A DNA stretch of 64,000 nucleotides, taken from positions 84,996-148,995 of the forward strand of contig NZ_DATMGM010000037.1 of assembly GCF_035555455.1 (NCBI RefSeq), read 5' to 3'. The number at the start of each line of letters is the position of its first letter. Position 1 is the stretch's first letter. Shown one piece after another: positions 1 through 64,000 of the stretch. A program made the translations under genes and the position numbers. Source of the stretch: Pelagibacterium sp. (GTDB taxonomy: Bacteria > Pseudomonadota > Alphaproteobacteria > Rhizobiales > Devosiaceae). The notes beneath the pieces are model-generated. The model did not search any database. It was not told where the DNA came from and was given only the letters and a program-made list of their open reading frames with translations.

Positions 1-893
1 GCGGGCGTAAACAGAGCGCCAGCCGTTTCGGCATAGTTCTTCAGCGCGTCCGAATTGGCCACATCTTCGGCCCAGATCGCATCAAGGGTCGCGACGACTT
101 CATCGGGAACACCCTTCGGCACCAGAACACCGAAGTAGTTGTAGGAGAGATCGACATCGGGCAGCCATTCGGTGACCGGCGGGATCGGATCGACGCCCTG
201 GATGATCAGCGGCTGATCGGAAAGCACCGCCAGAGCACGCAGACGGCCGCCACGGATCAGTTCGGACTGCTCACCAGCCAGCTGGGTGGTGACCATCGAT
301 TCACCGGACGCGGCAGCAATGGTGGCCGGGCCACCACCTTCATAAGCAACCAGGTTGTACTCGAAATCGCCAGCCTGGGCCAAAGTGGAAATGGCCGTAC
401 CGCCAGCCGAGCTCACGCCGGCCGTAGCGATCGTGACGTTAGAGCCGTTGGTCTGAAGAGCTTCGAGCAGATCGCCGAAATCGGCGAAGGGGCTATTGGC
501 AGGAACGCTGACGACCGACACGTTAGCGACGCTGAGATAGAGGTGCCAATCGTCGATCGAGGTACCCTCGATAAGACCGGTGATCGAATAGGTGGCGGCG
601 TCGGCGATGCCCGTGGCAAGCAGCGTGTAGCCATCGAGCGTACCATCGAGAACGCCCTGCGTACCGACCGCGCCGGAAGCGCCCGGCTGGTTGACGACAA
701 GGACGTCAGCACCGAGATTTTCGGCCAGGATCGGCGCGGTGACGCGGGTTACCTGGTCAGTGGCACCGCCGGCGCCCCAGGGAACAATAATGTTGACCGG
801 ATGATCGGGCGCCCACTCTTGGGCGAGTGCCGACAAAGAGGTTGCCGAAATTGCTGCAACCGCAACGGCGGTCACCACAGAAAGTCTCTTCAT
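1..893 (-). CDS. tctC: Tripartite tricarboxylate transporter substrate-binding protein (TctC/Bug family), runs off the left edge
   Basis: Manual translation from CAT at 891-893 gives MKRLSVVTAVAVAAISATSLSALAQEWAPDHPVNIIVPWGAGGATDQVTR: a signal peptide plus the IVPW-GAGG-TD signature of Bug/TctC. Absent from the ORF track because the stop lies outside the window. Confidence 0.9.
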   Translation of the reverse strand, partial: MKRLSVVTAVAVAAISATSLSALAQEWAPDHPVNIIVPWGAGGATDQVTRVTAPILAENLGADVLVVNQPGASGAVGTQGVLDGTLDGYTLLATGIADAATYSITGLIEGTSIDDWHLYLSVANVSVVSVPANSPFADFGDLLEALQTNGSNVTIATAGVSSAGGTAISTLAQAGDFEYNLVAYEGGGPATIAAASGESMVTTQLAGEQSELIRGGRLRALAVLSDQPLIIQGVDPIPPVTEWLPDVDLSYNYFGVLVPKGVPDEVVATLDAIWAEDVANSDALKNYAETAGALFTP

Positions 894-941
894 ATTTTCC
901 TCCCGGATAAGGTCAGGGGCTGACAGGCCCTGACATTCAGA

Positions 942-953
942 CTAGGATACTAG
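942..953. promoter_or_regulatory. Putative GntR-family operator (CTAGGATACTAG)
   Basis: 1 mismatch to the palindrome CTAGTATACTAG; lies between divergent tctC and gntR; related sites at 3145, 5671 and 10784. Confidence 0.6.
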
Positions 954-1220
954 CATACACATAGCGTATTTCAAGCTGCAACCCCCAATCTTCGCAATTG
1001 ACATCCGCGCGGTATGCCGAAAATTTCGTTCTTGATCGGCCGCCCGGAATCACAGGGAAACCCGGCATGGAATTGGGGGAAACACTGTTGAATACTACTA
1101 CACTAAGGGCTAGATCATAAGCCTAAAGTCGAATACCTGGCGGAATGATTGTATCGAACCGCTTCGACCTGAAAGCGCAAGGAGGAATGCGCAGATGCCA
1201 GTTGGGGAAAGGGCTCATCA

Positions 1221-1916
1221 GTGACCAGGACAATGGACGATAGGAAGTCGATCGAAGAGCGCTACGTAGAAGCTCTCGGCGACGTCCGGATCGACTTCAC
1301 ACGATCAATGGCGCCCCAGATTTACGATCTGATGCGCAAGATAATCGTGCAGAACCGTATTGGGCCCGGCACGCCGATCTACGAAGCCAAGTTCGCCGAT
1401 ATCATTGGCGTGAGCCGCACCCCCCTCCGCGCCGCCATGCAGCAACTGGCAAAGGAAGGGCTGGTCGAAACCCGGCCTCAGGTCGGTTCGATTGTTGCGC
1501 CCATCGATCAAAAGAAAATCTTCTCCGCCGTCTTCTGCCGTGGGGCGCTGGAAACGGCGGTGGTGCGCCGGTTGGCCAGCATGCGGCCCTTTGATATCAG
1601 CCCGTTCCTCGGCGTCCTTGCCGAGCAGCAGGATTTCGCCGAGCGCCACGACTATATCGGCTTTTTCGATCTCGACGAACGGTTCCACGCCCTGCTCGCT
1701 GAAGCTGCGGAGGTGCCCGAGGCCTGGCAATTGGTCCTGTCGAGCAAAACGCATGTGGACCGGGCCAGAATGCGCCTGCAAAGCGCGGCGCCTGAACGCG
1801 CGGCCATTGCCTATCAGCAGCATCTCGATATCATCGACGCCATAAAGGCCGGCGACGTCGAACGCGCTGTCCTGTGCATGGACAAGCATGTGCGCTCGGC
1901 GCTCGATATCATCTAG
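1221..1916 (+). CDS. GntR-family transcriptional regulator (wHTH + FCD)
   Basis: GVSRTPLRAAMQQLAKEGLV HTH; C-terminal DERFH...H FCD motifs. Start may be the ATG at 1233. Confidence 0.92.
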   Translation: MTRTMDDRKSIEERYVEALGDVRIDFTRSMAPQIYDLMRKIIVQNRIGPGTPIYEAKFADIIGVSRTPLRAAMQQLAKEGLVETRPQVGSIVAPIDQKKIFSAVFCRGALETAVVRRLASMRPFDISPFLGVLAEQQDFAERHDYIGFFDLDERFHALLAEAAEVPEAWQLVLSSKTHVDRARMRLQSAAPERAAIAYQQHLDIIDAIKAGDVERAVLCMDKHVRSALDII

Positions 1917-1949
1917 GGGCGAAACCCGATCTGATTGACTCCGATCGGG

Positions 1950-2095
1950 CCTCCAATTCCTTGTTTTACACCGCTCCCGTACAGAGCAAGTGGCCGCCAC
2001 TTGCTCTGCAAGCGCTCATCCTTGCCTTGTCGCGCCTCCGAACCGGAGCGCTCGTCCTTGCTGTGTCGCACCTCCGAACCGAAGCGGTTCAGGCC
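1950..2095. repeat. Intergenic mosaic: two tandem 36 bp imperfect repeats (2011-2046, 2047-2082) plus a 12 bp-stem palindrome (1982-2008)
   Basis: agcgctcatccttgccttgtcgcgcctccgaaccgg / agcgctcgtccttgctgtgtcgcacctccgaaccga; cagagcaagtgg-ccg-ccacttgctctg. Resembles alphaproteobacterial intergenic palindromic repeats (CIR/BRU-RS/RIME class; inference). Confidence 0.6.
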
Positions 2096-2104
2096 ACACA
2101 ACGA

Positions 2105-2133
2105 AAATAGCCGCCTGTGGCAGGCGGCTATTT
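2105..2133. terminator. Probable bidirectional intrinsic terminator
   Basis: Perfect 13 bp stem aaatagccgcctg-tgg-caggcggctattt between convergent genes. Confidence 0.75.
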
Positions 2134-2195
2134 CAAGCTTGCAGGTCCGGCTTCACGGCGACCGCCCAGGATCGCCGTGAAGCCTTTGCATCAGA

Positions 2196-3128
2196 TCAGT
2201 TCGGGGCCACTTCAGCCGAAAGATAGGCGTAGCTTTCGCAAGCCGAGGTGATTCCATCGGGCTCAGGGCGGTCGTTTTCGATGAAGTAGTAATCAACGCC
2301 GGCGACATCGCTCAGATCGAAGATCTCCTGGAAGTCGATGAAGCCCTGTCCAACAGTTGCAAAGGTGATCGATTCTTCACCTTCGGCGTTGGTCACCATC
2401 TGCGCGTCCTTGACGTGCAGCAGCGGGAAACGTCCCGGGTTGGCTTCCATGAGCTCAACCGCGTTTGCGGAGCCGATGACAGCCCAGTACAGATCAAGCT
2501 CGAAAGCCACCAGATCCGGATCGGTTTCATTGAGCAGGATGTCATAGCCCGACTGACCAGCGCCAAGGTCGTCAAATTCATGACCATGGTTGTGGTAGGC
2601 AACGGTGACGCCCGCTTCGCTCAATCCGGCGCCCGCCTCGTTCAACAAGGCAGCAAGCTCGGTATAGTACGTCGTTGCATCTTCGCCTTCAGCCGGACCA
2701 CCGCTGATGCGCACATAAGTGGCGCCCACAGCCTGCGCGGCGTCGATGACCTTGTCGAGTTGATCGGAGAGATGGTTTGCGTTCACGCCAAGCGACGGCA
2801 CGTTAAAGCCAAACTCTTCGGCATATTCTTGGATCGCCGGAATAGCGACACCCTGGAAGCTGGGGACATCGCCATCGAAATTGGGGCCGGAGAACTCGAT
2901 GTTTTCGATACCGCATTCGGCCACTGCCTTCAGTGCACCGGCTGCATCTTCGCCGATCTGCGCCCGGATGGTAAATCCGACGAGGCCGATCTTATCGACC
3001 GGGATACCCAGATGCGACTGGCCGCTATCCTGGGCCAGCGCCGGTGCGGCGACCAGACCGAGCGAAAGGGCAGCAGCGCCGACGCCGCTCAGGATAAGCG
3101 CATCAAATGCGCGACGTGAGAGATTCAT
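2196..3128 (-). CDS. Tat-exported sugar phosphate isomerase/epimerase (AP_endonuc_2, IolE-like TIM barrel)
   Basis: N-terminal SRRAF twin-arginine signal ending ALA-Q; metal motifs YHNH, FELDLYW, LHVKD, FIEND. Confidence 0.85.
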   Translation of the reverse strand: MNLSRRAFDALILSGVGAAALSLGLVAAPALAQDSGQSHLGIPVDKIGLVGFTIRAQIGEDAAGALKAVAECGIENIEFSGPNFDGDVPSFQGVAIPAIQEYAEEFGFNVPSLGVNANHLSDQLDKVIDAAQAVGATYVRISGGPAEGEDATTYYTELAALLNEAGAGLSEAGVTVAYHNHGHEFDDLGAGQSGYDILLNETDPDLVAFELDLYWAVIGSANAVELMEANPGRFPLLHVKDAQMVTNAEGEESITFATVGQGFIDFQEIFDLSDVAGVDYYFIENDRPEPDGITSACESYAYLSAEVAPN

Positions 3129-3144
3129 GTGTTCCTCCTCTGTG

Positions 3145-3156
3145 CTGGAATACTAG
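3145..3156. promoter_or_regulatory. Putative GntR-family operator (CTGGAATACTAG)
   Basis: 2 mismatches to CTAGTATACTAG. The reverse complement of 3148-3159 is identical to 10781-10792. Lies just upstream of the isomerase start. Confidence 0.55.
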
Positions 3157-3273
3157 AGTACAAAGGCAGTCTAGCGAAGGGTCTTCCTGAAGGAAAGCGA
3201 TAAGATTGGCACAGGGAAAAAATTTCCCCGGCCAGCCCGCTTTGCTGCTGTGGCCAGGGGGATTCTTGCAAAC

Positions 3274-3831
3274 TCAGTAAAAGAGTCCGGCGACGAGCCC
3301 GGTTTCGACATAGATTTTGAACCATGGAGCGTAACGCTCGGGATTGGCCTTCACATCGTTTTCGATCTCGTTGAGACTGGCGGTCCTGATCTGCGCGACT
3401 TCCCTGGGCCGGAACCCGTCCAGAGGCTGATCGGGGGACACCTCGCCGCGAAAGCACTCGACGATCTCGTTCTCAAACAGCGCCCCGATCGGCGCTTGAT
3501 AGTGCACCCGCCCCACATGGCGAGTTTCCGGGCCGATCGCCAACTCACGGTCGAGGGTGCGCGCCACGCAATCCTGGGCGCTTTCGCCCCAGCGCGGATG
3601 CGAGCAGGCAGAATTGGCCCAGAGTAGCGGCGCATGATATTTCGTCGCGGCGCGCTGCTGCAACACCAGCCGGTCGCCCTGGAACAAAAACACCGAGATC
3701 GCCAGATGCGGGGTGCTGACCCGATGCGCGTCGAGCTTTGCGATCGGATAAAACAGGCCCCGCTCGTCGACCCCGGTGATCAACTCGCCCAGGGCGTCAT
3801 CGTCCGGCAAGGATAGAGGCGCTTGCGTCAT
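3274..3831 (-). CDS. idi: Isopentenyl-diphosphate delta-isomerase type 1 (NUDIX)
   Basis: PHLAISVFLF, QQRA..KYH, WANSACSHP, ENEI and W-F motifs; ATGA overlap with the eboB stop. Confidence 0.9.
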   Translation of the reverse strand: MTQAPLSLPDDDALGELITGVDERGLFYPIAKLDAHRVSTPHLAISVFLFQGDRLVLQQRAATKYHAPLLWANSACSHPRWGESAQDCVARTLDRELAIGPETRHVGRVHYQAPIGALFENEIVECFRGEVSPDQPLDGFRPREVAQIRTASLNEIENDVKANPERYAPWFKIYVETGLVAGLFY

Positions 3832-4745
3832 TCGATGATCAGCTTGTTGGCGTCTGGCCGCACATCCCCGATCACCGGTTCACGACCGCCGCGAAGAACG
3901 GAATTTCCTTCATGCAGCCGAGTCTGGTCAACGCTGATGCCGTCAGCCCAATCCGATTCGCTCATCTGTCCCGACTGTCCATAAGCGGCGAGCGCGTTGG
4001 CGTAGGTCGCCTTTTTGATCGCGTCTTCCGAAACGCCGCGCTCGCGGGCCAGTTGTGCGGTCTTGGGGACCGCAAGCGGATCGGAAATCCCCCAATCGGT
4101 GGCCGAATCCAGGATCACCTGGTCGCCGCCATATTTCTTGAGCAGTTCAACCATCCGCACATTACCCATCTTGGTCGATGGATAGATGGAAAAGGCCGCC
4201 CAGAACCCGCGATCGAGCACGTCCTCGATCGTTTCCTCATTATTGTGGTCGATCACCACCTTGGTTGGGTCCAGCCCGTGCTCAAGGCAGACTTCCATCG
4301 ATTTGATGGTGCCCTTTTTCTTGTCCCGATGGGGCGTATGCACCATCACCGGCAAATCGAGCTCCTTGGCCAGTTCAAGCTGGGCGCGGAAATACTTGTC
4401 TTCGAGCGGCGTCTGTTCATCGTAGCCGATCTCGCCGATGGCAACGACGCCTTCCTTGAGCGCGAAACCGGGGAGGATGTCCATCACGCCTTCGGCGAGT
4501 TCTTCGTTGTTGGCTTCCTTGGAATTGAGGCCAATGGTGCAATAGTGCCGGATGCCGAACTGGGAGGCGCGGAAACGCTCGAAACCCACGATGTGGGAGA
4601 GGTAATCCACATAGGACCCCACATAGGTGCGCGGCTGGCCCACCCAGAAGGACGGCTCGATCAACGCCACGACACCCGCCGCCGCCATGGCCTGATAGTC
4701 GTCAGTGGTCCGCGAGATCATATGAGCGTGAGCATCGATAAACAT
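3828..4745 (-). CDS. eboB: EboB, TatD-family metallohydrolase
   Basis: IDAHAH, IGEIGYD, VHTPH, DHN motifs; ebo context. Start trimmed to MFIDAHAHM. Confidence 0.88.
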   Translation of the reverse strand: MFIDAHAHMISRTTDDYQAMAAAGVVALIEPSFWVGQPRTYVGSYVDYLSHIVGFERFRASQFGIRHYCTIGLNSKEANNEELAEGVMDILPGFALKEGVVAIGEIGYDEQTPLEDKYFRAQLELAKELDLPVMVHTPHRDKKKGTIKSMEVCLEHGLDPTKVVIDHNNEETIEDVLDRGFWAAFSIYPSTKMGNVRMVELLKKYGGDQVILDSATDWGISDPLAVPKTAQLARERGVSEDAIKKATYANALAAYGQSGQMSESDWADGISVDQTRLHEGNSVLRGGREPVIGDVRPDANKLIIE

Positions 4746-4779
4746 GTGCATTTCCATCGTTAAATCTGAATAGGCCCCG

Positions 4780-5655
4780 TTAGGCCGCAAGCGATTGCCA
4801 GGACACCGCGCCCGATTTGATTGCCTGACGCTCAGCCGTCAACACATCGAGCATATGGCCCGCGGCGGGATCGGGGCTTTCCATGAGGCACAAGGCGGCA
4901 GCCAGCCGTTCATCGGGGTCAGCGCTCTCAACGAGCGGGGCGATATCGTTGAGAACCTCGCCCTCGGCGAACGGAGCGATGCACCGCCAGACCTGAAGAT
5001 CGACGGCGCGCCCGGCGGCACGGCGCTCATGGACGTGATCGACCAGCGTTGAGGCCAGCGCGGCGTTGCGCCGCTCATCCAGCCCGATGATCGGGCCGAG
5101 CGTCGAATCGATGAACAGCGCCTTGAGCACCATGTGGTTCCAGCGCTGCTCCGGGAAGGTGTCGGCGGGCACGGGATTGTTGTGGGCGATGGCCTCGAAC
5201 ACCAACTGAATCGAAGTGCGCAGGCCCTCGCCCAATTGCCAGTCAAGGCCAGCGCTTGCTGGAAACAGGGGCGCAGCCTTGTACAGGCCAAGCAAGGTCG
5301 CCAGATCGGCGGTGCGGCACAAATCCTTGTAGATCTGGCCAAATGCCTCGCCGTCGTCAGCCAGGGCCAGCAGGATCGCGGTGCGGGCGGCATCCGCCAG
5401 CGTCCAGGACAAGGGCACCCATCCAGGACGCACTGCATCGGCGTCCGCCAGATCGTCTTCCGCCAGCACCAGCGGGCCCTTGCCCGCCTTGCGGCCGGCC
5501 AGCGCCATGGTCTTTTCAATCTCGCTGAACGTCATGGTGGGGGCCGCCGAGCGCGCCTTGGCCAACCAGTCGGCGACCGCGTCATCCAAAGCCCGTTCCA
5601 GCCAACCCACGATCAGATCCGCCCTGTTCACGGCGATGTTTTCGGTCAAACTCAT
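4780..5655 (-). CDS. eboA: EboA domain protein
   Basis: C-terminal part of ORF 4780-7140 from the ATG at 5655 (RBS GGAGG). GLRTSIQLVFEAIAHNNPVP and WNHMVLKALF are EboA motifs. Confidence 0.88.
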   Translation of the reverse strand: MSLTENIAVNRADLIVGWLERALDDAVADWLAKARSAAPTMTFSEIEKTMALAGRKAGKGPLVLAEDDLADADAVRPGWVPLSWTLADAARTAILLALADDGEAFGQIYKDLCRTADLATLLGLYKAAPLFPASAGLDWQLGEGLRTSIQLVFEAIAHNNPVPADTFPEQRWNHMVLKALFIDSTLGPIIGLDERRNAALASTLVDHVHERRAAGRAVDLQVWRCIAPFAEGEVLNDIAPLVESADPDERLAAALCLMESPDPAAGHMLDVLTAERQAIKSGAVSWQSLAA

Positions 5656-5670
5656 TGGACCTCCTCTATA

Positions 5671-5690
5671 TTTGTATACTAGTATAACCC
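5671..5690. promoter_or_regulatory. Putative GntR operator in the divergent eboA/eboF promoter
   Basis: tttgtatactagtataac holds the perfect palindrome TATACTAGTATA and two overlapping matches to the CTAGTATACTAG family, in a 66 bp intergenic gap. Confidence 0.6.
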
Positions 5691-5721
5691 AACTTTCCCG
5701 TCCATGCGTCCTTAGGCCCCC

Positions 5722-7104
5722 ATGAAAAAAACACTCGTCATTCTCGCCGTTGGCCTCACCCCGTCCCTCGTCGGTGAATACACGCCCAACATTGCCAAGC
5801 TCGCGCGCCGGGGCGGCCAGCGCGCGCTCACGACGATTGCCCCGGCGGTGACCTGTTCCGTGCAGGCAACGCTGATGACCGGCCTTACTCCATCCGGCCA
5901 CGGCGCGGTCGCCAATGGCTGGTATTTCCGCGATACCTCGGAAGTCGCGTTGTGGAAGCAGTCCGACCATTTGCTGGATGGCGAGATGATCTGGGACGCC
6001 GGGCGCAAGCTTAATCCGGACTTCACCTGCGCCAAGATGTTCTGGTGGTACAATATGTATTCCAGCGCTGACTGGACTGCGACGCCACGCCCCATGTATC
6101 CGGCGGACGGGCGCAAGGTGCCCGACCATTACACCCAGCCGGGCAATCTGCGCGACGAACTCAACGCGCGCTTGGGCACATTCCCGCTCTTCAACTATTG
6201 GGGCCCGACCGCATCGCTGAAATCCACGAACTGGATCGTCGGCGCGACCCAACACGTTACCGAAACCCGGGACCCGACGCTCAGCCTCGTTTATATCCCG
6301 CATCTCGATTACGATCTTCAGCGGTTCGGGCCTGACCTGAGCCATCCGCGCGTGCAGCAATCGCTCCGCGACATGGACGCGGCCATCGCGCCATTGATCG
6401 AGCAGGCCGAGCGCGATGGGCGCGAGGTGATCATCGTTTCGGAATACGGCATCACGCCGGTCACAGAGGCCATCCATATCAACCGCGCCCTGCGCGAAGC
6501 CGGGCTCATTGCCTGGCGCGAGGAAATGGGCCGGGAGGTGATCGACCACGGCGCGTCGCGTGCCTTCGCCGTTCCCGACCACCAGCTCGCCCATATCTAT
6601 GTGCGGGACCCCAAGGACATCGAGTTGGTGTCGGGCCTGATTGCCGGGCTCGACGGCGTGGAAACCGTGTTGGGCGATGAGGGCAAGCGCGCCATTGGCT
6701 TGGATCACCCGCGCTCGGGCGAGCTGGTCGCCATCTCCGACGCCGATCGCTGGTTCTCTTATTATTACTGGCTCGATGACGCCAAAGCGCCGGACTACGC
6801 GGCCACCGTCGATATCCACCGCAAGCCCGGTTATGATCCGGTTGAGCTGTTCGTCGATCCGGAACTGACCCTGCCCATGGTGCAAACCATCTGGAAGGTA
6901 GGCAAGCGCAAGCTCGGGTTCCGGGGACTGCTCGACATCATCTCGGTCAATCGCACCGATCTGGTCAAGGGCTCCCACGGACGGATCACCGACCGGGAAG
7001 AGGATGGGCCACTGGTCATTTCCACCCGCCCCGACCTGTTGCCCGAAGGTCCCGTGGCAGCCACCGGGTTCAAGCAACTGGTGCTCGACCACGTTTTCAA
7101 CTGA
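5722..7104 (+). CDS. eboF: EboF, alkaline phosphatase/nucleotide pyrophosphatase family
   Basis: PAVTCSVQAT nucleophile region, PHLDY, SEYG, DIHRKPGYDPVELF, KGSHG; ebo context. Confidence 0.9.
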   Translation: MKKTLVILAVGLTPSLVGEYTPNIAKLARRGGQRALTTIAPAVTCSVQATLMTGLTPSGHGAVANGWYFRDTSEVALWKQSDHLLDGEMIWDAGRKLNPDFTCAKMFWWYNMYSSADWTATPRPMYPADGRKVPDHYTQPGNLRDELNARLGTFPLFNYWGPTASLKSTNWIVGATQHVTETRDPTLSLVYIPHLDYDLQRFGPDLSHPRVQQSLRDMDAAIAPLIEQAERDGREVIIVSEYGITPVTEAIHINRALREAGLIAWREEMGREVIDHGASRAFAVPDHQLAHIYVRDPKDIELVSGLIAGLDGVETVLGDEGKRAIGLDHPRSGELVAISDADRWFSYYYWLDDAKAPDYAATVDIHRKPGYDPVELFVDPELTLPMVQTIWKVGKRKLGFRGLLDIISVNRTDLVKGSHGRITDREEDGPLVISTRPDLLPEGPVAATGFKQLVLDHVFN

Positions 7105-7160
7105 CGGGCTCCGCAATGCTGTGGCCGTTGATACCACCAACGGCCACAGACCACCTGATG

Positions 7161-8027
7161 TCAGGTGCCACGCACCCAGCGTTGCAGAATGAGGGTCAGG
7201 GGGAAACCAAGACAGGCCAGCAGCGCGAGTGCCAAGTGGCCCTGGCTGGCAATCAGCATCGCATCGAGCAGAGGGATCGCCGCGATCAGCAGAGGTATGG
7301 CGCGGCCAAATTGCGGCTTGGGACGGGCGCGTGTGTAGCGAACCGCAACGATGTCAGCGGCGAGAAGAGCCGCAACCAGCAGCAGCAAAACCGGCTGCGC
7401 CATCGCGAGATAGAGCCCGTATAGGGGCGCGACGGCCAACGCCACAAGCGGCCACAACCTGCCGACCAGTCCAGCGCCTTCCTGCTTGGCGATGAAGGTG
7501 AGCCCCATCACATGGGCCATGAGCACCAGCGCGCCGAGCCAGAGGGCCTGTCCAGGCGCAGTGGTCAGCGCCAGGGCGGCCGCGACATAGACCATCACCC
7601 GGCACAGCCCCATCAGCACCGGGCCGAAGGCATTTTCCTTGTGATTCCTGTTGTAGGCAATGATGACGCCCGCCAAAACGAGCCCGACAAGGCCCGCAGC
7701 CAGCGCGGTTCCGGCCAGAGTTCCGGCAACGACAATGAGCACCACCGCAGCCCCGAGCAGGCCATAGCCCCAGGCGAACACCTCGCCCCGGCTGGCAAGG
7801 CCCGCCGGGATCGGACGATACGGCTGGTTGACCGCATCATACGGCGCGTCGAACGCGTCATTGAGGAACATGCCCGCGACATAGGCCAGCCCGGCACCAA
7901 GGGTGACCAGCGCCAGCGAGGCGGGGACGATACCGGCTCCAGCCAGCGCCATTCCGGCCATGGCATTGGTCAACACGGTGGGCAGGTTGGACACCCGCCC
8001 CAGCTTGAGGGCCGTTTCAAGCCTCAT
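7161..8027 (-). CDS. eboC: EboC, UbiA-family prenyltransferase
   Basis: RVSNLPT, GMFLNDAFD...D...RPIPAG aspartate-rich motif, multiple TM segments. Confidence 0.9.
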   Translation of the reverse strand: MRLETALKLGRVSNLPTVLTNAMAGMALAGAGIVPASLALVTLGAGLAYVAGMFLNDAFDAPYDAVNQPYRPIPAGLASRGEVFAWGYGLLGAAVVLIVVAGTLAGTALAAGLVGLVLAGVIIAYNRNHKENAFGPVLMGLCRVMVYVAAALALTTAPGQALWLGALVLMAHVMGLTFIAKQEGAGLVGRLWPLVALAVAPLYGLYLAMAQPVLLLLVAALLAADIVAVRYTRARPKPQFGRAIPLLIAAIPLLDAMLIASQGHLALALLACLGFPLTLILQRWVRGT

Positions 8028-9211
8028 GATTGCAGCTCTTGCCGCACCCAGTTGAGTTCGCGCGCAATCGCCGTGCTCATCGACTGGCCTCGGTACTGAT
8101 CGGGCAGCACGTCCCAGGTGTAGGTTTCCACCTCAAGGTGCTCGGAAATCGGCGCTTCCTTATGCAGCGCCAGGATGTCGCGCAGGAAAGCCTGCGTGGT
8201 CCCAAACGCTCCCATATCTTCGAGAAACACCGGCACGTGGAAATGCACCCGCCACTCGCTACCCATGGCCGATTCGATATCGGCCAGGGCCGGGCCAAGA
8301 TCGAGCCACTTGTCAAAATTTTCGCCTTTTTTGCCAACGACCTGATGGAGATAGGTGGGTTCGGCAAAGGGAGCGAGCAAGGCGGCTGTGTTTTCATCGA
8401 CTGAGGCAAAACGCAGGGCTGAGCTCAGCTGTAGCTTGAAAATCGGGATCCCTGCGGCACGCAGATCGGCGATCGATCCGCGCGGATCTTCGAACTCTAT
8501 GGCCGCGTGGCAGACGTCATAGCACAGGCCCAGATGGGCCCGCAGGGCTGCGGAAGCATCGTCGCGGGATAGGCCGGTCAGGTCCGCCAACTGCCCGACC
8601 GCCGCGTCGGCATACAGATCGCCGGTGAAAAACGCGATCGCCTCGGCGATGGTTTCGAGCATGCAGCAGGGTTCGGGTTCGAGCGCCAGGGTAATGTGCT
8701 TGCCCGTGCGCTGACGCAACTCAATAAGATGTGCAGCGTTACGCACAAGATTGGCGGCTATCTCGTCGCGCCCACCCTCGGCCCAGGGCGCGAATGTACC
8801 CGGCACCGTGCTGATGCTGCCGGTCATGCCCTCTGGCAGCAGATCGGCGAGCAGGTCGGCCAGTTGATTGGTGTAATCGAGACGAGCAGGGTCCGCCCAA
8901 TCGGGGCTATAGACATTTTCCTTCACCCGCACACCGTGGAAATCGCCATAGGGAAAGCCGTTGATCGTGAACACATAGGCGTTGTGTTCGGCAAGGAACG
9001 CCTTGAGTTCATTGAGCGAAACAGGATCGGCGAGATCATGGGCCGCCTGTGCCGACAGCCGCAGCCCGATGCCGAACGGGGCATCGCCTGCAACGTCCCT
9101 GCGGATGGCCGGGACGTTCTCGCGCAGCGCCGCAAGGGTCTGCGCCCAGCTTTCGCCCTTATGAATATTGGTGCAATAGGTCAGCTGACCCAGATCATCT
9201 GAAAGCCGCAT
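8024..9211 (-). CDS. eboE: EboE, xylose isomerase-like TIM barrel
   Basis: LTYCTNIH, TINGFPYGDFH..VKE.VY.PDW, LALEPEP, WRVHFHVP, HLEVETYTW. Confidence 0.93.
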   Translation of the reverse strand: MRLSDDLGQLTYCTNIHKGESWAQTLAALRENVPAIRRDVAGDAPFGIGLRLSAQAAHDLADPVSLNELKAFLAEHNAYVFTINGFPYGDFHGVRVKENVYSPDWADPARLDYTNQLADLLADLLPEGMTGSISTVPGTFAPWAEGGRDEIAANLVRNAAHLIELRQRTGKHITLALEPEPCCMLETIAEAIAFFTGDLYADAAVGQLADLTGLSRDDASAALRAHLGLCYDVCHAAIEFEDPRGSIADLRAAGIPIFKLQLSSALRFASVDENTAALLAPFAEPTYLHQVVGKKGENFDKWLDLGPALADIESAMGSEWRVHFHVPVFLEDMGAFGTTQAFLRDILALHKEAPISEHLEVETYTWDVLPDQYRGQSMSTAIARELNWVRQELQS

Positions 9212-10434
9212 TATGCACCTGCCCGCGACTTGAGGTTGGCCACGGCCTGGATCATCTTTTCCGCATTAATTTCATGGACTTCGAGACCCACGCCCAGCGC
9301 TTCGATGAGGGTGATGGTCAATTCGCCCCCCAGATGCTCCCTGAATTCGCGCAGGCCGTCGAGCAGGACATTCTGGCCGTCCCGCTCCTGTTCGAGCATC
9401 GGATGCCAGAGCGAAAAGCCCAGTCCCAACAGCACGGCGCGTACCCGCTCATTGTCCTCGGCGGGAAGCAGGCCGGCCAGCACCGCATATTCGGTATCGA
9501 GCGCGATGCCGATGGCAACGGCCTCGCCGTGACGCACCGAAAATTCGGTCAGCATTTCAAGGCGATGGGCCGCCCAGTGGCCGAAATCGAGCGGACGGGC
9601 GGTGCCGAATTCAAACGGATCGCCGCCCTGGCCGATCTGACGCATATGCAGTTCGGCACAGCGCCGGATCATATAGGCCATGGCCTTGGGCTCGAACCTG
9701 GCGAGGTCATCGAGGGCGGTTTCGAGCCAATTGAAGAACTCACCATCGCGGATCAGGGCCACCTTGACCGCTTCGGCAATGCCCGAGCGCTTTTCGCGGT
9801 CGGGCAGGCTTTCGATGAAGTCATAGTCGTTGAACACCGCGAAGGGCGGGACGAAGGTGCCGAAAAAGTTCTTGGAGTCGAAGAGGTTGACGCCGTTTTT
9901 CACGCCCACGCCGGAGTCGTTTTGCGACAGGACGGTGGTGGGGATGCGGATGTGGCGGATGCCGCGATGGGCTGTGGCGGCTGCCAGGCCCACAGCATCG
10001 AGCACCGCGCCACCGCCGATGGCGATGACATAGGAATGGCGGTCGATATGATGCTCGACCATAAACTGTTGCATCTCAACGATTTTTTCGAGGCCTGCTT
10101 TGATGCCCTCGCCGCCGGTCACCGGAACCGGCGCTGTAACGAGCTCGATATGGGCCGCGTGGCGGGCCGCATAGCGGGCGATTTCGTCGGCGAGAGAGGG
10201 GCGCGCGGCCAGGATTCCGGCGTCGGCGAAGATCAGGACCTTGTGGCGGCGATCGGGCTCAAGGCGCCGGAGGGTATCGACAAGGGCGGTGTTTTCGGGG
10301 TCGAAAATCCCGGTGCAGAATACTACCGGGAAGGTGTAGTCCACAGAGAAATTCTGCTGCCGTACGGTCACGGCATGGCCGTTGTGGGCATCGGACGATC
10401 GCGTGGGGGCGGCGAGAGGTTCAATCATTGCCAT
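9211..10434 (-). CDS. eboD: EboD, 3-dehydroquinate synthase-like sugar phosphate cyclase
   Basis: IGGGAVLD, PTTVLSQNDSGVGVKNG, EAVKVALI, LDFGHW.AH.LE, HGEAVAIG. Confidence 0.93.
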   Translation of the reverse strand: MAMIEPLAAPTRSSDAHNGHAVTVRQQNFSVDYTFPVVFCTGIFDPENTALVDTLRRLEPDRRHKVLIFADAGILAARPSLADEIARYAARHAAHIELVTAPVPVTGGEGIKAGLEKIVEMQQFMVEHHIDRHSYVIAIGGGAVLDAVGLAAATAHRGIRHIRIPTTVLSQNDSGVGVKNGVNLFDSKNFFGTFVPPFAVFNDYDFIESLPDREKRSGIAEAVKVALIRDGEFFNWLETALDDLARFEPKAMAYMIRRCAELHMRQIGQGGDPFEFGTARPLDFGHWAAHRLEMLTEFSVRHGEAVAIGIALDTEYAVLAGLLPAEDNERVRAVLLGLGFSLWHPMLEQERDGQNVLLDGLREFREHLGGELTITLIEALGVGLEVHEINAEKMIQAVANLKSRAGA

Positions 10435-10446
10435 GTGCTGGTCCTG

Positions 10447-10758
10447 TCAGTCTTGCAAACCGCCCATGCCGCTGACGGGGGCTGCGATAGAGCGCGCCTG
10501 ACGTGTGGCATGAAGGTAAAAAAGCGTGAAAATTCCGATAGTTGCCGTGACCGAGCACGACAGCGCCAGGCCGATGTGCCCAGTGTCGGCCACCCCGGAC
10601 AGGTGGAGAACAAGGGCGAGGGCCGAGGCGGAAAGGGCGGCTAGAAATGCGCCGATCACGATGCAGCGCTCGCATATATCGGCGCGCGCCGTACCGTCTC
10701 CGCCGGCAGAACCTTGCTGCCGTTCTGTTGGTTCGGAAACGGCGCTCCGGCCAGTCAT
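10447..10758 (-). CDS. Small membrane protein (two hydrophobic segments) heading the eboD-E-C operon
   Basis: Strong RBS GGGAGGTGGAG before the ATG at 10758; stop 12 bp before the eboD start. Confidence 0.55.
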   Translation of the reverse strand: MTGRSAVSEPTERQQGSAGGDGTARADICERCIVIGAFLAALSASALALVLHLSGVADTGHIGLALSCSVTATIGIFTLFYLHATRQARSIAAPVSGMGGLQD

Positions 10759-10783
10759 CTCCACCTCCCGCTTCATTCGGACT

Positions 10784-10795
10784 CTAGTATTCTAG
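10784..10795. promoter_or_regulatory. Putative GntR-family operator (CTAGTATTCTAG)
   Basis: 1 mismatch to CTAGTATACTAG; upstream of the eboD operon. Confidence 0.6.
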
Positions 10796-11126
10796 AACGG
10801 GAACGAATGTCAAACATCCTGAGGAACCGAAAACCGCACCGAACCTTGGGAAACATTGGCAATAAAATGCTGGTAGTTAGCGCAAGCTTTGCGCCGGTTG
10901 GGACGAAATTGACGCCCATCTGCGGACCTTGCGACGGGGCCCCCAGCCGATGGCGAACTAACCGGTCACAGCCTGTCGGACAGGGCGGGCTGGAGGGCAC
11001 GCGGATCGAGCGCACCTGCGCCCGGCCTGCCGGGTGGGATTTTGCAAAACTGACATATCAGTGTCGCCCCACTGTCAGAGAGCTGCCCTATCTACCCGGC
11101 CAATCCAACCATTAAAGGGCCGTCAA

Positions 11127-12707
11127 GTGACCTATTCCCCCACCCTTCCCAAGCCTGTCCTTCTTATCGCCGCAACAGTGCTGCTGGCCGCCACCTCCTC
11201 GCTGGCCATGGCGCAGGACCGTCCCGACCTCGTTGTCGGCGTTGCCGATCTCCCGCCCACCCTTGAGCCGGGCAAGGAATTGTCCAATGTCGGCACGCGG
11301 GTCAACTACAGCCTGTTCGACACCCTGATCCGCCGCGACTTCCTCTCGGCGGAAGGCGGCGGCGGCTCGGAGCTGGTCCCCGGCCTTGCCACGGAATGGA
11401 CGCGCCTCGACGACCTCACCCTCGAAGTCAAGCTGCGCGACGACGTGACCTTCCACAATGGCGCGCCGCTCACGGCAGAAGACGTGGTCTTTACGTTCTC
11501 GCCCGAACGGCTGAGTGGCGAGAACGCGATCCTGGCTGAAGGGCCGGCGTATTTCTCGGTCCTTGCCGAAGTGAAGGCAATCGACGAGCACACGGTGCAC
11601 TTCATCACCAAATCGCCGGACCCGCTGCTGGAGCACCGTCTCTCGTCCTGGGCGTCGTGGATCGTCAATAAAGAGGACTGGGAAGCCAAGGCCGAGGCCG
11701 ATGGCGGCATCCCGATGTTCCCGGTGGGCACCGGCCCGTTTAAGCTCGATGAATACCGGGCCGACGAATATATCCGCCTTGTCGCCTTTGACGACTATTT
11801 CGACGGCACCCCGACGGCAGAGACCGTCACCTTCCGCGAAATCCCCGAACCTTCGACCCGCGTGGCCGGACTGGTCTCGGGCGAATTCGACATCATCACC
11901 AACGTCGCCCCCGACCAGATCGCGCAGATCGACGGCTATGACGATATCGAGACCCGTTCGGTGGTGCTGGCAAACTCCCACGTCCTTGCCTATGGAACCC
12001 AGGACCCGGTGATCGGCGACGCCCGCATCCGGCAGGCGATGAACCTTGCCATCGACCGCGAGCTGCTCAATGCAGCGCTGTGGGGCGGTCAGGCCGTGGT
12101 GCCCAACGGCCACCAGTATCCCGAATATGGCGAGATGTATAATCCCAACCACGACGGGCTGGTCTATGATCCCGAACGCGCCAGGGAGCTTCTGGCCGAG
12201 GCCGGATATGATGGTGGCCTGATCCGCTACACCACTCAGGCGAACTACTATCTCAATGCCCTGCCCGCCGCGCAGGCCATCATCGAGATGTGGAAGGAAG
12301 TGGGCCTCAATGTCGAACTCAACGTCGTTGAAAGCCTCACCGGCCTCGACATGGCAGCGCTACAGGTCCGCTCTTGGTCCAATTCCACCCGCTATCCCGA
12401 TCCGGTCGGCGGGTTGTGGAACCTGTGGGGTCCGTTCAGCGGCCCGCAGCGGGGCGCCGGCAACTGGGCGGGCACGGAAAATCTCGATCGCTTCAACGAA
12501 CTGGGCCGCATCATCGAGAGCACCGTCGACCTCGAAACCCGTCAGGACGCCGCCTTCGAGATGCTCGACATCTGGGAAACCGACGCGCCGGGCACCATCC
12601 TGTACCAGCCGCTCGAAACCTATGGCGTGTCCAAAAACATCAAGTGGCAGCCCTATACTTTCTATTACATGGACCTGCGGCCCTATAACCTGGGCTTCGA
12701 AGACTGA
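11127..12707 (+). CDS. ABC transporter substrate-binding protein, family 5 (peptide/nickel/opine)
   Basis: GTG at 11127 gives a signal peptide (..AMA-Q); LVPGLATEW, LRDDVTFHNGAPLTAEDV, PVGTGPF signatures. Confidence 0.9.
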   Translation: MTYSPTLPKPVLLIAATVLLAATSSLAMAQDRPDLVVGVADLPPTLEPGKELSNVGTRVNYSLFDTLIRRDFLSAEGGGGSELVPGLATEWTRLDDLTLEVKLRDDVTFHNGAPLTAEDVVFTFSPERLSGENAILAEGPAYFSVLAEVKAIDEHTVHFITKSPDPLLEHRLSSWASWIVNKEDWEAKAEADGGIPMFPVGTGPFKLDEYRADEYIRLVAFDDYFDGTPTAETVTFREIPEPSTRVAGLVSGEFDIITNVAPDQIAQIDGYDDIETRSVVLANSHVLAYGTQDPVIGDARIRQAMNLAIDRELLNAALWGGQAVVPNGHQYPEYGEMYNPNHDGLVYDPERARELLAEAGYDGGLIRYTTQANYYLNALPAAQAIIEMWKEVGLNVELNVVESLTGLDMAALQVRSWSNSTRYPDPVGGLWNLWGPFSGPQRGAGNWAGTENLDRFNELGRIIESTVDLETRQDAAFEMLDIWETDAPGTILYQPLETYGVSKNIKWQPYTFYYMDLRPYNLGFED

Positions 12708-13735
12708 TGTTCTCGATGTCCCCACAGCACGGGAGCGGCATGTTTGCCGCTCCCCAATCCGCCATGTCCACCACCCCGGTGCTCGACATGTCGCGCTTGA
12801 GCGTACATGCCGGTCCCAACGCGCTCGTGGAAGACGTCAGCCTCTCGGTCCGGTCCGGTGAAACCCTGTGTCTCGTCGGCGAAAGCGGGTGCGGCAAGAG
12901 TCTGACCTGCATGTCCATGCTGGGACTTCTCGACGAGAATCTCGCCGTGGGGGGCTCGATCAAGCTGTTCGGGACCGAAACCGTCGGTGCGCCCGAACAC
13001 GTGCTCAACGATCTGCGCGGCAGCGCGGTGACCATGATCTTCCAGAACCCCATGGCAGCGCTGAACCCGGTCAAGCGGGTGGGCGTGCAGATCGCCGAAG
13101 CCATCGTGGCCCACACAGCGCTGCGCGGCGCGGCGGTGGACCGGCGGGTGGCCGAATTGCTCGATCAGGTCGGCATTCCCCATGTGGAGCGCCACAAGCG
13201 CTACTACCCGCATCAATTGTCGGGCGGCATGTGCCAGCGGGTCATGATCGCCATGGCCTTGGCCTGCAAGCCCAAACTGCTGATTGCCGACGAGCCGACC
13301 ACCGCGCTTGACGTGACCATCCAGGCGCAGATCCTGGACCTGATGCGCCAATTGCAGGCCGAACTCGATCTGGCCATCGTGCTGGTGACCCATGACCTGG
13401 GCGTGGTGGCGGAAATCGCCGACCATGTTGCCGTGATGTATGCGGGCCGGGTGGTGGAGGCAGCCCCCGTGGACGCGCTGTTTGACGATCCGCTCCACCC
13501 CTATACGCGCGCGCTGATGGCGAGCCGGATCGGGTTTCGCCGTCGTCCGGGCACAAAGCTCCAGGCCATCCCCGGCACGGTGCCCGCGCCATCGGCACGG
13601 CCCGCGGGCTGTAGTTTCGCCCCCCGCTGCGCGTTGGCCAGCGATGTGTGCCGGACCCGGCCCGTTCTCGCACGCTATGGCAACCGCTCCGTCGCCTGCC
13701 CCTCGTTCGGGGTGCAGGAGGATCTGAGCGCATGA
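12707..13735 (+). CDS. ABC ATP-binding protein (OppD/DppD-like)
   Basis: [27 protein letters not shown] and C-terminal Cys cluster. Exact start uncertain. Confidence 0.9.
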
Positions 13736-14631
13736 GCGGAAGCGACAGCGGCGTTGTCGCCGACGCTCTGGTGCAGACCTATGCGAGCGGGCGGAAGCTG
13801 TGGGGCAAGCCCGACACGTTCCGGGCGGTCGACCAGGTCAGCCTGACCATCGCCGAAGGGGAAACGCTCGGGATCGTCGGCGAAAGCGGCAGCGGGAAAT
13901 CGACGCTGGGCCGGATGATTGCCGGGATCGAAGCGCCGGCCAGCGGGACTGTGACCTTCTGGGGCCAGCGCTACGCCAAAGTGGGTTCGCCCGATTGGCG
14001 GCGGCAGCGCCGGGACGTGCAGGTGGTGTTCCAGAACCCGGCGGCGGTTGTCGATCCTCGCTGGACCATCCACGCTCAGGTGCGCGAAGCTCTGACCACC
14101 CATGAAGCGCTTGGCGCATCGGAGGCCGATGACAGGGTGCAGGCGATGCTCGACATGGTCGGGCTGGGGCCGATGAGCCAGCGACTGCCACACCAATTGT
14201 CGGGCGGGCAGTTGCAGCGCGCGGTGATCGCGCGGGCGCTGGTGCTCAAGCCGCGCCTCGTCATCTGCGACGAGGCGGTCAGCGCGCTCGACGTTTCGGT
14301 ACAGGCGCAGATCATCAATTTGATTTTGGACCTGCGCGAGACCCTGAACCTCTCGCTGATGTTCATTTCCCACGATTTGTCGGTGGTGCGCCATATCAGC
14401 GATCGGGTCGGCGTCATGCATGCGGGCCAATTGCTCGAAATCGGGGAGTCGCAGGCGCTGTTTGATGCCCCCCAGCATCCCTATACGCGCCGCCTTCTGG
14501 CGGCCATTCCCGCCGATACCCCGCGGCAGCGCCGCCAGCGCAATCTCAAGATCACCGCCAACCGGCAGGCCACCGCATATCCGTCGCTTAGGGTGATTCC
14601 CGATCTGACCGACTTCGATCGGGCACTCTAA
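13732..14631 (+). CDS. ABC ATP-binding protein (OppF/DppF-like)
   Basis: GESGSGKS, LSGGQLQR, ICDEAVSALD; ATGA overlap with the upstream gene. Confidence 0.9.
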   Translation: MSGSDSGVVADALVQTYASGRKLWGKPDTFRAVDQVSLTIAEGETLGIVGESGSGKSTLGRMIAGIEAPASGTVTFWGQRYAKVGSPDWRRQRRDVQVVFQNPAAVVDPRWTIHAQVREALTTHEALGASEADDRVQAMLDMVGLGPMSQRLPHQLSGGQLQRAVIARALVLKPRLVICDEAVSALDVSVQAQIINLILDLRETLNLSLMFISHDLSVVRHISDRVGVMHAGQLLEIGESQALFDAPQHPYTRRLLAAIPADTPRQRRQRNLKITANRQATAYPSLRVIPDLTDFDRAL

Positions 14632-14664
14632 GTCCTTGTTCTTCCACTTTATTCTGGTTCTCGC

Positions 14665-15387
14665 ATGAAAATCATTGCCCATCGCGGCGACAGCGCCAGC
14701 TTTCCGGAAAATACGCCCGAAAGCTGGTCCGCCGCCTATGCCAATGGCGCTTACGCCATCGAAGCCGACATCCGCCTGTCGCAAGACGGGGTGTGCGTGT
14801 GTGCCCACGATCCCGATCTGCGGCGGCTGTTTGACCGGCCCGAACGGCCCGAGGACCTGCCCTTCGACGCATTGATTGCCCTCAGGAGCGCCGATGGGGG
14901 CCGTATTGTCGGCCTTGCCGACGTGCTGGTGCATGCCCGTGACAACCGCGTGGTGCTGCTCGATCTCAAGGACGAAACCCCCGCGGCGCTCGCCGCCATC
15001 CACACGACAATCGAAGACGCGGTGGCGGTGGATCAGCGGCGGCAGGTGATCGCCGGATGCCACACGCTGGAGGCCGTGAAGTTCTTTGCCGGGTTGGGGC
15101 AGACCCAGATTTTGGGGTTCATCCCGGACCCCGACGCTGGCGAGGCCTTTTTCGAGGCGGGCGCGCCGGTGATCCGGCTGTGGGAACGGGACGTCACCGG
15201 CGCCCGCGTGGCGCACTTGCAGGCAAGGGGAGCGGAAATTTGGGTGACGACCGGCGGGGCCGGCACGCCCCATCGGACCGGCGATACCACGCCCGACACC
15301 CTCGCCGCCCTGGCCAAGGTCGGCGTCAGCGGCGTTCTGGTCAATGACGTTGCGGCAGCCCAAACCATACTGGAGGCGCTATCATGA
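14665..15387 (+). CDS. Glycerophosphodiester phosphodiesterase (GDPD)
   Basis: IIAHRG, PENT, IEADIRLSQDG, HD motifs. Confidence 0.9.
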   Translation: MKIIAHRGDSASFPENTPESWSAAYANGAYAIEADIRLSQDGVCVCAHDPDLRRLFDRPERPEDLPFDALIALRSADGGRIVGLADVLVHARDNRVVLLDLKDETPAALAAIHTTIEDAVAVDQRRQVIAGCHTLEAVKFFAGLGQTQILGFIPDPDAGEAFFEAGAPVIRLWERDVTGARVAHLQARGAEIWVTTGGAGTPHRTGDTTPDTLAALAKVGVSGVLVNDVAAAQTILEALS

Positions 15388-16820
15388 GCACCGGTTCGAC
15401 CCTTCTCGTCACCTTTGACGGCTTGCGGCGTGATCGGGTGACCGCCGCACTCATGCCCAACCTTTTCCGGTTCATGGAAGAGGGCAGCGATTTCCTCAAT
15501 TCACGTTCGGTGTTTCCGAGCGAAACCCGCGTTGCGGTCACCTCGACCATGACCGGTTGCCCGCCGGGGGCCCATGGGGTCGTGGCCAACCAGTTCATTC
15601 ACCCGGTGCGGCCCGATGGCTTGTTCCGCACCGCCGAGTGGGAGGACCTGGAACTGGCCGCAGCGGCGGGGCAGTTGCTCGATTGCCAGACCATGGGTGA
15701 GCGCATGGCCGCAGCCGGGCGGACGATGGCGGTGGTCAGCACCGCCACCATGGGTGCATCGCGCATGATGAATTCGAGCGCCCACGCGCTGGGCCAGCCG
15801 GTGTTTTCGGTGCATGGCGCGCCGGTTTCGACCCCGGACCTGCATCAGGCGGTGATCGACAGGCTTGGGGCCATCCCGCCTGCCGATGCGCCCAACAGTG
15901 CCCGCGTCACCTATGCGACACGCGCGCTGATCGAGGTGGTCTATCCGCGCCACAACCCCGATTTCTGCGTGTTGTGGATGAACGAGCCCGATACAAGTTC
16001 GCACGTGTTCGGCGTCACCAGCGCCGAGACCGAAGCCGCCCAGCGCATGGCCGATGCCAATTTCGGGGAAATCCTGGATTGGTGGCAGGCGGGCAATGGC
16101 CCGGACAACATCATCGTCATGTCCGACCATGGGCAGATCACCGGCGACGCGCAGCTCGAAACGCTCGACATCCTTCCCGCCGAGTTCGGGCGCGCCTCGA
16201 TCGGAGCGTTCAGCGGCATCTATCTCAATGATGCCTCGGACGCCCGCAAGGCCGAAGTGGTGGACTGGCTGGTGCAGCAGGCGTTCTGCGGGCTGGTGTT
16301 TGCCTCCGACTCAAAGGGCGAGGCGATCGATGGCGCCCTGCCCTGGTCGGCGGTGCGCAATGACCATCCCCGCGGCGCCGATATCGGCTTCACCCTGCGC
16401 GCCACCAATTGCGACAAGGGCTGGGGGCCGGAGATCGACCGCTGCCTGTTCGCGGCCTGGATCAAGCCGGGCGGCGGGATGCATGGCGGGCTCAATCGCG
16501 GCGAATTATCGACGGTGCTGGCAGCGCAGGGCCCGGCCTATCGCAAGGGGTTCCGCTCCGATGTGCCGTGCTGGCTGCCCGACATCATCCCCACCGTCTT
16601 GACCACGATGGGATTGCCGACCACGGGCTGCGAAGGCCGTCCGCTGGTCGAGGCGCTGGAGGGGGACGATCCGCGCTTCGGCATCGCGCCCGATGTGGCC
16701 CGGCGCACGCTGATGGCAACCCGCCACGGGCATATCCAGCATCTGCGTCAATGGGTGATCGAGGGGCAGACCATCGTCGATTGCGGGTGGACCGAAGGGA
16801 CGGGAGGCTGGACGCAATGA
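15384..16820 (+). CDS. Alkaline phosphatase superfamily phosphodiesterase/hydrolase
   Basis: FDGLR, SVFPSETR, TGCPPGAHGVVAN, EPD..SH, SDHGQ, GMHGG. Confidence 0.85.
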   Translation: MSTGSTLLVTFDGLRRDRVTAALMPNLFRFMEEGSDFLNSRSVFPSETRVAVTSTMTGCPPGAHGVVANQFIHPVRPDGLFRTAEWEDLELAAAAGQLLDCQTMGERMAAAGRTMAVVSTATMGASRMMNSSAHALGQPVFSVHGAPVSTPDLHQAVIDRLGAIPPADAPNSARVTYATRALIEVVYPRHNPDFCVLWMNEPDTSSHVFGVTSAETEAAQRMADANFGEILDWWQAGNGPDNIIVMSDHGQITGDAQLETLDILPAEFGRASIGAFSGIYLNDASDARKAEVVDWLVQQAFCGLVFASDSKGEAIDGALPWSAVRNDHPRGADIGFTLRATNCDKGWGPEIDRCLFAAWIKPGGGMHGGLNRGELSTVLAAQGPAYRKGFRSDVPCWLPDIIPTVLTTMGLPTTGCEGRPLVEALEGDDPRFGIAPDVARRTLMATRHGHIQHLRQWVIEGQTIVDCGWTEGTGGWTQ

Positions 16821-17755
16821 GCCTGCATTTTCTCATGACCAAGCTGCTGCGCGGCGCGATCACGCTGCTGCTGGCGGTGACGTTTGTGTTTATCGTCCTG
16901 CGCGCCTCGGGCGATCCGGCGCAGATGATGCTCTCGGATGAAGCCTCGCCGCAGGCCATCGAAGCCTTCCGCAAACGCTGGGGGCTCGATGGCTCGTATC
17001 TCGAACAATATGTGACCTATCTAAAAGCGGTGCTCCAGGGCGATTTCGGCGACAGCTTCCGCGATGGGCGGCCCGCCTTGCAGGTGGTGATGGAGCGGGT
17101 GCCGGTGACGCTGCAACTGGGGGTCACCGCGCTGCTGATCACGCTGCTGGTCGGCATCCCCGCCGGGATCATGGCGGCGCTGCATCGCGGCAAATGGGCC
17201 GACCACGCGGCGATGTCGTTCACGATTTTCGGCCAGAGCGTGCCCAATTTCTTTCTGGGCATCATCCTGATTCTGGTCTTTTCGATGACGCTGCGCTGGC
17301 TGCCCAGTTCCGGCACCGGCAGCTTCTGGCACCTGCTGATGCCCGCCGTGACCCTTGCCACGGCAACAGCGGCGACGGTGGCGCGGTTCACCCGCTCCTC
17401 CATGCTCGACGTTCTGCACCAGCCCTTCATGCGCACCGCCAGGGCCAAGGGCATTGCCCATGAACAGCGGGTGTTGCGCCACGCGCTGCCCAATGCCGCC
17501 ATTCCGGTGGTGACCGTGGTTGGCATGCGCATCGGCGGGCTGATCGGCGGGGCGGTAACCATCGAGACGGTGTTTGCCTGGCCCGGTATCGGCATGTTGC
17601 TGGTCAATTCAGTCAACCAGCGCGACGTCGCCGTGGTGCAGGCCGTGGTGCTGCTGATTGCCCTGACCATGGTGGTGGTCAATCTCATCGTCGACCTCAC
17701 CTATGGCTGGCTCGATCCGCGCATCGACCTGCATGACAAGAAGGCCACAGCATGA
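16817..17755 (+). CDS. ABC permease (OppB/DppB-like)
   Basis: TARAKG EAA loop, ETVFAWPGIG, LDPRI; ATGA overlap. Confidence 0.9.
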   Translation: MSLHFLMTKLLRGAITLLLAVTFVFIVLRASGDPAQMMLSDEASPQAIEAFRKRWGLDGSYLEQYVTYLKAVLQGDFGDSFRDGRPALQVVMERVPVTLQLGVTALLITLLVGIPAGIMAALHRGKWADHAAMSFTIFGQSVPNFFLGIILILVFSMTLRWLPSSGTGSFWHLLMPAVTLATATAATVARFTRSSMLDVLHQPFMRTARAKGIAHEQRVLRHALPNAAIPVVTVVGMRIGGLIGGAVTIETVFAWPGIGMLLVNSVNQRDVAVVQAVVLLIALTMVVVNLIVDLTYGWLDPRIDLHDKKATA

Positions 17756-18657
17756 GCAGCGTTGATCTGTCTCCCTCTCCTGTCCAGTTGCGCCGCCACA
17801 GCTGGCTGACCCGCATCTGGAAGGCGCGGCCGCCGCTGGTGATCGGGCTTTGCCTGTTCTGGCTGGCGCTGGTGGTCGTCCTCGCGCTTTGTGCCGAGGT
17901 GCTGGCACCGTTCGGCTATGCGCAACAGAGCCTGCTGATGCGCCTCAGGCCCCCGGCTGCGCTGGGCGGACCCGAGGGGTATTTTTTCGGCACCGACGAT
18001 CTGGGCCGCGACGTGTTCAGCCGCGTCATCTACGCCATGCGCACCAGCATCCTGATTGCCATCATGGCCACGGTGATCGGCGCGACGGTGGGCACGGCCC
18101 TGGGGATCGTCGCCGCGCATTTTCGCGGCTGGGTCGATGATTTGATCATGGTGCTGGTGGATTTCCAGGCCTCGGTGCCGTTCCTGATCGTCGCCCTGGC
18201 CGTGCTGGCTTTTTTCGGCAACAATCTGGTGCTGCTGGTCATGCTTATCGGCCTGTTCGGCTGGGACGGTTATGCCCGTATCGCCCGGGGGCTGGTGCTT
18301 TCGACCAACGGGCAGGGCTATGCCTTTGCCATCCGCACGCTGGGGGTGCATCCGGCCAAGGTCTATATCCGCCACGTGTTGCCCAATATGCTGGGCGTGA
18401 TCATGGTGCAGATCACGCTGAACTTTCCCGAGATCATCCTGCTTGAAACCTCGCTGTCGTTTCTCGGTCTCGGGGTGCAGCCGCCGGGCACCAGCCTGGG
18501 GCTGATGCTGGGCGAAGGCCGCAACTATCTGACCACGGCCTGGTGGATGGGCATCCCCGCCGGTATGGTCATCTTTCTCACAACGCTCGCCATAAGCCTT
18601 GTCGGCGACTGGCTGCGCGATATGCTCGACCCCAATCTGGGATCCAAAACCGCATGA
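17752..18657 (+). CDS. ABC permease (OppC/DppC-like)
   Basis: FGTDDLGRDVFSR, HVLPN, LSFLGLGVQPP. Confidence 0.9.
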   Translation: MSSVDLSPSPVQLRRHSWLTRIWKARPPLVIGLCLFWLALVVVLALCAEVLAPFGYAQQSLLMRLRPPAALGGPEGYFFGTDDLGRDVFSRVIYAMRTSILIAIMATVIGATVGTALGIVAAHFRGWVDDLIMVLVDFQASVPFLIVALAVLAFFGNNLVLLVMLIGLFGWDGYARIARGLVLSTNGQGYAFAIRTLGVHPAKVYIRHVLPNMLGVIMVQITLNFPEIILLETSLSFLGLGVQPPGTSLGLMLGEGRNYLTTAWWMGIPAGMVIFLTTLAISLVGDWLRDMLDPNLGSKTA

Positions 18658-19436
18658 CAACCACCCTCTCGCGCCGACTCGAAAGCATCGAGGACCTCAA
18701 TTTTTCCGCCGTGCTCTCGGACCTCGATGGTGTCGTCTATCGGGGCGAGGAGGCGGTGCCGGGCGCCGTCGCGCGGTTCCGGGCCTGGCAAGCACAGGGC
18801 ACGCCCTATTGCTTTGTGACCAACAACGCCGAAAAATCGGCCGACGCCTTTGCTGAAAAAATCCGCGGACTGGGCATCGCGTGCCGCCCGCAGCAGGTGG
18901 TCACCTCTGGCGACGTGGCGCTGGACTATCTGCAAACCCGGTTCGCGCCGGGCGAGCGCGTCTATGTCATCGGGTCGTCCTCGCTCAAGGACCGGGTGCG
19001 CGAACTTGGCTATCGCCTTGCCGAGACCGAGGCGGCAGCGGTGCTTGTGGCGCTCGATCGCCAGTTCGACTATGCGATGATGACGGTGGCGCTGGGCAAT
19101 ATTCTGGGCGGGGCCGAACTGATCGGCACCAATCCCGATCTCATCCGCCCGCTTGCCGATGGGTTCGAGCCGGGCGCCGGTGCCATCACCCAATCGATCG
19201 CGGCAGCCTCGGGGGCAACACCGATTTTTCTGGGCAAGCCCGATCCCGCCATCCTCAACACCGCCATGACGCGGCTGGGGGCAAGCCCCCAGACCACCAT
19301 CATGCTGGGCGACAAGCTCGACACCGATATTGTGGCCGCCCAACGGGCCGGGGTGGTCTCGGTGTTCATGGAAACCGGCGTGCCGCTGGACACCACCAGC
19401 CCGGTGCGCCCGGACCACATCCTCGCCCGGCTTTGA
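18654..19436 (+). CDS. HAD-IIA (NagD-like) phosphatase
   Basis: DLDGVVY, VTNN, TNPD, GKP, GDKLDTDI; ATGA overlap. Confidence 0.9.
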   Translation: MTTTLSRRLESIEDLNFSAVLSDLDGVVYRGEEAVPGAVARFRAWQAQGTPYCFVTNNAEKSADAFAEKIRGLGIACRPQQVVTSGDVALDYLQTRFAPGERVYVIGSSSLKDRVRELGYRLAETEAAAVLVALDRQFDYAMMTVALGNILGGAELIGTNPDLIRPLADGFEPGAGAITQSIAAASGATPIFLGKPDPAILNTAMTRLGASPQTTIMLGDKLDTDIVAAQRAGVVSVFMETGVPLDTTSPVRPDHILARL

Positions 19437-19511
19437 CTTGGAATGACACCGCACAAAAAAGCCCCACCCGAAAAGACGGGTGAGGCCGGGGCATCTTGAT
19501 GGCAAGCAGAC

Positions 19512-20018
19512 CTACATCTTGACGGCGGCGTTGTCGCCAAGCTCGGGCGCGCCTCCGGTGACGGCAGCCATGAGCATTTTGGCGCCCGAGACCAATGCGC
19601 CGGGCGTATCCCAGATTTCGCCGCGTTCGGGGGTGACGGTCAGAAGGCGGATGCTCGGATCGTCCTTGTCCTCCCACCACACCTTGTCCATGTCCGACCA
19701 TAGCTCGGCGATCTTGGCGCGGTCATTGCTGATGGTGCCCTGCCCGGACACCACGGCAAACCGGTAGCTGCCCTTGTCGGCCCACGCCAGCGACACGGTT
19801 GGAAACTTTTCCAGTTCGGCGTTCTTGTCGCCGCTGACATCGGTGAGAAAGTAGAACGCATTTTCGGCCCGCTTCGGGCGCGCCGACATCGGCCGACTGC
19901 GCTGCTGCTCGCCGTTCCAGGTGGTGAGCATGCAGATATCGATCTTGTCGGCCAATTCCCAAACGCGGTCGGTGACCTCTTCGGGGGTGGCGGGATTGTC
20001 GTCCTGACGTTCCTTCAT
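19512..20018 (-). CDS. Pyridoxamine 5'-phosphate oxidase-like / general stress protein 26 family
   Basis: CMLTT..G..RSRPM, FYFLT, D..KI.ELW, W..DKDDP.IRLL; RBS GGAG before the ATG at 20018. Confidence 0.85.
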   Translation of the reverse strand: MKERQDDNPATPEEVTDRVWELADKIDICMLTTWNGEQQRSRPMSARPKRAENAFYFLTDVSGDKNAELEKFPTVSLAWADKGSYRFAVVSGQGTISNDRAKIAELWSDMDKVWWEDKDDPSIRLLTVTPERGEIWDTPGALVSGAKMLMAAVTGGAPELGDNAAVKM

Positions 20019-20211
20019 GGGGGCTCTCCGTAAGATGATGCCGCAAGAACGGGTGCACATCACTATCGTTCCAATCGGGCGAAAAGGCCGTTTGACGGTT
20101 TCTGGACCGCCACGCGGGAACTTCCGTGGCCGCCTCCTCCTTTAGTGGGCAGCAGGGGTTTGATTTTCAAAATCAAATCCTGTTTCCGGCTCCCTCGTGT
20201 TGCGAGACCTC

Positions 20212-21462
20212 ATGACCTCCAAATTTTTCTGGCACCTCCGGCTTCTGTCCCGCAAGCTTTGGGTACGCGCCACGTTGATTTCACTTCTGGCGGCCGCCGC
20301 CGCTTTAGTGGCTTTTGTCATTTCACCGTATCTTCCCGAGGACCTGTCGGCCGAGATCGGTGCGGATTCGGTCGATAACATCCTCTCGATCATTGCCTCA
20401 TCGATGCTGGCGGTGACCACGTTTTCCCTCTCGACAATGGTTACGGCCTATGGCGCAGCGACCAGCAATGTGACCCCGCGCGCCACAAGGCTGATCATGG
20501 AGGATTCCACCACCCAGAACGTTCTGGCAGCGTTTGTGGGTTCGTTCCTGTACAGCCTCGTCGCCATCATCACGCTGGCCATGGGGGCTTATGGCAACCG
20601 GGGGCGGATCGTTCTGTTTTTCGTTACGATTCTGGTGGTGGTTCTGATTGTCGTCACGCTGTTGCGCTGGATCGACTATCTGATGCGGCTGGGCCGGGTG
20701 GGAGAAACCACCAAGCGCGTCGAACAGGCCGCTGTCCGTGCCATGACCCAACGCCACAAACAACCATATCTTGGCGGACGGCCCCTGTATGATCGCAAGT
20801 CCGTTGCGACAGACTGCATCGAAATCTGTGCGCCCGAGATCGGCTATGTGGACCACATCGACACGGCGGCGCTGCAAAAACTGGCTGAACAGCATGGAAC
20901 CGACATCTATGTCCTGGCGCTGCCGGGGACCTTCATCGATACCAAACGCGCCGTGGCGGCCACATCGGGCGGTGACCAGAACCTGCATGACAAGATCGCC
21001 AAAGCCTTTTCCATCGATGCCGAACGCAGTTTCGATCAGGACCCGCGCTTTGGCCTGATCGTTCTGGCGGAAATTGCCCAAAGGGCGCTGTCGCCAGCGG
21101 TCAACGATCCCGGAACCGCCATCGACGTCATCGGGCGGGTGGTCCGCGTGCTCTCGATCTGGGGCGAGCGTGTTGACGCTGAGGACGTGCTGTTTCCCAA
21201 CATTCACGTGTCGCCGATCGTGGCAGAAGAGCTGTTCGATGACTTCTTTCTGCCGGTGGCGCGGGATGGTGCGGGACTGGTGGAAGTGCAGGTGCGCCTG
21301 CAAAAAGCACTTTCGGCATTGGCGCGGCTGGATGCGCCGCATTATCGGGAGGCAGCTGCCAAACACGCCGCGCTGGCGCTCGACCGCATGCGTAATGCCG
21401 GGGGGATGGAAATCGACATTAGCCGGGCCGAAGCCTTTGCGCTGGCCTTGCGTCCGGCGTAG
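20212..21462 (+). CDS. DUF2254-family membrane protein
   Basis: IASSMLAVTTFSLS, PRAT, QDPRFGL..LAEIA.RALSPAVNDPGTAID. Confidence 0.85.
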   Translation: MTSKFFWHLRLLSRKLWVRATLISLLAAAAALVAFVISPYLPEDLSAEIGADSVDNILSIIASSMLAVTTFSLSTMVTAYGAATSNVTPRATRLIMEDSTTQNVLAAFVGSFLYSLVAIITLAMGAYGNRGRIVLFFVTILVVVLIVVTLLRWIDYLMRLGRVGETTKRVEQAAVRAMTQRHKQPYLGGRPLYDRKSVATDCIEICAPEIGYVDHIDTAALQKLAEQHGTDIYVLALPGTFIDTKRAVAATSGGDQNLHDKIAKAFSIDAERSFDQDPRFGLIVLAEIAQRALSPAVNDPGTAIDVIGRVVRVLSIWGERVDAEDVLFPNIHVSPIVAEELFDDFFLPVARDGAGLVEVQVRLQKALSALARLDAPHYREAAAKHAALALDRMRNAGGMEIDISRAEAFALALRPA

Positions 21463-21474
21463 GGCACCAAATCA

Positions 21475-21509
21475 GTCGGGGGGACCGCTCAACGAGCTTG
21501 CCCCCCGAC
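21475..21509. terminator. Probable terminator hairpin between convergent genes
   Basis: gtcgggggg...ccccccgac 9 bp stem. Confidence 0.5.
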
Positions 21510-21540
21510 ATGGTTCTTATGATTGGCCTGACGCCGCCGG

Positions 21541-22215
21541 TCAGAGCGGGCCGGTGCTGCCCAGTGGCCAGACGCTTTGCAGCTTTTCGCCCGCCAGCAG
21601 GCGCTCGCGGCACTCAGCCTCTGCCTTGCCGTTCTCATCGGCGGCATCGGCGACCTGCCGGACCAGCTCGCGCGGGATGACGACGACGCCGTTGATGTCG
21701 CCAAAGATCACATCGCCGGGGCGGACCTTGACGCCATCGATATCGAGATCAACCTGCGTATAGGTGGCTTCCATGCGACCCGACACGCCCACCGGGCTGG
21801 CACCGCGGGCAAACAGCGGATAGCCGAGGTGCCGCACTTCGGCGAGATCGCGCACGGTGCCATGCACCACGGTGGCTGCCGCGCCGGCCACTTTCGCGCC
21901 GGTCGACATCAATTCGCCGGTGCCCGAGCCTTCGGCGCAGGACGAATCCACCATCAGGACCCCGCCCTTCACCACGCTGTCGATGGCACCGTGATAGACG
22001 TCCTGGGGCTGACCGACACGCTCGCTGGGCTCATAGCGCACGGTGACGGCCGGGCCGCAGATGACCTGGCCGGGCGTAAGCACGCCAAAGAGCGAAATGC
22101 CCTTGAGGTGGCCATAGGCCCCGAAGCGGTCCATGACGTCATGGATATCGCCCGAGTACCATTTGGACAGGCGCTCGATCGAATCCCAATCGGTCTGTGC
22201 GTAATCGTAAGTCAT
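21541..22215 (-). CDS. RraA/HMG aldolase family protein
   Basis: GPAVTV, GTGELMST, GTVRD, VRPGDVIFGDINGVVVIP. Confidence 0.85.
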   Translation of the reverse strand: MTYDYAQTDWDSIERLSKWYSGDIHDVMDRFGAYGHLKGISLFGVLTPGQVICGPAVTVRYEPSERVGQPQDVYHGAIDSVVKGGVLMVDSSCAEGSGTGELMSTGAKVAGAAATVVHGTVRDLAEVRHLGYPLFARGASPVGVSGRMEATYTQVDLDIDGVKVRPGDVIFGDINGVVVIPRELVRQVADAADENGKAEAECRERLLAGEKLQSVWPLGSTGPL

Positions 22216-22242
22216 TGTGTTCTCCATAGACCGGCGTTGATT

Positions 22243-23835
22243 TCAGACGCCGCAAAGATTGACGTTGATCCCCAGCTCCGCCGCCAGCGCCGCCCGCACC
22301 TGCAAGGCGCGGTCTGCCTCCTGGGCCGAATGGGCGTAGGCCACCTGAATGTGGTTGGCCTTGTGGCGCGCCATCATCGCGTCGCGATCGACCCCGGTGA
22401 GCACGGCGTGCATGATCGGCCATTCGGGGTTGGTCGCCTGCGAGCGGCGTTGGGTTTCCTCGGCGGGAAGCGACACCGCCTGTCCGCGCCCGATATCCAT
22501 GTGCAGCGCACCGTTTTCGACAAAGATCCGGCTCCAGACCAACTCGCCGACCCGGGCCACGCCGCGCAGGGTTCCGCCGCCTGCGGGAAAGAACATCGGC
22601 GGCTGCCGCAGGCTTTCCGAGCCCGCCCAGCCCCCTTCATGATGGGCCGGGGGCGCAGCACCGGAGATTTCGAACACCCAGATGAAATCATCGCGGCTGC
22701 CGGACTGGTCCAGATCGCCCCAGCGCAAATCGTGCAGGGTATTTTCGGCGGGCTGTCCGAGGGCCCGATGCACGCGGTCGATCAGCACACCATCGAGGCC
22801 GGCGCATTCGTCCACCTCGTTGAAATGGGTGATCGCCTGTCCGGCGCGGATGACGCTGCCATCGGCGCGGGTCACGTCCGGGCGGTCGTCATTGTTGAGG
22901 ATGCCTTCGACGAGGTCAGAGGCCGGGAGCAGGTCCTTGAGCCCCTGCTGATACTGGATGCCGATGGCCTCGCAGCCGAACTGGTCGCCCATGCGCACCG
23001 CAGCGATATACATGCGGCACTGGTCGATGACCTGATCTTCGGTCAATTCGGTCACCGGATCGGTGCCCAGATGGAATTTCAGGCCCCGCCCGACCAGCCA
23101 GTCATAGACGGCGCGCGCTTCGGCCTCCGGCACCTGCCGTGTGGCGTGGTAAAGCGCAGACTGCGACAGACGCTCCTTATAGACGCCCAGCGGCATCAGC
23201 AGTTCGTCGGGAATGATGGCATTATACATGCCCATGCAGCCTTCATCGAAGACCCCGAGGATCACCTTGTTGCGGCGCATGTCGTCGGCAATGGTCTCTA
23301 CCAGCGCCCGATCTTCAGACGAAACGGCCTCAGCCGTGAACGGGCGCACATGGGTGATCTCGTGGACAAGGCGCCCGGTTTCGAGCCAGGCCTTCAGCCC
23401 ATCGAGGAAAAAGGCATCGTCAAAGTTCTCGCTCCACAGCGTGGAATATTGGACACCGGCCTTGGTCAGCGAGCCGTTGAGATTGAGCAGGCCGACAAGG
23501 CCGGGCCACTCGCCCGACCAGTTGGCCACGGTGAGGATGGGGCCCTTGTGACTGACCAGCCCGGCCAGCACGTGGTGGGAATATTGCCAGACCGCTTCGG
23601 CGACAATCACCGGGGCGTGGGGATCGAGAGCGGCAAAAATGTCCATGCCTTCGCGCTGAGAGGCGATAAAGCCGTGGCCCTTGTCGGCCTTGACCGGGTG
23701 GCCGCGCTCCAGCGTGTGGCCAAAGCTCGCCACAACCTCGGTGAGCTTGTCTTCCATGGCCTTTTGGGCCGGCCAGCACTGGACGTTGGCGCTTTCGCGC
23801 AGATCGCCGCTGGAGACGAGAATGATATTTGTCAT
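22243..23835 (-). CDS. L-fucose/L-arabinose isomerase-like protein
   Basis: WPGLVG, GCMGM, GIQYQQG, FNEVDE, LHDLRW, SG motifs typical of the FucI/AraA-like fold. Confidence 0.75.
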
Positions 23836-23890
23836 GTCAGCTACCTTGAGAGCTTTAACAGGAGGCAGGCGGCGGCGGAGGACCGAAGCC

Positions 23891-25525
23891 TTATTGGGAT
23901 GAACCGGCGGCCCCCATCAGGGCGGCATAGGCGGCGTAATCATCCTGCATTCTGCGGAACACCGCATATTTGGCGTCGTGATAGGCCGCGATGTCGCCGC
24001 CACGGGGCGTGATGGTGTGCGCCGTTCCGCTCATGGCCCGCATGGCTTCGCCGATATCGGCATAGGTTCCTGCTGCCGCCGCGCCGAGCATGGCCGAACC
24101 GAGCAGCACCGGTTCGCTCTGGGCAGGCACCACGACCTGACAGCCGGTGGCATCGGCGTGTTCGCGCAGATAGAGCGCATTGCGGGCCAGCCCGCCGCTG
24201 ACAACAAGGGTATCAATCACAACGCCCTGCGCACGCAGCGCCTCGATGATGTGGCGCGTGCCATAGGCAAGCGCCTGCTGGGTCGCCAGATAGTCGAGCG
24301 CCAGATCATCGAGCCCGCCGGACAGGCTCAAACCGGTGATCGCGCCCTTGCGCCATGGCTCGGCGAGCGGGGAGCGGTTGCCATGGAAATCGGGCTGCAC
24401 GTGGCGATCGCGGGTGAGATAGGCCGTCTCTTCGCCCATGGTGGCGAGATGAATGTCGAGCAGCTCCGCCGGACGCCGCTCGTCCGCCATGGCGTCCAGC
24501 GCCACCGAGGCAGAGTGGCGGGCGATCACGTGATCGATCAGCGCACCCGCTGCCGATTGTCCGCCCTCATTGGCCCACAGGCCATCCAGCAGAACGGAAT
24601 AATATGGCCCCCAGACGCCGGGCACGAAGGCCGGATCGTCGGTGAGGGTAATATGGCAGGTGGAGGTTCCCGCTATGACCGCCAGCCGGCCCGTCAAGCC
24701 GGTTTCGCCCGAGCTGTCGGCAACGGCAAGCGTTCCCAGCGCTCCGGCATAGGCGTCGATCAGGGCCGTCGAGACGGCTGTGCCCGGCACCAGCCCCAAC
24801 TCGGTCGCCGCCTGAACACCCAGCCCGCCCGAGCGCACGCCCGCAGCGGCAAAGCGCGCGCCGATGCTCTGGGCCCCCGCCTCGACAAGTTCATCAAGGC
24901 CGATCTTTTTCAGGAATGCCTTGTCCCAGCCCTCGCCGGACAAGCCGTGGTGGCCCAGATAGGTCCATTTGCAGACCGGCGAGCACAGGGACCGCAAATG
25001 CGAGCCGGTGGCGCGATAAACGAGCCAATCGGGCAGATCCCAGAAATGCTCGGCGGCCGCCCAGCTTGCGGGCAGTTCGCGCTTGAGCCAGCGCAGTTTG
25101 GGCAGCTCCATCTCGGGCGACATCACGCCCCCGACATGATCGAGCACGCTGCCGCCCATGCGGGTGATATCCTGGGCGTCGGCGATGGCGCGGTGATCCA
25201 TCCACAGCATCACATCCTGATCGGCTGCGCCGTCGGGGCTGATGGAGACCGGGCGGTCATCCTTGCCGGTGACGACCAGCGAGCAGGTGGCATCAAAGCC
25301 CAGCCCGGCGACGGCCTCGGGCGTAACGCCCGAGGTCGCGACCGCGCTGCGCACGGCGGTTGTCACCGCCTGCCAGATATCGGCCGAGCTTTGCTGGGCA
25401 AAATCGGGTCGGGGACGGACCGTCTCTATCGCACATGCGGCGGCCCCAAGAAGAACGCCTGACGCGTCGAAGACTCCCGCCCGCGCGCTTCCGGTTCCAA
25501 CGTCTATTCCGATAAAGACACTCAT
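23891..25525 (-). CDS. FGGY-family carbohydrate (pentulose/ribulose-type) kinase
   Basis: [43 protein letters not shown]. Confidence 0.92.
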
Positions 25526-25547
25526 GTCCGTCCCGCAGCCCTATTTC

Positions 25548-26369
25548 TTACCAGGCGGTGAAGCCGCCATCGACGACGACGTTCGAGCCCGTCATGTATG
25601 ACGAGGCATCGGACGCAAGGAAGCGGATGACGCCGTTGTATTCGTCGATCTCAGCCTGGCGGCGCATCGGGACACGATCCAGGAACGCATCGATGAATTC
25701 CTTGTCGAAGCTGGCCGTCTTGACCCCACCGAACGAAATCAGGTTGCAGCGCACCTTCTTTTCCGCCCAGTAGGTGGCAAGATAACGGGTGAGGTTGACC
25801 AGACCGGACTTGGACGCCGCATAGGAGACGGCCTTGATGAAGGGCACGCCGTCACGGGCTTCGCGGTAGGCGTAGAGCGCCTGATTGGGCGACACCATGC
25901 CATAGATGGACCCGACGTTGATGATCGAGCCCTTGCGGTTCTCGGCCATCAGTGATCCGACGACCTGGCTGGTCAGCATCACGCCGGTGAGATTGGCGTC
26001 GATGATTTCATCCCAGAACTTCTGCGGATACACCTCGAACGGGGCGTTCTGCTCAGCACCGCCATCGGGCTTGGAGTCGATACCCGCATTGTTGACGAGC
26101 ACTTCAGGTGTGCCCCAATCGGAAACGAGCTTTTCGGTCGCTGCCTGGAGGGCGGCCTTGTCGGTCACGCTGGCTTCGTAAACGCGGATATTGTCTCCGG
26201 CGAGGCCGGGAAACTTGTCGGCAAGCTGTTCGTCCGAGAACGGACGGCGGCTGTAGATGGCGACCTTGGCCCCGGCTTCAGCCAAAGACTTGGAAAACTG
26301 GGTGCCCAACTGCCCCAGGCCGCCGGTCACGATGGCAACGCGGCCTTCGACAGAAAAAGTATCGGACAT
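25548..26369 (-). CDS. SDR-family oxidoreductase
   Basis: TGGLGQLG, NNAG, YAASK. Confidence 0.92.
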   Translation of the reverse strand: MSDTFSVEGRVAIVTGGLGQLGTQFSKSLAEAGAKVAIYSRRPFSDEQLADKFPGLAGDNIRVYEASVTDKAALQAATEKLVSDWGTPEVLVNNAGIDSKPDGGAEQNAPFEVYPQKFWDEIIDANLTGVMLTSQVVGSLMAENRKGSIINVGSIYGMVSPNQALYAYREARDGVPFIKAVSYAASKSGLVNLTRYLATYWAEKKVRCNLISFGGVKTASFDKEFIDAFLDRVPMRRQAEIDEYNGVIRFLASDASSYMTGSNVVVDGGFTAW

Positions 26370-26398
26370 AAATATAGGTCTCCTGAAAATACCGGGGA

Positions 26399-27205
26399 TT
26401 AGGCCTTGGACGCCGTGTCGATGGCTTCACGGGCGCGACGAACGCCTTCGTTGAGGAACATCACGTCATTGCCCATGATGATCATGTCGACGCCCTTTTT
26501 CTTGAGGGCTGCGACGTTCTCTGCGACAGGGGGAATGCACGGGGCCATCACCTTGATGCCGCGGGCGTGGGCCTTCTCGATCAGCTCGGCGAGCTTGTCT
26601 TCGACCTCGGGGTGCGACATCGAATAGTCGATGGAAATGCCGCGCGAGATCGAATAATCAGCCGGGCCGAAATTGACGACATCGATGCCTTCGACGTCGA
26701 GAATTTCATCGATGTTGTCGAAGAATTCGTAGCTCTCGGCCATCGGGATCACGAGACGGGTTTCGTTCTCGCGCTCCATGTAGCTCGACCACTGGAAACC
26801 CGGACCGGCAAAGCCGGCGGCCCGGCACGAGGCGTCACCGCCGCGACGGCCATAGGGCGGGAATTTGGCGGCGCGCACGATCTCGCGCATCTGATCGGCG
26901 CTGCCGACCTGGGGCACGATCACGCCGGTGGCACCGAATTCGAGCGCCTTGCGAATGTCCCATTCGTTGGTCCCGCGCACACGCACCAGAGGCGCGATGC
27001 CGCCCAGAAGGGCTGCGAGGACCAGCTTTTCCATCTGCAAATCGATGTTGACCGGGGTGTGCTCGGCATCGATGAACGCGAAATCCAGCCCCCAATTGGC
27101 GGCGACTTCGATGGCTGTGGTCGTACCGGTGTAAAAGGTTGCACCGAAGACGGCTTCGCCAGCCTTCATTTTTTCTGCGAGAGTTGTGTTATGGGGGGCA
27201 GCCAA
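26399..27205 (-). CDS. HpcH/HpaI aldolase family protein
   Basis: IDAEH, PLVRV, KFPPYGRRG, FGPADYS; TTG start with RBS AGGAG. Confidence 0.88.
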   Translation of the reverse strand: MAAPHNTTLAEKMKAGEAVFGATFYTGTTTAIEVAANWGLDFAFIDAEHTPVNIDLQMEKLVLAALLGGIAPLVRVRGTNEWDIRKALEFGATGVIVPQVGSADQMREIVRAAKFPPYGRRGGDASCRAAGFAGPGFQWSSYMERENETRLVIPMAESYEFFDNIDEILDVEGIDVVNFGPADYSISRGISIDYSMSHPEVEDKLAELIEKAHARGIKVMAPCIPPVAENVAALKKKGVDMIIMGNDVMFLNEGVRRAREAIDTASKA

Positions 27206-27255
27206 TTGCTTCTCCTGATTGCACTGCGTTGCCGAAATGAGGGTCGGGTCCGGCC

Positions 27256-27987
27256 CTATTTGAGATCGGGGGCGATGAAATTCGCCAGTTCGGGAGTCCT
27301 GGGATTGGCAAAGAGCTCTTCGGACGGCCCCTCCTCCCAGATCTTCCCCTCATTCATGAAGACGGTGTGGGTCGCAACGCGGCGCGCAAACCCCATTTCG
27401 TGGGTGACCAGCACCATGGTCATGCCCGCTTTTGCCAGTTCGGCGATGGTCAAGAGCACTTCCCCGGTCAGTTCGGGATCGAGTGCCGAGGTCACCTCGT
27501 CAAACAGCATCACCTTGGGCTGCATGGCGAGCGAGCGGGCAATCGCCACGCGCTGTTGCTGACCACCCGAGAGCTCATCGGGATAGGCATACGCCTTGTC
27601 TGACAGCCCGACCCGGGCCAGAACCTGCACGACGATCTCGTCGCATTCCGCCTTGCCCACGCCCTTGACGACGCGCGGCGCGAGCTTGATGTTTTCAGCG
27701 ACGTTGAGATGGGGAAACAGATTGTAGCTCTGGAACACCATCCCCACTTCCTTGCGCAATTCGCGCAGGCCCGAATGGCTGCCGTCCAGCATATGACCGG
27801 CGACCTCGATGCGGCCCTTCTGGAACTGCTCAAGTCCGTTGATGCAGCGCAGCATGGTGCTCTTGCCCGACCCGGACCGGCCGATCACGGCAACAACATC
27901 GCCCTCACCGACCGAAAGGCTGACACCCTTGAGAACCTGGACGGCTCCGTAGGACTTCCACAAATCCTCAATGCGCAGAGACGCCAC
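27256..27987 (-). CDS. Polar amino acid ABC transporter ATP-binding protein
   Basis: GRSGSGKS, VFQSYNLFPH, LSGGQQQR, FDEVTSALDPE. Confidence 0.93.
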   Translation of the reverse strand: MASLRIEDLWKSYGAVQVLKGVSLSVGEGDVVAVIGRSGSGKSTMLRCINGLEQFQKGRIEVAGHMLDGSHSGLRELRKEVGMVFQSYNLFPHLNVAENIKLAPRVVKGVGKAECDEIVVQVLARVGLSDKAYAYPDELSGGQQQRVAIARSLAMQPKVMLFDEVTSALDPELTGEVLLTIAELAKAGMTMVLVTHEMGFARRVATHTVFMNEGKIWEEGPSEELFANPRTPELANFIAPDLK

Positions 27988-28624
27988 TTTTTCTCTCCTT
28001 GAGTTTTTCGCTCCACCACGACAGCGGATAGCAAAGCGCGAAATACATCGCCGCGACCGTCAAAAAGACGTGGAACGGCTGAAAGGTCATGTTGTTGAGC
28101 AACTGCCCGGCCCGCGTCAGTTCCACGAACCCGATCAGGGCGGTCACCGAGGTGTTCTTGACGATCTGCACCATGAACCCGACGGTGGGCCCGAGCGCGA
28201 TCCGCAAGGCCTGCGGCAGGATCACATAGCGCAGCCGCTGGATTCTGCTCAGCGCCAGCGCATCGGCGGCTTCCCACTGGGTTTTGGGAATGGCCTCGAT
28301 GCAGCCGCGCCAGATATCGGCCAGATAGGCTGTCGCATAGACGGCGAGCGAAATGGCCGCGGCGGCAAAGGGCGGGAAATGCAGGCCCAGAAAGCTCAGC
28401 CCGTAAAAGCACAGGAACACGATGATCAGCAGCGGGGTTGCCTGCACGATCTGGATGTACCCGGCGATCACCAGCTTGAGCCAATTCGGCCCCAGCGCAC
28501 GCCCCATGGCCAGAAACAGGCCGAAAAAGCCGCCCAGCACAAACGTCATCGCCGACAGGCCAACCGTCCAGGTCAGGCCCATGATGAGAAACTGGACGCT
28601 GGACCAGCCAAAATCCTGGATCAT
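27968..28624 (-). CDS. Polar amino acid ABC permease
   Basis: QATPLL, QWEAADAL, ILPQA, VKNTS; ATG at 28624 overlaps the upstream stop. Confidence 0.9.
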   Translation of the reverse strand: MIQDFGWSSVQFLIMGLTWTVGLSAMTFVLGGFFGLFLAMGRALGPNWLKLVIAGYIQIVQATPLLIIVFLCFYGLSFLGLHFPPFAAAAISLAVYATAYLADIWRGCIEAIPKTQWEAADALALSRIQRLRYVILPQALRIALGPTVGFMVQIVKNTSVTALIGFVELTRAGQLLNNMTFQPFHVFLTVAAMYFALCYPLSWWSEKLKERKSGVSAH

Positions 28625-29340
28625 GACGCCGCCTCCGAAGATGTAGCCGGGCGCACGGCCTGGGCGACCGAGGGCGCTTTCTTGCGCCGGAACAGCCGCA
28701 GGCCGATGAGCCAATAGACAAGCCGGAACGCGAACGTGATGGAAATGTAGATCGCCGCGATGACCAGAAACGTCTCAAGGCTGCGGAAGGTCTGCGATTC
28801 AATGCGAGCCCCTGCCAGCGTCAACTCGCTCGCCGAGATGGCCGAGACGATTGAGGTGCCCAGGAGTGTCAGCGTGAGCTGCCCGGTGAGCGCCGGATAA
28901 ATGATGCGCAGCGCGGGCACGATCACCACATGGCGCAGCACCTGAAGGCGCGACATGCCCAGCGCCAGACCGGCTTCGATCTGGGTTTTGGGAATGGCCA
29001 TCAAACCGGCGCGAAAAATTTCCGTCGAATACGCGCCAAGATTGATGGAGACCGCAAACAGAGCCGCCTGCTCGGCGCTCATGCGCAGCCCCAGATAGGG
29101 CAAGCCGAAGAAGATGAGAAACAGCTGGACGAGAAGCGGCGTGTTGCGAAACGCCTCTACATAGACGCCCGCCAGAACGGACGACCACTTCGGACCATTG
29201 GTGCGCACGATCGCGGCAGCAAGGCCAATCGCAAGGCCCAGCGTGATCGACTGCGCGGAAAGGACAATAGTGTCGGTCGCACCCTGGACGAGCAACGGCG
29301 CACGCGCCAGCACAGGGGCGAAGTTCATCTCATATGCCAT
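28621..29340 (-). CDS. Polar amino acid ABC permease
   Basis: FRNTPLLVQLF, EIFRAG, QIEAG.ALG. Confidence 0.9.
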   Translation of the reverse strand: MAYEMNFAPVLARAPLLVQGATDTIVLSAQSITLGLAIGLAAAIVRTNGPKWSSVLAGVYVEAFRNTPLLVQLFLIFFGLPYLGLRMSAEQAALFAVSINLGAYSTEIFRAGLMAIPKTQIEAGLALGMSRLQVLRHVVIVPALRIIYPALTGQLTLTLLGTSIVSAISASELTLAGARIESQTFRSLETFLVIAAIYISITFAFRLVYWLIGLRLFRRKKAPSVAQAVRPATSSEAAS

Positions 29341-29422
29341 GAAAGCCGCCTCGAACGGGGCGGGCTGACCGACTATGGCTCAGCCCGCACCAAAGGGGGT
29401 TTAAGGAGGATATTCGCCGCGC

Positions 29423-30232
29423 CTAGAACGTGGGCAGCTTCCCGCCGGGCGTGGGGACGCCGATCCACTTTTCGTGCAGCTCATCAAGCCGGCCGGTCAC
29501 TTCGGTGTAATAGATGAAGTTGTTGAGCCAGTGATGGAGTTCGGTGCTGCCCTGACGCACCGCCATGGACCAGTAGAGGGTGAAAATCGGAACGTCGGAC
29601 TTCACTTCGAGCGTGTCGAGATTGCGGTTGGCGATGACATCATTGGCAACCGTTGCGACCGCAGCAGTCGCGTCCACCTGGCCCGAAATCAGAGCCTGCA
29701 TGGCCAGCGCGTCATCGTCGAAGCGCACGACTTCAAGACCCTCGACATCATAGCCCGACACCGCGTCGTCCTGGGTGCCACCGCGCGGCACCGACACGCG
29801 CTTGCCGGCCAGATCGTCAAGGCTGGTCAGCTGCATGCTCTTGGCAGCAACAAAGCGCATCTCATAGGCCCCATAGGGGTTGGTCATGAGAAACATCTTC
29901 GCCCGCTCGGGGGTCGCGGTCATATGCGCGATCAGCAGATCGACACGGCCGGACTCGAGAGCCGCCGCACGCGAGGCGTTGTTGACCGGAACAATGTCCA
30001 GCTCCACGCCCATATTTGCCGCCACATCGCGCGCCAGATCGACCAGAAATCCATCCGTGTTGCCGGACGCATCGACCGTGTCATACGGCGGAATACCGGT
30101 CAGCACGCCGATGGAAATGCGTCCCTTGGCTTCGATTTCAGCGATGGACTGCGCGTTGGCAGCCCCGGGCAGCGCCAACATGGCCGCGATCCCGATCACG
30201 CCCGCCGTGCGACGGACAAAATTGGAAAACAT
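29423..30232 (-). CDS. Polar amino acid ABC substrate-binding protein (family 3)
   Basis: Signal peptide from MFSNF (ATG 30232); GF.VDLAR, RAAALESGRVDL, TPERAK. Confidence 0.9.
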   Translation of the reverse strand: MFSNFVRRTAGVIGIAAMLALPGAANAQSIAEIEAKGRISIGVLTGIPPYDTVDASGNTDGFLVDLARDVAANMGVELDIVPVNNASRAAALESGRVDLLIAHMTATPERAKMFLMTNPYGAYEMRFVAAKSMQLTSLDDLAGKRVSVPRGGTQDDAVSGYDVEGLEVVRFDDDALAMQALISGQVDATAAVATVANDVIANRNLDTLEVKSDVPIFTLYWSMAVRQGSTELHHWLNNFIYYTEVTGRLDELHEKWIGVPTPGGKLPTF

Positions 30233-30344
30233 AGTTTTTCCTCTCCCTGGAGAATCCTCATCGCGGCCCTGAACCCAGCCAGGCGAGAACCGCTTGATTG
30301 ACGTCATCACCCCACCGGGCAAGCACCCTTTCGGATATGACACT

Positions 30345-30367
30345 TGACATATGCCTTATGTCATAAG
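30345..30367. promoter_or_regulatory. Operator/promoter between the divergent ABC operon and GntR
   Basis: Overlapping inverted repeats TGACATA-N5-TATGTCA (30345-30363) and CTTATG-T-CATAAG (30355-30367); TTGACA at 30344. Confidence 0.55.
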
Positions 30368-30479
30368 TAAGAGTCAATGGCGTTTCGATACACTTGTGTT
30401 CGACCGCCGCGACTTGCAGTCGCATACGTTTACGGGCATCAGGAAGAAGACGGATGGCATCGGCTTTCAGGGGGGCGTC

Positions 30480-31235
30480 ATGGACGCTGAAAAGATGAAA
30501 GACCGCGCGGAGGCGACTCTTCCCCGCTTGCGCGACAGATTGCACGCTGTCGTTGCGAGCGCCTTCGAAGAGCGCATTCTTTCAGGCGCGCTGGCGGTCG
30601 GCGACAAATTGCCGTCCGAAAGCGAAATCGCGCGCGATTTCGGGATTTCGACCCGCTCGGTGCGCGAGGCCATGCAGATCCTTGAAACAAAAGGCCTGGT
30701 CCGGCGCAAGCACGGCGAGCGCACCACGGTCGCCCGCGATGATGTCGATGAATTTCTGGGCACTCTTGCCACCAGCGTCCGGCAGCTGCTGAGCAATGAT
30801 TCCAACTACATGACCGAACTCATGGTCGTCCGGCGGATGATCGAAACCGACGTGCTCGACCTTCTGGCCGACAAGCCCGATGTCGACCTGTCCAAGGTGG
30901 AAGCCGCATTGACCGAGATGGAAGCGGCCGGGGAGAGCAAGGATTTTGCCCGGTTCACCGCGGCCGACGCCGCGTTCCACCGCGCTCTTGTCGATTCCGC
31001 CGACAACACCATTCTCTCGGTGTTTTACGACAACGTGTTCGCGCTGGTGACCGAGGTTATTCGCGTGACCAGCAGCGTGCCGACCAAATCCTACGCCGCC
31101 GCCCTGGCCGAACATGCGGAAATCTATAACAAAATCCGCGAAGGCAACCTCACCGACGCCAAATCCCTCATGCGCGAACACATCGAGAGCAGCGCCGACT
31201 ACCTGCGCATCGCCATCGAAAAGGGCAATTCCTGA
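30480..31235 (+). CDS. GntR/FadR-family regulator
   Basis: LPSESEIARDFGISTRSVREAMQILETKGLV; FCD with D..FH and H. Confidence 0.92.
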   Translation: MDAEKMKDRAEATLPRLRDRLHAVVASAFEERILSGALAVGDKLPSESEIARDFGISTRSVREAMQILETKGLVRRKHGERTTVARDDVDEFLGTLATSVRQLLSNDSNYMTELMVVRRMIETDVLDLLADKPDVDLSKVEAALTEMEAAGESKDFARFTAADAAFHRALVDSADNTILSVFYDNVFALVTEVIRVTSSVPTKSYAAALAEHAEIYNKIREGNLTDAKSLMREHIESSADYLRIAIEKGNS

Positions 31236-31323
31236 GCCTTGTGGCGCTCAGCCCGCGTGTAGCGCGGACACTGCCAGCGATATAGGGTACTATCGTTCAC
31301 AACCAAGGCGATGGTGGAGACCT

Positions 31324-31827
31324 ATGTTCGCGATGACCGAAGTGGCGCACGCCACGAAAGCCGACCTCTATGCCCAGTTGCGTACCCAGCTCGGCGCGCT
31401 GCTGTCAGCGGAAACCGACCCGATCGCCAATGCGGCAAACACTGCCGCGCTCCTGTTCGGTGCGATGCCCGACGTCAATTGGGCGGGATTTTATTTCCTG
31501 CGTTCAGAATCCGAGCTCGTTCTGGGACCGTTCCAGGGCAAGCCGGCCTGTGTTCGTATCGCCGTCGGCCGAGGGGTCTGCGGCACCGCGGTCGAACGGG
31601 GGACGACGATAAGGGTCGAGGACGTCCACGCCTTCCCCGGCCACATTGCCTGCGACGCAGACTCGCGGTCGGAACTGGTCGTTCCCCTCATTCGGCAAGG
31701 CAGCGTCTTCGGCGTCCTCGACCTCGACAGCCCCCGGGTGGGCAGGTTCGACGCCGATGACCAGGCCGGCATCGAGGCGCTCGCAGCGATATTTGTCGAG
31801 GCGTCAGACTGGCGAACCGAGCAATAG
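31324..31827 (+). CDS. GAF-domain protein (free methionine-R-sulfoxide reductase-like)
   Basis: NWAGFY, LGPFQGKPAC.RI..GRGVCG, V.DVH.FPGHIACD..S.SE.VVP, DLDS. Confidence 0.9.
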   Translation: MFAMTEVAHATKADLYAQLRTQLGALLSAETDPIANAANTAALLFGAMPDVNWAGFYFLRSESELVLGPFQGKPACVRIAVGRGVCGTAVERGTTIRVEDVHAFPGHIACDADSRSELVVPLIRQGSVFGVLDLDSPRVGRFDADDQAGIEALAAIFVEASDWRTEQ

Positions 31828-32078
31828 CGCCGGGGGATGCGGCCCCGCAGACCCGATCAGCGTTCGAGATAACGGGGTCGGCTTGGTAGCAGAGAAACCA
31901 AGCGAAATCCCGCTGTCCTGCGGGATGCTCCGAGCGAAATACTCAATGATGACAATATAGTGGGCATTATGGCGGAGAGTTCAGGACGAAGTCCAAACTT
32001 GCCGACAGGAGCGCGCCTGCCCGACCGACCGCCCCGCCGGAGCGTTTTTACGAAGTAAAATGAGCGCGGGGCAAATAA

Positions 32079-32092
32079 TGGCGGAGACGGAG
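32079..32092 (-). repeat. att-like core resembling a tRNA(Ser) 3' end (CTCCGTCTCCGCCA); no full tRNA present
   Basis: Ends in CCGCCA on the minus strand, followed by a hairpin (gccccgc...ttttac-gaa-gtaaaa...gcggggc). A second degenerate copy TGGCGGAGAG lies at 31970. The tRNA identity is inference. Confidence 0.55.
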
Positions 32093-32222
32093 TCCCCCAC
32101 CTTAGCGTCTCGCGTCATCGCGTAACGTCGCCAGATTGCCAGCAAACCCTCGTAAATACAAGACTTTCTCCGCGCTGATCGTCTCGGATGGTCTCGACTT
32201 ATCGCGTAAGATCGTATAATCT

Positions 32223-32243
32223 TAGGCGGGTTTATAGGCGGGT
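32223..32243 (+). repeat. Integrase arm-type sites (TAGGCGGGT x2, 12 bp period)
   Basis: Direct repeats at 32223 and 32235 just before the integrase; matching pair at 34746/34758. Confidence 0.7.
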
Positions 32244-32249
32244 GCGATT

Positions 32250-32558
32250 ATGCCAAGAGTAGCGAAAGAACTATCCGCGTTGGAGGTGAAACGCCTCTCA
32301 GAGCCGGGGATGTACGCCGTTGGGGGCGTGCCTGGGCTCCATCTTCAAGTCCTCCCCGGCGGAGGAAAGACCTGGCTGCTGCGGGTCACTATCGGGGCGA
32401 CCGCGAGCGGCAAGCAGCGCCGCAGCGAGGTCGGCTTGGGCGGGTATCCGGCGGTGAAACTACAGCAGGCCCGGGACAAGGCGCGCGAGGTCCGGGAGAA
32501 GATCGCCCAAGGCATCGACCCGATAGCGGAGCGCAAGGCTGGGCGTTCACTCCGATGA
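32250..32558 (+). pseudogene. Truncated P4-like tyrosine integrase (only the Arm-DNA-binding/DUF4102 domain)
   Basis: MPRVAKELSALEVKRL..PG..GLHLQV..GG.KTW..R...GLGGYP.V.L.QAR.KA......GIDP; stops right after this domain, with no catalytic domain. Confidence 0.85.
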
Positions 32559-32670
32559 AGGGGCCGGGCGCGGGAAGGGGTTGGCCTTCAGCCTCCTGAA
32601 ATAGATTCTTGTAGATTTACTGAATCTGATACAAAATTGCGTGAATCGTAAATTCATGCAGGGGGCGTCA

Positions 32671-33408
32671 GTGACTACCGAATTCAACTTGCCGGGCTCC
32701 TCATTCGAGGAGATTCAGAAGATTCTCAAGGGATACAGCCATGCCCCAGAGCAGGCGTCCCTCGACCAGTTGTCAAAACTGACTGGACTTCACGCAACCG
32801 TTATCAGCAGGAATAACAAGTTCCTCTCCGACATCGGCCTCATCACAGGAGGCATGAAGAAAAGCTCAACCGAGTTGGGCAAGAAACTCGGGCGTGCCCT
32901 GGACCATAAGCAGGATGCCGATGCTCAGGGCTACTGGAAAGAAGCGGTCCAAACCAATGAGAAGGTCGCTGGGCTGGTCACTACCGTGCGCATTAAAGGC
33001 GGCATGACGGAAAACGAGTTCTCTGCGCACGTGCTGTATGTGTCCGGTCAAAAGAACAACGCAGGGAACAAGACCGGAGCCCGCTGTGTCGTTGATGTCT
33101 TACTCGCAGCGAACCTTCTTCAGGAGGAGAACGGCAAACTAGTTGTGTCTTCCGCTCCCGCGAAGGAGACGTCCGCTGACCTCAAGCTCGCCGTCCTTAC
33201 GCCCACACAGCCGACGACGCAGGAGAATGGCAATGGAGGTGGAGCCGAAACCCCGCTTCCCACCCTGCCCGTGATCCCGCAAACCTCGAACCTGACGCCG
33301 CAAATCGCAATCAATATCCAGCTACACCTGCCGGAAACTGAAAATGCAGAGGTGTACGAGAAGCTGTTCAAGGCGCTCCGCGAACATCTTCTCAGTCCGA
33401 AGGAATAA
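32671..33408 (+). CDS. DUF5343-like protein (wHTH-like N-terminus, low-complexity linker, conserved C-terminal module)
   Basis: C-terminal INIQLHLPETENAEVYEKLFKALREHL resembles the DUF5343 tail. GTG start with GGGGG RBS (alternative starts 32641/32656). Confidence 0.6.
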   Translation: MTTEFNLPGSSFEEIQKILKGYSHAPEQASLDQLSKLTGLHATVISRNNKFLSDIGLITGGMKKSSTELGKKLGRALDHKQDADAQGYWKEAVQTNEKVAGLVTTVRIKGGMTENEFSAHVLYVSGQKNNAGNKTGARCVVDVLLAANLLQEENGKLVVSSAPAKETSADLKLAVLTPTQPTTQENGNGGGAETPLPTLPVIPQTSNLTPQIAINIQLHLPETENAEVYEKLFKALREHLLSPKE

Positions 33409-33411
33409 TCC

Positions 33412-33939
33412 ATGGGGCTGGAGGACTGGACCGCCCGGGCGAGCAAAGCCCGCCGCTCGGCGCATTGGGCATTGGCAAAGCACGAAAGCGCCGCCTCCCG
33501 TGTCGTGCTCTTGGAGGACTTGACCAAGAGCCTGTCGGGCACCCCGGTGGACGTACAGGACTATTTCAGCGAGGCGATTTCATGCCTTGAAAGCGAGCTG
33601 TACAGGTCCGGGATCGTCCTCGCTTGGGCGGGACACTTCCATGTGTTCTCGGAAGTCTGTTATCAGAAGCATGAAGCGGACATCCGAGCTGCGCGCCCGA
33701 AATGGACGTTCAAGGACCTTGGAGAGCTGAAAGAGGCCATCGCTGAGTCCCACTTTCTGATTGTCGCTAAAGATGTGAAGTTCACGACCAAGGCTCAGCT
33801 ACGCATTCTTGATGGTCAGCTATCGCAGCGTAACCAGTGCGCACACCCGACGCTCTACCGCCCAAGCATGAATGCGGCTATCGGGTACGTTGACGAGTTG
33901 ATCCGACAGACGTTGTCTTATCTGCCCTCGTCACCATGA
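33412..33939 (+). CDS. HEPN-domain protein (putative RNase)
   Basis: EAISC....YRSGIV.AW helix and the Rx4H motif RNQCAH(P). Confidence 0.7.
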   Translation: MGLEDWTARASKARRSAHWALAKHESAASRVVLLEDLTKSLSGTPVDVQDYFSEAISCLESELYRSGIVLAWAGHFHVFSEVCYQKHEADIRAARPKWTFKDLGELKEAIAESHFLIVAKDVKFTTKAQLRILDGQLSQRNQCAHPTLYRPSMNAAIGYVDELIRQTLSYLPSSP

Positions 33940-34670
33940 GTGGATTCTCTCTTTCCCTACTCCAAGCCGTCAGCGATTGGCAGCGCGGCGGTGATGCCAA
34001 GCAAAACAAGAAACGCGGCGAGAGGCTGAAAGAGGTGTGTGCGTCCCTTCCCGAGAAGTACCGTACTTGCTCGCTATGTTGCTTTCGACAAGTTGGTTTG
34101 CCCAAGGGCGGCGTGTGGAATCTCATTGGCGAGGATCGCCTGCCCGAGAAAATATCATCATGGACGCTCGACCTTGAAGTGGCGAAGGGGTTCAAGGGAG
34201 GCGTACCGCCCGAAGGACAGGGGTATCAGGGCGTTATCCTTTGCGTGTCTCCCCCGCCCAGCTCTGTCATCATCAATCTGCGCGAGCTATACCGTGACCC
34301 GGACTTCACTGCGGCGCTAGAACAGCACAAGGGGAGTATCACCGGCTATCACGACGGAGCCGGACGCTACGGCAACAATCAAAGCGAAGTCGTGCTTGAG
34401 GTCGCCTCTGTCACGCAGCAGGACATCTACTCGATGGGCGGTCACTCAAGCCCCTTCGAGCAACTTGTAGATGAAGCCGCAAAGCTGGCCTATGGCCCCA
34501 ACGCAACCCCAGAGCAACGCGCGGCATTGCTGTTGAAAGCAGAGCACGTCCGATCCGAAGCAGGCCCAAAATGGTTGAGCTCGGAAGCGACGCAGCGCGT
34601 GGTCATAAAGATGAAGCCTCACGCGAAGCGGCTGCGTAAGATCAAGCGTCAGCAGGACGCCGCCAAGTAA
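33936..34670 (+). CDS. ADP-ribosyltransferase-like protein (R-S-E clade)
   Basis: Ordered motifs CFRQ, ISSWT..LEVAKGF, QSEVVL; ATGA overlap with the HEPN gene. Confidence 0.6.
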   Translation: MSGFSLSLLQAVSDWQRGGDAKQNKKRGERLKEVCASLPEKYRTCSLCCFRQVGLPKGGVWNLIGEDRLPEKISSWTLDLEVAKGFKGGVPPEGQGYQGVILCVSPPPSSVIINLRELYRDPDFTAALEQHKGSITGYHDGAGRYGNNQSEVVLEVASVTQQDIYSMGGHSSPFEQLVDEAAKLAYGPNATPEQRAALLLKAEHVRSEAGPKWLSSEATQRVVIKMKPHAKRLRKIKRQQDAAK

Positions 34671-34675
34671 CAAAA

Positions 34676-34696
34676 AAGCCACCGCAAGGGTGGCTT
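34676..34696 (+). terminator. Intrinsic terminator
   Basis: aagccacc-gcaag-ggtggctt immediately after the stop. Confidence 0.7.
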
Positions 34697-34745
34697 CTTC
34701 ATCGTCTTACAGCGCCTTATCCAGTAGCGTCCCACCACTTCGGGG

Positions 34746-34766
34746 AAGGCGGGCTTTTAGGCGGGT
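34746..34766 (+). repeat. Distal integrase arm-type sites (AAGGCGGGC / TAGGCGGGT, 12 bp period)
   Basis: Same motif, spacing and orientation as 32223-32243. Confidence 0.65.
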
Positions 34767-34810
34767 TCGCCCTGAAAACCACACGGAAAACCCACTAGAT
34801 ATGGCAAAAT

Positions 34811-34882
34811 TGGCGGGCCATGCGGGATAGCGATGAGAACTATATCTACTCCATAGCCCTCCATAGCCCTCCATAGCCCTCC
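34811..34882 (+). repeat. att-like direct repeat copy 1, with 3 tandem CCATAGCCCT units
   Basis: 34811-34872 matches 43947-44008 at 55/62 nt (first 19 nt identical). Confidence 0.85.
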
Positions 34883-34963
34883 AAAATAGGAATGAGGGGA
34901 AGATAGAGCTGCATCACCGTCATCAGATGTGCGTACGGTTCTAGCTACCCGGCATGGCCCGCG

Positions 34964-37900
34964 TCAGGCCCATCCTCCAAGCTCAGCAGCGACGTTGACG
35001 AAATAGCTCGGGATATGCGCGAGCACCGCGCGTAGAATCTCCTCTTGCTGGCAAGCTGCGCGGACGCCGCCGCGGTCGACGACATTTCCCCAGACGAGAC
35101 CGAGAATGCTCGCTACATGCCTATCCGCGAACCCGGCCTCGTGAAACGCAATCGCCGCGCGATCAGTCAGGCCGTATTTAATCTGCTTTTGCAGCAGGCT
35201 GACGCCCGTGTGCAGTGCGTCGTCCAAGTCCTCGGTCAGGTCCGCTATCGATGCAACGATCATCGCAACATCGTAGCCGAAGCCGCTTTCGCACAGCGCA
35301 ACAGCATCTTCGACAGTGACATGGTCACGCCCGACCCGGACTCTTGCATCAGCCAATATGTCGAAGATCACGGCATAGGATCTGCCCGCCACCCACTCTT
35401 CAAGAGAGCGCGGAACTAAATTCTGATCGCTAATCGCCTGGATCGCCCGGGACGTGGTGAACCGGAGTGCCAACGGAGAGATTTCGGCGAATAGCCGGTT
35501 CTCTTGCACTGCGGTCTGCAGGGTTTCAAGGTTCTCAGTCAGCCAAGTTTTGAGTTCTGCAACTGCCGCCGGCGGTAGGGGGGACCGTCGAATAAGCGCG
35601 CGCTGGTCGCCATCGGTGTTGGCCGTAATCGAATCCCCGATCGATCGAAACACTTCGACGAGACGAACCCGCGTCTCCTCGTCAGCGAGGTGATAAGCTA
35701 ATGTATTAGCTGCAAGTTCACCGATCCGCGCTGCCACGTCCTCTCCCTCGGCAAAGGTCATATTGGCTACGAGGAAGGCGGCGATATTCTGGACAGCGCG
35801 GGCGCGACCTTCGATGAACCGGCGGAATTCCCGTTCGCTGATATTAGGTTGCGCCGCGAGCGCTGCGGCCACCACCTCATCTATCCGCGCGGCATCGGCG
35901 AACGCGAGGTCGAGCCAATCGGGCGGAATCTCTTGGACGATCGGCGGTTGGCGCTGCTGATACGCATCGAACAAAGCAAGGATCGAGCTGCGAGAGGGTT
36001 CAGAGTTTCGAGCATCGAGCAGTTCGGTTGCGCGGTCCCACGTCCATCGGCCGCGAAATTGCTGCCGCTGATCGTAGATGGACGGGGTCGAGAAGATGAC
36101 ACTGCCCTCGGTGTGCATCCCCGCGCGACCGGCACGCCCCATCAGATTGTGGAAGTCGCGCACCAAGATCTGTTCGCCGCCTTGGCGCGTCGATGTGATG
36201 ATCAGATATTTGAGCGGAAAATTGACGCCTTGCGCCAAGGTCGAGGTGCAAATGACGAATTTCGCCATACCTTCTTTCATGGCGTGTTCGATCGCGAGGC
36301 GGATGCCGTGCGGCGTGTCGGCGTGATGGGCGAATATTCCAAGCGCTGCCGCGCGGGTCGCTGACGCGCCGGCTCCGAGCTCGACTTCGCAAAGCGCTCG
36401 GATCTTCTCCACCTCGGCGGCGTCCGAGGCTTCAATCGGCCATTCGAGGACGACGCCGCGATCGACGATTTCGACGGCGCGCGAGCAGATCTTCGTCACG
36501 CTGTCTTTTCGGCCGCAGAAGATCGCAACGCTGCCGTTGCGCACGACGTGCAGGCCGAGGAACAGACCGACGTCACCGCCGGTTTTCTCAGGAAATCTGC
36601 GCTGGGCAGTTTCCTTGCCACGGAGTGGCAGAGCGACGTCGCTGATAATGCGAGGCACGAAATATTCTCGCTCGGCCGGATCCTCCGGTTTTACATATTC
36701 GAGTCGCCCGCGTTGGTCCTGCCAACTCGCAAAGGCGATACTTTTAGTCGTCGGTAGCAGACCCTCGGCGCCGACAACCGCATCGGCATCGCCGATCAGC
36801 CATGCAGCGACATCCGGCGCGTTGCCGATCACGGCAGAGATGAGAATGATCTGGGTTTCAGCGGGGAGCGACATGCGCAGCGACGTGAGGAGGAGTTCGT
36901 AGGTCGGCCCCCGGGTCATTCCGTCGAATTGATGTCCTTCGTCATAGATCACCAATCCGATCCTCTGGGCGAGGTCCGGAGCCCGGCGCAGCATATAGAG
37001 GAGCTTTTCGGGCGTCACGATGAGCACCGAGTCTTCGGCGAACAGCGCATCGAGTGCGAGGTCGAATTGATAGGCGTCTGATGCTTCGTCCAGGCGCACA
37101 TTCTCACCGGCAAAGGCCGTTACCAGGTCGCCCCGGATGTCGTGGCAGAGCGAACGATAGGGTGCGACGATCACTGCAAGGTGCGCTCGACCGGACAGAA
37201 AGGCCGATCGAATGATGATTTCGGTGGCGCGAGTCTTTCCGGCACTGGTCGGCATCTGAATGACTACGGAACGTCCAGCGAACACGCCAGCATCCGCGAT
37301 CCGCTGCTGAGCAGGCCAGAGTTCTATCGGAAAATGCGACTTCGCGAGCGCTAGGCGCCACGCGTCCGGCGCCAAGCCTGATGCTGTTGGCAGGATCGTC
37401 CGGGCAGAATTTCTGAGCTTGAGCGCACACAAGGCGCCAGCAATGTCGGCGTAGAGCAATTCGCGCGGTGAGCCGGATCGGTGGAAATACTCGCGGATTC
37501 TGCGGCACGCTTCGGCAATGCCATCCGCCCCGGCCTCGAAGTTGAAATAGCCGGCTAGCGCCTGGAGAAGCTCAGTCGTCGCCGCTTGATGAGCATGGGC
37601 CGCCTCGGTCGGAGCGAAGCTGTTCTTGAGGATGCTGTATACGAGATGACCAAGCCCGCCCGCGAGGTCGAGGCTCGGCTCCGTCATGTGCCGAATGATT
37701 ACCGTCGCGCTGCCGACATTCCCGGCGATGTAGTATGCCGCTGCGCACAGGAGTGAAAATTCGGTGTCTAAGTCGGCATCGAGCTGCGCGTTCAAATATG
37801 CATCGAAGAAAACTGAGGAAAAGCGTAGCACATCTTGCGGGTCCTCATCCAACTCGTCCCAGCCGGGCGGTTGAGGAAGCGCGGCCGGTGCCACTCCTGC

Positions 37901-38083
37901 AACATTGAGCGTATCTGCGACGGCGGCCGCAACATCTCCCAAGATGCCGATTGCCAATGAGAAGAGTAGCGACGGGTCGCGCGGCAACGCATTGAAGTCC
38001 GCTGGCGCGACGCGGAATTCGTGCATCTTTGCTCGTGCTCGCGCGGTGGATAGGATGGTGAGCGCGGTCGCCTCAGGCCTCAT
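34964..38083 (-). CDS. hamB: Hachiman HamB SF2 (Ski2-like) helicase
   Basis: MPTSAGKT, TPEK, DEGH, SAVI, TSTLAQGVNFP, GRAGRAG; overlaps the upstream DUF1837 gene. Confidence 0.85.
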   Translation of the reverse strand: MRPEATALTILSTARARAKMHEFRVAPADFNALPRDPSLLFSLAIGILGDVAAAVADTLNVAGVAPAALPQPPGWDELDEDPQDVLRFSSVFFDAYLNAQLDADLDTEFSLLCAAAYYIAGNVGSATVIIRHMTEPSLDLAGGLGHLVYSILKNSFAPTEAAHAHQAATTELLQALAGYFNFEAGADGIAEACRRIREYFHRSGSPRELLYADIAGALCALKLRNSARTILPTASGLAPDAWRLALAKSHFPIELWPAQQRIADAGVFAGRSVVIQMPTSAGKTRATEIIIRSAFLSGRAHLAVIVAPYRSLCHDIRGDLVTAFAGENVRLDEASDAYQFDLALDALFAEDSVLIVTPEKLLYMLRRAPDLAQRIGLVIYDEGHQFDGMTRGPTYELLLTSLRMSLPAETQIILISAVIGNAPDVAAWLIGDADAVVGAEGLLPTTKSIAFASWQDQRGRLEYVKPEDPAEREYFVPRIISDVALPLRGKETAQRRFPEKTGGDVGLFLGLHVVRNGSVAIFCGRKDSVTKICSRAVEIVDRGVVLEWPIEASDAAEVEKIRALCEVELGAGASATRAAALGIFAHHADTPHGIRLAIEHAMKEGMAKFVICTSTLAQGVNFPLKYLIITSTRQGGEQILVRDFHNLMGRAGRAGMHTEGSVIFSTPSIYDQRQQFRGRWTWDRATELLDARNSEPSRSSILALFDAYQQRQPPIVQEIPPDWLDLAFADAARIDEVVAAALAAQPNISEREFRRFIEGRARAVQNIAAFLVANMTFAEGEDVAARIGELAANTLAYHLADEETRVRLVEVFRSIGDSITANTDGDQRALIRRSPLPPAAVAELKTWLTENLETLQTAVQENRLFAEISPLALRFTTSRAIQAISDQNLVPRSLEEWVAGRSYAVIFDILADARVRVGRDHVTVEDAVALCESGFGYDVAMIVASIADLTEDLDDALHTGVSLLQKQIKYGLTDRAAIAFHEAGFADRHVASILGLVWGNVVDRGGVRAACQQEEILRAVLAHIPSYFVNVAAELGGWA

Positions 38084-38888
38084 CGGCTGCCCTCTCGTAA
38101 AGCGTATGTACGAGCTTCATCAATGACGGTCCGCGGATAACCAGAAGGCGCAAATTCTCTTGGTTAAAATGAGCCGCACCGTTGGTCGCCGCCATGTCGG
38201 TCTCGGCGAAGACGGCCTCGTCGAGAATGGCGGCCGCTCCGTTGATCCGGCGAAAGGGTCGGTCGGCCTCGTTTTGAAAGCGCTCGACCTTTCGGGCATC
38301 GCCCATTTCGCCCCGATCGAAGAAACGGCGTTTAATCGCATTGAGGCTCATGCCCTCGCGAAGTCTGTCCTTTACGCTGTCATCGATCGCATCCTGGAGC
38401 CGGTTTGCGTCGGACGCAGACATGCCAGATTTGGACTCGAAGATAAAAAGCTCGTCGGCCGGACCGGGGTTGTCCTCGTTCGCGAACTTGAACCCGATAA
38501 CATCGCAACCCTTTGTCGAGTCATTTCGGTTCCAGCGATCCTGGTAGCGCAACTCGCGTGGGCACCAATATCCTAGGAAATATTCGATGAAGTCGGCGAC
38601 GACGATCTCGCCAAAATCTCCTGATCGAAGGCTCGGGCCGGGTGCCACCTTCGCATCGGGGAAGAGAATGGTCCTTAGATAATCGGGATGGCCGAGTCCC
38701 GTTCCGCCAGCCATGAACGGTAAATCGGCATCGGCGATGTAGTGGTTGCGGAAATGCCGAGCCCAGTTTGAAAGGATTTCAGCGTCATCTTGCGGATTTA
38801 GTTCCCATATCTCGATTTCACGGCCACACGCCGTTGCTTGACGCTCTCCAGTATCGACCAGCCAGTTCAGATAGCTCGGTGTCGCCAC
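38073..38888 (-). CDS. hamA: Hachiman HamA (DUF1837 nuclease-fold protein)
   Basis: GDFGEI, KGCDVIG, FESKS (PD-(D/E)xK-like); GTG start with GGGGGAGG RBS; adjacent to the helicase. Confidence 0.8.
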   Translation of the reverse strand: MATPSYLNWLVDTGERQATACGREIEIWELNPQDDAEILSNWARHFRNHYIADADLPFMAGGTGLGHPDYLRTILFPDAKVAPGPSLRSGDFGEIVVADFIEYFLGYWCPRELRYQDRWNRNDSTKGCDVIGFKFANEDNPGPADELFIFESKSGMSASDANRLQDAIDDSVKDRLREGMSLNAIKRRFFDRGEMGDARKVERFQNEADRPFRRINGAAAILDEAVFAETDMAATNGAAHFNQENLRLLVIRGPSLMKLVHTLYERAADEA

Positions 38889-39052
38889 GGTATGCCTCCC
38901 CCAAGGCCGATAAATAATATGGCGTCGATTCGAAGCCATCTTTGCAACGCAGAATGCGCGCGTTTCTTACGAAGTATAATTTAATTCAGATTTCATAATT
39001 AGTTCTCAGCAATACCATCGCTTCGGTTTATTTATAATTTGTAGAAACCTCC

Positions 39053-40504
39053 TCACATGAACAACCGATAAGGATAAACATTCCGGGGTAGGTCCGGGAC
39101 GTTCGCTATTGTGCGGGCCAGTTTCTGCGAATAGCGAATGCTAACTGGCACTGGGTCGTAGAGCGCGTCGTTATTCCAATCCATCTTCGTGAGGGCCAAC
39201 ACCTCATGGGCGGTGAGTTCAAGTGGCCCGCTGCCGGCATGACGGATCAGTTGTAGCGGCCGGGGAATGCTCTTCTTGCCCTGATAGTAATCGCCTTTGG
39301 TTGAGACCTCGGGAGCATTGCCCGCCACCCATATTAAGGCAGAATTGCCCGTGCGGATCACCATCGTCCCGCGCGGCACGGGAAACCCCGAAGGTTTTGA
39401 TGGCGGTTTCTCTACGCCCGACTTGATGAGCCAGACGCCGCGCCAGCACGATGCCGAACTGACCTCGACGCACTCTATTTCCGCTACGCCGGTAAGCGCA
39501 TCTAACGCGCCCTCGATTTCAGCGTCCTTGAACGCGGTCGTTTTGTGAATGACCATGCGTTTTGGTAGGTTGCCGCCATTGCGTCCCTGATAGAGTTCCA
39601 GGCTACGGGCGAGGACCGCGCGCATGTCGTCGCGACTTAGAAAGGGGTTCCGGCGGGCTTCGGCCACGTCGGCCACCGGGTCTCGCGCCTCGAACGCGAC
39701 GAACTGCATGCCGCCACCGTCCATGTCGAAGACCTGCGAGCAGCACGTCACATAATGCGCGTCTTGTTGGTCACCGCGCAGGGCATAGGCCAACCCGATG
39801 TAGGCGGTGTCCGCCGGCACACCTTTTAGCGGCGCGAGCTTCCATGGCGTGCCCGCAGCCTTCACGTACAGTGCGGTTGAAAGACGCCAAGCGAGCGAGG
39901 CCTTAAAGCTGAAGTTAAAGACGCGATCGTTCAGAACCTGGGTCGGAATATTATACTTGGCGCCCAGAGCCTTCAGCACGTCGTGTGCGTCAAAGAATTT
40001 TCCGCGTGTCGCCGTGTCCCAGTTGTCGGGAAAGTGGACCAGCACAACGTCGAACTCGTTGCGAACGGTGTCGAGGCGGCGGAGCGCGGCATCCATTGCG
40101 AGGTATAGGCGATGCTGCACGTTGCCGTCACCCGGTAGTTGGTCGAGGTGTTCAGGCCACTTGATGTGCGCGCTCGCTGGCGCGGGATCGAGCGACACGC
40201 GGAACAGGCGCTCGAAACCGGGATATTCCGGCACATATTCTGATCTGTCGGAAGGCCGATGCACGTCGCGCAACAGCTTCATCAGATCGCCACGACGATG
40301 AAAAGCGCTCTCCGGGCCAACCGTCGCGATTCGAATGCGGGGAGTGTATCCGCTAAACGATCCTTTCGAATACGGCCCGAAGTTCAGGAGGCCGCGCAAT
40401 GGATGGACATCTACCTGGGTGGCATCGGATGGGGAAAACGACAGGTCCGGCTCATCCAAGAGCGTGAATGGCGGCAGCTCGGTTAGGGCTGGGTTCGCCA
40501 TCAT
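39053..40504 (-). CDS. Short prokaryotic Argonaute (MID-PIWI, no PAZ)
   Basis: PLRGLL.FGPYS, HD.LKA....IPTQV, LYVKAAGTPWKL, YIGLAYA, RMVIHKTT.F, L.LTKMDWN, PV...YS. Confidence 0.92.
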   Translation of the reverse strand: MMANPALTELPPFTLLDEPDLSFSPSDATQVDVHPLRGLLNFGPYSKGSFSGYTPRIRIATVGPESAFHRRGDLMKLLRDVHRPSDRSEYVPEYPGFERLFRVSLDPAPASAHIKWPEHLDQLPGDGNVQHRLYLAMDAALRRLDTVRNEFDVVLVHFPDNWDTATRGKFFDAHDVLKALGAKYNIPTQVLNDRVFNFSFKASLAWRLSTALYVKAAGTPWKLAPLKGVPADTAYIGLAYALRGDQQDAHYVTCCSQVFDMDGGGMQFVAFEARDPVADVAEARRNPFLSRDDMRAVLARSLELYQGRNGGNLPKRMVIHKTTAFKDAEIEGALDALTGVAEIECVEVSSASCWRGVWLIKSGVEKPPSKPSGFPVPRGTMVIRTGNSALIWVAGNAPEVSTKGDYYQGKKSIPRPLQLIRHAGSGPLELTAHEVLALTKMDWNNDALYDPVPVSIRYSQKLARTIANVPDLPRNVYPYRLFM

Positions 40505-42384
40505 CTGCTCCTGTCGAAGTAGGTATGGTGATGCGACGGTCGGCTAAACCCTGTAACGGGTGACACCTTGAACACGGCATCAATGCCAGTGCCGTCTTCG
40601 AGTCCGAAAGCGCTTCGAAGCGTGCCGCCCGTCTCCGTCAGAAGCTGGGCCCAGGCCCCAATAATGCTGGCCCAATTCCTATTATAGCGCGGAGCCCATC
40701 GTTCCCGGCGCCAGTCACCGGCAGGATCACCTCGTCGCTCGGCTTGGATGCCCATTTCAGCCGCAGCTTCTTGCGCGACCAGATCCTCCGAACCTTCCGT
40801 TTGTGGAGTGTCTTGTCGGGGCAACTGGACGAACGTGTAAGGCTCGAAGCCGCACCACCACTTTCCATCGACCTGTTCCAGCTTGAGCTGGACACCCTCC
40901 TGAAACGGGAAGCCGAGCTTGGGCACTGTGCCAAACAGACTGGTGCCGTAGGCATCGCGCAGCCGGGATAGGGTTTGTTGAAGACGCCGCGTTCGATCAG
41001 GATCATCGCCGTCGCGCGGTGTTGCAACGACGAGCGAATGGCCGGAACGCCTGTAGCGTGGGATGAGCGGGCGCTGCCGGGCGAGAGATCGCACGAGCGT
41101 GTCGTAGAGCAATCCCGTCGCCCAGCTATCAGCGACCGGATCTAGGTCGATCGTTCCAGCGAGCGATGGGCCAAGCGGAGCCAAGGCATCCAGGATTTCC
41201 TGGTCACGCCCGAACACCGCTAGCTCACGCCCCAAAGCGGCCGCCGTCGCCCGACATCCCTTCGCCTTGAAGATCTCGCGCACCTCTGCCGATGTTGTCG
41301 GTTGGCTCAACCTGATGCGCCTGGCCGCGGTCGGCATCGATTGAAGCAGAATTGCCGAATAGCGCAGCACCGGGAATGCGCGGGCTTTGGCATTTGGAAT
41401 CTGAACGGGTATGAGACGCGGCGTAGGTCGCCCTTCCATCACCCGATCAAGAAGCGGCTTGGGTAAATCGGTTACCTTGATGATATCGGCAGCCAGTTCG
41501 TCAAAGGTCGCGCACTCAACGACGGCCACATCCACGCCAGCCGCTGCGGCCCGACCCAGAAATTCGATCACTGCGGGCAGCAAGCGCGACGCCGACGAGG
41601 CAAGCCAATAAAGTCCGTTGGGAAATGGCGACGGCGCGTCGAGAACCTCGTTCAGAGCCTCCATGATCGAAGCGTCACGTCCGCTATAGCCGACGAAGAT
41701 CATTCCGAAGCGTTGGCCGGACTCCACCAACACATGCCGCATCCGGTTGTCCTGTTCCTCCAGTTCCGATCCCGCATTCTTAATTGCGATCGATTGGTAA
41801 TCACCGTGGAGCTTAGCGACTAATGGCCAGTCCGATTCATTGAGGCACCGCATGGCACGGTCGGCGGAATCGATCGCAGCCACAGTCGGGCGGTTCTGGT
41901 CGCCCACTGGCAGAATCCCATTTGCCGAATGCGCCGACTCCTCGATGAGCGGATCGAAGTTCGTCGTGAAAACGCAATCGACCTTGCCGGCAGCCATCAG
42001 ACTGCCAAGTACCTTGTGTCCAAAACAGGGAGTGCCCTTGGAGATCGCATCGTCGATATACTGTCGGCGATGCCGGGCCTCTGGATAGACCGCTTCGAAG
42101 GCCTTGGCATATTCTGTAGGATCACCGTCAGGTGGCAACAGCGAGTTTTGGCGGAAAAAGGCATCGATCCTGTCGATCCAGATCGGGTCAGCGGTATCGA
42201 TCTCGCGCTTTGACAGGTTCGTTTCGCGGCAAAAGATTTGCGCCTTGAAATCGCGGATCATGGCATAGCCCGTCGGAATGCCGGAGGCGGCCGATGCGCC
42301 TGCGCCGAGGAACCAGGCCACAAGATTTGGCCTGAGATCGAACGCTGTCGTGAATTGTGCGGCGGAGATAGTTTTTATCGGCAC
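40501..42384 (-). CDS. SIR2-APAZ effector (SPARSA system with the short pAgo)
   Basis: FLGAGAS..SGIP, TTNFD, KLHGD, GYSGRD sirtuin-like motifs; C-terminal APAZ-like region; 4 bp overlap with pAgo; GTG start. Confidence 0.88.
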   Translation of the reverse strand: MPIKTISAAQFTTAFDLRPNLVAWFLGAGASAASGIPTGYAMIRDFKAQIFCRETNLSKREIDTADPIWIDRIDAFFRQNSLLPPDGDPTEYAKAFEAVYPEARHRRQYIDDAISKGTPCFGHKVLGSLMAAGKVDCVFTTNFDPLIEESAHSANGILPVGDQNRPTVAAIDSADRAMRCLNESDWPLVAKLHGDYQSIAIKNAGSELEEQDNRMRHVLVESGQRFGMIFVGYSGRDASIMEALNEVLDAPSPFPNGLYWLASSASRLLPAVIEFLGRAAAAGVDVAVVECATFDELAADIIKVTDLPKPLLDRVMEGRPTPRLIPVQIPNAKARAFPVLRYSAILLQSMPTAARRIRLSQPTTSAEVREIFKAKGCRATAAALGRELAVFGRDQEILDALAPLGPSLAGTIDLDPVADSWATGLLYDTLVRSLARQRPLIPRYRRSGHSLVVATPRDGDDPDRTRRLQQTLSRLRDAYGTSLFGTVPKLGFPFQEGVQLKLEQVDGKWWCGFEPYTFVQLPRQDTPQTEGSEDLVAQEAAAEMGIQAERRGDPAGDWRRERWAPRYNRNWASIIGAWAQLLTETGGTLRSAFGLEDGTGIDAVFKVSPVTGFSRPSHHHTYFDRSR

Positions 42385-42396
42385 AGGCTCCCCCTT

Positions 42397-43578
42397 TCAG
42401 GCCGTCGTGGGGAGCGGGTCGGTTCCCTCGCTCAAGATGGCGAGATATCGCCGGTAACTGAACACGCGCCCCCGTTTGCGCCCGGTGATTTCTTCGACGA
42501 TGCCGAACCGTTCCAGATCGGCGAGCGCCGCATTGACCGTGGGGGCTGAGAGCCCTGTTTGCTGAACGAGTTGGTTGGCCGTCAGGAACGGGTTTTGCTG
42601 AAAAAGATCGTGGATACGCAGCGCGGAGCCTGCCCGGTCGCTCTCTGTCGTGATCCGCTCGCGGTCTTCCTTGAACAGATCGACAATCCGGGTTGCTGCT
42701 TCGAATGCCTGATTGGCCGTATCCGCAACACCGGCAAGGAAGAAATCGAGCCAGGCTTCCCATGCCCCGTGCTCTCGCACCTCCTGAAGCAGGCGGTAAT
42801 AGTCGGCGCGATGCGTTTTAAGGTAGAGGCTCAGATAGAGCAGCGGCTTGCGCAGCACACCGTTGACGCACAGGTACAGCGTCACCAACAAGCGACCGAT
42901 CCTGCCGTTTCCATCCAGGAACGGGTGGATGGTCTCGAATTGGACGTGCAGCAACCCTGCCTTGATCAGGGCGGGCAGACGCGAGCCGTCCTCGTGCATG
43001 AAGCGCTCAAGCGCATCGAGACAAGCATCCATCTCGGTCGGCGGTGGCGGCACGAACAGTGCGTTGCCTGGACGTGAACCACCGATCCAGTTCTGAGACC
43101 GCCGAAACTCGCCGGGATTTTTCGTGCCGCCGCGCCCGCTTTGCAGCAGTCGCTCATGCATCTCGCGGATCAGACGTAATGACAGCGGAAGATCTTCCAG
43201 ACGCTCCAGCCCATACATCATCGCATCGACATAGTTCGATACTTCACGGATGTCGTCGATCGGTTGGCCGGCCTGCGCCTCGGTTTCGAAGCGGAGCAGG
43301 TCCGAAAGGGTGGACTGCGTTCCTTCGATCTGGGACGAGAGGACTGCTTCCTTCCTTACATACATGTAGAGGAACAGCTCCTGACGCGGGAGCAACATCG
43401 TGATCCCGTCCAGACGACCTAACGCGCGTTCGGCCAGGCCTAGCCGCTCCAGAAGGGCCAGCACGTCGATCGGCGGTTCGGGCGGCAGTGAGGGCGGCAC
43501 GAAGGCGCGCACGATTTCTCCCGCAACAGGGGTCTCGACAAAGCGGCCTAGCCGGAGGCTGAATGCTGATTCGGACAT
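42397..43578 (-). CDS. Fic-domain protein (class II, with C-terminal wHTH)
   Basis: Canonical HPFLDGNGRIGR; N-terminal inhibitory SSQIEG. Confidence 0.92.
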   Translation of the reverse strand: MSESAFSLRLGRFVETPVAGEIVRAFVPPSLPPEPPIDVLALLERLGLAERALGRLDGITMLLPRQELFLYMYVRKEAVLSSQIEGTQSTLSDLLRFETEAQAGQPIDDIREVSNYVDAMMYGLERLEDLPLSLRLIREMHERLLQSGRGGTKNPGEFRRSQNWIGGSRPGNALFVPPPPTEMDACLDALERFMHEDGSRLPALIKAGLLHVQFETIHPFLDGNGRIGRLLVTLYLCVNGVLRKPLLYLSLYLKTHRADYYRLLQEVREHGAWEAWLDFFLAGVADTANQAFEAATRIVDLFKEDRERITTESDRAGSALRIHDLFQQNPFLTANQLVQQTGLSAPTVNAALADLERFGIVEEITGRKRGRVFSYRRYLAILSEGTDPLPTTA

Positions 43579-43602
43579 GCTCCCACTATGCGAGAGCGGC
43601 CT

Positions 43603-43632
43603 TATTTAAGCAATTGGCTTTTGGCTTAAATA
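43603..43632. promoter_or_regulatory. Inverted repeat upstream of fic (possible autoregulatory operator)
   Basis: TATTTAAGC-N12-GCTTAAATA, with a third half-site CTTAAATAA at 43656. Confidence 0.4.
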
Positions 43633-43946
43633 GGCGTTGAACTAAAGTAAGTGCTCTTAAATAACGGTCGACAACATTATGGGCGCGTACACGCAAAAGG
43701 TTCGTAGCAGCATTTTTCCCGCCTTCAATGACGGAACCCCTGCCGATCGCATTCGCCCTTTGGCCCGTCGCCGACAACACGGTCTTTCACGAACAACCCA
43801 TCGAGATCATCATCGCTATAGACGCTGATATGTCGGGCTGTAGCGTAGAAACGGCGGTGATCGACGGTGCGTATGCTACTTGGTGACGTTGCGGCCATCA
43901 GCGGTGATCGGCGGCAATATCGCGCTATAGAGGGCAATCGGCGGGA

Positions 43947-44008
43947 TGGCGGGCCATGCGGGATACCGATGGGCACGATACCTACTCCATAGCCCTCTAT
44001 ATCCCTCC
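43947..44008 (+). repeat. att-like direct repeat copy 2
   Basis: 55/62 identity to 34811-34872; an inverted TATAGAGGGC at 43926 pairs with GCCCTCTATA at 43992. Confidence 0.85.
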
Positions 44009-44145
44009 TAAATAAGGACTTCTGCTTTGCGCCTCCATTCTTGCCACTCGCTTACGGGAACCGTGGTGACGCTCCAAGCGGAAAGCTCTGCCGTAATGAC
44101 AGAGTTCGGGACCGGGCTGTCCAAGGATGCTCGTCAGCCTATTGA

Positions 44146-45633
44146 TTATTGAGGCGCACCGCGCTTTGCCTCATGATCGTGTTGAACTCGGCCTATGCCA
44201 TCCTTTCTTTGAGATGGCGGTCTGGAGATCTGTGTCAGGAGGATGATTTCTTCGCTGGGATTTTCAGTCGAGGGGTACGCAACGCCATTCTGGACGAAGC
44301 CATGATGCTTGAGGATGCGTTGTAATTTCTCATTCGCCTTCCGCGTCGTCGCGTAAACGAGTTTGGCACGCGCCGCATCTAGCAGGCTCGTGATGAGGTT
44401 CCGGGTCTGCTTTCCGCGATGCTTTTGCTCGACGAAGAGCCATCCTATTTCACGCGTGAAGTCACCAGAATTGGCCGTAGCCTGCGCCTTCTGAAAAACA
44501 CCGTTTCGGTAAGCGAGAGCCGGTTTCTTAAGAGCCCCGACGCCAACAATTGCCTTCTCATATCGAATGAAGCCCAAGACATCCGCCCTCTTGAGACGAG
44601 CCTCAATGCCATCCGCGACTTCACCTCCCTTCTTTACGAGGAGCGCGAAATCATCGAGTTCGTTTTTGGTACATTCGCCGGGCTTCTTGATTTGAACCGA
44701 GTATTTCTCCTTCTCGACCTTGTCGACGGCGATCTTGAGCGCGCCCTTGAAAATTGGGTGGAGATCTTCCTTCGTCAGCTCTTCTGCGGCCTTACCCTTA
44801 GCATTGATCGTGAAGTTGGCGGTGCCTTTCGCGATGACGTCCAGAAGCTTTCTATCGTTTAGAAGTTGGTCGACTAACTCGTCACGAAGCTTGGTCCGCT
44901 CACGCTCCGTGACGGGATCATCGCGCTTGTCCTGACGGAAAATCGTTCGAAGTCTCGAGGCAATATCGTTGGTTTCTGAGTTGATGCGAGTGACGTAAGC
45001 TTGGATGGTGTCGAGAGCGCTTTCGGTATCGCCAAGCTTGCTGTCAGCCCAGCCGAGTTGATCGGCCATGCTCTGGATGCTGACATCTAAAGAAGCTTCG
45101 AGCTGACCGAGTTCCTTTGTTATACGGCCTGCTGCGGCCTCAAACCGCTCGGCGAATGCGCGCGCTTCGCTTTCGAGGAAGATTTTCAGAAGCTCGGTTG
45201 GATGCAGTGCGCGATTACGTCGCCCATCACGCGTGCAGTAGATACCCTTGGGAGTGCAGTGTGGCTTCGTGGCGCTGCTCGGGATATCGATTCGCAAAAA
45301 CGGCTTGCCGTCGTCATTTTCGATGCTGACATCGATAGCGACCGGAGGGATGCACCCCAAAGCTTTGTTGGCTATCTGGAGTATCGTTCCATCGCCAACA
45401 TCACATCCCACCACGACGCCGACCTGTGCGCCTCCATCGTTGGCGCGTTCGTCGACGCCGGCAAGGATGGCTCCGCCACCCGCGTTGGCGAACGCGACCA
45501 AGTCTTCAGCAGACACTCCGTCAGGGCCGCGCTTGAAGTCCGCGCGATCACCTTCCCCTGCCTGCAGCAGAGTTGCGGTGTCCGCAGTTACTGTCCTAGT
45601 GATCTTATTTGAAGGCATTTCTAACACTAGCAT
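44146..45633 (-). CDS. AlbA_2 (Schlafen-like) domain - coiled coil - GNAT fusion
   Basis: GEGDRADFK, LVAFANAGGG.IL.GVDE; helical middle; C-terminal EIGWLFVEQKHRG...YATTR..N..LQRIL..HGF. Start may be 45618. Confidence 0.75.
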   Translation of the reverse strand: MLVLEMPSNKITRTVTADTATLLQAGEGDRADFKRGPDGVSAEDLVAFANAGGGAILAGVDERANDGGAQVGVVVGCDVGDGTILQIANKALGCIPPVAIDVSIENDDGKPFLRIDIPSSATKPHCTPKGIYCTRDGRRNRALHPTELLKIFLESEARAFAERFEAAAGRITKELGQLEASLDVSIQSMADQLGWADSKLGDTESALDTIQAYVTRINSETNDIASRLRTIFRQDKRDDPVTERERTKLRDELVDQLLNDRKLLDVIAKGTANFTINAKGKAAEELTKEDLHPIFKGALKIAVDKVEKEKYSVQIKKPGECTKNELDDFALLVKKGGEVADGIEARLKRADVLGFIRYEKAIVGVGALKKPALAYRNGVFQKAQATANSGDFTREIGWLFVEQKHRGKQTRNLITSLLDAARAKLVYATTRKANEKLQRILKHHGFVQNGVAYPSTENPSEEIILLTQISRPPSQRKDGIGRVQHDHEAKRGAPQ

Positions 45634-45706
45634 ATCGCGGTCTTCGAAAACACTGGAAGCTCCGCATTTTGCCTGAACTTCCTGCGTTTTCCGAACGCAG
45701 GCTCCG

Positions 45707-48700
45707 TCAGTGATCGTAGATCACGCCGATGATCGGCCGAGCATATGCCATGATCGGCATGTTCGGTGCTCCCTCAATGCTTTCGGTCGCAATGACGACA
45801 GATTCGCCGAGACCGCCGATCGTCTCAAATTGGCGCAGATACGGGAAGGCGGAGGTCACTTGAGATCCGACCCGCTTCAGGATGCTCGTGCCGTCATCCA
45901 GAGTTAGCGCGACGACCTGTCCCTCAAGCGCCGACAATTCCCCCGCCGTCAGCACTTTTCCTCCCAGTATCGTCTGACCCGGAAGCGCAAGTGGAACCGC
46001 GCTTTCTTCCCGCACCCGATAAGCCACCTCTACTTTGGCGAGGATCGGATCGCTTTCGATTTCGATGGCCTCTTCACGGCCATGGGGCGGCGGCAGATGA
46101 CTGAGCAGAAGGCCTACGACACGATGCACATCAATACCATGATCCTCGAAGGCTAGGGTAGGACGACTTTTCCTTGGGTCGGTCGCTTCGGCAGCGAGTG
46201 AAAAGCCCTCGCCATTTCTGGGACGCAGGAGACGACGGGCATAAGCCTGCTTTCCACGCCGAGCGACGACCAAACTATGGTCGCGCGCTGGCGAAGGCTC
46301 CGCCTCGACGATAGCTACGGATCCAGCCGGCATCGCGAAACCCATCGTGTCGTGCCTTATGTAAAACAGGGCCTTATCGTCGAACCAACTGCTCGAAAAA
46401 ATTTCGCACTCGGCTACCTGGCTTTCTCCCAACGGGAGATGGCCGGTGAACGCCGCGATATCTTGTCTGACGGGAATGCTGAACGCCGGTACCTTGACCG
46501 GGATTAACGTCACGACATTAGTTGGTAGCGCTTCGGTCAGTGGCTCACGCCAGCGATAGCGGCGGAATTCGCCGTGAACGCGCTCGACGCCAGCACGGAG
46601 ACGCTTCAGGTCGCCATCAACACGCTCGACATCAGCATAGCTGATCGACGCCTTGTCGTGGTGTGAAGTGTTCAGGATGCGCCGTGTGTCGGCGCCAGCA
46701 GTCATCGCCTGATCGTTGCAAAAATCATTCAACACCGGGCTGCGGAACAATTCATTCGAGCGACCGCTGACCAATGCTTTCAGTCGGTCGAACAGCGGCA
46801 CCAGTGTCGGTGCCTTGGTCGGCGCGGAGTGTGCAGGATAGGCAGGATCATCAAAGAGGTCACCGAGTCTTGCTTCGATGAAGATCCTGGCTTCGTTCGC
46901 ATAGTCCTGCGCGTAAGATGCGACGTCGGGATTTGCGATGAATAGCTGACGTTTCCGGTCCAGTTCATCGACAGCAAGCGACGTCTCGAGCGTGGCACGC
47001 GAGATATTCACCGGGTGGACGGACCGATGCGCGATCAAATCGGCGGGCCGGGATTCCTGTACCAGCGTCCGCGCAAAGCTGCGATCATGTGTCGTGGTGA
47101 CAATCTGAGCGCCGTCACTCGCGAGTTGGGTAAACGCTCGGGCTAGACGCTGTCGATTATCATAATCGAGCAGATCCTGCGGGTCATCGAGCACCAAGAT
47201 CGTTAGGCCACCACTGGTCTTCAGCACATATTCCCGGAACGCGAGGTAGAAGGCCATCAACCCCGCGCGCAGCGCAGAGGAATTTGACACGTGTTGGGCA
47301 GGAGCGCGAACAATACCTCGCCCCACTTGAATGTCGATGACGCCCTGTGCACTCATCCCTGAGGCTAGTGGCTTAGGCGCAAACGACGTGGCGTTCTGGT
47401 AGATCTGATCACGCCAATATTCCGCGCGATCATGGAGTTGGCGCCGCAAGCCCTCCACTTGCTCCTGTGCCAGCGCGCCGATGGGAACAATTTCGTCTAG
47501 CGCCTTGGCACACTGGCCACAAGCCTCGATCCGCGCAAGTTTTGTCTGCCGTGACTTGAGCGAAGCGTCGAGCCGGTCTGTGAGGGTGATCGCGGCCGAG
47601 ATAGGTGCTACTCCTTTCACGATCTCGTCAAGGCGACTGAGGCTTCCGCCGATAGAAGCGGCATGTTCCTGCATCCCCACAACGACTTCCCCTGCTGCCG
47701 TGCCTCCACCATTGCGAACCTTCTCTAATGCAGACCGCAAGGCACCAGGATTTGCTGCCATCCACTCGGCAAAGGCCAAGGCGCGTTCGATTCTGGCGAT
47801 CATGATCGGGAGCTTGCCAACTTCGGCGACCATATTTTCCGGCAGGGCCTCGCTCTCCGGTTCTTCAAACGGCGGCAGCGCAGCCGTTGCCGCCTCAACC
47901 AGCTCTTTGGCTAGAGGTTGTAACGCCCGCAGCGTGCCGCGGAAGCCGTCGGTGGCGAACAGTTCTTCTTTGAGTCCCGTATCGAGCAGTGCGCCAGGGT
48001 GCTTTGGCAGATCGCGCTCCATCTCTGCGCGAAGCGCTTCCGGCAAGTCGCGCGACAATGTTCCCGACCATCGACGTTCCCACTGGGCGATCGTCTGCGC
48101 GACGAGTTCGCCATCGTCGCGCACTTGTCGTATATGTTCCGCAACTGCCATGTTGGTATCGGGATCGATCACGCCCGCAAGTGAATGCCGACAGACGGCG
48201 CAATGGTCTTCCTGCGTCTCCCCCTGTTCGGCCATCCAGGTCGCGACGCGCGCATAGAGCTGGGTTCGACGGGCCAGCGTCGGATTGTCCGCAAGTTCCG
48301 AAAGCATCGATGCCTCGGTTCGCAGTGTCTTGAGCAAATCGCGAGCCTTCGCGATTGCCTCAGCGTCCAGCACGAGTTTCCCGATCCGCTCGATGCTGGG
48401 AAGCGTGCGCACCATCCGGAGTTGCTCGATCGCCGGCCCGATATTCTCCTCCAGGTCCTTGCGTTGGCTGGCGACCTCCGGATCAAAACTATCTCCCAAA
48501 ACCTCCCGTGCGTCGGCGAGCCCCTCGGCCTTAAGTTTCTCGAAATGGATCTGAAGTCGAATAACGACTTCCGCTGCACTCTCGTCTGCTGCGTTGGGAA
48601 GAGCATCTGCCGGTCTCATCGCCGGAAACTCCTCGATCCGCGCTTCGAGGTCACGCCTGTGCTCGGCAAAACCGTCGTCGATCCGATCGAGCTCATTCTT

Positions 48701-49651
48701 GCGCTCTTTCGTTATATCACCGGCGATCTTCTTGCTCGCTTTCCCCGCATGACGTGCCAGATCGACTAAGTCCGCGAGCCCTGTCAACTTGGCAATCGCG
48801 ACACCCAGTTCAGAGCTGCTACCGATTTGGAGAAAGGGAAGAATCCCCGGCATAGAGGTGCCCAGCCGAAACGCGATAGGGTCGACACCAAGGGTCGCGA
48901 TGTCCGGCCCCTCCTCAACCAACTTTCCGTTCGTCTTACGGGTCTGCGTGCGCCGCACCGGCGGAAGCAGGTTACCGCCCACATCGGCGAAGGTTAGTTC
49001 TACCCAAGTATCCGCCGGGATCGACTTTGCCGATGCGTCGGGCGTCCAGTCGTTGGCATGCGGCAGCGGAGTAACAGGGCTGATTATATGCTTGGTCGGG
49101 TCCACATCCCGATCAATGATGCAATCAAAATCGCGATCACCGCCCTCGGGCAGCCGCTGCGGGCGCAGCAATTGCCCTGTCAAGCACCAGATTATGGCAT
49201 TCACAAGCGAAGTCTTGCCGGATCCGTTCCACCCTTCAAACATAGTGATGGGTTTCACTGGCTCGAAAACAAAATCGTCGGGTGCGCTGGTGGCGGTCCC
49301 ATAGGCATGAAGGCCGGCAAAGCGATGTGCCACGAGCTTTACCAGCTTCAGGTGTTGCACTGCTCGGCTCGAAGCCGAAACCGGGGTAGCAAGTGTGGGA
49401 GCTACGTTGGCAATAGCGTCGATGATCGCCTCGCAGTCGGTGGCCATCACGTTGCCAGCCCACTTGCGGTTGCTTCGATACCAATTGAGTACTGATCGGG
49501 CATGGTCCGTCGCGACAGCTAAAGAGTGCCCCTCGTTGGTGGAAATCGCTCGTCCCGAAATCAGGTCGGCTAGCAGGATGTCGGTGGTCAATAGGTGCAG
49601 AGGCCGGACTGTTGTCGACACCGCACCATCACTGCCCTTATTAACTCCCAT
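45707..49651 (-). CDS. Rad50/SbcC/RloC-like ABC-ATPase with zinc hook, HEPN-like domain and tandem LexA/S24-like domains (1314 aa)
   Basis: GWNGSGKTS, CAVC, SNSSALRA, LVLDDP, TTHD; NEARIFIE...RRILNTSHH; two S24-like repeats. ATG at 49651 with GGGGAGG RBS. Confidence 0.75.
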   Translation of the reverse strand: MGVNKGSDGAVSTTVRPLHLLTTDILLADLISGRAISTNEGHSLAVATDHARSVLNWYRSNRKWAGNVMATDCEAIIDAIANVAPTLATPVSASSRAVQHLKLVKLVAHRFAGLHAYGTATSAPDDFVFEPVKPITMFEGWNGSGKTSLVNAIIWCLTGQLLRPQRLPEGGDRDFDCIIDRDVDPTKHIISPVTPLPHANDWTPDASAKSIPADTWVELTFADVGGNLLPPVRRTQTRKTNGKLVEEGPDIATLGVDPIAFRLGTSMPGILPFLQIGSSSELGVAIAKLTGLADLVDLARHAGKASKKIAGDITKERKNELDRIDDGFAEHRRDLEARIEEFPAMRPADALPNAADESAAEVVIRLQIHFEKLKAEGLADAREVLGDSFDPEVASQRKDLEENIGPAIEQLRMVRTLPSIERIGKLVLDAEAIAKARDLLKTLRTEASMLSELADNPTLARRTQLYARVATWMAEQGETQEDHCAVCRHSLAGVIDPDTNMAVAEHIRQVRDDGELVAQTIAQWERRWSGTLSRDLPEALRAEMERDLPKHPGALLDTGLKEELFATDGFRGTLRALQPLAKELVEAATAALPPFEEPESEALPENMVAEVGKLPIMIARIERALAFAEWMAANPGALRSALEKVRNGGGTAAGEVVVGMQEHAASIGGSLSRLDEIVKGVAPISAAITLTDRLDASLKSRQTKLARIEACGQCAKALDEIVPIGALAQEQVEGLRRQLHDRAEYWRDQIYQNATSFAPKPLASGMSAQGVIDIQVGRGIVRAPAQHVSNSSALRAGLMAFYLAFREYVLKTSGGLTILVLDDPQDLLDYDNRQRLARAFTQLASDGAQIVTTTHDRSFARTLVQESRPADLIAHRSVHPVNISRATLETSLAVDELDRKRQLFIANPDVASYAQDYANEARIFIEARLGDLFDDPAYPAHSAPTKAPTLVPLFDRLKALVSGRSNELFRSPVLNDFCNDQAMTAGADTRRILNTSHHDKASISYADVERVDGDLKRLRAGVERVHGEFRRYRWREPLTEALPTNVVTLIPVKVPAFSIPVRQDIAAFTGHLPLGESQVAECEIFSSSWFDDKALFYIRHDTMGFAMPAGSVAIVEAEPSPARDHSLVVARRGKQAYARRLLRPRNGEGFSLAAEATDPRKSRPTLAFEDHGIDVHRVVGLLLSHLPPPHGREEAIEIESDPILAKVEVAYRVREESAVPLALPGQTILGGKVLTAGELSALEGQVVALTLDDGTSILKRVGSQVTSAFPYLRQFETIGGLGESVVIATESIEGAPNMPIMAYARPIIGVIYDH

Positions 49652-49707
49652 CTCACCTCCCCCTAGCTCAGCGCTTACCAGATTTTCGCAGCGATACTGA
49701 CCTTTGT

Positions 49708-49959
49708 ATAGACTACGACAGTGAACGTGCCACCTCCTCTTGGAAAATCGGCGATGCAGTCTTAGCGCTGATCTTCCTCTCACGCGATCATGACGGCCGA
49801 TCGTGAAAAAGTTTTGATTGGGAAGCGATGAACAGGCTTCATGAGAAGGGGTTCATCAGCAATCCAGTCGGCGAAGCAAAATCCGTAGTCTTGACCATCG
49901 AAGGCGTCAGGCAGCCAGAAAAGCTGTTCCGCGCGATTTTTCAGGCCCACGAACAGTGA
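49708..49959 (+). pseudogene. DUF6429-like gene with a premature stop
   Basis: Frame reads IDYDSE..KIGDAVLALIFL..HDGRS*KSFDWEAMNRLHEKGFISNPVGEAKSVVLT; TGA at 49804-49806 where Trp is expected; no ATG start. Confidence 0.7.
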
Positions 49960-49974
49960 TGATCTGTAAAGACG

Positions 49975-51096
49975 CTAAAGAAGCCGCAGGCTGAGCTGTC
50001 GATCATTTTGCTCAGCGCTGCTCTGCATCAGTGATGACAATGTGACGCCCAGCAGGCGGATACCTTTCACTGTCGGGAACAGCGGGGTGAGGAGCTGAGA
50101 GGCTACGCTCTCAAGATCCTTGTCGTTTCGGATGGGTATTTCAGCGGTCCGGCTGCGCGTGATCTGCTGGAAATCAGCATATTTCACCTTCAACGTCACC
50201 GTCCGCCCGGTCAACCCCTTGGCCTCACAGCTTCGCCAGACCTTCGCTGACAGTGCGGCGATCTCCGCCTTGGCCTGGTCGAGCATGAAGATGTCCGCGT
50301 CGAACGTGTCCTCGGCGCCAATCGATTTTCTTTCGCGATTCGGCTCCACCGGCCGATTATCGATGCCTCGCGAGACACGATAGTACCAGCCGCCGGATTT
50401 CCCGAAATGCTCCCGCAGGAATTCCGGCGATTTCTCCCTGAGATCAGCGCCGGTCACAATGCCAAGGCGCTCCATCTTCGCTGCCGTGGCAGGGCCGACC
50501 CCGTGGAATTTCTTGACCGGCAGCTCGGCCACGAACTGCGGGCCGCGCGCCGGAGTGATGACGGCCTGGCCGTTGGGCTTGTTCAGGTCGCTCGCCATCT
50601 TGGCGAGAAACTTGCAATAGCTGATCCCGGCTGATGCATTGAGGCCCGTCACCTCCTTGATCCTGTTGCGGATTATCTGAGCGATCTCGGTTGCGGCAGG
50701 GATGCCCTGCTTGTTCTCGGTGACATCGAGATAGGCTTCATCCAGCGACAGGGGCTCGATCAGGTCGGTGTGCTCAGCGAAGATCTCACGGATTTGCGCC
50801 GAGACGGCGCGGTAGACTTCGAAGCGGGGCTTCACGAAAACCAGATCGGGGCAACGCCGCTTCGCCGTGACCGACGGCATCGCCGATCGCACACCATATT
50901 CGCGCGCTTCATAACTTGCTGCGGCCACCACGCCGCGCGCGGCTGAACCGCCGACCGCGACCGGCTTGCCGCGCAGCTCGGGATTGTCGCGCTGTTCGAC
51001 CGAGGCATAGAAGGCATCCATATCGACATGGATGATCTTGCGGACCATGCCCTCCCGATCATCCCTCTCCTCGATCTGTTCTGCGTGCCCCGACAT
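49975..51096 (-). CDS. dinB: DNA polymerase IV
   Basis: IIHVDMDAFYASVEQ, AASYEAR.YGVRSAM, SLDEAYLD, KMASDLNKPNG, RLLGV. Confidence 0.95.
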   Translation of the reverse strand: MSGHAEQIEERDDREGMVRKIIHVDMDAFYASVEQRDNPELRGKPVAVGGSAARGVVAAASYEAREYGVRSAMPSVTAKRRCPDLVFVKPRFEVYRAVSAQIREIFAEHTDLIEPLSLDEAYLDVTENKQGIPAATEIAQIIRNRIKEVTGLNASAGISYCKFLAKMASDLNKPNGQAVITPARGPQFVAELPVKKFHGVGPATAAKMERLGIVTGADLREKSPEFLREHFGKSGGWYYRVSRGIDNRPVEPNRERKSIGAEDTFDADIFMLDQAKAEIAALSAKVWRSCEAKGLTGRTVTLKVKYADFQQITRSRTAEIPIRNDKDLESVASQLLTPLFPTVKGIRLLGVTLSSLMQSSAEQNDRQLSLRLL

Positions 51097-51105
51097 GGAA
51101 AATGC

Positions 51106-51774
51106 TCAGCCAGCCTCAGGAGTGGGCTTTTCGATGAGCTCAAGCAGGTCGTCATCGAGCGGGCGTTGCAGCGTCTTTGCCTCATGCCAGTCTGCCCCCA
51201 GCCAGGTCTCGACGTCCTCCCGGCTGGTCAGGATCACAGGCATGGCTTTGGGGTGGATCGGCTTCACGATGTTGTTCGGCTCGGTGGTGAGAAAGGCGAA
51301 CAGTTCATGCTGGCCGGGACGCGGGGTCCGGTTCGATCCGCGAACGCCTTCCCAACGCGTCCAGATGCCGGCGAAGAAGAACAGCGGCTGGCTGTCGTCC
51401 AGAGCGAACCAGTAAAGCGGTTTGCGCCTCGTCACGGGGTCAGGCGTCTGTCCGTATTCCGAGAAGGCCGTGGCCGGGACCACGCATCGGTTTTCGATTC
51501 CAAGCCATTGCTGCCAATGTCTTATCCACGTCTTGCGGACATTGGTGACGCCTGTGTCGGGCGCCTCGGGTGACTTCAGGTGTTCGGCCGGTGTCGGCAT
51601 GCCCCAGGTCAGGGAGGCCAGTTCTCTGTTGCCGTCGATGTTGCGAACAACCGGCGCCGGACGATCAGGATAAACATCCAGCGACGGTTCAAGATTGCCG
51701 AGGCTGTCATGGGTTGCTGCCACGAAATCCCGGATCGCCTGCTGGTTCGTCGTCAGATTGTAGAGATTACACAA
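51106..51774 (-). CDS. SOS response-associated peptidase (SRAP/HMCES/YedK family)
   Basis: TTG start at 51774 behind GGAGGA gives the required Met-Cys-Asn N-terminus; RCVVPATAFSEY, TTEPN..V.PIHPKAMP. Confidence 0.9.
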   Translation of the reverse strand: MCNLYNLTTNQQAIRDFVAATHDSLGNLEPSLDVYPDRPAPVVRNIDGNRELASLTWGMPTPAEHLKSPEAPDTGVTNVRKTWIRHWQQWLGIENRCVVPATAFSEYGQTPDPVTRRKPLYWFALDDSQPLFFFAGIWTRWEGVRGSNRTPRPGQHELFAFLTTEPNNIVKPIHPKAMPVILTSREDVETWLGADWHEAKTLQRPLDDDLLELIEKPTPEAG

Positions 51775-51873
51775 GCCCGATCCTCCGGTTTTACTCTGCT
51801 CCCATAATAAAGACCTCGAACGGGCCTGTCGTTCACATCTCGCCGGACTCAGATTGACTCCTGGCGAAAATGA

Positions 51874-51888
51874 GAACAAATAAGGAAC
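51874..51888 (+). promoter_or_regulatory. Alphaproteobacterial LexA box GAAC-N7-GAAC
   Basis: GAACAAATAAGGAAC between the divergent SRAP-dinB and imuA-imuB-dnaE2 units; TTGACT at 51854. Confidence 0.85.
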
Positions 51889-51935
51889 ATAACAGCGAGA
51901 ATCCACAGTGACAACCCTCGGAGCACCAAACGCGC

Positions 51936-52697
51936 ATGACTACGCGCCCCCTCAATCCAGCCATTCTGGCGCTGCGTGAACGTATCACGCAGTTGGAGGG
52001 AGATGGTGCGCGCACGCGGGAGGTTCTGCCCTTCGGCGTGCCGGTTCTGGATCGGAGGTTGCCGGGTGGCGGACTGGCGCTTGGCTGCCTGCATGAGGTG
52101 GCGGGCGGCGGGAATGGCGCTGTCGACGGTGCGGCAGCCGCCTGTTTCGTGGCCGGGATAGCCGCTAGAACACCTGGCAAGGTTCTGTGGTGTGTCGCGC
52201 AGCAGGATCTGTTCGCGCCGGGACTGGAACAGGCTGGCCTCGCCCCTGATCGCGTCATCCATGTCGAGGCCGGGGACGACAAGTCGGTTCTTGCCTGCAT
52301 GGAGGAAGGGTTGCGGCATGGCGGACTCGGCGCGGTGGTCGCCGATGTCGCCCGCCTGCCTATGACCGCTTCGCGGCGGCTGCATCTGGCCGCGAAGGAG
52401 AGCGGGACCATAGGCATCGCCCTGCGGCGCTGGCGACGGCAAGCCGAGGCTAGCGATTTTGGGCAGCCGACGGCGGCGATGACGCGGTGGCGGGTGTCAG
52501 TGCTTCCGTCGCAACCCTTGCCGGTTCCGGGCGTCGGACGCGCGCGCTGGCTCATCGAGCTGATCCGCGCCCGTGCGGGGGAATCCCTCGATATTGAACT
52601 GGAGGCGTGCGATGGCTCGGGTCATCTCGGTCTTCCTGCCGACATGGCCGACAGACCGGCTGCGGCGGAAGACTGGCGACACAGCGCTGCCGGTTGA
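51936..52697 (+). CDS. imuA: ImuA
   Basis: LPFG...LDRRLPGGGLALGCLHE, EEGLRHGGL, SRRLHLAA, RARW.IELIRAR. Confidence 0.9.
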   Translation: MTTRPLNPAILALRERITQLEGDGARTREVLPFGVPVLDRRLPGGGLALGCLHEVAGGGNGAVDGAAAACFVAGIAARTPGKVLWCVAQQDLFAPGLEQAGLAPDRVIHVEAGDDKSVLACMEEGLRHGGLGAVVADVARLPMTASRRLHLAAKESGTIGIALRRWRRQAEASDFGQPTAAMTRWRVSVLPSQPLPVPGVGRARWLIELIRARAGESLDIELEACDGSGHLGLPADMADRPAAAEDWRHSAAG

Positions 52698-54135
52698 AGC
52701 GCCTCTGGTCCTCGTCGGGCGAGACCGGAACCGGCGCATCGTCACTGCGGCAGATGCGGCGGCAAAAACGCTCGGACTGCGGGTCGGGATGCCTGTCACC
52801 AAGGCGCAGGCGCTGGTGCCGGGGCTGGCCATCGAACCCGCCGACCCCAAGGCCGATGCGGAAGGCCTGGAGCGTCTCGCCCTCTGGGTATTGCAGCGCT
52901 TCAGCCCCATCGTTGCTGTCGATCTACCGGACGGCATCGTCATTGAGTCCACCGGCGCCGACCATTTACACGGCGGCGAGGCTGCCATGCTGGATGCGCT
53001 TATCGGTCGGCTGACCCTTTCGGGTGTTGCTGCCCGCGCCGCCATGGCCGACACTTGGGGCGCCGCCCATGCGCTCGCCCGATACCGGGCCGATCCGATC
53101 CTGATCTCCGAGCCGGGAAAGGCAGAGGCCATGTTGGCGCCTTTGCCGCTGGAGGCGCTTCGCCTGCCGCCTTCCATCCCGGCTGGGCTGCGCGATCTGG
53201 GTTTCAACTCCATAGGTGATCTGATCGGTCAGCCCCGCGCGCCGCTCACCCGCAGGTTCGGTCCGGAACTCGGACGCAGGCTCGACCAGGCGCTTGGGCT
53301 GGCCGCAGAGCCGATCACGCCCGTCCGTCCCGAAGACATGATCGAAGCGAGGCGCAGTTTTGCCGAGCCGATCGGTGCGGCCGAGACCATCGCGCGCTAT
53401 ATCGGCAAGCTAGTTGTCTCCCTCTGCGCTAGTCTGGAAGAACGCGGCCTGGGCGCGCGCAGGCTCGATCTGCTGTGCCATCGCATCGACAACCGCATCG
53501 AGACGGTCCGCATCGGGCTGGCCCGGCCGGTTCGCGATCCGAAACGGCTGACCCGGCTGCTTTGCGACAAGATCGAAACCATCGATCCCGGCCTCGGCAT
53601 TGAGATCATGTCGCTTGCGGCCACCATCACCGAGCCTCTGGAGGCGCGGCAGGCGGTCACTTCGCTGATCGATACGCCGGAATCTGATCTTTCGGGCCTG
53701 ATCGACACGCTGGCCAACCGGGTCGGAGCGCGAGCGATCTATCGCTTTGCCCCCGTCGCCAGCGATGTGCCGGAACGATCTGTCCGCCGCATCCCGGCCT
53801 TGGCCGAGGAGACAGGCGCAAGCTGGCCGGATCACTGGCCGCGTCCGTCGCGGCTCTTGATGCGGCCAGAGCCAATCGAGACCATGGCGCTTCTGCCCGA
53901 CCATCCGCCGAACTGGTTCTCCTGGCGCGGTGTGCGTCGGCGGGTGCGCCGGGCCGACGGCCCCGAGCGGGTGTTCGGCGAATGGTGGAAGCGCGACGCC
54001 GAACTGGTTGCGGTGCGCGATTATTTCCGCATCGAGGATGACGCCGGCGAGCGTTTCTGGATCTTCCGCGCCGGCGATGGCGAGGATGCTGCCACCGGCT
54101 CGCATCGCTGGTTCCTGCATGGAATCTTCGGATGA
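52612..54135 (+). CDS. imuB: ImuB, inactive Y-family polymerase
   Basis: [34 protein letters not shown]; start MARVISV. Confidence 0.9.
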
Positions 54136-57100
54136 CGGACGCTCCGAACAATGGCCCGCGCTATGCCGAATTGCAGGTGACGTCGCAATTCTCCTTCCTC
54201 CGCGGTGCTTCCTCGGCCGAGGAGTTGTTCGCAACCGCCGCCCTCATGGGGATCGAGGCACTCGCTGTCGTGGACCGCAACTCCGTCGCAGGGATCGTCC
54301 GTGCGCATGAGGCGGCGAAGGCCACCGGAGTCCGGCTGATCGTCGGCTGTCGCCTTGATCTGGCCTGCGGCATGTCGGTGCTGGTCTATCCCACCGACCG
54401 CGCGGCCTGGTCGCGGCTGTGCCGTCTGATGACGCTCGGCAAGGGACGGGCCGGTAAAGGGGGATGCCATCTCGAATGGGCTGATCTCGTCGCCTATGGC
54501 GAGGGTCTGATCGCGGTACTGGTACCGGACCTCGCCGATGAGGACTGTGCCCTGCGCCTGCGCCGCCTGCGCGAGGCGTTCGGGGACCGCGCCTATCTGG
54601 CGCTGACACTGCGACGCCGCCCCAATGACCAGATGCGGCTGTGGGAACTGTCACAACTGGCGCAGCAGGCGCGGGTGCCGACCGTCGTGACCAATGACGT
54701 GCTGTTCCACGAGCCCGGTCGCCGCATGTTGCAGGATGTGGTGACGGCCATCCGCCACAGCACGACAATAGACGCCCTCGGTCTTCGGCGGGAGCCCCAT
54801 GCCGACCGCTATCTCAAGCCGCCCGCCGAGATGTACCGCCTGTTCGCCCGCTGGCCCGAGGCTTTGGCGCGAACGCTGGAGATCGCGCGGCGCTGCACCT
54901 TCAGTCTTGACGAACTCCGCTACCAATATCCCGAGGAACGGGCCGATCCGACCCTGACCCCGCAGCAAACGCTGGAGCGCCTGACCTGGGAGGGCGCGGC
55001 AACCCGATATCCCGAAGGCGTTCCGGATGAGGTGACGGCGGCCCTGCGCCATGAGCTGACCCTGATCGGCAAGCTCGAATATGCTCCCTATTTTCTGACC
55101 GTGAACAGCATTGTCCGCTTCGCGCGTTCGAAGGGCATCCTCTGCCAGGGGCGTGGCTCGGCGGCGAACTCCGCCGTCTGTTATGTTCTGGGCATCACCG
55201 CCATTGATCCCGGCCGCAACGATCTCCTGTTCGAGCGCTTCGTTTCCGAAGAACGTCGCGAGCCACCCGACATCGACGTGGATTTCGAGCACGAGCGACG
55301 CGAAGAGGTCATCCAGTGGGTCTATAATCATTATGGCCGAGAGCATGCCGCGCTGACCGCCACCGTCATCCGCTATCGCTCCAAGGGAGCGCTGCGTGAT
55401 GTCGGCAAGGCCATGGGCCTGCCCGAGGATCTGATCCAGTCCCTGTCCGGCCAGCTCTGGGCCTGGTCGGAAACCGGCGTCTCGGATCAGCAGATCCGTG
55501 AGCTGAACCTCAACCCCGAAGATCGACGCCTGCGTCTGACCCTGGAACTGGCTGCCCAGCTCCGCGGTGCGCCGCGCCATCTGTCGCAGCATCCCGGCGG
55601 TTTCGTCCTGACCCACGACCGGCTCGATGATCTTGTGCCGATCGAACCTGCCGCCATGGCGGATCGCCAGATCATCGAATGGGATAAGGACGATATCGAC
55701 GCCCTGTGTTTCATGAAGGTGGATGTGCTGGCGCTCGGCATGCTGACCTGTATGCGCAAGGGGCTCGACCTGATTGCGGAGCACAAGGGGATCGAACTCG
55801 ATCTGGCGACGATCCCGGCCGAAGACCCACGCACCTATGCCATGATCCGCAAGGCGGACACGCTCGGCACATTCCAGATCGAGTCTCGCGCGCAGATGTC
55901 GATGCTGCCTCGCCTGAAACCACGCACCTATTACGACCTCGTGGTGCAAGTCGCCATCGTCCGGCCCGGACCAATCCAGGGTGACATGGTTCATCCCTAT
56001 CTCCGCCGCCGCGAAGGGCTGGAAGAGGTTCATTACCCAACGCCGGAGCTGGAGAAGGTGCTGGGAAAAACGTTGGGCGTGCCCTTGTTTCAGGAACAGG
56101 CCATGCGCGTGGCCATCGAATGCGCGGGCTTCACCCCCGGCGAAGCCGACCTGCTGCGCAAGAGCATGGCGACCTTCAAGTTCACCGGCGGGGTCTCGAA
56201 GTTCCGCGACAAGCTGATCGAGGGCATGGTGGCCAATGGCTATGAACAAGAGTTTGCCGAACGCACCTTCCGGCAGTTGGAGGGCTTCGGCTCCTACGGT
56301 TTCCCCGAGAGCCATGCCGCATCCTTCGCACTCGTGGCCTATGCGTCGGCTTGGTTGAAATGCTGGCACCCCGATGCCTTCTGCGCCGCGCTTTTGAACT
56401 CTCAGCCCATGGGCTTCTATGCCCCGGCGCAGATTGTTCGCGATGCGCGCGATCATGGCGTCGAGGTGCGTCCGGTCTGCGTTAATGCCTCCCGCTGGGA
56501 CTGCACGCTGGAGCCGGCCGGCGACGAAACTCGCTTCGCGGTGCGCCTTGGTCTGCGCATGGTCAAGGGGCTGGCCAATGCCCATGCCGGCGCCATTGCC
56601 GCCGCACGGGCCGATCAGCCCTTCACATCGGTTGACGACCTTTGGCGCCGTTGCGGCGTTCCGGTCGCGGCATTGACGAGAATCGCCGAAGCCGATGGTT
56701 TTCGTCCGGCCTTTGGCCTCGCCCGTCGGGAGGCGCTTTGGGCCATCAAGGGCCTGCGCGATGAAGAACTGCCGCTCTTCGCCGCCGCCTCAGCGCGGGC
56801 GGGCGCGACCATTGCGGAGGTCAAAGAGCCTGCGATCAGCTTGCGCGCCATGGCTGCCGGGCGCGAGGTGGTCGAGGACTACAGCCATACCGGCCTGTCG
56901 CTGCGCCGCCATCCGGTTTCCTTCCTGCGTGCTGATCTCGCGAGACGTCGGATCGTCTCCTGTGCCGAGGCCATGGGGTCACGCGATGGGCGATGGCTGG
57001 AAGCGGCCGGGATCGTTCTCGTTCGCCAGCGTCCCGGCTCGGCCAAAGGGGTGATGTTCGTAACCGTGGAAGATGAAACCGGCATCGCCAATCTCGTCGT

Positions 57101-57419
57101 CTGGACCAAGGTGTTTGAGAAGTTCCGCCGTATCATCCTGTCCTCGGGCATGATCGCCGTGAAGGGCCGTATCCAGCGCGAGGGCGAGGTTGTGCATCTC
57201 GTCGCGCATAGGATCACCGATCTGTCACGGGAACTGGCGAGCATCGGGCAGCGGGACGCCGCCTTTCCGCTGCCGCATGGTCGTGGCGATGAATTCCACC
57301 ACGGATCGTCCTCGCCAGATCCCCGCGGTCAGCCACCCAAGGTGTCGAGAACGCGCGATATGTATGTGCGCGACCTGCATATCGACGCCATCAGGGTCAG
57401 AACGCGGGATTTTAAGTGA
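54132..57419 (+). CDS. dnaE2: Error-prone DNA polymerase DnaE2/ImuC
   Basis: [46 protein letters not shown]-terminal OB fold and SRDF-like tail (TRDFK). Confidence 0.95.
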
Positions 57420-57544
57420 AATCGGGACTGCCGGGATAATCAGATCAGCGGCGGCGCACCAAGCTTGACCGCATACGGTCACTAAATCATCGCCGTTGCT
57501 TCCGCCGACTCTATTCAAAGGCTTGGGGACGCCGCCCCCGAGCG

Positions 57545-57725
57545 CGGCGCAAGGGATCGCTGACGCTCGACCGGGACGGTTTCCCCGGCCTTCCTCCACT
57601 TCGTTCCTCCGTTACGTGCAGGCCGGGTGATCCCCCTCCATCCCGATCGCTCTTGCACCTTTCACCCCCCGGTCTCGCCGACGGGCAAGGGTTCAGGAGC
57701 GCGCGCTTCGCGGCTCTGAACCCAA
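57545..57725 (+). promoter_or_regulatory. Structured leader upstream of the orphan methylase (possible ssDNA promoter/ssi-like)
   Basis: Stems cccggcct(57584)/aggccggg(57620), gggttcag(57689)/ctgaaccc(57716), gcaag/cttgc. Function is inference. Confidence 0.4.
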
Positions 57726-57743
57726 ACCGGAAGGATTAGAGAT

Positions 57744-58415
57744 ATGACCAACACAGCCAACACCCCCAGCAATGTCATTTTCAATGGCGATTGCATCGAC
57801 GTGATGCGGTCCTTTGACCGCGCATCGGTGGATTTCATCCTGACCGACCCGCCCTATGTGACGAACTTCCGCGACCGGCAGGGCCGCACTATTGCCAACG
57901 ACGATAACGGCCGCTGGCTTCGCCCGGCGTTCACTCAGATGCACCGCGTTTTGAAGGACGGCGGCTTTTGCGTCAGCTTTTATGGGTGGAACAAAGTCGA
58001 TCTTTTCATGGACGCATGGAAGGCGGCAGGCTTCCGAGTTGTCGGGCATCTTGTTTTCCGCAAGCGTTATGCGTCATCAACGCGCTTCCTTCGCTATCAG
58101 CACGAACAGGCTTATTTGCTGGCAAAGGGTAATCCGACTTTGCCCGCCCAGCCTATCCCTGACGTGCTGGACTTTCCTTATACCGGCAACCGGCTGCATC
58201 CGACGCAGAAACCCGTCGAAGCCTTGACGCCGCTTATCGAGGCGTTCACGAAGCCCGGCGATTTAGTGCTGGACCCGTTCAGCGGCAGCGGTTCGACCCT
58301 GGCGGCCGCGCAGCAGACTGGGCGTAACTGGACCGGCATCGAATTGGACAACGCCCACTATCACACCGCCAGAAAGCGCCTTGCGGAGCTGCAACACCAC
58401 CGGGTGGCCGCATAG
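57744..58415 (+). CDS. Orphan N4-C/N6-A DNA methyltransferase (beta class)
   Basis: DPPY, HPTQKP, VLDPFSGSGST, GIE; no cognate endonuclease adjacent. Confidence 0.92.
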   Translation: MTNTANTPSNVIFNGDCIDVMRSFDRASVDFILTDPPYVTNFRDRQGRTIANDDNGRWLRPAFTQMHRVLKDGGFCVSFYGWNKVDLFMDAWKAAGFRVVGHLVFRKRYASSTRFLRYQHEQAYLLAKGNPTLPAQPIPDVLDFPYTGNRLHPTQKPVEALTPLIEAFTKPGDLVLDPFSGSGSTLAAAQQTGRNWTGIELDNAHYHTARKRLAELQHHRVAA

Positions 58416-58485
58416 CCCCTTTGCACCGGCGCTCGTCGATGGGGCGGGCGCCATCATGCCACCATTTTACGAAAAGGACCTCACA

Positions 58486-58776
58486 ATGCGCCGGATTGTT
58501 ACGGTTGATCACCATGGCGGCTGCATAGGCTTGGGCGAGGACGCGAATGGCATTCCGGCACGCGGAGAACCGAAACAGGCCGCAGCCCTTCCGATGGATT
58601 TCAGGCTTCACCTCGCAAGCGGAGAAGTGCTGTTCGAGGGCCGTTGCGGTGACATCGATGCCGATTGGTGGAACGGTTTCGAGCCGCTGAATTACCTATG
58701 GCATCCGTTCCATTGCCGCCGCCTGTCATACCGCCGTGCAGGAACTCAAGACGCCTGGCGCTCGCTTCGCCCATAA
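58486..58776 (+). CDS. Hypothetical protein (96 aa, possibly truncated)
   Basis: AAGGA RBS and ATG at 58486; no recognisable motif. Confidence 0.35.
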   Translation: MRRIVTVDHHGGCIGLGEDANGIPARGEPKQAAALPMDFRLHLASGEVLFEGRCGDIDADWWNGFEPLNYLWHPFHCRRLSYRRAGTQDAWRSLRP

Positions 58777-58801
58777 AAAAATTGTATGGCCGCAAGTCGC
58801 C

Positions 58802-58830
58802 GCCGCCGTCCCAGCCGGGACGGCGGCTTT
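58802..58830 (+). terminator. Intrinsic terminator
   Basis: gccgccgtccc-agcc-gggacggcggc-ttt, 11 bp stem. Confidence 0.7.
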
Positions 58831-59040
58831 CGCGCGTCCATTCGGCATCGCGTTGGAAAAACACGCTCGCCGGGCGGGGCCCGGCTCGCAGGACAATGCA
58901 AGCATTGTCGGAACGCATTGGGGCACTGATCGGGTTACGCGGACCAGTTATCTCTCAACGAGGGCTACCCCTGTGGCCGGACGTACCGAATGATCTTTAT
59001 GCGGGCAGCGCTTGCGCGCCCGACATAGGGAGGAAGCGCC

Positions 59041-59824
59041 ATGCTCAGCATCGATTGGCGTACTCCGGCGGCTTACAGGCACACTAGGAATCTGCCGGCC
59101 GCCGGTTTCGCCTGGGAATACCTTCGCCGCAACAACGAATACCGCCAGGAATACAGGGCTCTGGCGGCGAGTAAGCAGTCGGCTTCCGGACATCTGGAGG
59201 CGTTCGTCGAGCGTTGGGGTGTGCGATTTCCCCAGCAATCCCGACGAGCCGCATGAACAGCAGACCATAATATGGTCGCCAAAACTCCAGCCACAAGCAG
59301 TGAGGTTATCAGAGGTCGAGGCCGATGGAGCTCACGGCAGCTCCTTGTTCACGCTGGCGCATCTTGATGGTCTGGAGCTTCGCCGAGCGACTGACGGCTG
59401 GCACGGCATATGGCGTCTAGACGGAATAGCGCACCAATTCTGGTTGCCGGATGGCACACCGGACACAGCAGCCAGCTACGCGGTGACTTTGCCGCTGGAC
59501 AGCTTTCTGGAATTGCGTATCCACGCGGCAAGACGACTGTGGCGCTCCCTGACACGCCGCCCGCCAGGCCCGGCCATCGGCACGCTCCCAGATCAATTGC
59601 GCGAATGGCACATCCTGTCCTTGCGCGCGCTGGACGCGAAACTGCGCGGTGAGAGCTATCGCGCCATTGCCGAAGTCCTGCTCGGCTTTCAGGGGACGAA
59701 AGAAGATTTTGAGAACGACCCGCGCAAGAACAAGGCGCGCCGTCTGGTCAAGCATGGCATCAGGATGATGCGGGGAGGCTATCGTCTGCTGCTTCACTAC
59801 CCGGTCAAGCCGGGCAAGTCCTGA
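59041..59824 (+). CDS. fseA: FseA-like activator (DUF6499 + DUF2285) joined by a programmed +1 frameshift
   Basis: ORF 59041-59256 (AWEYLRRN..Y) contains TGG GGT GTG CGA TTT C at 59215-59230; a +1 slip enters the DUF2285 frame (ALD....G.SYR.IA..L.G), giving 260 aa. Confidence 0.8.
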
Positions 59825-59840
59825 CACTGGGATCTCAGCA

Positions 59841-60128
59841 TCACGCCTTGTTTGCAGCGGCCTGCTCCAGAATCCGTTTATAGCCTTCACGCGAAAGCCA
59901 TTGCGCGCGTGCCAGGTGGCTTTGCCAGCAGCGGTAGGTTCGCAATTCTTCGCCAATCGGATCTCGGTGCAGAACGATCTGCGCCACTTCCTTCCAGTCT
60001 GCATCTTCGGCCTTGGCATCGAGTAGCCGCAGGTAGGTCACAAAATGCTGCTCGTCATACGGCGTGATCTGATCGCCGGTCGGCGCGACGTCATCGACAT
60101 CGGGATCGAGTTCAGTGGGTGTTTTCAT
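59841..60128 (-). CDS. qseM: QseM-like antiactivator (small DUF2285 protein)
   Basis: PYDEQHFVTYLRLLDA..ED....VAQIVL..DP...SHLARAQW.SREGY resembles QseM; convergent with fseA; RBS GGGAG. Confidence 0.75.
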   Translation of the reverse strand: MKTPTELDPDVDDVAPTGDQITPYDEQHFVTYLRLLDAKAEDADWKEVAQIVLHRDPIGEELRTYRCWQSHLARAQWLSREGYKRILEQAAANKA

Positions 60129-60183
60129 TTCACTCCCCATCCGAAGAATTGCCTTGCTTGCGGTGCGCCCCCGCAACTGGCCC

Positions 60184-60319
60184 CTTTGACCTGGTGATCG
60201 GGAAGTTCGAAACCGTGACTAGACGGCCCCATGGCCTTTAGGCGGGTAGCCCTGGACATACGCCATGGGCTCCCCGACCATAGGGTCAAGGAGTTTGGTG
60301 TCGTCACGGCCGACACCAA
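60184..60319 (-). other. Nested stem-loop region upstream of qseM (candidate cis-regulatory RNA or sRNA)
   Basis: Perfect 9 bp hairpin 60295-60319; 60184-60202 pairs imperfectly with 60273-60291; inner stem cccatgg/ccatggg. Confidence 0.4.
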
Positions 60320-60596
60320 CCGCTAGTCAGGGGTTTCGACGCCCCCGGAGCAGTGCGTCTGCTCCATCTACATTCATAGCTGAACCGCGCAGGATTGTCT
60401 TCGGCAATTCGACGAGGCAGCCATCTCGCCTCTGAAATCTCACGTCTTTTTCCGTGCCAGCCCCGTCTTGGAGGGGGTGCCGCCAGCGAGTGGTCGCAAA
60501 TGCGGCACGCTACACGCCGCCGGTGCCTCGCCATGGTTCGCCACAGTCCGCCGTCCCCGCGACGGCCTGTCTGTCTGACCAACCGGAGGCGATCCC

Positions 60597-60869
60597 ATGA
60601 CCCACGGCCGCAAAGCCGACCTGCCGCCGCGCCTGCTTCGCACCCAGGAAGCTGCACGCTTCCTCGGTATCTCGCTGCGCACCCTCGAAAAACACCGGAC
60701 CTATGGAACTGGGCCCGTCTATCGGAAGATCGGCGGGCGCGTCCTTTACACCCTGCACGATCTGGAGGCCTGGAGCGCAGTCGGCTCGCGGAAATCCACG
60801 CGCGACCAAAATGCCGGTACGGTCTTTCCGGCGCGTCCGCTCACCCCTGCCGAGAGGGGTGAACTCTGA
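60597..60869 (+). CDS. rdfS: RdfS/AlpA-like HTH excisionase
   Basis: LLRTQEAARFLGISLRTLEKHR..G.GP.YRKIGGRVLY...DLEAW; directly upstream of repA. Confidence 0.8.
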   Translation: MTHGRKADLPPRLLRTQEAARFLGISLRTLEKHRTYGTGPVYRKIGGRVLYTLHDLEAWSAVGSRKSTRDQNAGTVFPARPLTPAERGEL

Positions 60870-61898
60870 ATGCTGTGCACCAACGATCATAAACCGTCGA
60901 GGCGCGATGCTGTCAGCGAGCGCAGCCACCTCGACCCATTCGTCGTAGCCACCGGAGACGCCGCGCCGCGCGATCAGCGCGACCTGATGGAACGACCGTT
61001 CTTCTCGCTGGCCAAATCCCCGCGCACCAGGCCCATTCTCTACAAGGCCGCCGATGTGGAGGTGCAGGTGCTCGCCATGCCCGAGCACGGCATGGCGACC
61101 ATCTGGGATGCCGATGTGCTGATCTGGGCGGCGTCCCAGATCGTCGCGGCCGAGAACGCCGGCTTTCCCACCTCGCGCTTCTTTCGCTTCATGCCCTATC
61201 AGCTCCTGCGCGCGGTCGGCCGGTCCACCGGAAACCGCGACTATCTTCTGCTGAAGGCCGCACTCGCGCGGCTGCAATCGACCGTCATCGCGACCAGCAT
61301 CCGCAATGGCGCGCATTGGCGGCGCCGCCAATTCTCATGGATCAACGAATGGGAAGAGATGACGACGCGCAGGGGCCGCGTCGAGGGCATGGAGTTCGTC
61401 CTGCCCGAATGGCTCTATCAGAGCGTCATCGATCGCTCGCTGGTTCTGGCAATCGACCCGGCATATTTCCGGCTGAAAGGTGGCATCGAGCGCTGGCTCT
61501 ATCGCGTCGCCCGCAAGCATGCCGGACATCAGCCCGAGGGCTGGGTATTCGAGTTTTCTCACCTGCACCATAAATCTGGCAGCCTCGCACGGCCGTCTGA
61601 CTTCGCGCTCGATCTGCGCCGGATTGCAGCCCGCCAATCTCTGCCCGGTTATCGTCTCCAGATCGAGTGGCAGGACGGGCGAGAACTGCTGCGCTTTCTC
61701 CCTGCAAAACTATCCACAGGCACTGTGGATAACCCTATGGAGGCAATCGGGACATCGGGCGCACGCAGCATCGGGACATCAGGCGCAAATCGCCGCCGAC
61801 ACTCTATAGAAGACTCTAACAATAAAACTAACTCTTCTTCTTTGACGCGCGCGCATCCGAGCCATGGTGCTGGTGCCAACCGCCGAGCTGCGCCATGA
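60870..61898 (+). CDS. repA: Replication initiator protein A (Tn4371-type)
   Basis: RDQRDLMERPFFSLAK, GMATIWDADVLIW, L.RLQST...T.I, IERWLYR.ARKHAG.Q. Confidence 0.9.
   Translation: MLCTNDHKPSRRDAVSERSHLDPFVVATGDAAPRDQRDLMERPFFSLAKSPRTRPILYKAADVEVQVLAMPEHGMATIWDADVLIWAASQIVAAENAGFPTSRFFRFMPYQLLRAVGRSTGNRDYLLLKAALARLQSTVIATSIRNGAHWRRRQFSWINEWEEMTTRRGRVEGMEFVLPEWLYQSVIDRSLVLAIDPAYFRLKGGIERWLYRVARKHAGHQPEGWVFEFSHLHHKSGSLARPSDFALDLRRIAARQSLPGYRLQIEWQDGRELLRFLPAKLSTGTVDNPMEAIGTSGARSIGTSGANRRRHSIEDSNNKTNSSSLTRAHPSHGAGANRRAAP
61710..61850. other. Putative replication origin inside the repA 3' end
   Basis: Inverted DnaA boxes CTATCCACA (61710) and TGTGGATAA (61724); 18 bp repeats at 61746 and 61770 (17/18 identical); AT-rich tract at about 61800-61845. 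Confidence 0.55.
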
Positions 61899-63124
61899 TG
61901 CGCGCGCTCGATCTGTTCAGCGCAGCCGCCGGAGGCCGGTCGCTTGGCCTCCATCGCGCCGGCTTCATCACCGTTGCTGCCTGCGAGATCGTCAAATGGC
62001 GGCGCATCCTTTACGCAGAGAACAATCCTCATGTCCGCCTCTACGACGACATCCGTGGACTCACGGCAGCTCGCCTTGTTTCCGACCTTGGAATACTCCC
62101 CGACATCATCGTCGGCAGCCCGCCCTGCCAGGACATCTCCAGCGCCAACACCAAAGGCAAGGGGATCGAGGGCGAACGGTCGGGCCTCTACCTTGAAGCC
62201 GTCCGCCTGGTCGGAGATTGCCGCCCTCGCTGGTTCGCTTTTGAGAACAGCGCTAATCTCAGAACTCGCGGCGCTGACCGAGTGCTCGGCGAGCTGGAAG
62301 CGCTCGGCTACGCCACAGAACCGTGCGTGGTGGGTGCTGCGGACGTCGGCGCCAACCATATACGCAAGCGGTCATGGCTCATCGGCTATGATCCCGAGCA
62401 GCTTGCCAACACCCATGGCCTCGGATGGAATGAAAGACGCCGCAGGCGGCGGAGCGGGATCGACATATCCGCTGCGGGCAATCCTGGCGACTCCGAGGAA
62501 ATCGGATGCGGATCGAGGTGGCAGGGGCGACGTTCTCAGCCAGTTGCAGGGCCATGCCAGCCGCCATGCGGGTATGCTGCCGACGCCGGTGAAGCCGAAT
62601 GGCGGGCGCAGGTTGAGTCCGCGGGAAATCGAGACGGGCAAGCGGGAGAACGGGACGAAGGCGCAGATCGACACGCCGAACCTCTTGCGCCACGCGGCGG
62701 AAATCCTGCCGACACCCACGAAACGCGACAGCCGCATGGACGGCTGGAGCCCGGCCTACGATCGGCGCAATTCGCCGACGATGGATGCGGTGATGGATGG
62801 CGCGATGACCAATCGTGCGCCGGACAGATGGGCGGGAGCGCGGGCGCTGGCGGCGATGCTGCGGAACCATGGGCTAACTGGAACGGCGGCCTTGCCCATC
62901 ACCTACGGCTGGATGATGGGCTTTCCGCCTGGGTGGCTGACACGCGCATTGCGCTCGGCAGTCGCAAAGGGACTGCTGCGGCCAGCCTGATCGTCGAGGC
63001 GTTCGGCGACGCCGTTCTTCCGCAAATCCCAGAAGCCATCGGGCGCGCCATTCTGCGCACTGAAGCTGCACTCGACGCGGTGCTCGCCTGTACATCCTTA
63101 GACATTCCCGGAGAAGAACAATGA
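61895..63124 (+). CDS. C5-cytosine DNA methyltransferase, main (alpha-like) frame
   Basis: DLFSAAAGG (atypical motif I), GSPPCQDIS (IV), FENS (VI), RKRSW (VIII), EAFGDAVLPQ (X); no motif IX in this frame. Confidence 0.85.
   Translation: MMRALDLFSAAAGGRSLGLHRAGFITVAACEIVKWRRILYAENNPHVRLYDDIRGLTAARLVSDLGILPDIIVGSPPCQDISSANTKGKGIEGERSGLYLEAVRLVGDCRPRWFAFENSANLRTRGADRVLGELEALGYATEPCVVGAADVGANHIRKRSWLIGYDPEQLANTHGLGWNERRRRRRSGIDISAAGNPGDSEEIGCGSRWQGRRSQPVAGPCQPPCGYAADAGEAEWRAQVESAGNRDGQAGERDEGADRHAEPLAPRGGNPADTHETRQPHGRLEPGLRSAQFADDGCGDGWRDDQSCAGQMGGSAGAGGDAAEPWANWNGGLAHHLRLDDGLSAWVADTRIALGSRKGTAAASLIVEAFGDAVLPQIPEAIGRAILRTEAALDAVLACTSLDIPGEEQ
62031..62990 (+). CDS. Overprinted (beta-like) methyltransferase subunit in the +1 frame
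   Basis: Open frame 61944-62990 nested in the methylase, with four L[P/A]TP repeats and a terminal motif-IX-like TYGWMMGFPPGWL. Start uncertain (61944 or 62031). Confidence 0.6.
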   Translation: MSASTTTSVDSRQLALFPTLEYSPTSSSAARPARTSPAPTPKARGSRANGRASTLKPSAWSEIAALAGSLLRTALISELAALTECSASWKRSATPQNRAWWVLRTSAPTIYASGHGSSAMIPSSLPTPMASDGMKDAAGGGAGSTYPLRAILATPRKSDADRGGRGDVLSQLQGHASRHAGMLPTPVKPNGGRRLSPREIETGKRENGTKAQIDTPNLLRHAAEILPTPTKRDSRMDGWSPAYDRRNSPTMDAVMDGAMTNRAPDRWAGARALAAMLRNHGLTGTAALPITYGWMMGFPPGWLTRALRSAVAKGLLRPA

Positions 63125-63636
63125 CCCGGCGCACCTTTCCCGGCGCGCGCGGACGCGGTCTTGCGGATGCACCACCCTTCATCACGCTGGTCGAACTGAC
63201 GTTTCAGCGGAAGAAGGTCGAACACTGGATACGCTTCGGGCGCAAGAGCTACGAACAGATCATCGACCGCCGCCGCAGCGTCGTCGGGTTTGCGCCGGGC
63301 AGCGTCTTCGCCTTCGTCCGATGGGCGAATGGCGAGCATGGCACGGTCGTCTCCCGCATCGATATCGTGCGGGCCATCGGGCGCGGTGAGCCATTCCAGA
63401 CATTGCCGTTCGTCCGCCCCGGCGGCGAAATCCTGTTGCGCCTCGATGGCTGGCCGAAGGTGCAGCGCGGTCTTGCCGCCATCGACGCCGTGGAATCGCT
63501 CGGCCTCGATCCGGCCGACGCCGCACCGGAGCATTGGCGGCACGTCCACAACCGTTTGACCGCCAATCTGGAGCCGCACGCCTACACGCCCGAGCGACAT
63601 GCCGCGTGGCTTCATCGCCGAAGAATCGAGCCATGA
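63121..63636 (+). CDS. DUF2840 protein
   Basis: TLVELTF..KKVEHWIRFG, FAFVRWANGEHGT, PFVRPGGEILL, HVHNRL. Confidence 0.9.
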   Translation: MTRRTFPGARGRGLADAPPFITLVELTFQRKKVEHWIRFGRKSYEQIIDRRRSVVGFAPGSVFAFVRWANGEHGTVVSRIDIVRAIGRGEPFQTLPFVRPGGEILLRLDGWPKVQRGLAAIDAVESLGLDPADAAPEHWRHVHNRLTANLEPHAYTPERHAAWLHRRRIEP

Positions 63637-64000
63637 CGCGCCGCCGCACCCTCACGGTGACGGCGCTCGCCGCCATCGGCATCGCCGCCGCCAGCGCCGT
63701 CAATTGGCCCGTGAAACTCATCTGGAACGCGACGGCCAGCGCACCCATCGGCTTCTACACCGTCGAGCCGGCCGAGCGGATCGAGGTGCACGAGCTGGTC
63801 GCCGTCATGCCGCCCGAACCGCTCGCGGCCTTCATGGTTGAGCGCGGTTATATCGCGCGCTGCGTCCCGCTGTTGAAGCGCGTCTTGGGCCTGCCGGGAC
63901 AGCGGGTTTGCCGCTTGCGATCCACGATCACGGTTGATGGGATCGAGATGGGCGAGGCGCTGGACCGTGACAGCCTCGGCCGCGATCTCCCCGCCTGGCA
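63633..64000 (+). CDS. traF: S26-family conjugative pilin-processing peptidase TraF, runs off the right edge
   Basis: Manual translation MTRRRTL...LIWNATASAPIGFY...ERGY....PLLKRVLGLPGQRVCR; ATGA overlap with DUF2840. Confidence 0.88.
   Translation, partial: MTRRRTLTVTALAAIGIAAASAVNWPVKLIWNATASAPIGFYTVEPAERIEVHELVAVMPPEPLAAFMVERGYIARCVPLLKRVLGLPGQRVCRLRSTITVDGIEMGEALDRDSLGRDLPAW

Follow-up and report, generated by a model that had tools for sequence, protein, structure and literature searches.

A HEPN-like gene pair and an ADP-ribosyltransferase-like gene, probably two independent modules at the end of a decayed integrative element in Pelagibacterium sp.

We analysed a 64,000-nt stretch of the Pelagibacterium sp. 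contig NZ_DATMGM010000037.1 (assembly GCF_035555455.1, positions 84,996 to 148,995), hereafter the window, which contains three intact, co-oriented genes, g1, g2 and g3 (Table 1). A 3-bp gap separates g1 from g2, and g2 and g3 overlap by an ATGA; the gene coordinates agree in this with an earlier note made from the sequence. The terminator that the note placed at the end of the operon was also found, as a hairpin with an 8-bp stem (dG −14.2, z −3.0) in which relatives carry a compensatory A-T to G-C change, though the hairpin is absent from the list of a consensus terminator scan. Because an A-run lies upstream and a T-rich tail downstream, the hairpin looks bidirectional, and its minus-strand version looks at least equal to the plus-strand one. 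The locus adjoins Hachiman, for which HamB was confirmed (PADLOC E = 0) and the HamA match was weak, and SPARSA, for which both the short pAgo (E-value of 5e-92) and the Sir2-APAZ protein (E-value of 2e-57) were confirmed against the 8in8 chains. The defence-island setting of the three genes, which had been proposed from these neighbours, is real.

Table 1. Coordinates of the genes and of the surrounding features in the window.
Feature	Position	Strand	Description
TAGGCGGGT doublet, 12 nt spacing, arm-type-site-like	32223-32243	+	just 5' of integrase fragment
Truncated tyrosine-integrase gene	32250-32558	+	102 aa; Arm DNA-binding domain only; PF13356 E 4.3e-21
Conserved mobile cassette	32537-34816	+	leader, g1, g2, (g3), hairpin, att-proximal arm
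g1	32671-33408	+	245 aa; GTG start consistent with homologue N-termini
g2	33412-33939	+	175 aa; HEPN-like predicted RNase; Pfam PF27235 'AF_1680'
g3	33936-34670	+	244 aa; ADP-ribosyltransferase-like; unnamed family
Terminator-like hairpin	34676-34696		also present in g1-g2-only elements
Second AGGCGGG doublet: AGGCGGGC, then TAGGCGGGT	34747-34766	+	att-proximal arm
62-nt att-like repeat, begins TGGCGG	34811-34872	+	second copy 43947-44008

Paired AGGCGGGT repeats flank the three genes. The TAGGCGGGT sequence occurs four times in the window, against 0.15 expected, with two copies at 32223 and 32235 and one at 34758; a degenerate AGGCGGG copy, read from the sequence, lies 12 nt upstream of the latter. 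These arm-like doublets agree with the earlier suggestion of arm sites at both ends. The accompanying suggestion that the three genes are the entire cargo did not hold, as a truncated integrase gene is present too. Related elements carry the same TAGGCGGGT doublet beside tRNA-Ser, and in relatives the cassette abuts the 3' end of the tRNA-Ser gene. DNA homology between the window and two other loci, L001 and L047, begins at 32537, and the last ~21 nt and the stop codon of the integrase fragment fall inside this cassette homology, which terminates at 34816 within the 62-nt att-like repeat. Since the integrase consists of the Arm DNA-binding domain only, the element is a remnant. We rejected a complete 2.7-kb mini-element on these grounds, the integrase being cut at the cassette junction.

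The predicted model of g1 (pLDDT 77.5) shows helical, winged-helix-like domains at residues 10-160, for which winged-helix matches were weak, followed by a disordered and sequence-variable linker (residues 163-210; pLDDT below 50 at 163-206) and a nearly invariant C-terminal tail, QIAINIQLHLPETENAEVYEKLFKALREHLL (residues 211-242; 33301-33396). Similarity to the PDC-M34A model of PADLOC was found in the tail alone (E-value of 2.3e-9, profile positions 147-207/208), and hhalign aligned the 32 tail residues and nothing else (95.8%, E-value of 8e-9). The Pfam DUF5343 model, PF17278, gave no match to g1 at E ≤ 1. The previous description of g1 as DUF5343-like thus stands for its position, architecture and tail, but not for the Pfam model itself.

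In g2, the Rx4H motif RNQCAH (33829-33846; R140-N-Q-C-A-H145 of 175 residues), to which the note had drawn attention, is present, and R140, N141, C143, A144 and H145 are invariant among 37 homologues. Relatives down to ~25% identity keep the motif as RN[AQE]C[AG]H. The HEPN pattern that it fits, Rx4-6H, usually takes the form R-[NDH]-xxx-H and lies close to the C-terminal helix. All g2 homologues carry a precomputed Pfam assignment to PF27235, and UniRef names one of them 'HEPN domain-containing'. We regard g2 as a HEPN-like, predicted RNase. No HEPN model in the Pfam copy that we searched, which was without PF27235, matched g2, and when distant relatives of g2 were scanned for a Pfam match that would bridge them to HEPN, only DUF4145 came up, at an E-value of 0.085. 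By hhalign, g2 has no similarity to Swt1-type HEPN (probability 0.1%), and the PDC-M34B models of PADLOC did not match it at E ≤ 1; one g2 homologue had a weak PADLOC match to PD-T7-3 (E-value of 2e-4).

All but one of the loci of g2 relatives with sufficient room have a g1-type gene upstream, and the partners of distant g2 relatives are bona fide DUF5343 proteins bearing the tail. On sequence grounds, g1 and g2 are a conserved unit. In gene order and tight linkage this unit is like PDC-M34, a PADLOC phage-defence candidate made up of a DUF5343 protein (M34A) and a Swt1-like HEPN protein (M34B). True PDC-M34 loci encode a DUF5343 protein with the same tail and then a Swt1-type HEPN protein. 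Like g1, the former begins with a winged-helix-type domain and continues through a variable linker to the same ~32-residue C-terminal tail; like g2, the latter has its Rx4H near the C-terminus. Consistent with the PDC-M34 architecture, g1 and g2 place a tail-bearing winged-helix partner directly upstream of an Rx4H protein. They differ from PDC-M34 in that the N-terminal region of g1 is unmatched by PF17278 and, outside the tail, by the PDC-M34A models, in that g2 is a PF27235 member with no match to PDC-M34B or HEPN_Swt1, and in that g3 is appended here. The g1-g2 type is already represented in PADLOC as candidate PDC-M34, yet the PDC-M34 models would not call the present pair; as far as their sequences tell, g1 and g2 are sister families of the PDC-M34 proteins. 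A literature search on PDC-M34, AF_1680 and DUF5343 returned no relevant paper, and a search for experiments on the g1, g2 or g3 families found none.

The pair mostly occurs without g3. Of the 32 metagenomic loci that extended at least 800 nt beyond g2, two had g3 there, and g1 and g2 lacked g3 in about 94% of the loci that we examined, as well as in the named genomes of Shewanella, Holophagales, Methylogaea and Zestomonas. In 400 genomes sampled from the phylum, g3 was present in one and the g2 family in six, with zero co-occurrence, and a genome of the same genus had neither g3 nor the g2 family. Loci with and without g3 interleave in the tree of g1 and g2, where the sister of the window, L057, is without g3 (support 99/94).

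At the DNA level, g3 is an ORF-sized indel that lies precisely in the interval from the stop codon of g2 to the terminator. In five loci (L047, L056, L061, L062 and L075), DNA homology with the window breaks off at the stop codon of g2 (33926-33940), picks up again at 34658-34665 and continues through the hairpin to 34816. Where g3 copies stand in differing contexts, shared DNA homology is limited to the ORF. We therefore dismissed the idea that g3 is bordered by a conserved mobile flank or an attC-like site. An integron cassette was rejected as well, as the upstream contexts of g3 are unrelated operons.

We found g3 relatives in 35 species genomes, of which only Methylobacillus and one alphaproteobacterial MAG also have g1 and g2. 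Elsewhere, the gene upstream of g3 encodes AbiEii (L010, L139, L140), Shedu SduA (L014; PADLOC E-value of 2e-177), Fic (L023, L025, L027), a PstI-type restriction enzyme (L035; two genes upstream in L002) or TIR+SLATT (L141); other upstream genes include PP2C, HAD and a prophage gene. Apart from the repeated AbiEii, Fic and g2, the 26 proteins upstream of g3 contained no conserved partner family. In about 11 distinct loci, the start of g3 and the stop of the gene before it share a 4-nt overlap. Partner types interleave in the g3 tree, in which the HEPN-associated L001 is sister to the restriction-modification-associated L002 (100/97). The loci show that g3 is not HEPN-specific: it recurs in last position in unrelated defence or toxin operons, where it is often coupled translationally; the status of g3 as a putative rider on such operons rests on about 15 identified cases. 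The earlier note had treated the triad as one system, and the conservation check that it proposed failed, with g1 and g2 mostly without g3, and g3 mostly with unrelated partners. As the triad is not a unit, g3 is therefore unlikely to be dedicated to the HEPN protein, either as its modifier or as its antitoxin, a role that had been suggested by analogy with HEPN-MNT.

The g3 family comprises 380 clusters at 50% identity from at least eight phyla, ranging from Pseudomonadota to Bacteroidota, Planctomycetota and Actinomycetota. Searches of Pfam (the copy without PF27235), NCBIfam and PHROGs with g1, g2 and g3 gave no match, PADLOC including its CmdT model matched neither g3 nor diverse family members, and profile searches of PDB sequences gave nothing meaningful. 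Profile and family searches thus provided no sequence-level link from g3 to a solved structure or named family, and no g3-like ADP-ribosyltransferase appears in those defence-discovery papers that we consulted. While the g1-g2 type is represented, g3 is uncatalogued.

The R, S and QxE motifs that had been recognised in g3 in the order of ADP-ribosyltransferases are present (R51, 34086-34088; S74-S75-W76-T77, 34155-34166; Q149-S-E151, 34380-34388), and they lie on the right strands of a confident AlphaFold2 model (pLDDT 89.3). F50-R51 is in β1 (strand 49-56), corresponding to the aromatic-Arg of R-S-E enzymes; S74-S75-W76-T77 is in β2 (strand 73-77), corresponding to the STS-like motif; and Q149-S-E151, corresponding to [Q/E]-x-E with its catalytic Glu, precedes β5 (strand 151-155), which starts with E151. 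In 55 close homologues, R51, S74, S75, W76, Q149 and E151 are invariant and T77 is nearly so. Among 55 diverse members, down to 24% identity, R51, W76 (55/55) and E151 (55/55) do not vary, and residue 50 is a Y or an F throughout. S74 is found in 48 members and S75 in 40; position 77 has T or S in 53, and position 149 has Q in 32 members and E in the other 23. Judging by this model, g3 is probably an R-S-E (cholera-toxin-like) ADP-ribosyltransferase-like protein with its core motifs in the correct order. Foldseek matches in the PDB were mostly to the ADP-ribosyltransferase fold at the top (DarT, Vis, cholera and pertussis toxin subunits, Tpt1/KptA, SpvB), and they were weak, with a best E-value of 5.7e-3 (7omx, DarT), TM of 0.2-0.3 and none at 1e-3. 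Against BFVD, the best match was a phiN3 phage protein (E-value of 7e-10), followed by phage Alt/Mod-type enzymes at 8e-3 and weaker. The core is flanked by basic helical extensions at the N- and C-terminus.

Several known systems resemble parts of the locus. CmdTAC (PD-T4-9) consists of CmdT, an mRNA ADP-ribosyltransferase toxin, the antitoxin CmdA and the chaperone CmdC (PMC9519451; PMC11618068). The likeness lies in an ADP-ribosyltransferase-like enzyme in a tripartite-looking operon with an anti-phage context; g3 differs in having neither a SecB-like chaperone nor a dedicated antitoxin, in its variable neighbours and in leaving the CmdT model unmatched. DarT, the top PDB match, is like g3 a small cytoplasmic ADP-ribosyltransferase on mobile islands, whereas g3 has the R-S-[Q/E]xE signature of the cholera-toxin-like clade, no sequence similarity to DarT and no adjoining DarG-like hydrolase gene in any locus examined. 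More generally, we found no conserved adjacent antitoxin dedicated to g3 (macro/NADAR hydrolase, CmdA+CmdC, ParS), its neighbours varying among loci. HEPN-MNT, a type VII toxin-antitoxin system, shares with g1 and g2 a small operon of a HEPN RNase and a protein partner. Unlike HEPN-MNT, the locus has no MNT nucleotidyltransferase, its g1 is a predicted winged-helix protein with a tail, its g3 has a predicted ADP-ribosyltransferase fold, and g3 is dispensable for g1 and g2 across relatives. Defence genes embedded within other immune systems have been described (Payne et al. 2024, bioRxiv 10.1101/2024.01.29.577857), and like these, g3 is an independent accessory gene inside or at the end of the operon of another system. 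In contrast to them, g3 is appended after the last gene rather than between the genes of one host system, and it accompanies many system types.

We observed the anatomy of the locus, its conservation, its indel structure and its switching of partners. The locus is probably a composite of two independent accessory modules on one transcript, at the att-proximal end of a decayed integrative element. The scheme that we infer covers all biochemical activities and the defence phenotype of g1, g2 and g3. In module A, g2 would be a HEPN-type RNase and g1 its obligate partner, with the winged-helix domains of g1 tethered through the disordered linker to the invariant ~32-residue tail. This tail may dock on the HEPN protein and hold g2 inactive, while the winged-helix part may repress the operon and/or sense an infection cue. 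Release of the RNase would lead to a growth stop, as in abortive infection or toxin-antitoxin behaviour. In module B, g3 would be a stand-alone, NAD+-using R-S-E ADP-ribosyltransferase, a separate effector that may modify a phage or host target, either protein or nucleic acid. The basic helical extensions at either end of g3 might restrain it, in place of a dedicated antitoxin; self-inhibition is our conjecture for how an active ADP-ribosyltransferase could lack an antitoxin. Given their tight ATGA coupling in the present lineage, g2 and g3 might still cooperate functionally at this locus.

Quite unlikely, in our assessment, is an obligate three-component system in which g3 either modifies and thereby regulates the HEPN RNase in an MNT-like manner or acts as a second effector wired to the g1 sensor. 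The overlap, the common terminator and the lack of a separate promoter would fit such a system, as would the g2-g3 junction, which is the same in Methylobacillus, the alphaproteobacterial MAG and two metagenome contigs. Against it stand the 30 of the 32 informative metagenome loci and the four named genomes in which g1 and g2 lack g3, the closest g1-g2 relative of the window, which likewise has no g3, together with the AbiEii, Shedu, Fic, restriction enzyme and TIR-SLATT partners of g3 elsewhere and the interleaving of partner types in the g3 tree. Many R-S-E enzymes also hydrolyse NAD+, and g3 could accordingly be a NADase rather than a transferase, or a catalytically silent ADP-ribosyltransferase-like fold serving as scaffold or sensor. 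The weak, low-TM fold matches and the lack of a sequence match to any ADP-ribosyltransferase family agree with this; the invariance of R51 and E151 and the Q/E alternation at position 149, which amount to an active R-S-E signature, argue against it, as do the motifs on their expected strands, and we consider it very improbable.

It is also conceivable, though unlikely, that g3 serves mobile elements, either in anti-defence like AcrIF11 or by modifying the host like T4 Alt/ModA/ModB, and simply travels with island and prophage operons that are expressed constitutively. Members of the family occur in prophage-like regions (L005, L007), near conjugation genes (L139, L002) and in eight IMG/VR contigs, and the best viral structural match of g3 is the phage protein mentioned above, ahead of the Alt/Mod-type enzymes. 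Like these stand-alone phage and plasmid ADP-ribosyltransferases, g3 is small and without an antitoxin, and AcrIF11 is mentioned as an anti-CRISPR ADP-ribosyltransferase in PMC12421852. However, none of 50,697 sequenced phage genomes matched g3 by tblastn and plasmids gave just three matches, the 4-nt overlaps of g3 are repeatedly with defence or toxin-antitoxin effector genes rather than with anti-defence clusters or aca-type regulators, and AcrIF11 was absent from the best 50 Foldseek PDB matches. Returning to the two-module composite, a bolder version of it, which we hold to be rather doubtful as a whole, is that g3 represents a new class of ORF-sized riders that have no promoter of their own. 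Riders of this class would settle in defence operons of the toxin type (those of HEPN, AbiEii, Fic, Shedu, TIR-SLATT and restriction enzymes), in the interval from the stop codon to the terminator, and become coupled translationally to the resident effector. As such, g3 would be a portable, self-inhibited second effector, a CapRel-like single chain with a built-in sensor or antitoxin domain, which may ADP-ribosylate nucleic acid, as its basic terminal extensions hint, and provide an extra layer of immunity to the system that it accompanies.

For annotation, a three-component label should not be used for this locus, which is better described as two separate units, g1 with g2, and g3. The former extends the DUF5343-HEPN architecture of PDC-M34 by a second HEPN family and a second sensor domain with a common C-terminal tail; the occurrence of the same tail in both points to it as the functional link between partner and RNase. 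If g3 is active, its unnamed and widespread family of ADP-ribosyltransferases would join the enzymes known from bacterial conflict systems. Its repeated position at the 3' end of unrelated defence operons, without a dedicated antitoxin, would provide a simple genomic handle for 'add-on' immunity genes, and its rider behaviour bears on effector stacking in defence islands.

The three genes at this locus, g1 (a tail-bearing partner), g2 (a HEPN-like predicted RNase) and g3 (an ADP-ribosyltransferase-like protein), had been read in an earlier note as a single operon forming a candidate novel defence or toxin system. The layout on which that reading was based is borne out by the coordinates: the three genes are co-oriented, with a 3-bp gap, an ATGA overlap and a closing hairpin. 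This hairpin has an A-run on its 5′ side and a T-rich tail on its 3′ side and is therefore bidirectional in appearance; it was not among the sites listed by a simple terminator scan.

Genes and flanking features of the locus, in window coordinates
Feature	Position	Strand	Description
g1	32671-33408	+	Intact ORF; GTG start agrees with the N-termini of 43 homologues
g2	33412-33939	+	Intact ORF, 3 bp after g1
g3	33936-34670	+	Intact ORF; ATGA overlap with g2
Hairpin	34676-34696		8-bp G+C-rich stem; dG -14.2 kcal/mol, z -3.0; 6 bases past the g3 stop
Integrase fragment	32250-32558	+	102 codons; Arm DNA-binding domain only (PF13356, E 4e-21)

Homology to related cassettes extends over 32537-34816, and the junction of the cassette interrupts the integrase ORF. 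The right arm (hairpin, AGGCGGG doublet, ...GGCAAAATTGGCGG) adjoins the 3′ end of tRNA-Ser in Methylobacillus, Zestomonas and three metagenome contigs; the window itself holds no tRNA genes. Since the arm abuts tRNA-Ser in these relatives and the integrase is cut, the three genes sit at the att-proximal end of a decayed element whose family integrates at tRNA-Ser, within stacked defence cassettes. Four copies of the 9-mer TAGGCGGGT lie in the window, where 0.15 are expected: two directly 5′ of the integrase fragment, one past g3, and one far from the cassette, at 60239-60247. A degenerate copy, read from the sequence, lies 12 nt upstream of the one past g3. Beyond TGGCGG, the window carries a 62-nt att-like repeat with a second copy at 43947-44008. 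Its first 50 nt (34811-34860) match positions 5829-5878 of an Acidiphilium MAG (L007) at 84%, ~110 nt upstream of a g3 homologue, which suggests that the repeat may be a shared att site or element end rather than a local duplication. In Methylobacillus (L001 346-6735) and Zestomonas (L047 1-5528), a small element beside tRNA-Ser carries g1-g2(-g3) as its terminal cargo, together with genes for a serine resolvase and a terminase-large-subunit-like protein; this element looks like a phage satellite. The Hachiman and SPARSA neighbourhood named earlier was recovered downstream: HamB matched in PADLOC with E=0, the evidence for HamA was weak, and a short pAgo and a Sir2-APAZ protein matched the two chains of PDB 8in8 (E 5e-92 and 2e-57).

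The conserved unit at this locus is the pair g1+g2. A g1-type or tail-bearing partner is encoded in all but one metagenomic g2 locus with upstream room, and the pair occurs without g3 in Shewanella, a Holophagales genome, Methylogaea and Zestomonas. We surveyed 75 metagenomic loci with g2 relatives, 32 of which had at least 800 nt downstream; g3 followed g2 in two of these 32 (L063, L092). Among 35 species genomes with a g3 relative, g1 and g2 were present only in Methylobacillus flagellatus and one alphaproteobacterial MAG. A 400-genome sample of the phylum contained g3 in one genome and the g2 family in six, with no co-occurrence, and a same-genus genome had neither.

Relative to elements with only g1 and g2, g3 is an ORF-sized indel. 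In five g3-less elements (L047, L056, L061, L062 and L075), DNA homology runs from window position 32537 or 32597 to the g2 stop (33926-33940), restarts at 34658-34665, and passes through the hairpin to end at 34816. Their junction consists of the g2 stop, ~8 nt and the hairpin; that of the window reads g2-ATGA-g3-TAA, 5 nt, hairpin. The stem shows a compensatory change, with GCCACC/GGTGGC in the window versus GCCGCC/GGCGGC in relatives. On the g1+g2 tree, one shallow subclade contains all four loci with g3, interleaved with seven that lack it, and the window's sister, L057 (92% identical, support 99/94), is without g3. Locus L059 still has the ATGA and ~25 nt of the 5′ end of g3, after which its DNA is different. 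This remnant and the different ORF behind it point to loss or replacement at the slot after g2, which may be a hot spot of cargo exchange. The ORF, within the stretch L059 3520-4136, encodes 162 aa with an Rx4H-like motif of its own (VRNNLFHG).

g1 has 208 relatives. Its alignment shows a linker that varies freely and an almost invariant tail of ~32 C-terminal residues (QIAINIQLHLPETENAEVYEKLFKALREHLL). An AlphaFold2 model of g1 has a helical region (10-160), disorder (163-206) and a C-terminal helix (226-240). Weak Foldseek matches of region 10-160 are winged-helix proteins: SelB WH2-4, MarR/SlyA, the BpuJI and N.BspD6I recognition domains, and BrxA. PADLOC's PDC-M34A, from the anti-phage candidate PDC-M34, matches g1 in the tail only (E 2.3e-9), as it does four g1 homologues, and hhalign of g1 against M34A aligned the 32-residue tail alone (95.8%, E 8e-9). 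True PDC-M34 loci encode, as M34A, a DUF5343 protein (PF17278, E 1e-43 to 1e-49) that also has a linker and a tail of the same kind and, as M34B, a Swt1-like HEPN (PF18731) ending in RNFIAH or RAPIAH; hhalign found no similarity between g2 and M34B. Upstream of distant g2 relatives (35-39% identity) lies a bona fide DUF5343 gene with the tail (E 1e-23 to 1e-40). Together, the tail-only match, the lack of similarity between g2 and M34B, and these DUF5343-partnered relatives place g1+g2 beside the DUF5343-HEPN architecture as a sister variant, which has the tail in common with PDC-M34 but differs in sensor domain and HEPN family. The pair is a new variant of a candidate system, PDC-M34, that is catalogued already, and g3 has no PADLOC entry. 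A literature search found no published experiment on a PDC-M34-type system. In L052 (1017-2166) and L055 (945-2136), tail-bearing DUF5343-type proteins precede a third kind of Rx4H protein (IRNPRGH, IRNPTTH), so the same tail partners at least three HEPN-like families.

Because of its Rx4H-type motif, external annotation and partner logic, g2 is very probably a HEPN protein. Precomputed annotation assigns all 189 relatives (90% clustering) to Pfam family PF27235 ('AF_1680'), and one bears the UniRef name 'HEPN domain-containing'. Residues R140, N141, C143, A144 and H145 do not vary among 37 sequences, and the motif keeps the form RN[AQE]C[AG]H in relatives as far as ~25% identity. A Pfam scan of g2 with a library copy lacking PF27235 gave no HEPN match. 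More distant relatives (24-31% identity, motif LRNACGHP) on metagenome contigs L116, L117, L119, L121-L124 and L127 are single proteins of ~250 aa in which an N-terminal winged-helix-like domain is fused to a g2-like domain, and are therefore one-protein versions of the pair. An ORF in L107 (11-844) joins a bona fide DUF5343 domain (E 8e-21), in frame and without linker and tail, to a g2-like HEPN domain; it is a natural fusion or arose by deletion.

One database has 362 clusters of the g3 family at 90% identity, and a larger representative library has 380 at 50% identity. Its members are almost always stand-alone 'hypothetical' proteins of ~235-255 aa without Pfam domains, and g3 had no match in Pfam, NCBIfam, PHROGs, PADLOC or PDB sequence searches. 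The AlphaFold2 model is confident (pLDDT 89.3, pTM 0.78). Its core (strand 49-56, helix, strand 73-77, helix, strands 97-104 and 111-114, a helical insert, strands 151-155 and 164-167) has the ADP-ribosyltransferase order of elements and is flanked by two N-terminal and three C-terminal helices. F50-R51 lies in strand 1, S74-S75-W76-T77 in strand 2, and Q149-S-E151 leads into strand 5. In 55 members with identity down to 24%, R51, W76 and E151 never vary, residue 50 is Y or F throughout, 48 members keep S74, and Q (32 members) alternates with E (23) at position 149; this pattern is the classical R-S-[Q/E]xE signature. Most top Foldseek hits in the PDB have the ADP-ribosyltransferase fold (DarT, Vis, cholera and pertussis toxin catalytic subunits, Tpt1/KptA, SpvB) but are weak (best E 5.7e-3, TM 0.2-0.3). 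We predict with high confidence that g3 is an R-S-E ADP-ribosyltransferase. Its acidic core and basic flanking helices (median pI ~9.3) are at most a hint of nucleic-acid binding.

Across genomes, g3 is a rider on other operons and switches partners. Immediately upstream of its relatives are AbiEi and AbiEii (L010, L139, L140), Shedu SduA (L014, PADLOC E 2e-177), Fic (L023, L025, L027), a PstI-type restriction enzyme (L035), a methylase, PstI-type enzyme and 188-aa gene (L002), a ThsB-type TIR with SLATT (L141), PP2C (L020), HAD (L019), and prophage HTH or lysis genes (L005, L007). In ~11 distinct loci with four partner types, the start of g3 and the stop of the preceding gene share a 4-nt overlap, and the remaining loci mostly have gaps below 100 nt. 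Partner types are interleaved on the g3 tree: L001 (HEPN) and L002 (restriction-modification) are sisters (100/97), the window's HEPN-linked clade includes a prophage copy (97/95), and the close sisters L033 and L037 have different partners. DNA homology between copies in different contexts stops at the ORF bounds. Two unannotated genes directly 5′ of g3 homologues (L002 5381-5947, L034 1292-1948) show, by eye, PD-(D/E)xK-like motifs (PDF...VKTVK and DIDVIG...VSCKSW) and may be further nuclease partners.

These data bear on three other readings. In the window, the coupling of the genes is what an obligate g1-g2-g3 triad would display; with g3 so rarely behind g2, and the pair so rarely beside g3, the single conserved triad proposed earlier does not hold, and we regard an obligate one as quite improbable. 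The earlier interpretation keeps its domain calls and loses its system boundaries. Alternatively, g3 could serve the mobile element or counter host defences, as an AcrIF11- or Alt/Mod-like enzyme. Its best match in BFVD is an uncharacterised protein of Sinorhizobium phage phiN3 (E 7e-10), followed by Alt/Mod-type phage enzymes with weak E-values, and three plasmid records contain g3, annotated 'hypothetical'; a tblastn search of 50,697 phage genomes found no g3. We consider such a role unlikely. That g3 is an NADase or a non-catalytic protein would sit with the weakness of the fold matches and, beside the invariant R51 and E151, is very improbable.

Our preferred reading, a conserved pair joined by a rider, goes beyond the observed anatomy, conservation, indel structure and partner switching in the mechanism that we propose. 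The docking tail of g1 would hold the g2 RNase inactive, and the winged-helix part of g1 would autoregulate the operon, sense an infection cue, or both; once freed, g2 would halt growth. g3 would act independently of g2 as an NAD+-dependent transferase, expressed through coupling to whichever operon it rides on. Because it has no conserved partner, with no antitoxin-like neighbour conserved at the loci examined, g3 may be controlled in cis by its own helical extensions. As an ADP-ribosyltransferase-like family, the g3 proteins are uncatalogued, and their genomic habit is unusual.

Follow-up and report, generated by a model that had tools for sequence, protein, structure and literature searches.

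Repeats flanking three defence systems in Pelagibacterium sp. as probable tRNA-distal ends of serine recombinase elements

Tandem accretion of ICEs and CIMEs has been described for ICESt1/ICESt3 of Streptococcus thermophilus (PMC5704250). A locus in Pelagibacterium sp., contained in a 64 000 nt stretch of DNA that we analysed as a whole (GCF_035555455.1 NZ_DATMGM010000037.1:84996-148995; the window), appears likewise to have a cassette in tandem with a related ICE in one target gene, and here too, as in the CIME model, the composite would be expected to be mobilised in cis. It differs from ICESt1/ICESt3 in that the recombinase is of the LSR type, not a tyrosine integrase, the host is one of the alphaproteobacteria, the target is the CCA end of a tRNA gene and three anti-phage systems make up the cargo. 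A further difference is that the retained 'att' site here would also be the detached 3' end of a recombinase gene.

The portions available of two reports on ICEMlSymR7A describe a tyrosine integrase, IntS, acting at tRNA-Phe, RdfS as the RDF, control by FseA/QseM/RdfS and a Trb-type T4SS (PMC8627217, PMC11963761); one ICE and five IMEs with serine recombinases are reported from Mesorhizobium in the former (PMC8627217). Judged against those portions, the Pelagibacterium ICE shares the ICEMlSymR7A-type backbone (DUF2285 FseA-like, HTH_17 RdfS-like, TraF, lytic transglycosylase, relaxase, TraG and Trb proteins) and differs in having an LSR at tRNA-Ser as its integrase. The same portions contain no description of a split-ORF end motif, of the kind presented below, for ICEs of this type (PMC8627217, PMC11963761). 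As in the tRNA islands catalogued by Islander (PMC4383910), the tRNA target is left intact, a tRNA-like fragment is found at the far end and tandem arrays occur at one tDNA. However, the identity to the tRNA here is only about 6–9 nt (TGGCGG…), and the rest of the repeat appears to be element-derived and coding. An attP inside an ORF is known from integration-dependent immunity of mycobacteriophages, where it lies in the repressor gene and integration removes a C-terminal degradation tag (PMC3694055).

We consider it probable that the repeats flanking the defence cassette are tRNA-distal junctions of LSR elements, that the 9.1-kb block between them is a second, stacked element that has no LSR, and that in these elements the LSR gene spans attP.

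The repeats and the element-end family

R1 (34811-34872) and R2 (43947-44008) form a 62 nt direct repeat with 89% identity (55/62), and lie 9136 bp apart, start to start. A repeat search confirmed the match, orientation and distance given in an earlier, sequence-only reading of the window. The first 19 nt, TGGCGGGCCATGCGGGATA, are identical in R1 and R2 (2 matches found versus 0.01 expected), and the similarity extends to about 34893 and 44019, respectively, if a 10-nt indel is allowed. The 10-bp units of that reading, three in R1 and two degenerate ones in R2, were also located: CCATAGCCCT is present at 34851, 34861 and 34871 in R1 and at 43987 in R2, where a degenerate CTATATCCCT then follows. 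These units are inside or just 3' of a conserved frame for a recombinase C-terminal tail. Only the first is conserved family-wide; the further units are subfamily-specific, two being the subfamily norm, and the third unit of R1 looks like slippage. As R1 and R2 are the only two copies in the 3.1-Mb assembly, the repeat is not dispersed within the genome; dispersal was an outcome that the sequence-only reading had named as one that would count against it.

Neither ARAGORN nor Rfam found a tRNA or tmRNA gene at the repeats, and Rfam returned no match over 31500-45000. A tRNA or tmRNA gene was rejected as the identity of the repeat; the host tmRNA is on contig C58 and its tag DNA is unrelated, and an 'acceptor-stem' pairing in R1 is not conserved in relatives. 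Two further candidates were rejected: the C-terminus of an upstream chromosomal gene, as the upstream frames are not conserved; and a stretch on C20, close to a tyrosine integrase, that matches R1 over 17 nt but belongs to a bolA-like ORF and is no better than chance (E about 2).

The end motif represented by R1 and R2 was found in 9/243 genomes of the bacterial family and in 37/401 genomes of the order, spread over 25/149 genera, and a reversed-pattern control gave a single match. In G183, G226 and G169 it is 2–8 kb upstream of homologues of the 59–64 kb part of the window, in the same orientation. An LSR gene was found 13–45 kb downstream of the motif, on the same strand of a single contig, in G604, G034, G566, G565 and G587. 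In four of these five contiguous elements the LSR gene reads …GAAG, then TGGCGG, into a called tRNA-Ser, and in G034 the sequence adjoining it is tRNA-like but was not called by ARAGORN. The motif start matches other tRNA genes in G130 (TGGCGCACC, tRNA-Arg(CCG), 2.6 kb away) and in G092 (TGGCGGG, tRNA-Ser(TGA), 1.4 kb away). The shared TGGCGG start, to which the sequence-only reading had drawn attention, has a meaning: on the other strand it is the CCA end and discriminator of a tRNA. From these sequences, the family can be read as the tRNA-distal ends of elements that have, at the opposite end, an LSR reading into a tRNA 3' end (…K-W-R), and these ICEs and IMEs would insert at tRNA CCA ends by means of the LSR.

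R1 and R2 would then be copies of the tRNA-distal junction, each combining the TGG at the crossover with a P' half-site of 24 nt and a conserved block of 27 nt. As a tRNA-distal element end, R1 occupies 34811-34876 (+), with the TGG crossover/CCA codon at 34811-34813, the P' half-site at 34811-34834 and the conserved tail block at 34835-34861; its frame, WRAMRDSDENYIYSIALHSPP, stops at 34874-34876, and its block has no mismatches to the family consensus. R2, a second, degenerate copy, occupies 43947-44015 (+), with the frame WRAMRDTDGHDTYSIALYIPPK stopping at 44013-44015 and five mismatches to the consensus in the 28-nt block.

The ICE would start in the window and span conjugation genes on two contigs, C37, which includes the window, and C42. 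Its cargo, from R2 to the backbone (44146-57419), includes genes for an AlbA_2 protein and a 1358-aa SMC/RloC-like ATPase, dinB, an SRAP gene and imuA-like/imuB/dnaE2 (Pfam). The backbone (57744-64000, +) begins with genes for a methyltransferase, a DUF2285/RovC (FseA-like) protein, an HTH_17 (RdfS-like) protein (60597-60869), a RepA-like protein, a C5 methyltransferase and DUF2840. Beyond the window, C37 continues with TraF, a lytic transglycosylase, a relaxase, TraG and TrbB, the last three identified from translations. G226 has homologues of the C37 conjugation genes, though without TraG/Trb; it is decayed, ends with an LSR fragment and was rejected as a complete reference ICE. On C42 are TrbE/L/G/I (Pfam), a winged-helix gene and an intact LSR (C42:37642-39357; Resolvase PF00239, Recombinase PF07508, Zn_ribbon PF13408) that reads into tRNA-Ser(GGA), which abuts it; a tRNA gene beyond the window is where the sequence-only reading had proposed to look. 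We infer the contiguity of C37 and C42 from gene content, with trbC, trbD and the 5' part of trbE missing between the contigs. Like other LSR-ICEs, the element has an LSR at one end, a relaxase, coupling protein and T4SS, and attL/attR at a specific target. A tRNA-Ser(TGA) gene on C9 was rejected as the site of this ICE, as it is in an ordinary chromosomal context.

The defence cassette and its serine recombinase relics

R1 and R2 enclose five genes, all on the (-) strand and all belonging to defence systems. Hachiman (34964-38939) consists of HamB (34964-38083; PADLOC 1209 bits) and HamA (38073-38939; PADLOC E = 4e-108), with Pfam matches DEAD and HamA. A SPARSA-type short pAgo system (39053-42384) comprises pAgo (39053-40504; PADLOC pAgo_I E = 2e-213) and SIR2-APAZ (40501-42384; PADLOC Aga_SIR2 E = 2e-224; Pfam SIR2_2). 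SoFic (42397-43578; PADLOC E = 4e-127) is a Fic/DOC protein with a winged-helix domain (Pfam Fic_N, Fic, HTH_24). Neither a recombinase domain nor conjugation genes were found among the five by Pfam and PADLOC. As in a CIME, the cassette is devoid of both and is flanked by att sites of the co-resident ICE's type, with R1 and R2 in the element-end family. The claim that the repeats are att-type and the cassette integrase-less was borne out. The accompanying claim, that the interval holds only defence genes and no recombinase, is correct for the five genes but not for 43842-43946, to the left of R2, where two relics of serine recombinase 3' ends are present.

Relic 1 (43842-43884, +) reads SVETAVIDGAYATW, the last part of which is a degenerate core TGG and then TGA. 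It has an exact 16-mer, AGCGTAGAAACGGCGG, in common with the 3' end of a recombinase gene on C14, at a similar spacing from its TGG. Relic 2 (43890-43946, +), a 'P-arm-like' module, shares the frame of the R2 TGG, in which it reads …SAAISRYRGQSAG. It matches the 3' end of the C42 recombinase at 21/24 positions, has about 45 nt in common with G030 and is missing 27 nt relative to intact LSR 3' ends; the AATCGGCGG… module was found again at other loci. Both relics are short, and their E values, 5e-4 and 0.13, come from small search spaces. Their location just upstream of R2 indicates tandem accretion followed by decay to a CIME-like cassette.

The defence block most likely represents a decayed element, devoid of an integrase, that was stacked on the ICE. 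The Hachiman/SPARSA/SoFic block would be what is left of another member of this family, integrated in tandem at the same tRNA gene, and its LSR gene would have been deleted except for the 3'-end relics immediately upstream of R2; the order of these events is our reconstruction. Two related elements in tandem, one of the options in the sequence-only reading, is the reading that fits best. Given the exact agreement of R1 with the consensus and the degeneracy of R2, it was probably R1 that served as the end in the most recent transfer; the ICE would then carry the cassette along in cis. Multi-copy arrays with differing cargo between homologous repeats, a comparison that the sequence-only reading had suggested, were seen in G618 (three copies), G604 (two copies, around DRT8 and a HerA-like gene) and G565 (two copies).

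Such arrays would also suit an autonomous mobile cassette served in trans by the ICE recombinase, with 'P-arm-like + core + P'' as the cassette site and the end of the ICE as a platform for integron-like capture. The same upstream module, ending 3–4 nt before TGG, accompanies R2 and the internal copies of G618 (three in succession), G565, G604 and G030; under strict matching it was found in 6/43 instances versus 1/170 control windows, and the cassettes are small (1.7–9.8 kb, 1–9 genes) with differing cargo. However, R1 lacks the module, which is most simply read as an LSR 3' end that has lost 27 nt, and R1 (attL-like) and R2 (attP-like) would be a non-canonical pair for a serine integrase, the usual partners being attL and attR. 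The 9.1-kb composite was found as a unit in no other species of the family, its components being found separately elsewhere. Unlike an integron cassette array, the locus has no IntI-type gene and no structured-element match, and its sites appear to be linear coding remnants. We therefore regard autonomous mobility of the R1–R2 block as distinctly unlikely, and prefer a stacked element that has lost its LSR.

The recombinase tail across the crossover

In frame with TGG, 42 of the 43 members of the element-end family encode WRAxxD(D/E)xE(N/H)YxY(A/S)IAL and then a stop. The frame is open from TGG through the block in 42/43, and the first stop is 0–5 codons 3' of the block in 40/43, with all three stop codons in use, whereas the other two frames of the motif mostly stay open. 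Synonymous variation in the block is seen at TAY, GCN and NCY codons. Nearly all of the roughly 130 LSR homologues that were read, from more than 4900 matches, end with KWR and then a tRNA-antisense tail (xxDSNPR…). The W of K-W-R is TGG, which is CCA. An intact LSR of 554 aa, P0121/L069, ends …KWRAEADETENYTYAIALQSGG and then a stop, on one public contig, and represents the attP-form ORF, with the attP crossover inside the LSR ORF as in an integration-dependent C-terminal switch. It is the one attP-form protein found among 5.8 billion, and the 2.9-kb contig that encodes it may represent not a circle but a tandem junction. The match came only with the commoner tail variants, and a protein search with R1's own tail returned no attP-form protein.

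The presence of the tail in the LSR frame at element ends, together with the intact LSR ending KWRAEADETENYTYAIALQSGG, leads us to conclude that integration parts the LSR gene from its native tail. The repeat would encode the last ~20 residues of the LSR and be joined to the gene only in the excised element. In the excised circle of the Pelagibacterium ICE, the LSR would end …K-W-R-A-M-R-D-S-D-E-N-Y-I-Y-S-I-A-L-H-S-P-P, encoded by R1, and integration would swap this tail for antisense-tRNA residues.

The block could instead be a DNA or RNA signal (a recombinase/RDF site, a terminator or a promoter) that is open to translation only incidentally and gives no protein tail; R1 and R2 would be element ends all the same. 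Third codon positions are invariant at GAG, AAC, TAC, ATA, a rare codon, and CTC, so DNA-level selection may also act, and GCTATAGC is palindromic. At several internal junctions elsewhere a conserved in-frame TAG is found four codons before W, which closes the frame upstream at those junctions. Against this, the stops are confined and varied as described, the frame is almost always open, changes at GCN and TAY codons are synonymous, the spacing from TGG keeps the LSR frame, and P0121 is a fused ORF in real DNA. The block is also 24–51 nt from the crossover; typical serine integrase half-sites are shorter than this. We find a signal with an incidental frame quite improbable, and retain the split recombinase gene.

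The acidic-hydrophobic tail would have a regulatory role. As in the mycobacteriophage system (PMC3694055), attP appears to be in an ORF and integration to change the C-terminus, and the detached tail is short with a hydrophobic end. However, the split gene is a recombinase, the serine integrase of an ICE, rather than a repressor, and the integrated form would gain a variable antisense-tRNA tail instead of being truncated. The E. coli ssrA tag is ANDENYALAA. The tail, …DENYxYAIAL, resembles an ssrA tag (the host tag is ANDNYAEARLAA), a likeness in sequence only. We suggest, tentatively and with the balance of probability against it, that integration in this LSR family may act as a switch on the enzyme's own C-terminus, that the tail (…D-D-E-N/H-Y-x-Y-A-I-A-L), present in the excised circle only, may serve proteolysis or directionality, and that detached tail and half-site modules may be landing pads on which integrase-less cassettes are stacked.

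Older junctions and what the family may mean

Further relics are present to the left of R1. Element X, a ~110-nt junction relic (31969-32078, +), starts TGGCGGAGAG, which is a tRNA-Ser 3' end in reverse complement. It has faint similarity to a whole tRNA-Ser, with a weak alignment to tRNA-Ser(GGA) and no tRNA call, and is conserved at about 72% in G221 and present in G082, where an R1/R2-type motif is directly 3' of it. It is the oldest junction relic at the site. Next to it, the '32079 core' (32079-32095, +), TGGCGGAGACGGAG, is a displaced 3' fragment of tRNA-Ser(GCT) type, 14 nt of which are identical to the 3' end of the G587 tRNA-Ser(GCT), TGGCGGAGACGGAGGGATTCGAAC. A truncated P4-type tyrosine integrase gene (32250-32558, +; 102 aa; Pfam Arm-DNA-bind_3, E = 4e-21) retains the arm-DNA-binding domain alone, with no catalytic domain 3' of it. 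A small island of three cargo ORFs with no Pfam matches (32641-34670, +) follows.

The framing in the sequence-only reading, of tyrosine integrase arm and core sites with the CCATAGCCCT array bound by RdfS and excision by the ICE integrase with RdfS, could draw on the RdfS-like HTH_17 and FseA-like DUF2285 proteins of the ICE, the stump 2.3 kb left of R1 and a 10-bp period equal to one helical turn of DNA, but is highly improbable, as the stump is non-catalytic, PF00589 has no match on C37 or C42, this ICE and five related elements have an LSR, and no tyrosine recombinase, at their far end, the only family-wide CCATAGCCCT unit is within a coding frame ending in a stop, and the extra units are subfamily-specific.

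Stacking of a decayed LSR element would explain how three anti-phage systems ride on an ICE without a recombinase of their own. The arrangement TGG, 24 nt, then GAGAACTAY…ATAGCCCTC provides a signature with which to delimit a class, common but undescribed, of ICEs and IMEs in alphaproteobacteria, relics included, and database entries for this LSR family would carry artefactual antisense-tRNA tails. The activity or stability of the serine integrase may be coupled to integration state via the tail encoded across attP. If the C-terminal switch and landing pads are real, the family would provide a serine recombinase analogue of a cassette-capture platform, in which the stacked cassettes are often defence systems.

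Direct repeats around the defence cassette

Inspection of the sequence alone had described an integrase-less defence cassette between 62-nt direct repeats, and both parts of that description held. R1 (34811–34872) and R2 (43947–44008) are identical at 55 of 62 positions, in the same orientation and 9136 bp apart, and none of the genes they enclose, for Hachiman (HamB/HamA), a SPARSA-type system (short pAgo and SIR2-APAZ) and SoFic, contains a recombinase domain. The leading 19 nt are identical in R1 and R2 (2 matches against 0.01 expected). CCATAGCCCT occurs three times in R1 and once in R2, where a degenerate copy follows, and the similarity extends for approximately 12 nt more if a 10-nt indel is allowed. 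No copy beyond R1 and R2 was found in the whole assembly (3.1 Mb, 70 contigs), of which the window covers C37:84996–148995. A search of other species of the family found the parts of the 9-kb composite separately and never the composite itself. Part of the short pAgo gene is matched at 96% identity by a 520-nt stretch in a different genus (G020:C1:2404707–2405226), whereas the full-length short pAgo system in G050 is just 68% identical to that in the window, which suggests that the stretch was recently exchanged or is a fragment.

To the left of R1, chromosomal genes extend up to 31827, followed by a 110-nt relic starting TGGCGGAGAG (31969–32078), a second core, TGGCGGAGACGGAG, at 32079, a 102 aa stump of a P4-type tyrosine integrase (32250–32558) and three ORFs with no Pfam match. 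The relic faintly resembles a whole tRNA-Ser, and returned no tRNA call and no Rfam family match; it is approximately 72% conserved in two other genomes (L035 in G221 and L017 in G082), always at island junctions. Paired AGGCGGG-N5-AGGCGGGT repeats (32224–32246 and 34747–34769; 87% alike), one just within each end of the 2.7-kb island left of R1, are consistent with putative arm sites of the truncated integrase.

A serine recombinase element at tRNA-Ser(GGA)

To the right of R2, cargo genes (for an AlbA_2 protein, a 1358-aa SMC-like ATPase, dinB, an SRAP gene and imuB/dnaE2) precede an ICE backbone that includes methyltransferase, DUF2285, HTH_17, RepA-like, C5 methyltransferase, DUF2840, TraF, lytic transglycosylase, relaxase, TraG and TrbB genes and extends to the end of contig C37. 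The sole TrbI of the genome is on contig C42, along with TrbE (cut by the contig end), TrbL, TrbG, a LysR regulator, an MFS transporter, a GNAT acetyltransferase and a winged-helix gene; from this gene content, C37 and C42 are probably contiguous. The 571-aa product of the ORF after the winged-helix gene combines Resolvase, Recombinase and Zn-ribbon domains and is a large serine recombinase (LSR). Its frame runs …SGPKWRRERDSNPR… directly into tRNA-Ser(GGA), which lies on the other strand, the W being TGG, the CCA end. C42 contains no tyrosine recombinase. We conclude that the ICE, with C37 and C42 linked by gene content, uses the LSR and is inserted at tRNA-Ser(GGA), and that the window contains its tRNA-distal side. 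The winged-helix gene (Pfam HVO_A0114/MarR-like; C42:39354–39743, or 6354–6743 of locus L070, minus strand) overlaps the LSR gene start by 4 nt and is a candidate regulator or recombination directionality factor (RDF), and the HTH_17 protein (60597–60869) is a further candidate RDF. A second LSR in this genome (C14:1–890; L071), cut by the contig start, is 60% identical over the C-terminal half and reads …SSVLKWRTRHDSNV and a stop into tRNA-Arg(CCG). No tRNA-distal end motif for it was found in the assembly.

BLAST with R1 returned one copy in each of eight other genomes of the family. Allowing up to two mismatches, GAGAACTAYNNNTACNCYATAGCCCTC was found in 37/401 genomes of the order, in 25/149 genera, while the reversed pattern, used as a control, gave one match. 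All copies have a common layout of TGG, 21 variable nt and a conserved block, and the motif begins with the 3'-end sequence of whichever tRNA is the local target: TGGCGCACC in G130, 2.6 kb from tRNA-Arg(CCG), TGGCGGG in G092, 1.4 kb from tRNA-Ser(TGA), and TGGCGGAGGGAGAGGGAT at locus L036. The motif is 2–8 kb upstream of homologues of window 59–64 kb in G183, G226 and G169, in the same orientation and with variable cargo between. In G604, G034, G566, G565 and G587, an LSR homologue lies 13–45 kb downstream on the same strand, its 3' end running …GAAG/TGGCGG… into tRNA-type sequence, which ARAGORN called as tRNA-Ser in four of the five (G034 was uncalled). From this placement and these 3' ends, we conclude that the motif is the end of LSR elements distal to the tRNA, the opposite end being the LSR–tRNA junction.

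In G130, which has no TrbI match, a 29-residue LSR N-terminal fragment (L018 9903–9989, minus strand; 69% identical to residues 123–151) lies 25 nt after an orphan motif, which points to a rearranged relic.

The coding tail of the recombinase gene

A search for LSR homologues returned >4900 matches, and nearly all of the approximately 130 read end in KWR plus a tail of antisense-tRNA residues (xxDSNPR…) that differs greatly in length. Thus, the LSR reading frame always crosses the crossover site. Database entries of the family (P0001–P0134) range from 536 to 933 aa; what follows KWR in them is an artefact of integration, since gene prediction carries the ORF on through the antisense tRNA and past it.

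The TGG frame is open through the block in 42 of 43 distinct motif instances and encodes WRAxxD(D/E)xE(N/H)YxY(A/S)IAL. The first in-frame stop is 0–5 codons past the block in 40 of the 43, immediately so in 16, with TAA, TAG and TGA all used; the two alternative frames are mostly open for >20 codons. Variation falls mostly at third positions of TAY, GCN and NCY. Several third codon positions of the block are invariant, so it may have an extra role at the DNA level, such as RDF binding. A search seeded with common tail variants found a single ORF in the form of attP, the circle junction. This is P0121, encoded on a public contig of 2.9 kb; the LSR is intact, has 554 aa and ends …GLKWRAEADETENYTYAIALQSGG and a stop, and its DNA reads …CTGAAGTGGCGGGCCGAAGCCGACGAAACAGAGAACTACACCTACGCTATAGCCCTC…. 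We conclude that the excised form, or a tandem junction, encodes an LSR with this tail, which integration detaches. Joined in silico to R1, the LSR of the ICE ends …KWRAMRDSDENYIYSIALHSPP and a stop, and joined to R2 it ends with a degenerate …KWRAMRDTDGHDTYSIALYIPPK and a stop. The tail is similar to ssrA tags in likeness only (the host ssrA tag is ANDNYAEARLAA).

Origin of the cassette and related arrays

Two short LSR 3'-end relics are directly upstream of R2. The first (43842–43884) reads SVETAVIDGAYATW and a stop, and has an exact 16-mer in common with the C14 LSR at a similar spacing from its TGG. The second (43890–43946), a 21/24 match to the C42 LSR 3' end, is in frame with the R2 TGG and lacks 27 nt of intact LSR 3' ends (…GGAGGGAAATCGGCGGGAATCGGCGTTCCC…GAAG/TGG). 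The module upstream of R2 also precedes internal motif copies in other genomes and is missing from the leftmost copies (R1 and the first of G604), as a tandem array predicts. Such an array would consist of the flank, P' (the tRNA-distal half-site) of element 1, cargo, and the LSR-1 3' end joined via the core to P' of element 2, followed by the ICE, LSR and tRNA. Judged by the relics, which are short, and the module distribution, the cassette is most likely an element of the ICE's own family that has decayed, and so fits the definition of a cis-mobilizable element (CIME; PMC5704250). As R1 has no mismatches to the consensus block and R2 has five, the latest mobilisation probably used R1 as its end, in which case the defence cassette would have travelled with the ICE.

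The sequence-only reading had proposed comparing cargo between homologous repeats in related genomes, and cargo does differ in the arrays of G618, G604 and G565. G618 (L066; C28:683001–698000) has three tandem copies 2.4 and 3.2 kb apart (blocks start at 2513, 4943 and 8131), each with a conserved upstream module. They delimit two small cassettes with MFS transporters and a hydrolase, a non-defence cargo, and beyond the third copy lies a HEPN/PDC-M34B protein. The two copies in G604 (L067; C6:2668001–2688000) are 9.8 kb apart, with IS66 and IS3 transposases, a DRT8 reverse transcriptase and a 745-aa HerA-like ATPase between them and a type I R-M system after the inner copy. The two in G565 are 1.7 kb apart.

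For ICEs with tyrosine integrases, tandem accretion and CIMEs are already established (PMC5704250); the element family here uses an LSR. PMC8627217 records, without detail, that in Mesorhizobium one ICE and five IMEs carry serine recombinases. In mycobacteriophage repressors, attP is inside the ORF and integration removes a C-terminal degradation tag (PMC3694055). Three features come together here: integration splits the LSR gene, the conserved tail that it detaches makes the element end recognisable, and defence cassettes are stacked.

Follow-up and report, generated by a model that had tools for sequence, protein, structure and literature searches.

The question raised by this locus, which lies in a window of 64,000 nucleotides of Pelagibacterium sp. 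(the whole stretch of DNA that was analysed), is what a protein that joins a Schlafen-type nuclease core to a GNAT fold does in a bacterial defence island, and whether it acts on its own or together with the ATPase gene directly upstream of it. Eukaryotic Schlafens are antiviral tRNA/rRNA nucleases. Prokaryotic Schlafens were shown to be anti-phage tRNases only in 2025-2026; the fused domain determines their specificity, and tests have so far covered very few architectures. We propose, with a probability only somewhat above one half (about 0.55), that the protein studied here is a stand-alone prokaryotic Schlafen (pSlfn) tRNase that serves defence, is assembled through its helices and is gated by a probably non-catalytic GNAT domain. 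The defence function is one that we infer.

Architecture and conservation of the Schlafen-GNAT protein

The original prediction had described an N-terminal AlbA_2 core, a helical segment of ~150 aa and a C-terminal acetyltransferase, and had named structure prediction as a check. The AlphaFold2 (AF2) model, with a mean pLDDT of 89.3, confirms a protein made up of a Schlafen/AlbA_2 nuclease domain, ~165 aa of long helices and a complete GNAT fold (Table 1). Because homologues begin at the equivalent of M6, the codon at 45618 is the probable true start, which would give a protein of 490 aa. Purifying selection acts on all three domains (dN/dS ~0.1), with values of 0.06-0.11 for the helical stalk and 0.10-0.12 for the GNAT domain, as compared to 0.4-0.7 for the C-terminal tail. 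Neither PADLOC nor NCBIfam holds a model for this protein.

Table 1. Positions in the window of the Schlafen-GNAT gene, its parts and its surroundings
Feature	Position	Strand	Remarks and evidence
Open reading frame	44146..45633	-	495 aa, range given with stop codon; single ORF
Schlafen/AlbA_2 nuclease domain	45199..45618	-	Residues 6-145; Pfam PF04326, domain model, Foldseek, profile matches
Catalytic motif G-E27-G-D-R-A-D32-F-K34	45532..45558	-	Instance of E-x4-(E/D)-x-K
G59-V-D61-E62	45448..45459	-	E62 as third acidic residue; aligned by HMM with SLFN11 and SLFN14
Helical stalk	44707..45201	-	Residues ~145-309; AF2 helices, invariant columns
GNAT-fold domain	44230..44703	-	Residues 311-468; AF2 topology, Foldseek, profile match
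Degenerate acetyl-CoA pyrophosphate loop H405-R-G-K-Q-T410	44404..44421	-	Alignment with relatives
Disordered, fast-evolving C-terminal tail	44149..44229	-	Residues 469-495; pLDDT ~41-42
DNA block in common with Mesorhizobium copies	44077..45644	.	blastn, 86-88% identity
att-like direct repeat, 62 nt	43947..44008	+	Partner copy at 34811-34872
ATPase-S24 gene	45707-49783	-	73 bp upstream of the Schlafen-GNAT gene, same strand

With regard to the nuclease domain, Pfam SLFN_AlbA_2 (PF04326) matches residues 28-143 with 37.2 bits (cut-off 25.3), the domain model has a pLDDT of 94, and the best 29 Foldseek matches of the domain in the PDB are all AlbA_2/SLFN structures (2kyy, 3lmm and SLFN5/11/12/13/14); profile matches comprise 2kyy, SLFN11, CbCash and SLFN14. 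The three strings on which the core had been recognised are present as predicted (GEGDRADFK at residues 26-34, VAFANAGGG at 46-54 and GVDE at 59-62). The motif described for prokaryotic Schlafens is E-x4-(E/D)-x-K (PMC13056530), and in profile alignments the E-x4-D-x-K of the protein studied here aligns with E-x4-E-F-K of SLFN14 and with E17/D22/K24 of CbCash, a biochemically proven tRNase that uses E17/D22 (PMC13462974). The aspartate at the second acidic position, initially regarded as unusual, is thus normal in prokaryotes, E17/D22 of CbCash being aligned with E27/D32. E62 of GVDE aligns with the second aspartate of GVDD in SLFN11/14 and is equivalent to SLFN11 D252. K34 is present in every one of 129 aligned sequences, and at least 90% of them have E27 and D32; in a wider set of 147 sequences E27 and K34 again reach at least 90%, D32 is not among the nearly invariant columns, and E62 is invariant in two family alignments (A1 and A4). 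The active site was compared by sequence-to-structure alignments and TM-scores. The comparisons thus bear out a nuclease core of the Schlafen type that has kept its catalytic residues and is joined to helices and a GNAT fold.

The helical segment is real and slightly longer than first described, with AF2 helices at model residues 140-195, 199-230, 235-263 and 283-304. Its first hairpin (residues 145-245), with the motifs MxDQLGWAD and FRQDxRxDP, is under stronger constraint than any other part of the protein; stalk residues 246-309 are variable.

For the C-terminal part, Pfam Acetyltransf_1 scores just below its cut-off (residues 356-446, 19.7 bits against 20.7), and relatives of the protein carry precomputed PF00583 matches. 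The AF2 model has the GNAT topology beta1-alpha1-alpha2-beta2-4-alpha3-beta5-alpha4-beta6-7 at residues 306-463, Foldseek returned more than 300 matches at E<1e-3 with TM-scores up to 0.78 (ElaA, 5z6n), and the family profile matches the GNAT 3bln (E=1e-7). The acetyl-CoA loop departs from the canonical Q/R-x-x-G-x-G/A in the alignment; most of the fused family has R-x-K-G-Q-M/L, and HRGK-QT, in which a one-residue deletion removes the conserved glycine, is found in this copy and in the relatives that are 88% identical to it, whereas stand-alone GNAT relatives keep the canonical R-x-x-G-x-G/A. Since the loop is off-consensus and the glycine is deleted, we classify the protein as having a GNAT fold, with acetyltransferase activity unproven, and consider the domain, as judged by its alignment, to be probably non-catalytic. 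Neither a hydrophobic residue in the P-loop nor the deletion of a single residue there is proof that acetyl-CoA binding has been lost, and the constraint on the GNAT domain, as strong as that on the nuclease, fits catalysis as well as binding. The suggested link to GNAT toxins that acetylate tRNA found no counterpart in these comparisons; toxins of the TacT/AtaT/ItaT/KacT type occur neither among the 21 PDB profile matches (E<=1) nor among the best 50 fold matches, and no locus has a conserved small neighbour that could be an RHH/DUF1778 antitoxin gene.

Relatives, mobility and genomic context

There are ~120 clusters of proteins that are 45-88% identical and come nearly all from Alphaproteobacteria. 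The nuclease and helices together make up a wider family of ~310-aa proteins (in Flavobacteriia, Bacillota, Gallionella, Alteromonas and others), which are 33-45% identical to the Schlafen-GNAT protein over residues ~10-300; this clade of AlbA_2 plus helical hairpin comprises at least 153 clusters at 50% identity (E<=1e-30), among which no characterised member was identified. Most of the wider clade (~300-aa proteins) is without a GNAT domain, and a close relative in Pleomorphomonas stops exactly ahead of it; the GNAT domain was added to the nuclease-plus-helices unit in one subclade. Christiangramia gaetbulicola, a Flavobacterium, has a split form, in which an AlbA_2-helix gene is followed by a separate, homologous GNAT gene; this pair points to a functional linkage of the two modules. 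Stand-alone GNAT homologues of ~160 aa, 31-38% identical across the whole GNAT domain, are plasmid-borne (Rhizobium beringeri pRlX2, Aeromonas salmonicida pAsa5-type, and plasmids of P. syringae and Agrobacterium) and adjoin serine recombinases or IS elements. In one protein of the wider clade, the AlbA_2 part is accompanied by a Hypoth_Ymh domain, which we take to be HEPN-related. No homologue of the Schlafen-GNAT protein was found in phage genomes. A further candidate, an apparent giant AlbA_2 array with 29 stretches (P0140, 3711 aa), is an MBG_2-repeat secreted protein and was set aside as a spurious match.

The gene is present in 1 of the 61 genomes searched, i.e., in its own genome and in none of 60 relatives. 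Homology with the nearest copies, those of Mesorhizobium (blastn), covers the gene plus 69 bp on its 3' side and 11 bp on its 5' side, and this common block is the mobile unit, a single-gene cassette. Across 13 full-length and 40 short-homologue loci there is no conserved neighbour, with the exception of a distant short subclade in Fermentibacteria that is syntenic like a core gene and adjoins SbcCD-like genes; the proposal of a one-component unit therefore gains from comparison, as common DNA ends at the borders of the gene.

The gene lies as cargo at one end of an integrative conjugative element (ICE), inside a defence island; the window holds Hachiman, SIR2-APAZ/pAgo and SoFic (PADLOC). The att-like repeat pair bounds the SoFic/SPARSA/Hachiman cassette, and the copy 138 bp past the stop codon of the Schlafen-GNAT gene is a boundary of the context that lies outside the gene. 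Homologues occur beside GmrSD/HipBA/AbiEii in Rhodobacter capsulatus, beside genes read as SspABCD on a Devosia plasmid, beside SNIPE and a serine recombinase in Rhizobium acaciae, within an ICE in Sphingopyxis and beside MNT-HEPN/ART/Vsr at one Mesorhizobium locus; HNH, VRR-NUC and PIN genes lie downstream at other loci. As a raw count, an association with defence or mobile genes is found in the window and at ~8 of ~13 annotated homologous loci, the others being flanked by housekeeping genes, and some of the chromosomal sites are without marks of mobile elements. PADLOC run on the 132 neighbours pooled gave few defence matches (type I R-M, HNH and mad5); views of Pfam domains locus by locus were more informative than this pooled scan.

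Proposed function and competing explanations

We propose that the Schlafen-GNAT protein would act as a one-protein ribonuclease against phages or mobile elements. Its long helices may form a homo-dimer or higher oligomer, in which two or more single-lobe AlbA_2 domains would build an RNA-binding clamp, in parallel to eukaryotic Schlafens, which use two tandem lobes, and to CbCash, which uses oligomerisation; activity of CbCash requires oligomerisation via its fused domain (PMC13462974). The nuclease would be held inactive at rest, and the GNAT domain may be a regulatory or sensor module that binds a phage-derived protein or an acyl-CoA-like metabolite; a sensor is preferred to a robust acetyltransferase because the fused family has a degenerate acetyl-CoA loop, which in this copy is also without its glycine. 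Once triggered, the nuclease would cut tRNA, possibly also rRNA, halt translation and abort the infection. This reading draws on the identity of the domains, conservation of the catalytic motif, purifying selection on every domain, the Christiangramia split pair, single-gene behaviour, accessory status and the defence and mobile contexts, as well as on the precedent of pSlfn proteins, which with varied C-terminal fusions cleave tRNA against phages (97% are fusions; PMC13056530).

An unlikely alternative is a dual-enzyme effector, in which an active GNAT domain would join the nuclease on the translation apparatus, with aminoacyl-tRNA, the end of an RNA or a factor of translation as examples of substrates, or would auto-acetylate the nuclease (e.g., at Lys34) as an acetyl-CoA switch. 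The completeness of the GNAT fold, the purifying selection on it, the canonical loop of the stand-alone relatives and the Christiangramia split pair, which argues for a functional partnership, are all consistent with such an effector, and the clade member with Hypoth_Ymh indicates that an added domain can be of an effector type; by contrast, the off-consensus loop of most fused members, with the glycine lost in this copy, the lack of likeness to tRNA-acetylating toxins among the PDB profile matches, the ~300-aa majority of the clade that works without a GNAT domain and the Pleomorphomonas relative that ends before it speak against this effector. A two-enzyme machine on one scaffold with a GNAT domain that is either active or acyl-CoA-binding is unlikely as well; the domain might acetylate the catalytic lysine or the tRNA substrate, or sense the acetyl-CoA state of the cell, so that a metabolic signal upset by phage infection would gate tRNA cleavage. 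If true, such a machine would couple acylation to the switching of an immune RNase, a mechanism that is not known to have been described for any Schlafen, and the split pair together with the plasmid-borne stand-alone GNATs would identify a "GNAT sensor" module that mobile elements reuse.

A non-immune role, in the binding of nucleic acids, in RNA processing or as a regulatory acetyltransferase, with AlbA_2 as a mere DNA/RNA-binding module, also seems to us unlikely. It would agree with source names such as "AlbA family DNA-binding domain-containing protein", with those homologues that sit amid housekeeping genes and with the Fermentibacteria relatives, whose core-like synteny suggests that AlbA_2-helix proteins may not all be defensive; furthermore, 30% of pSlfn genes are located away from defence genes (PMC13056530). 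It is at odds with E27, K34 and E62, each of them either invariant or conserved in at least 90% throughout all alignments (D32 reaches at least 90% in the 129 sequences but falls outside the nearly invariant columns of the wider set), with an extremely patchy distribution and with single-gene transfer into ICEs, plasmids and defence islands, and the protein has no HTH or other regulator domain.

We regard as highly unlikely a selfish addiction cassette, in which the GNAT domain or the helices would restrain the nuclease intramolecularly, in the manner of a toxin-antitoxin pair, and would stabilise the carrier ICE or plasmid rather than defend against phages. Carriage as cargo of ICEs and plasmids, movement as a single-gene cassette and the toxin-antitoxin modules that are often nearby (HipBA, AbiEii, MNT-HEPN) would fit such a cassette, but we know of no mechanism by which one stable polypeptide would bring about post-segregational killing, the gene is also found at chromosomal sites without mobile-element marks, and the validated pSlfn proteins serve phage defence (PMC13056530, PMC13552941).

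The gene directly upstream raises the question of a partnership. In Lamassu systems, effectors that vary from one system to another accompany an SMC-like ATPase. A two-gene system with the Rad50/LmuB-like ATPase-S24 protein as sensor and the Schlafen-GNAT protein as effector might be read from the shared strand, a 73-bp gap in which no sigma-70-like promoter was found and the LmuB-type PADLOC match of the ATPase, but is extremely improbable and largely refuted by comparative genomics, as the ATPase is present at 0 of 80 related loci (tblastn), is missing beside the 88%-identical Mesorhizobium copies, where the upstream genes differ, and is separated from the gene by a hairpin after its own stop codon, DNA homology ending 11 bp upstream of the ATG. 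The location and orientation of the ATPase gene were described correctly; since it does not co-occur and common DNA is limited to the Schlafen-GNAT gene itself, the ATPase-S24 gene is a neighbour and not a partner.

Relation to known systems

The Schlafen-GNAT protein would be a new architectural variant of the recently published pSlfn kind. Like pSlfn1-55 (including RorSlfn5 and EcoSlfn7; Perez Taboada et al., Nat Microbiol 2026, PMC13056530), it combines a single AlbA_2/Slfn nuclease and the E-x4-(E/D)-x-K motif with a C-terminal accessory domain; pSlfn genes are often located in defence islands, and phage-triggered tRNA cleavage is the mechanism proven there. The accessory domains of pSlfn proteins include Ig-like, DUF262, histidine-kinase and HTH domains, whereas the protein described here has a helical stalk and a GNAT fold, and its family is alphaproteobacterial rather than from Enterobacterales. 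The main text of PMC13056530 makes no mention of GNAT, PMC13552941 mentions neither GNAT nor acetyltransferase, and Schlafen and GNAT both appear in the ParA preprint and in PMC12839542, but never as a fusion. If the protein is merely a pSlfn with an inert sensor domain, it is a useful annotation rather than a discovery.

CbCash (CRISPR-associated Schlafen-Csx15; PMC13462974, PDB 9ylu; profile E=2e-3) has the same catalytic E-x4-D and is a ligand-gated tRNase with a single Slfn domain that depends on oligomerisation through its C-terminal domain; its gating is by cA4 from type III CRISPR via the Rossmann-like domain of Csx15, while the Schlafen-GNAT protein has no CRISPR or cyclase partner. 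SLFN11/12/13/14 share the fold and three acidic catalytic residues but have a core of two tandem lobes with a linker and helicase domains, as compared to one lobe here; TM-scores to these eukaryotic proteins are ~0.4-0.5 (Foldseek), and the spacer between FK and AFAN is 8 residues shorter. TacT, AtaT, ItaT and KacT have the GNAT fold in common with the protein, and tRNA is a plausible target of both of its halves; unlike these type II toxin-antitoxin GNAT toxins, it has no RHH/DUF1778 antitoxin, shows no specific similarity to them among the PDB profile matches (E<=1) and has a degenerate acetyl-CoA loop.

Among the nearest relatives, the ~310-aa AlbA_2-helical proteins have the same nuclease and first hairpin, are encoded by stand-alone genes at variable loci and lack the GNAT domain, except for the separate downstream gene in C. 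gaetbulicola; the stand-alone plasmid GNATs are homologous and located on mobile DNA, but have a canonical loop and no nuclease. The family thus adds to the prokaryotic Schlafens a compact clade of an AlbA_2 nuclease with a conserved helical hairpin, within which one subclade recruited an enzyme fold that also stands alone on plasmids. It could reveal the mode of assembly of Schlafens with a single lobe and whether an immune RNase can be gated by a fold that binds acyl-CoA, and the fused, split (Christiangramia) and truncated (Pleomorphomonas) forms make up a natural comparison set. It also provides a clean case of a putative single-gene defence cassette that hops among ICEs, plasmids and chromosomes of rhizobia and sphingomonads.

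Domain architecture and nuclease active site

The gene is a single open reading frame of 495 aa, to which residue numbers refer; its homologues begin at the equivalent of M6 (window 45618). All sequence strings quoted in the original prediction were found in the protein, and the architecture proposed there (AlbA_2, helices, and GNAT) was borne out by Pfam, AlphaFold2, and Foldseek; PADLOC and NCBIfam searches gave no model matches for the protein. An AlphaFold2 model of the whole protein, with 129 homologues as input, had a mean pLDDT of 89.3 and comprised three parts, and Foldseek matches to this model were exclusively GNATs (e.g., ElaA, TM 0.78; PA 1xeb; PaiA; SbzI). When the N-terminal 150 residues were modelled separately (pLDDT 94), the top 29 Foldseek matches were all AlbA_2/Schlafen structures (2kyy, 3lmm, and SLFN11, 13, 5, 12, and 14).

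Features of the Schlafen-GNAT gene, its product, and its surroundings
Feature	Position	Strand	Evidence or remark
Schlafen-GNAT gene	window 44146-45633	-	
ATPase-S24 gene	window 45707-49783	-	LmuB/Rad50-like
SLFN_AlbA_2	residues 28-143		Pfam, 37.2 bits (cut-off 25.3)
Acetyltransf_1	residues 356-446		Pfam, 19.7 bits (sub-threshold against 20.7)
Alpha/beta domain	model residues 1-138		AlphaFold2
Long helices	model residues 140-195, 199-230, 235-263, 283-304		AlphaFold2
Complete GNAT topology, then disordered tail	model residues 306-463		AlphaFold2
62-nt direct repeat	window 34811-34872 and 43947-44008		89% identity; flanks SoFic-pAgo-Hachiman block
Hairpin CCTGCGT-TCGGAAA-ACGCAGG	window 45681-45701	-	7-bp stem, directly after ATPase-S24 stop codon

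In profile searches against the PDB, the N-terminal domain matched 2kyy (6e-5), SLFN11 (1e-3), and CbCash, a CRISPR-associated Schlafen-Csx15 (2e-3), as well as SLFN14. E27-x4-D32-F-K34 aligned with E-x4-E-F-K of SLFN14 and E17-x4-D22-L-K of CbCash, and G-V-D-E62 aligned with G-V-D-D of SLFN11 and SLFN14. K34 and E62 were invariant and E27 and D32 at least 90% conserved across 129 aligned sequences; E27 and K34 were still at least 90% conserved in a wider set of 147. CbCash is a proven tRNase in which E17Q/D22N abolishes catalysis (PMC13462974), and its E-x4-D catalytic pair matches E27/D32. The aspartate at the second acidic position, previously thought unusual, is normal for prokaryotes, since the published consensus for prokaryotic Schlafens is E-x4-(E/D)-x-K (PMC13056530) and CbCash carries E17 and D22. 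These alignments indicate that the Schlafen active site is conserved, and the protein agrees with prokaryotic Schlafens in every sequence and structure criterion for that class.

Proposed mechanism and the GNAT module

We consider the gene to encode a probable stand-alone Schlafen tRNase (probability roughly 0.55), in which the helices would oligomerise the protein, the single-lobe nuclease domains would form an RNA-binding clamp, the GNAT module would restrain the nuclease or set it free on sensing a phage protein or acyl-CoA-type ligand, and the activated enzyme would cut tRNA, leading to translation arrest. We infer this mechanism because the fused domain senses the trigger in prokaryotic Schlafen (pSlfn) proteins (PMC13056530) and because CbCash activity depends on oligomerisation via the fused domain (PMC13462974). 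The weakest step of the overall reading is the GNAT as a non-catalytic sensor. Bacterial Schlafen defence has been published, with 55 architectures in a supplementary table; GNAT is not named in the main text of that paper (PMC13056530), a ParA preprint and PMC12839542 mention both Schlafen and GNAT, never as a fusion, and PMC13552941 does not mention GNAT.

When our copy was compared by domain with two Mesorhizobium copies, the first helical hairpin had a dN/dS of 0.06-0.11, the GNAT domain 0.10-0.12, the nuclease domain 0.12-0.13, and the C-terminal tail 0.4-0.7; both the hairpin and the GNAT fold are thus constrained. The acetyl-CoA loop, which is canonical (R-x-x-G-x-G/A) in aligned stand-alone GNATs from Aeromonas and P. 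syringae and R-x-K-G-Q-M/L in most fused AlbA_2-helix-GNAT proteins, reads H-R-G-K-Q-T (residues 405-410) in our protein and its 88%-identical relatives, with a one-residue deletion and loss of the glycine. The GNAT fold is present, but its cofactor loop is degenerate in this copy. Because dN/dS is 0.10-0.12 despite this loop, the domain is, judging from sequence, functional in some sense and need not be a standard acetyltransferase. An active GNAT, serving as a second effector or metabolic switch, would suit the constraint on the fold and less so the altered loop, and is unlikely. The suggested tie to tRNA-acetylating GNAT toxins found no support: the PDB matches of the GNAT profile were 3bln, YncA, and phosphinothricin-type acetyltransferases, none of them such a toxin, and we rejected a TacT/AtaT-type identity, the protein not being of that kind.

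Family, ancestral unit, and natural variants

A word-indexed search found 164 relatives, nearly all in Alphaproteobacteria (Mesorhizobium, Rhizobium, Sinorhizobium, Rhodobacter, Hoeflea, Devosia, sphingomonads, and others); those among the matches listed were ~450-500 aa, with 44-88% identity over >90% of their length. In a search of 61 genomes the gene turned up in the window's own and in none of the rest, of which 17 share its genus and the others its family or order. With residues 6-300 as the query, a full HMMER scan detected 764 relatives (153 at E<=1e-30), mostly of 300-340 aa with AlbA_2 and the helical part and nothing more; a GNAT-bearing length occurred in only ~8 clusters (50% identity), and Pfam assigned AlbA_2 to 141, GNAT to 2-3, and Hypoth_Ymh to 1 of 147 representatives. 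Because most relatives are this short and few carry a GNAT, the ancestral unit is nuclease plus helical hairpin, with the GNAT gained in an alphaproteobacterial subclade. The Hypoth_Ymh domain (E=1e-40), presumably HEPN-related, lies on one AlbA_2-helix representative in A6, an alignment of this clade, and shows that an alternative second domain can be attached to the unit. An AlbA_2-helix clade with natural fused, split, and truncated forms is the main value of the finding.

Christiangramia gaetbulicola (Flavobacteriia; NZ_QBKQ01000002.1), alone among 55 short-homologue loci, has a split pair: a 320-aa AlbA_2-helix gene (locus L023, 7962-8924) and, 166 bp later, a gene of its own (9090-9566) for a 158-aa GNAT from this subfamily (tblastn 3e-18, profile 4e-30). 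The adjacency of the pair in a distant phylum speaks for functional cooperation between the modules. The Pleomorphomonas diazotrophica copy (locus L004, 8001-8930; 87% identity) ends near residue 301, at the helix/GNAT boundary, and its DNA homology stops at window 44730. A Sphingomonas homologue (L018) is split into two frames, and those at loci L016 and L036 are likewise shortened; these four may be natural GNAT-less forms or pseudogenes. The 88%-identical copy in Mesorhizobium sp. BR1-1-3 (locus L082, 10001-11434) has C126Y and N140I at family-invariant positions and a 3-residue deletion (ELG) in GNAT strand beta4, and may be decaying.

On plasmids, tblastn found one full-length homologue (Devosia neptuniae, 533-kb plasmid, 52% identity) and 17 stand-alone GNAT genes (~160 aa, matching residues 305-468 at 31-38% identity) in Rhizobium, Aeromonas salmonicida, Pseudomonas syringae/cerasi, Vibrio, and Agrobacterium. 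Several of the latter adjoin recombinase or IS genes. On Rhizobium beringeri pRlX2 (L084) the stand-alone GNAT neighbours genes for an IS66 transposase and a DUF3800 protein, on A. salmonicida plasmid 5 (L085) a recombinase-family gene, and on P. syringae p9853_A (L086) a recombinase-family gene and an IS3 element; these three may represent an uncharacterised mobile-element module.

Genomic context and single-gene behaviour

The gene is embedded in a series of defence genes, all on one strand (HamB/HamA of Hachiman, short pAgo with SIR2-APAZ, SoFic, the Schlafen-GNAT gene, ATPase-S24, DinB, and SRAP), where the GC content of the window is at its minimum (0.554); the direct repeat ends 138 bp from its stop codon, placing it just outside the bracketed block. 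Homologues adjoin GmrSD, HipBA, and AbiEii in Rhodobacter capsulatus, are inside an ICE in Sphingopyxis, and have HNH, VRR-NUC, or PIN genes directly downstream in sphingomonads; the Rhizobium acaciae homologue has SNIPE, ParB/RepB, and a large serine recombinase in its vicinity. The D. neptuniae homologue (L087, NZ_CP104964.1) is directly downstream of a cluster (1576-8186) encoding a class V aminotransferase (cysteine desulfurase-like), DUF4007, a 1149-aa hypothetical protein, and a PAPS reductase, which we read as SspABCD-like phosphorothioation genes; Ssp restriction partners usually sit where this homologue stands. Other homologues sit among metabolic genes. In ~15 Fermentibacteria MAGs (loci L041, L045-L050, L053, L055, L057-L060, L062, and L066), genes for distant AlbA_2 proteins of only 170-290 aa occur in synteny: downstream of them come SHOCT-like, DUF2089 zinc-ribbon/HTH, and DUF4097 genes, and upstream, in ~7 MAGs, SbcD/SbcC-like genes, which looks like a core-gene context, not a defence island. 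The defence association of the family appears good but is not universal; a non-immune role, in nucleic-acid binding or as an acetyltransferase, would accommodate the metabolic and core-gene settings and leaves the defence neighbourhoods aside, and seems about as doubtful as an active GNAT.

The original prediction of a one-component protein gained support: an all-against-all neighbour comparison of 13 full-length and 40 short-homologue loci found no conserved partner, and blastn similarity to the Mesorhizobium copies was confined to window 44077-45644, which takes in the gene with 69 bp of 3' and 11 bp of 5' flank. The gene is thus a single-gene cassette that spreads horizontally on its own; an addiction cassette, another reading of such a mobile gene, is improbable. 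The suggested partnership with the ATPase-S24 failed, in that a 1358-aa tblastn query had 0 matches in 80 related loci. Upstream genes of the 88%-identical Mesorhizobium copies differ from the window's: at one locus they are unknown genes, at the other a pair of MNT/HEPN type together with an ART-like gene. A two-gene system, for which the 73-bp spacing speaks, is therefore very improbable; the ATPase-S24 was rejected as partner on the 0/80 loci, the differing upstream genes, the limited DNA homology, and the hairpin, and a Lamassu-like pair is not supported, the gene not being of that kind. The hairpin, which has no U-tract, may weakly terminate transcription or mark a place where RNA is processed between the two genes. 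The 73-bp gap yielded no sigma-70-like promoter, so the gene may be transcribed by read-through in this genome.

Three small genes (window 32641-34670, +) lie at the island's left edge, the first matching PADLOC PDC-M34A (2e-9) and the other two without a family match. An imuA-imuB-dnaE2 cassette (window 52060-57304; L082 13737-18963 in Mesorhizobium; 72% identity) is no more than a few kb away from the Schlafen-GNAT gene in both genomes, on opposite sides.
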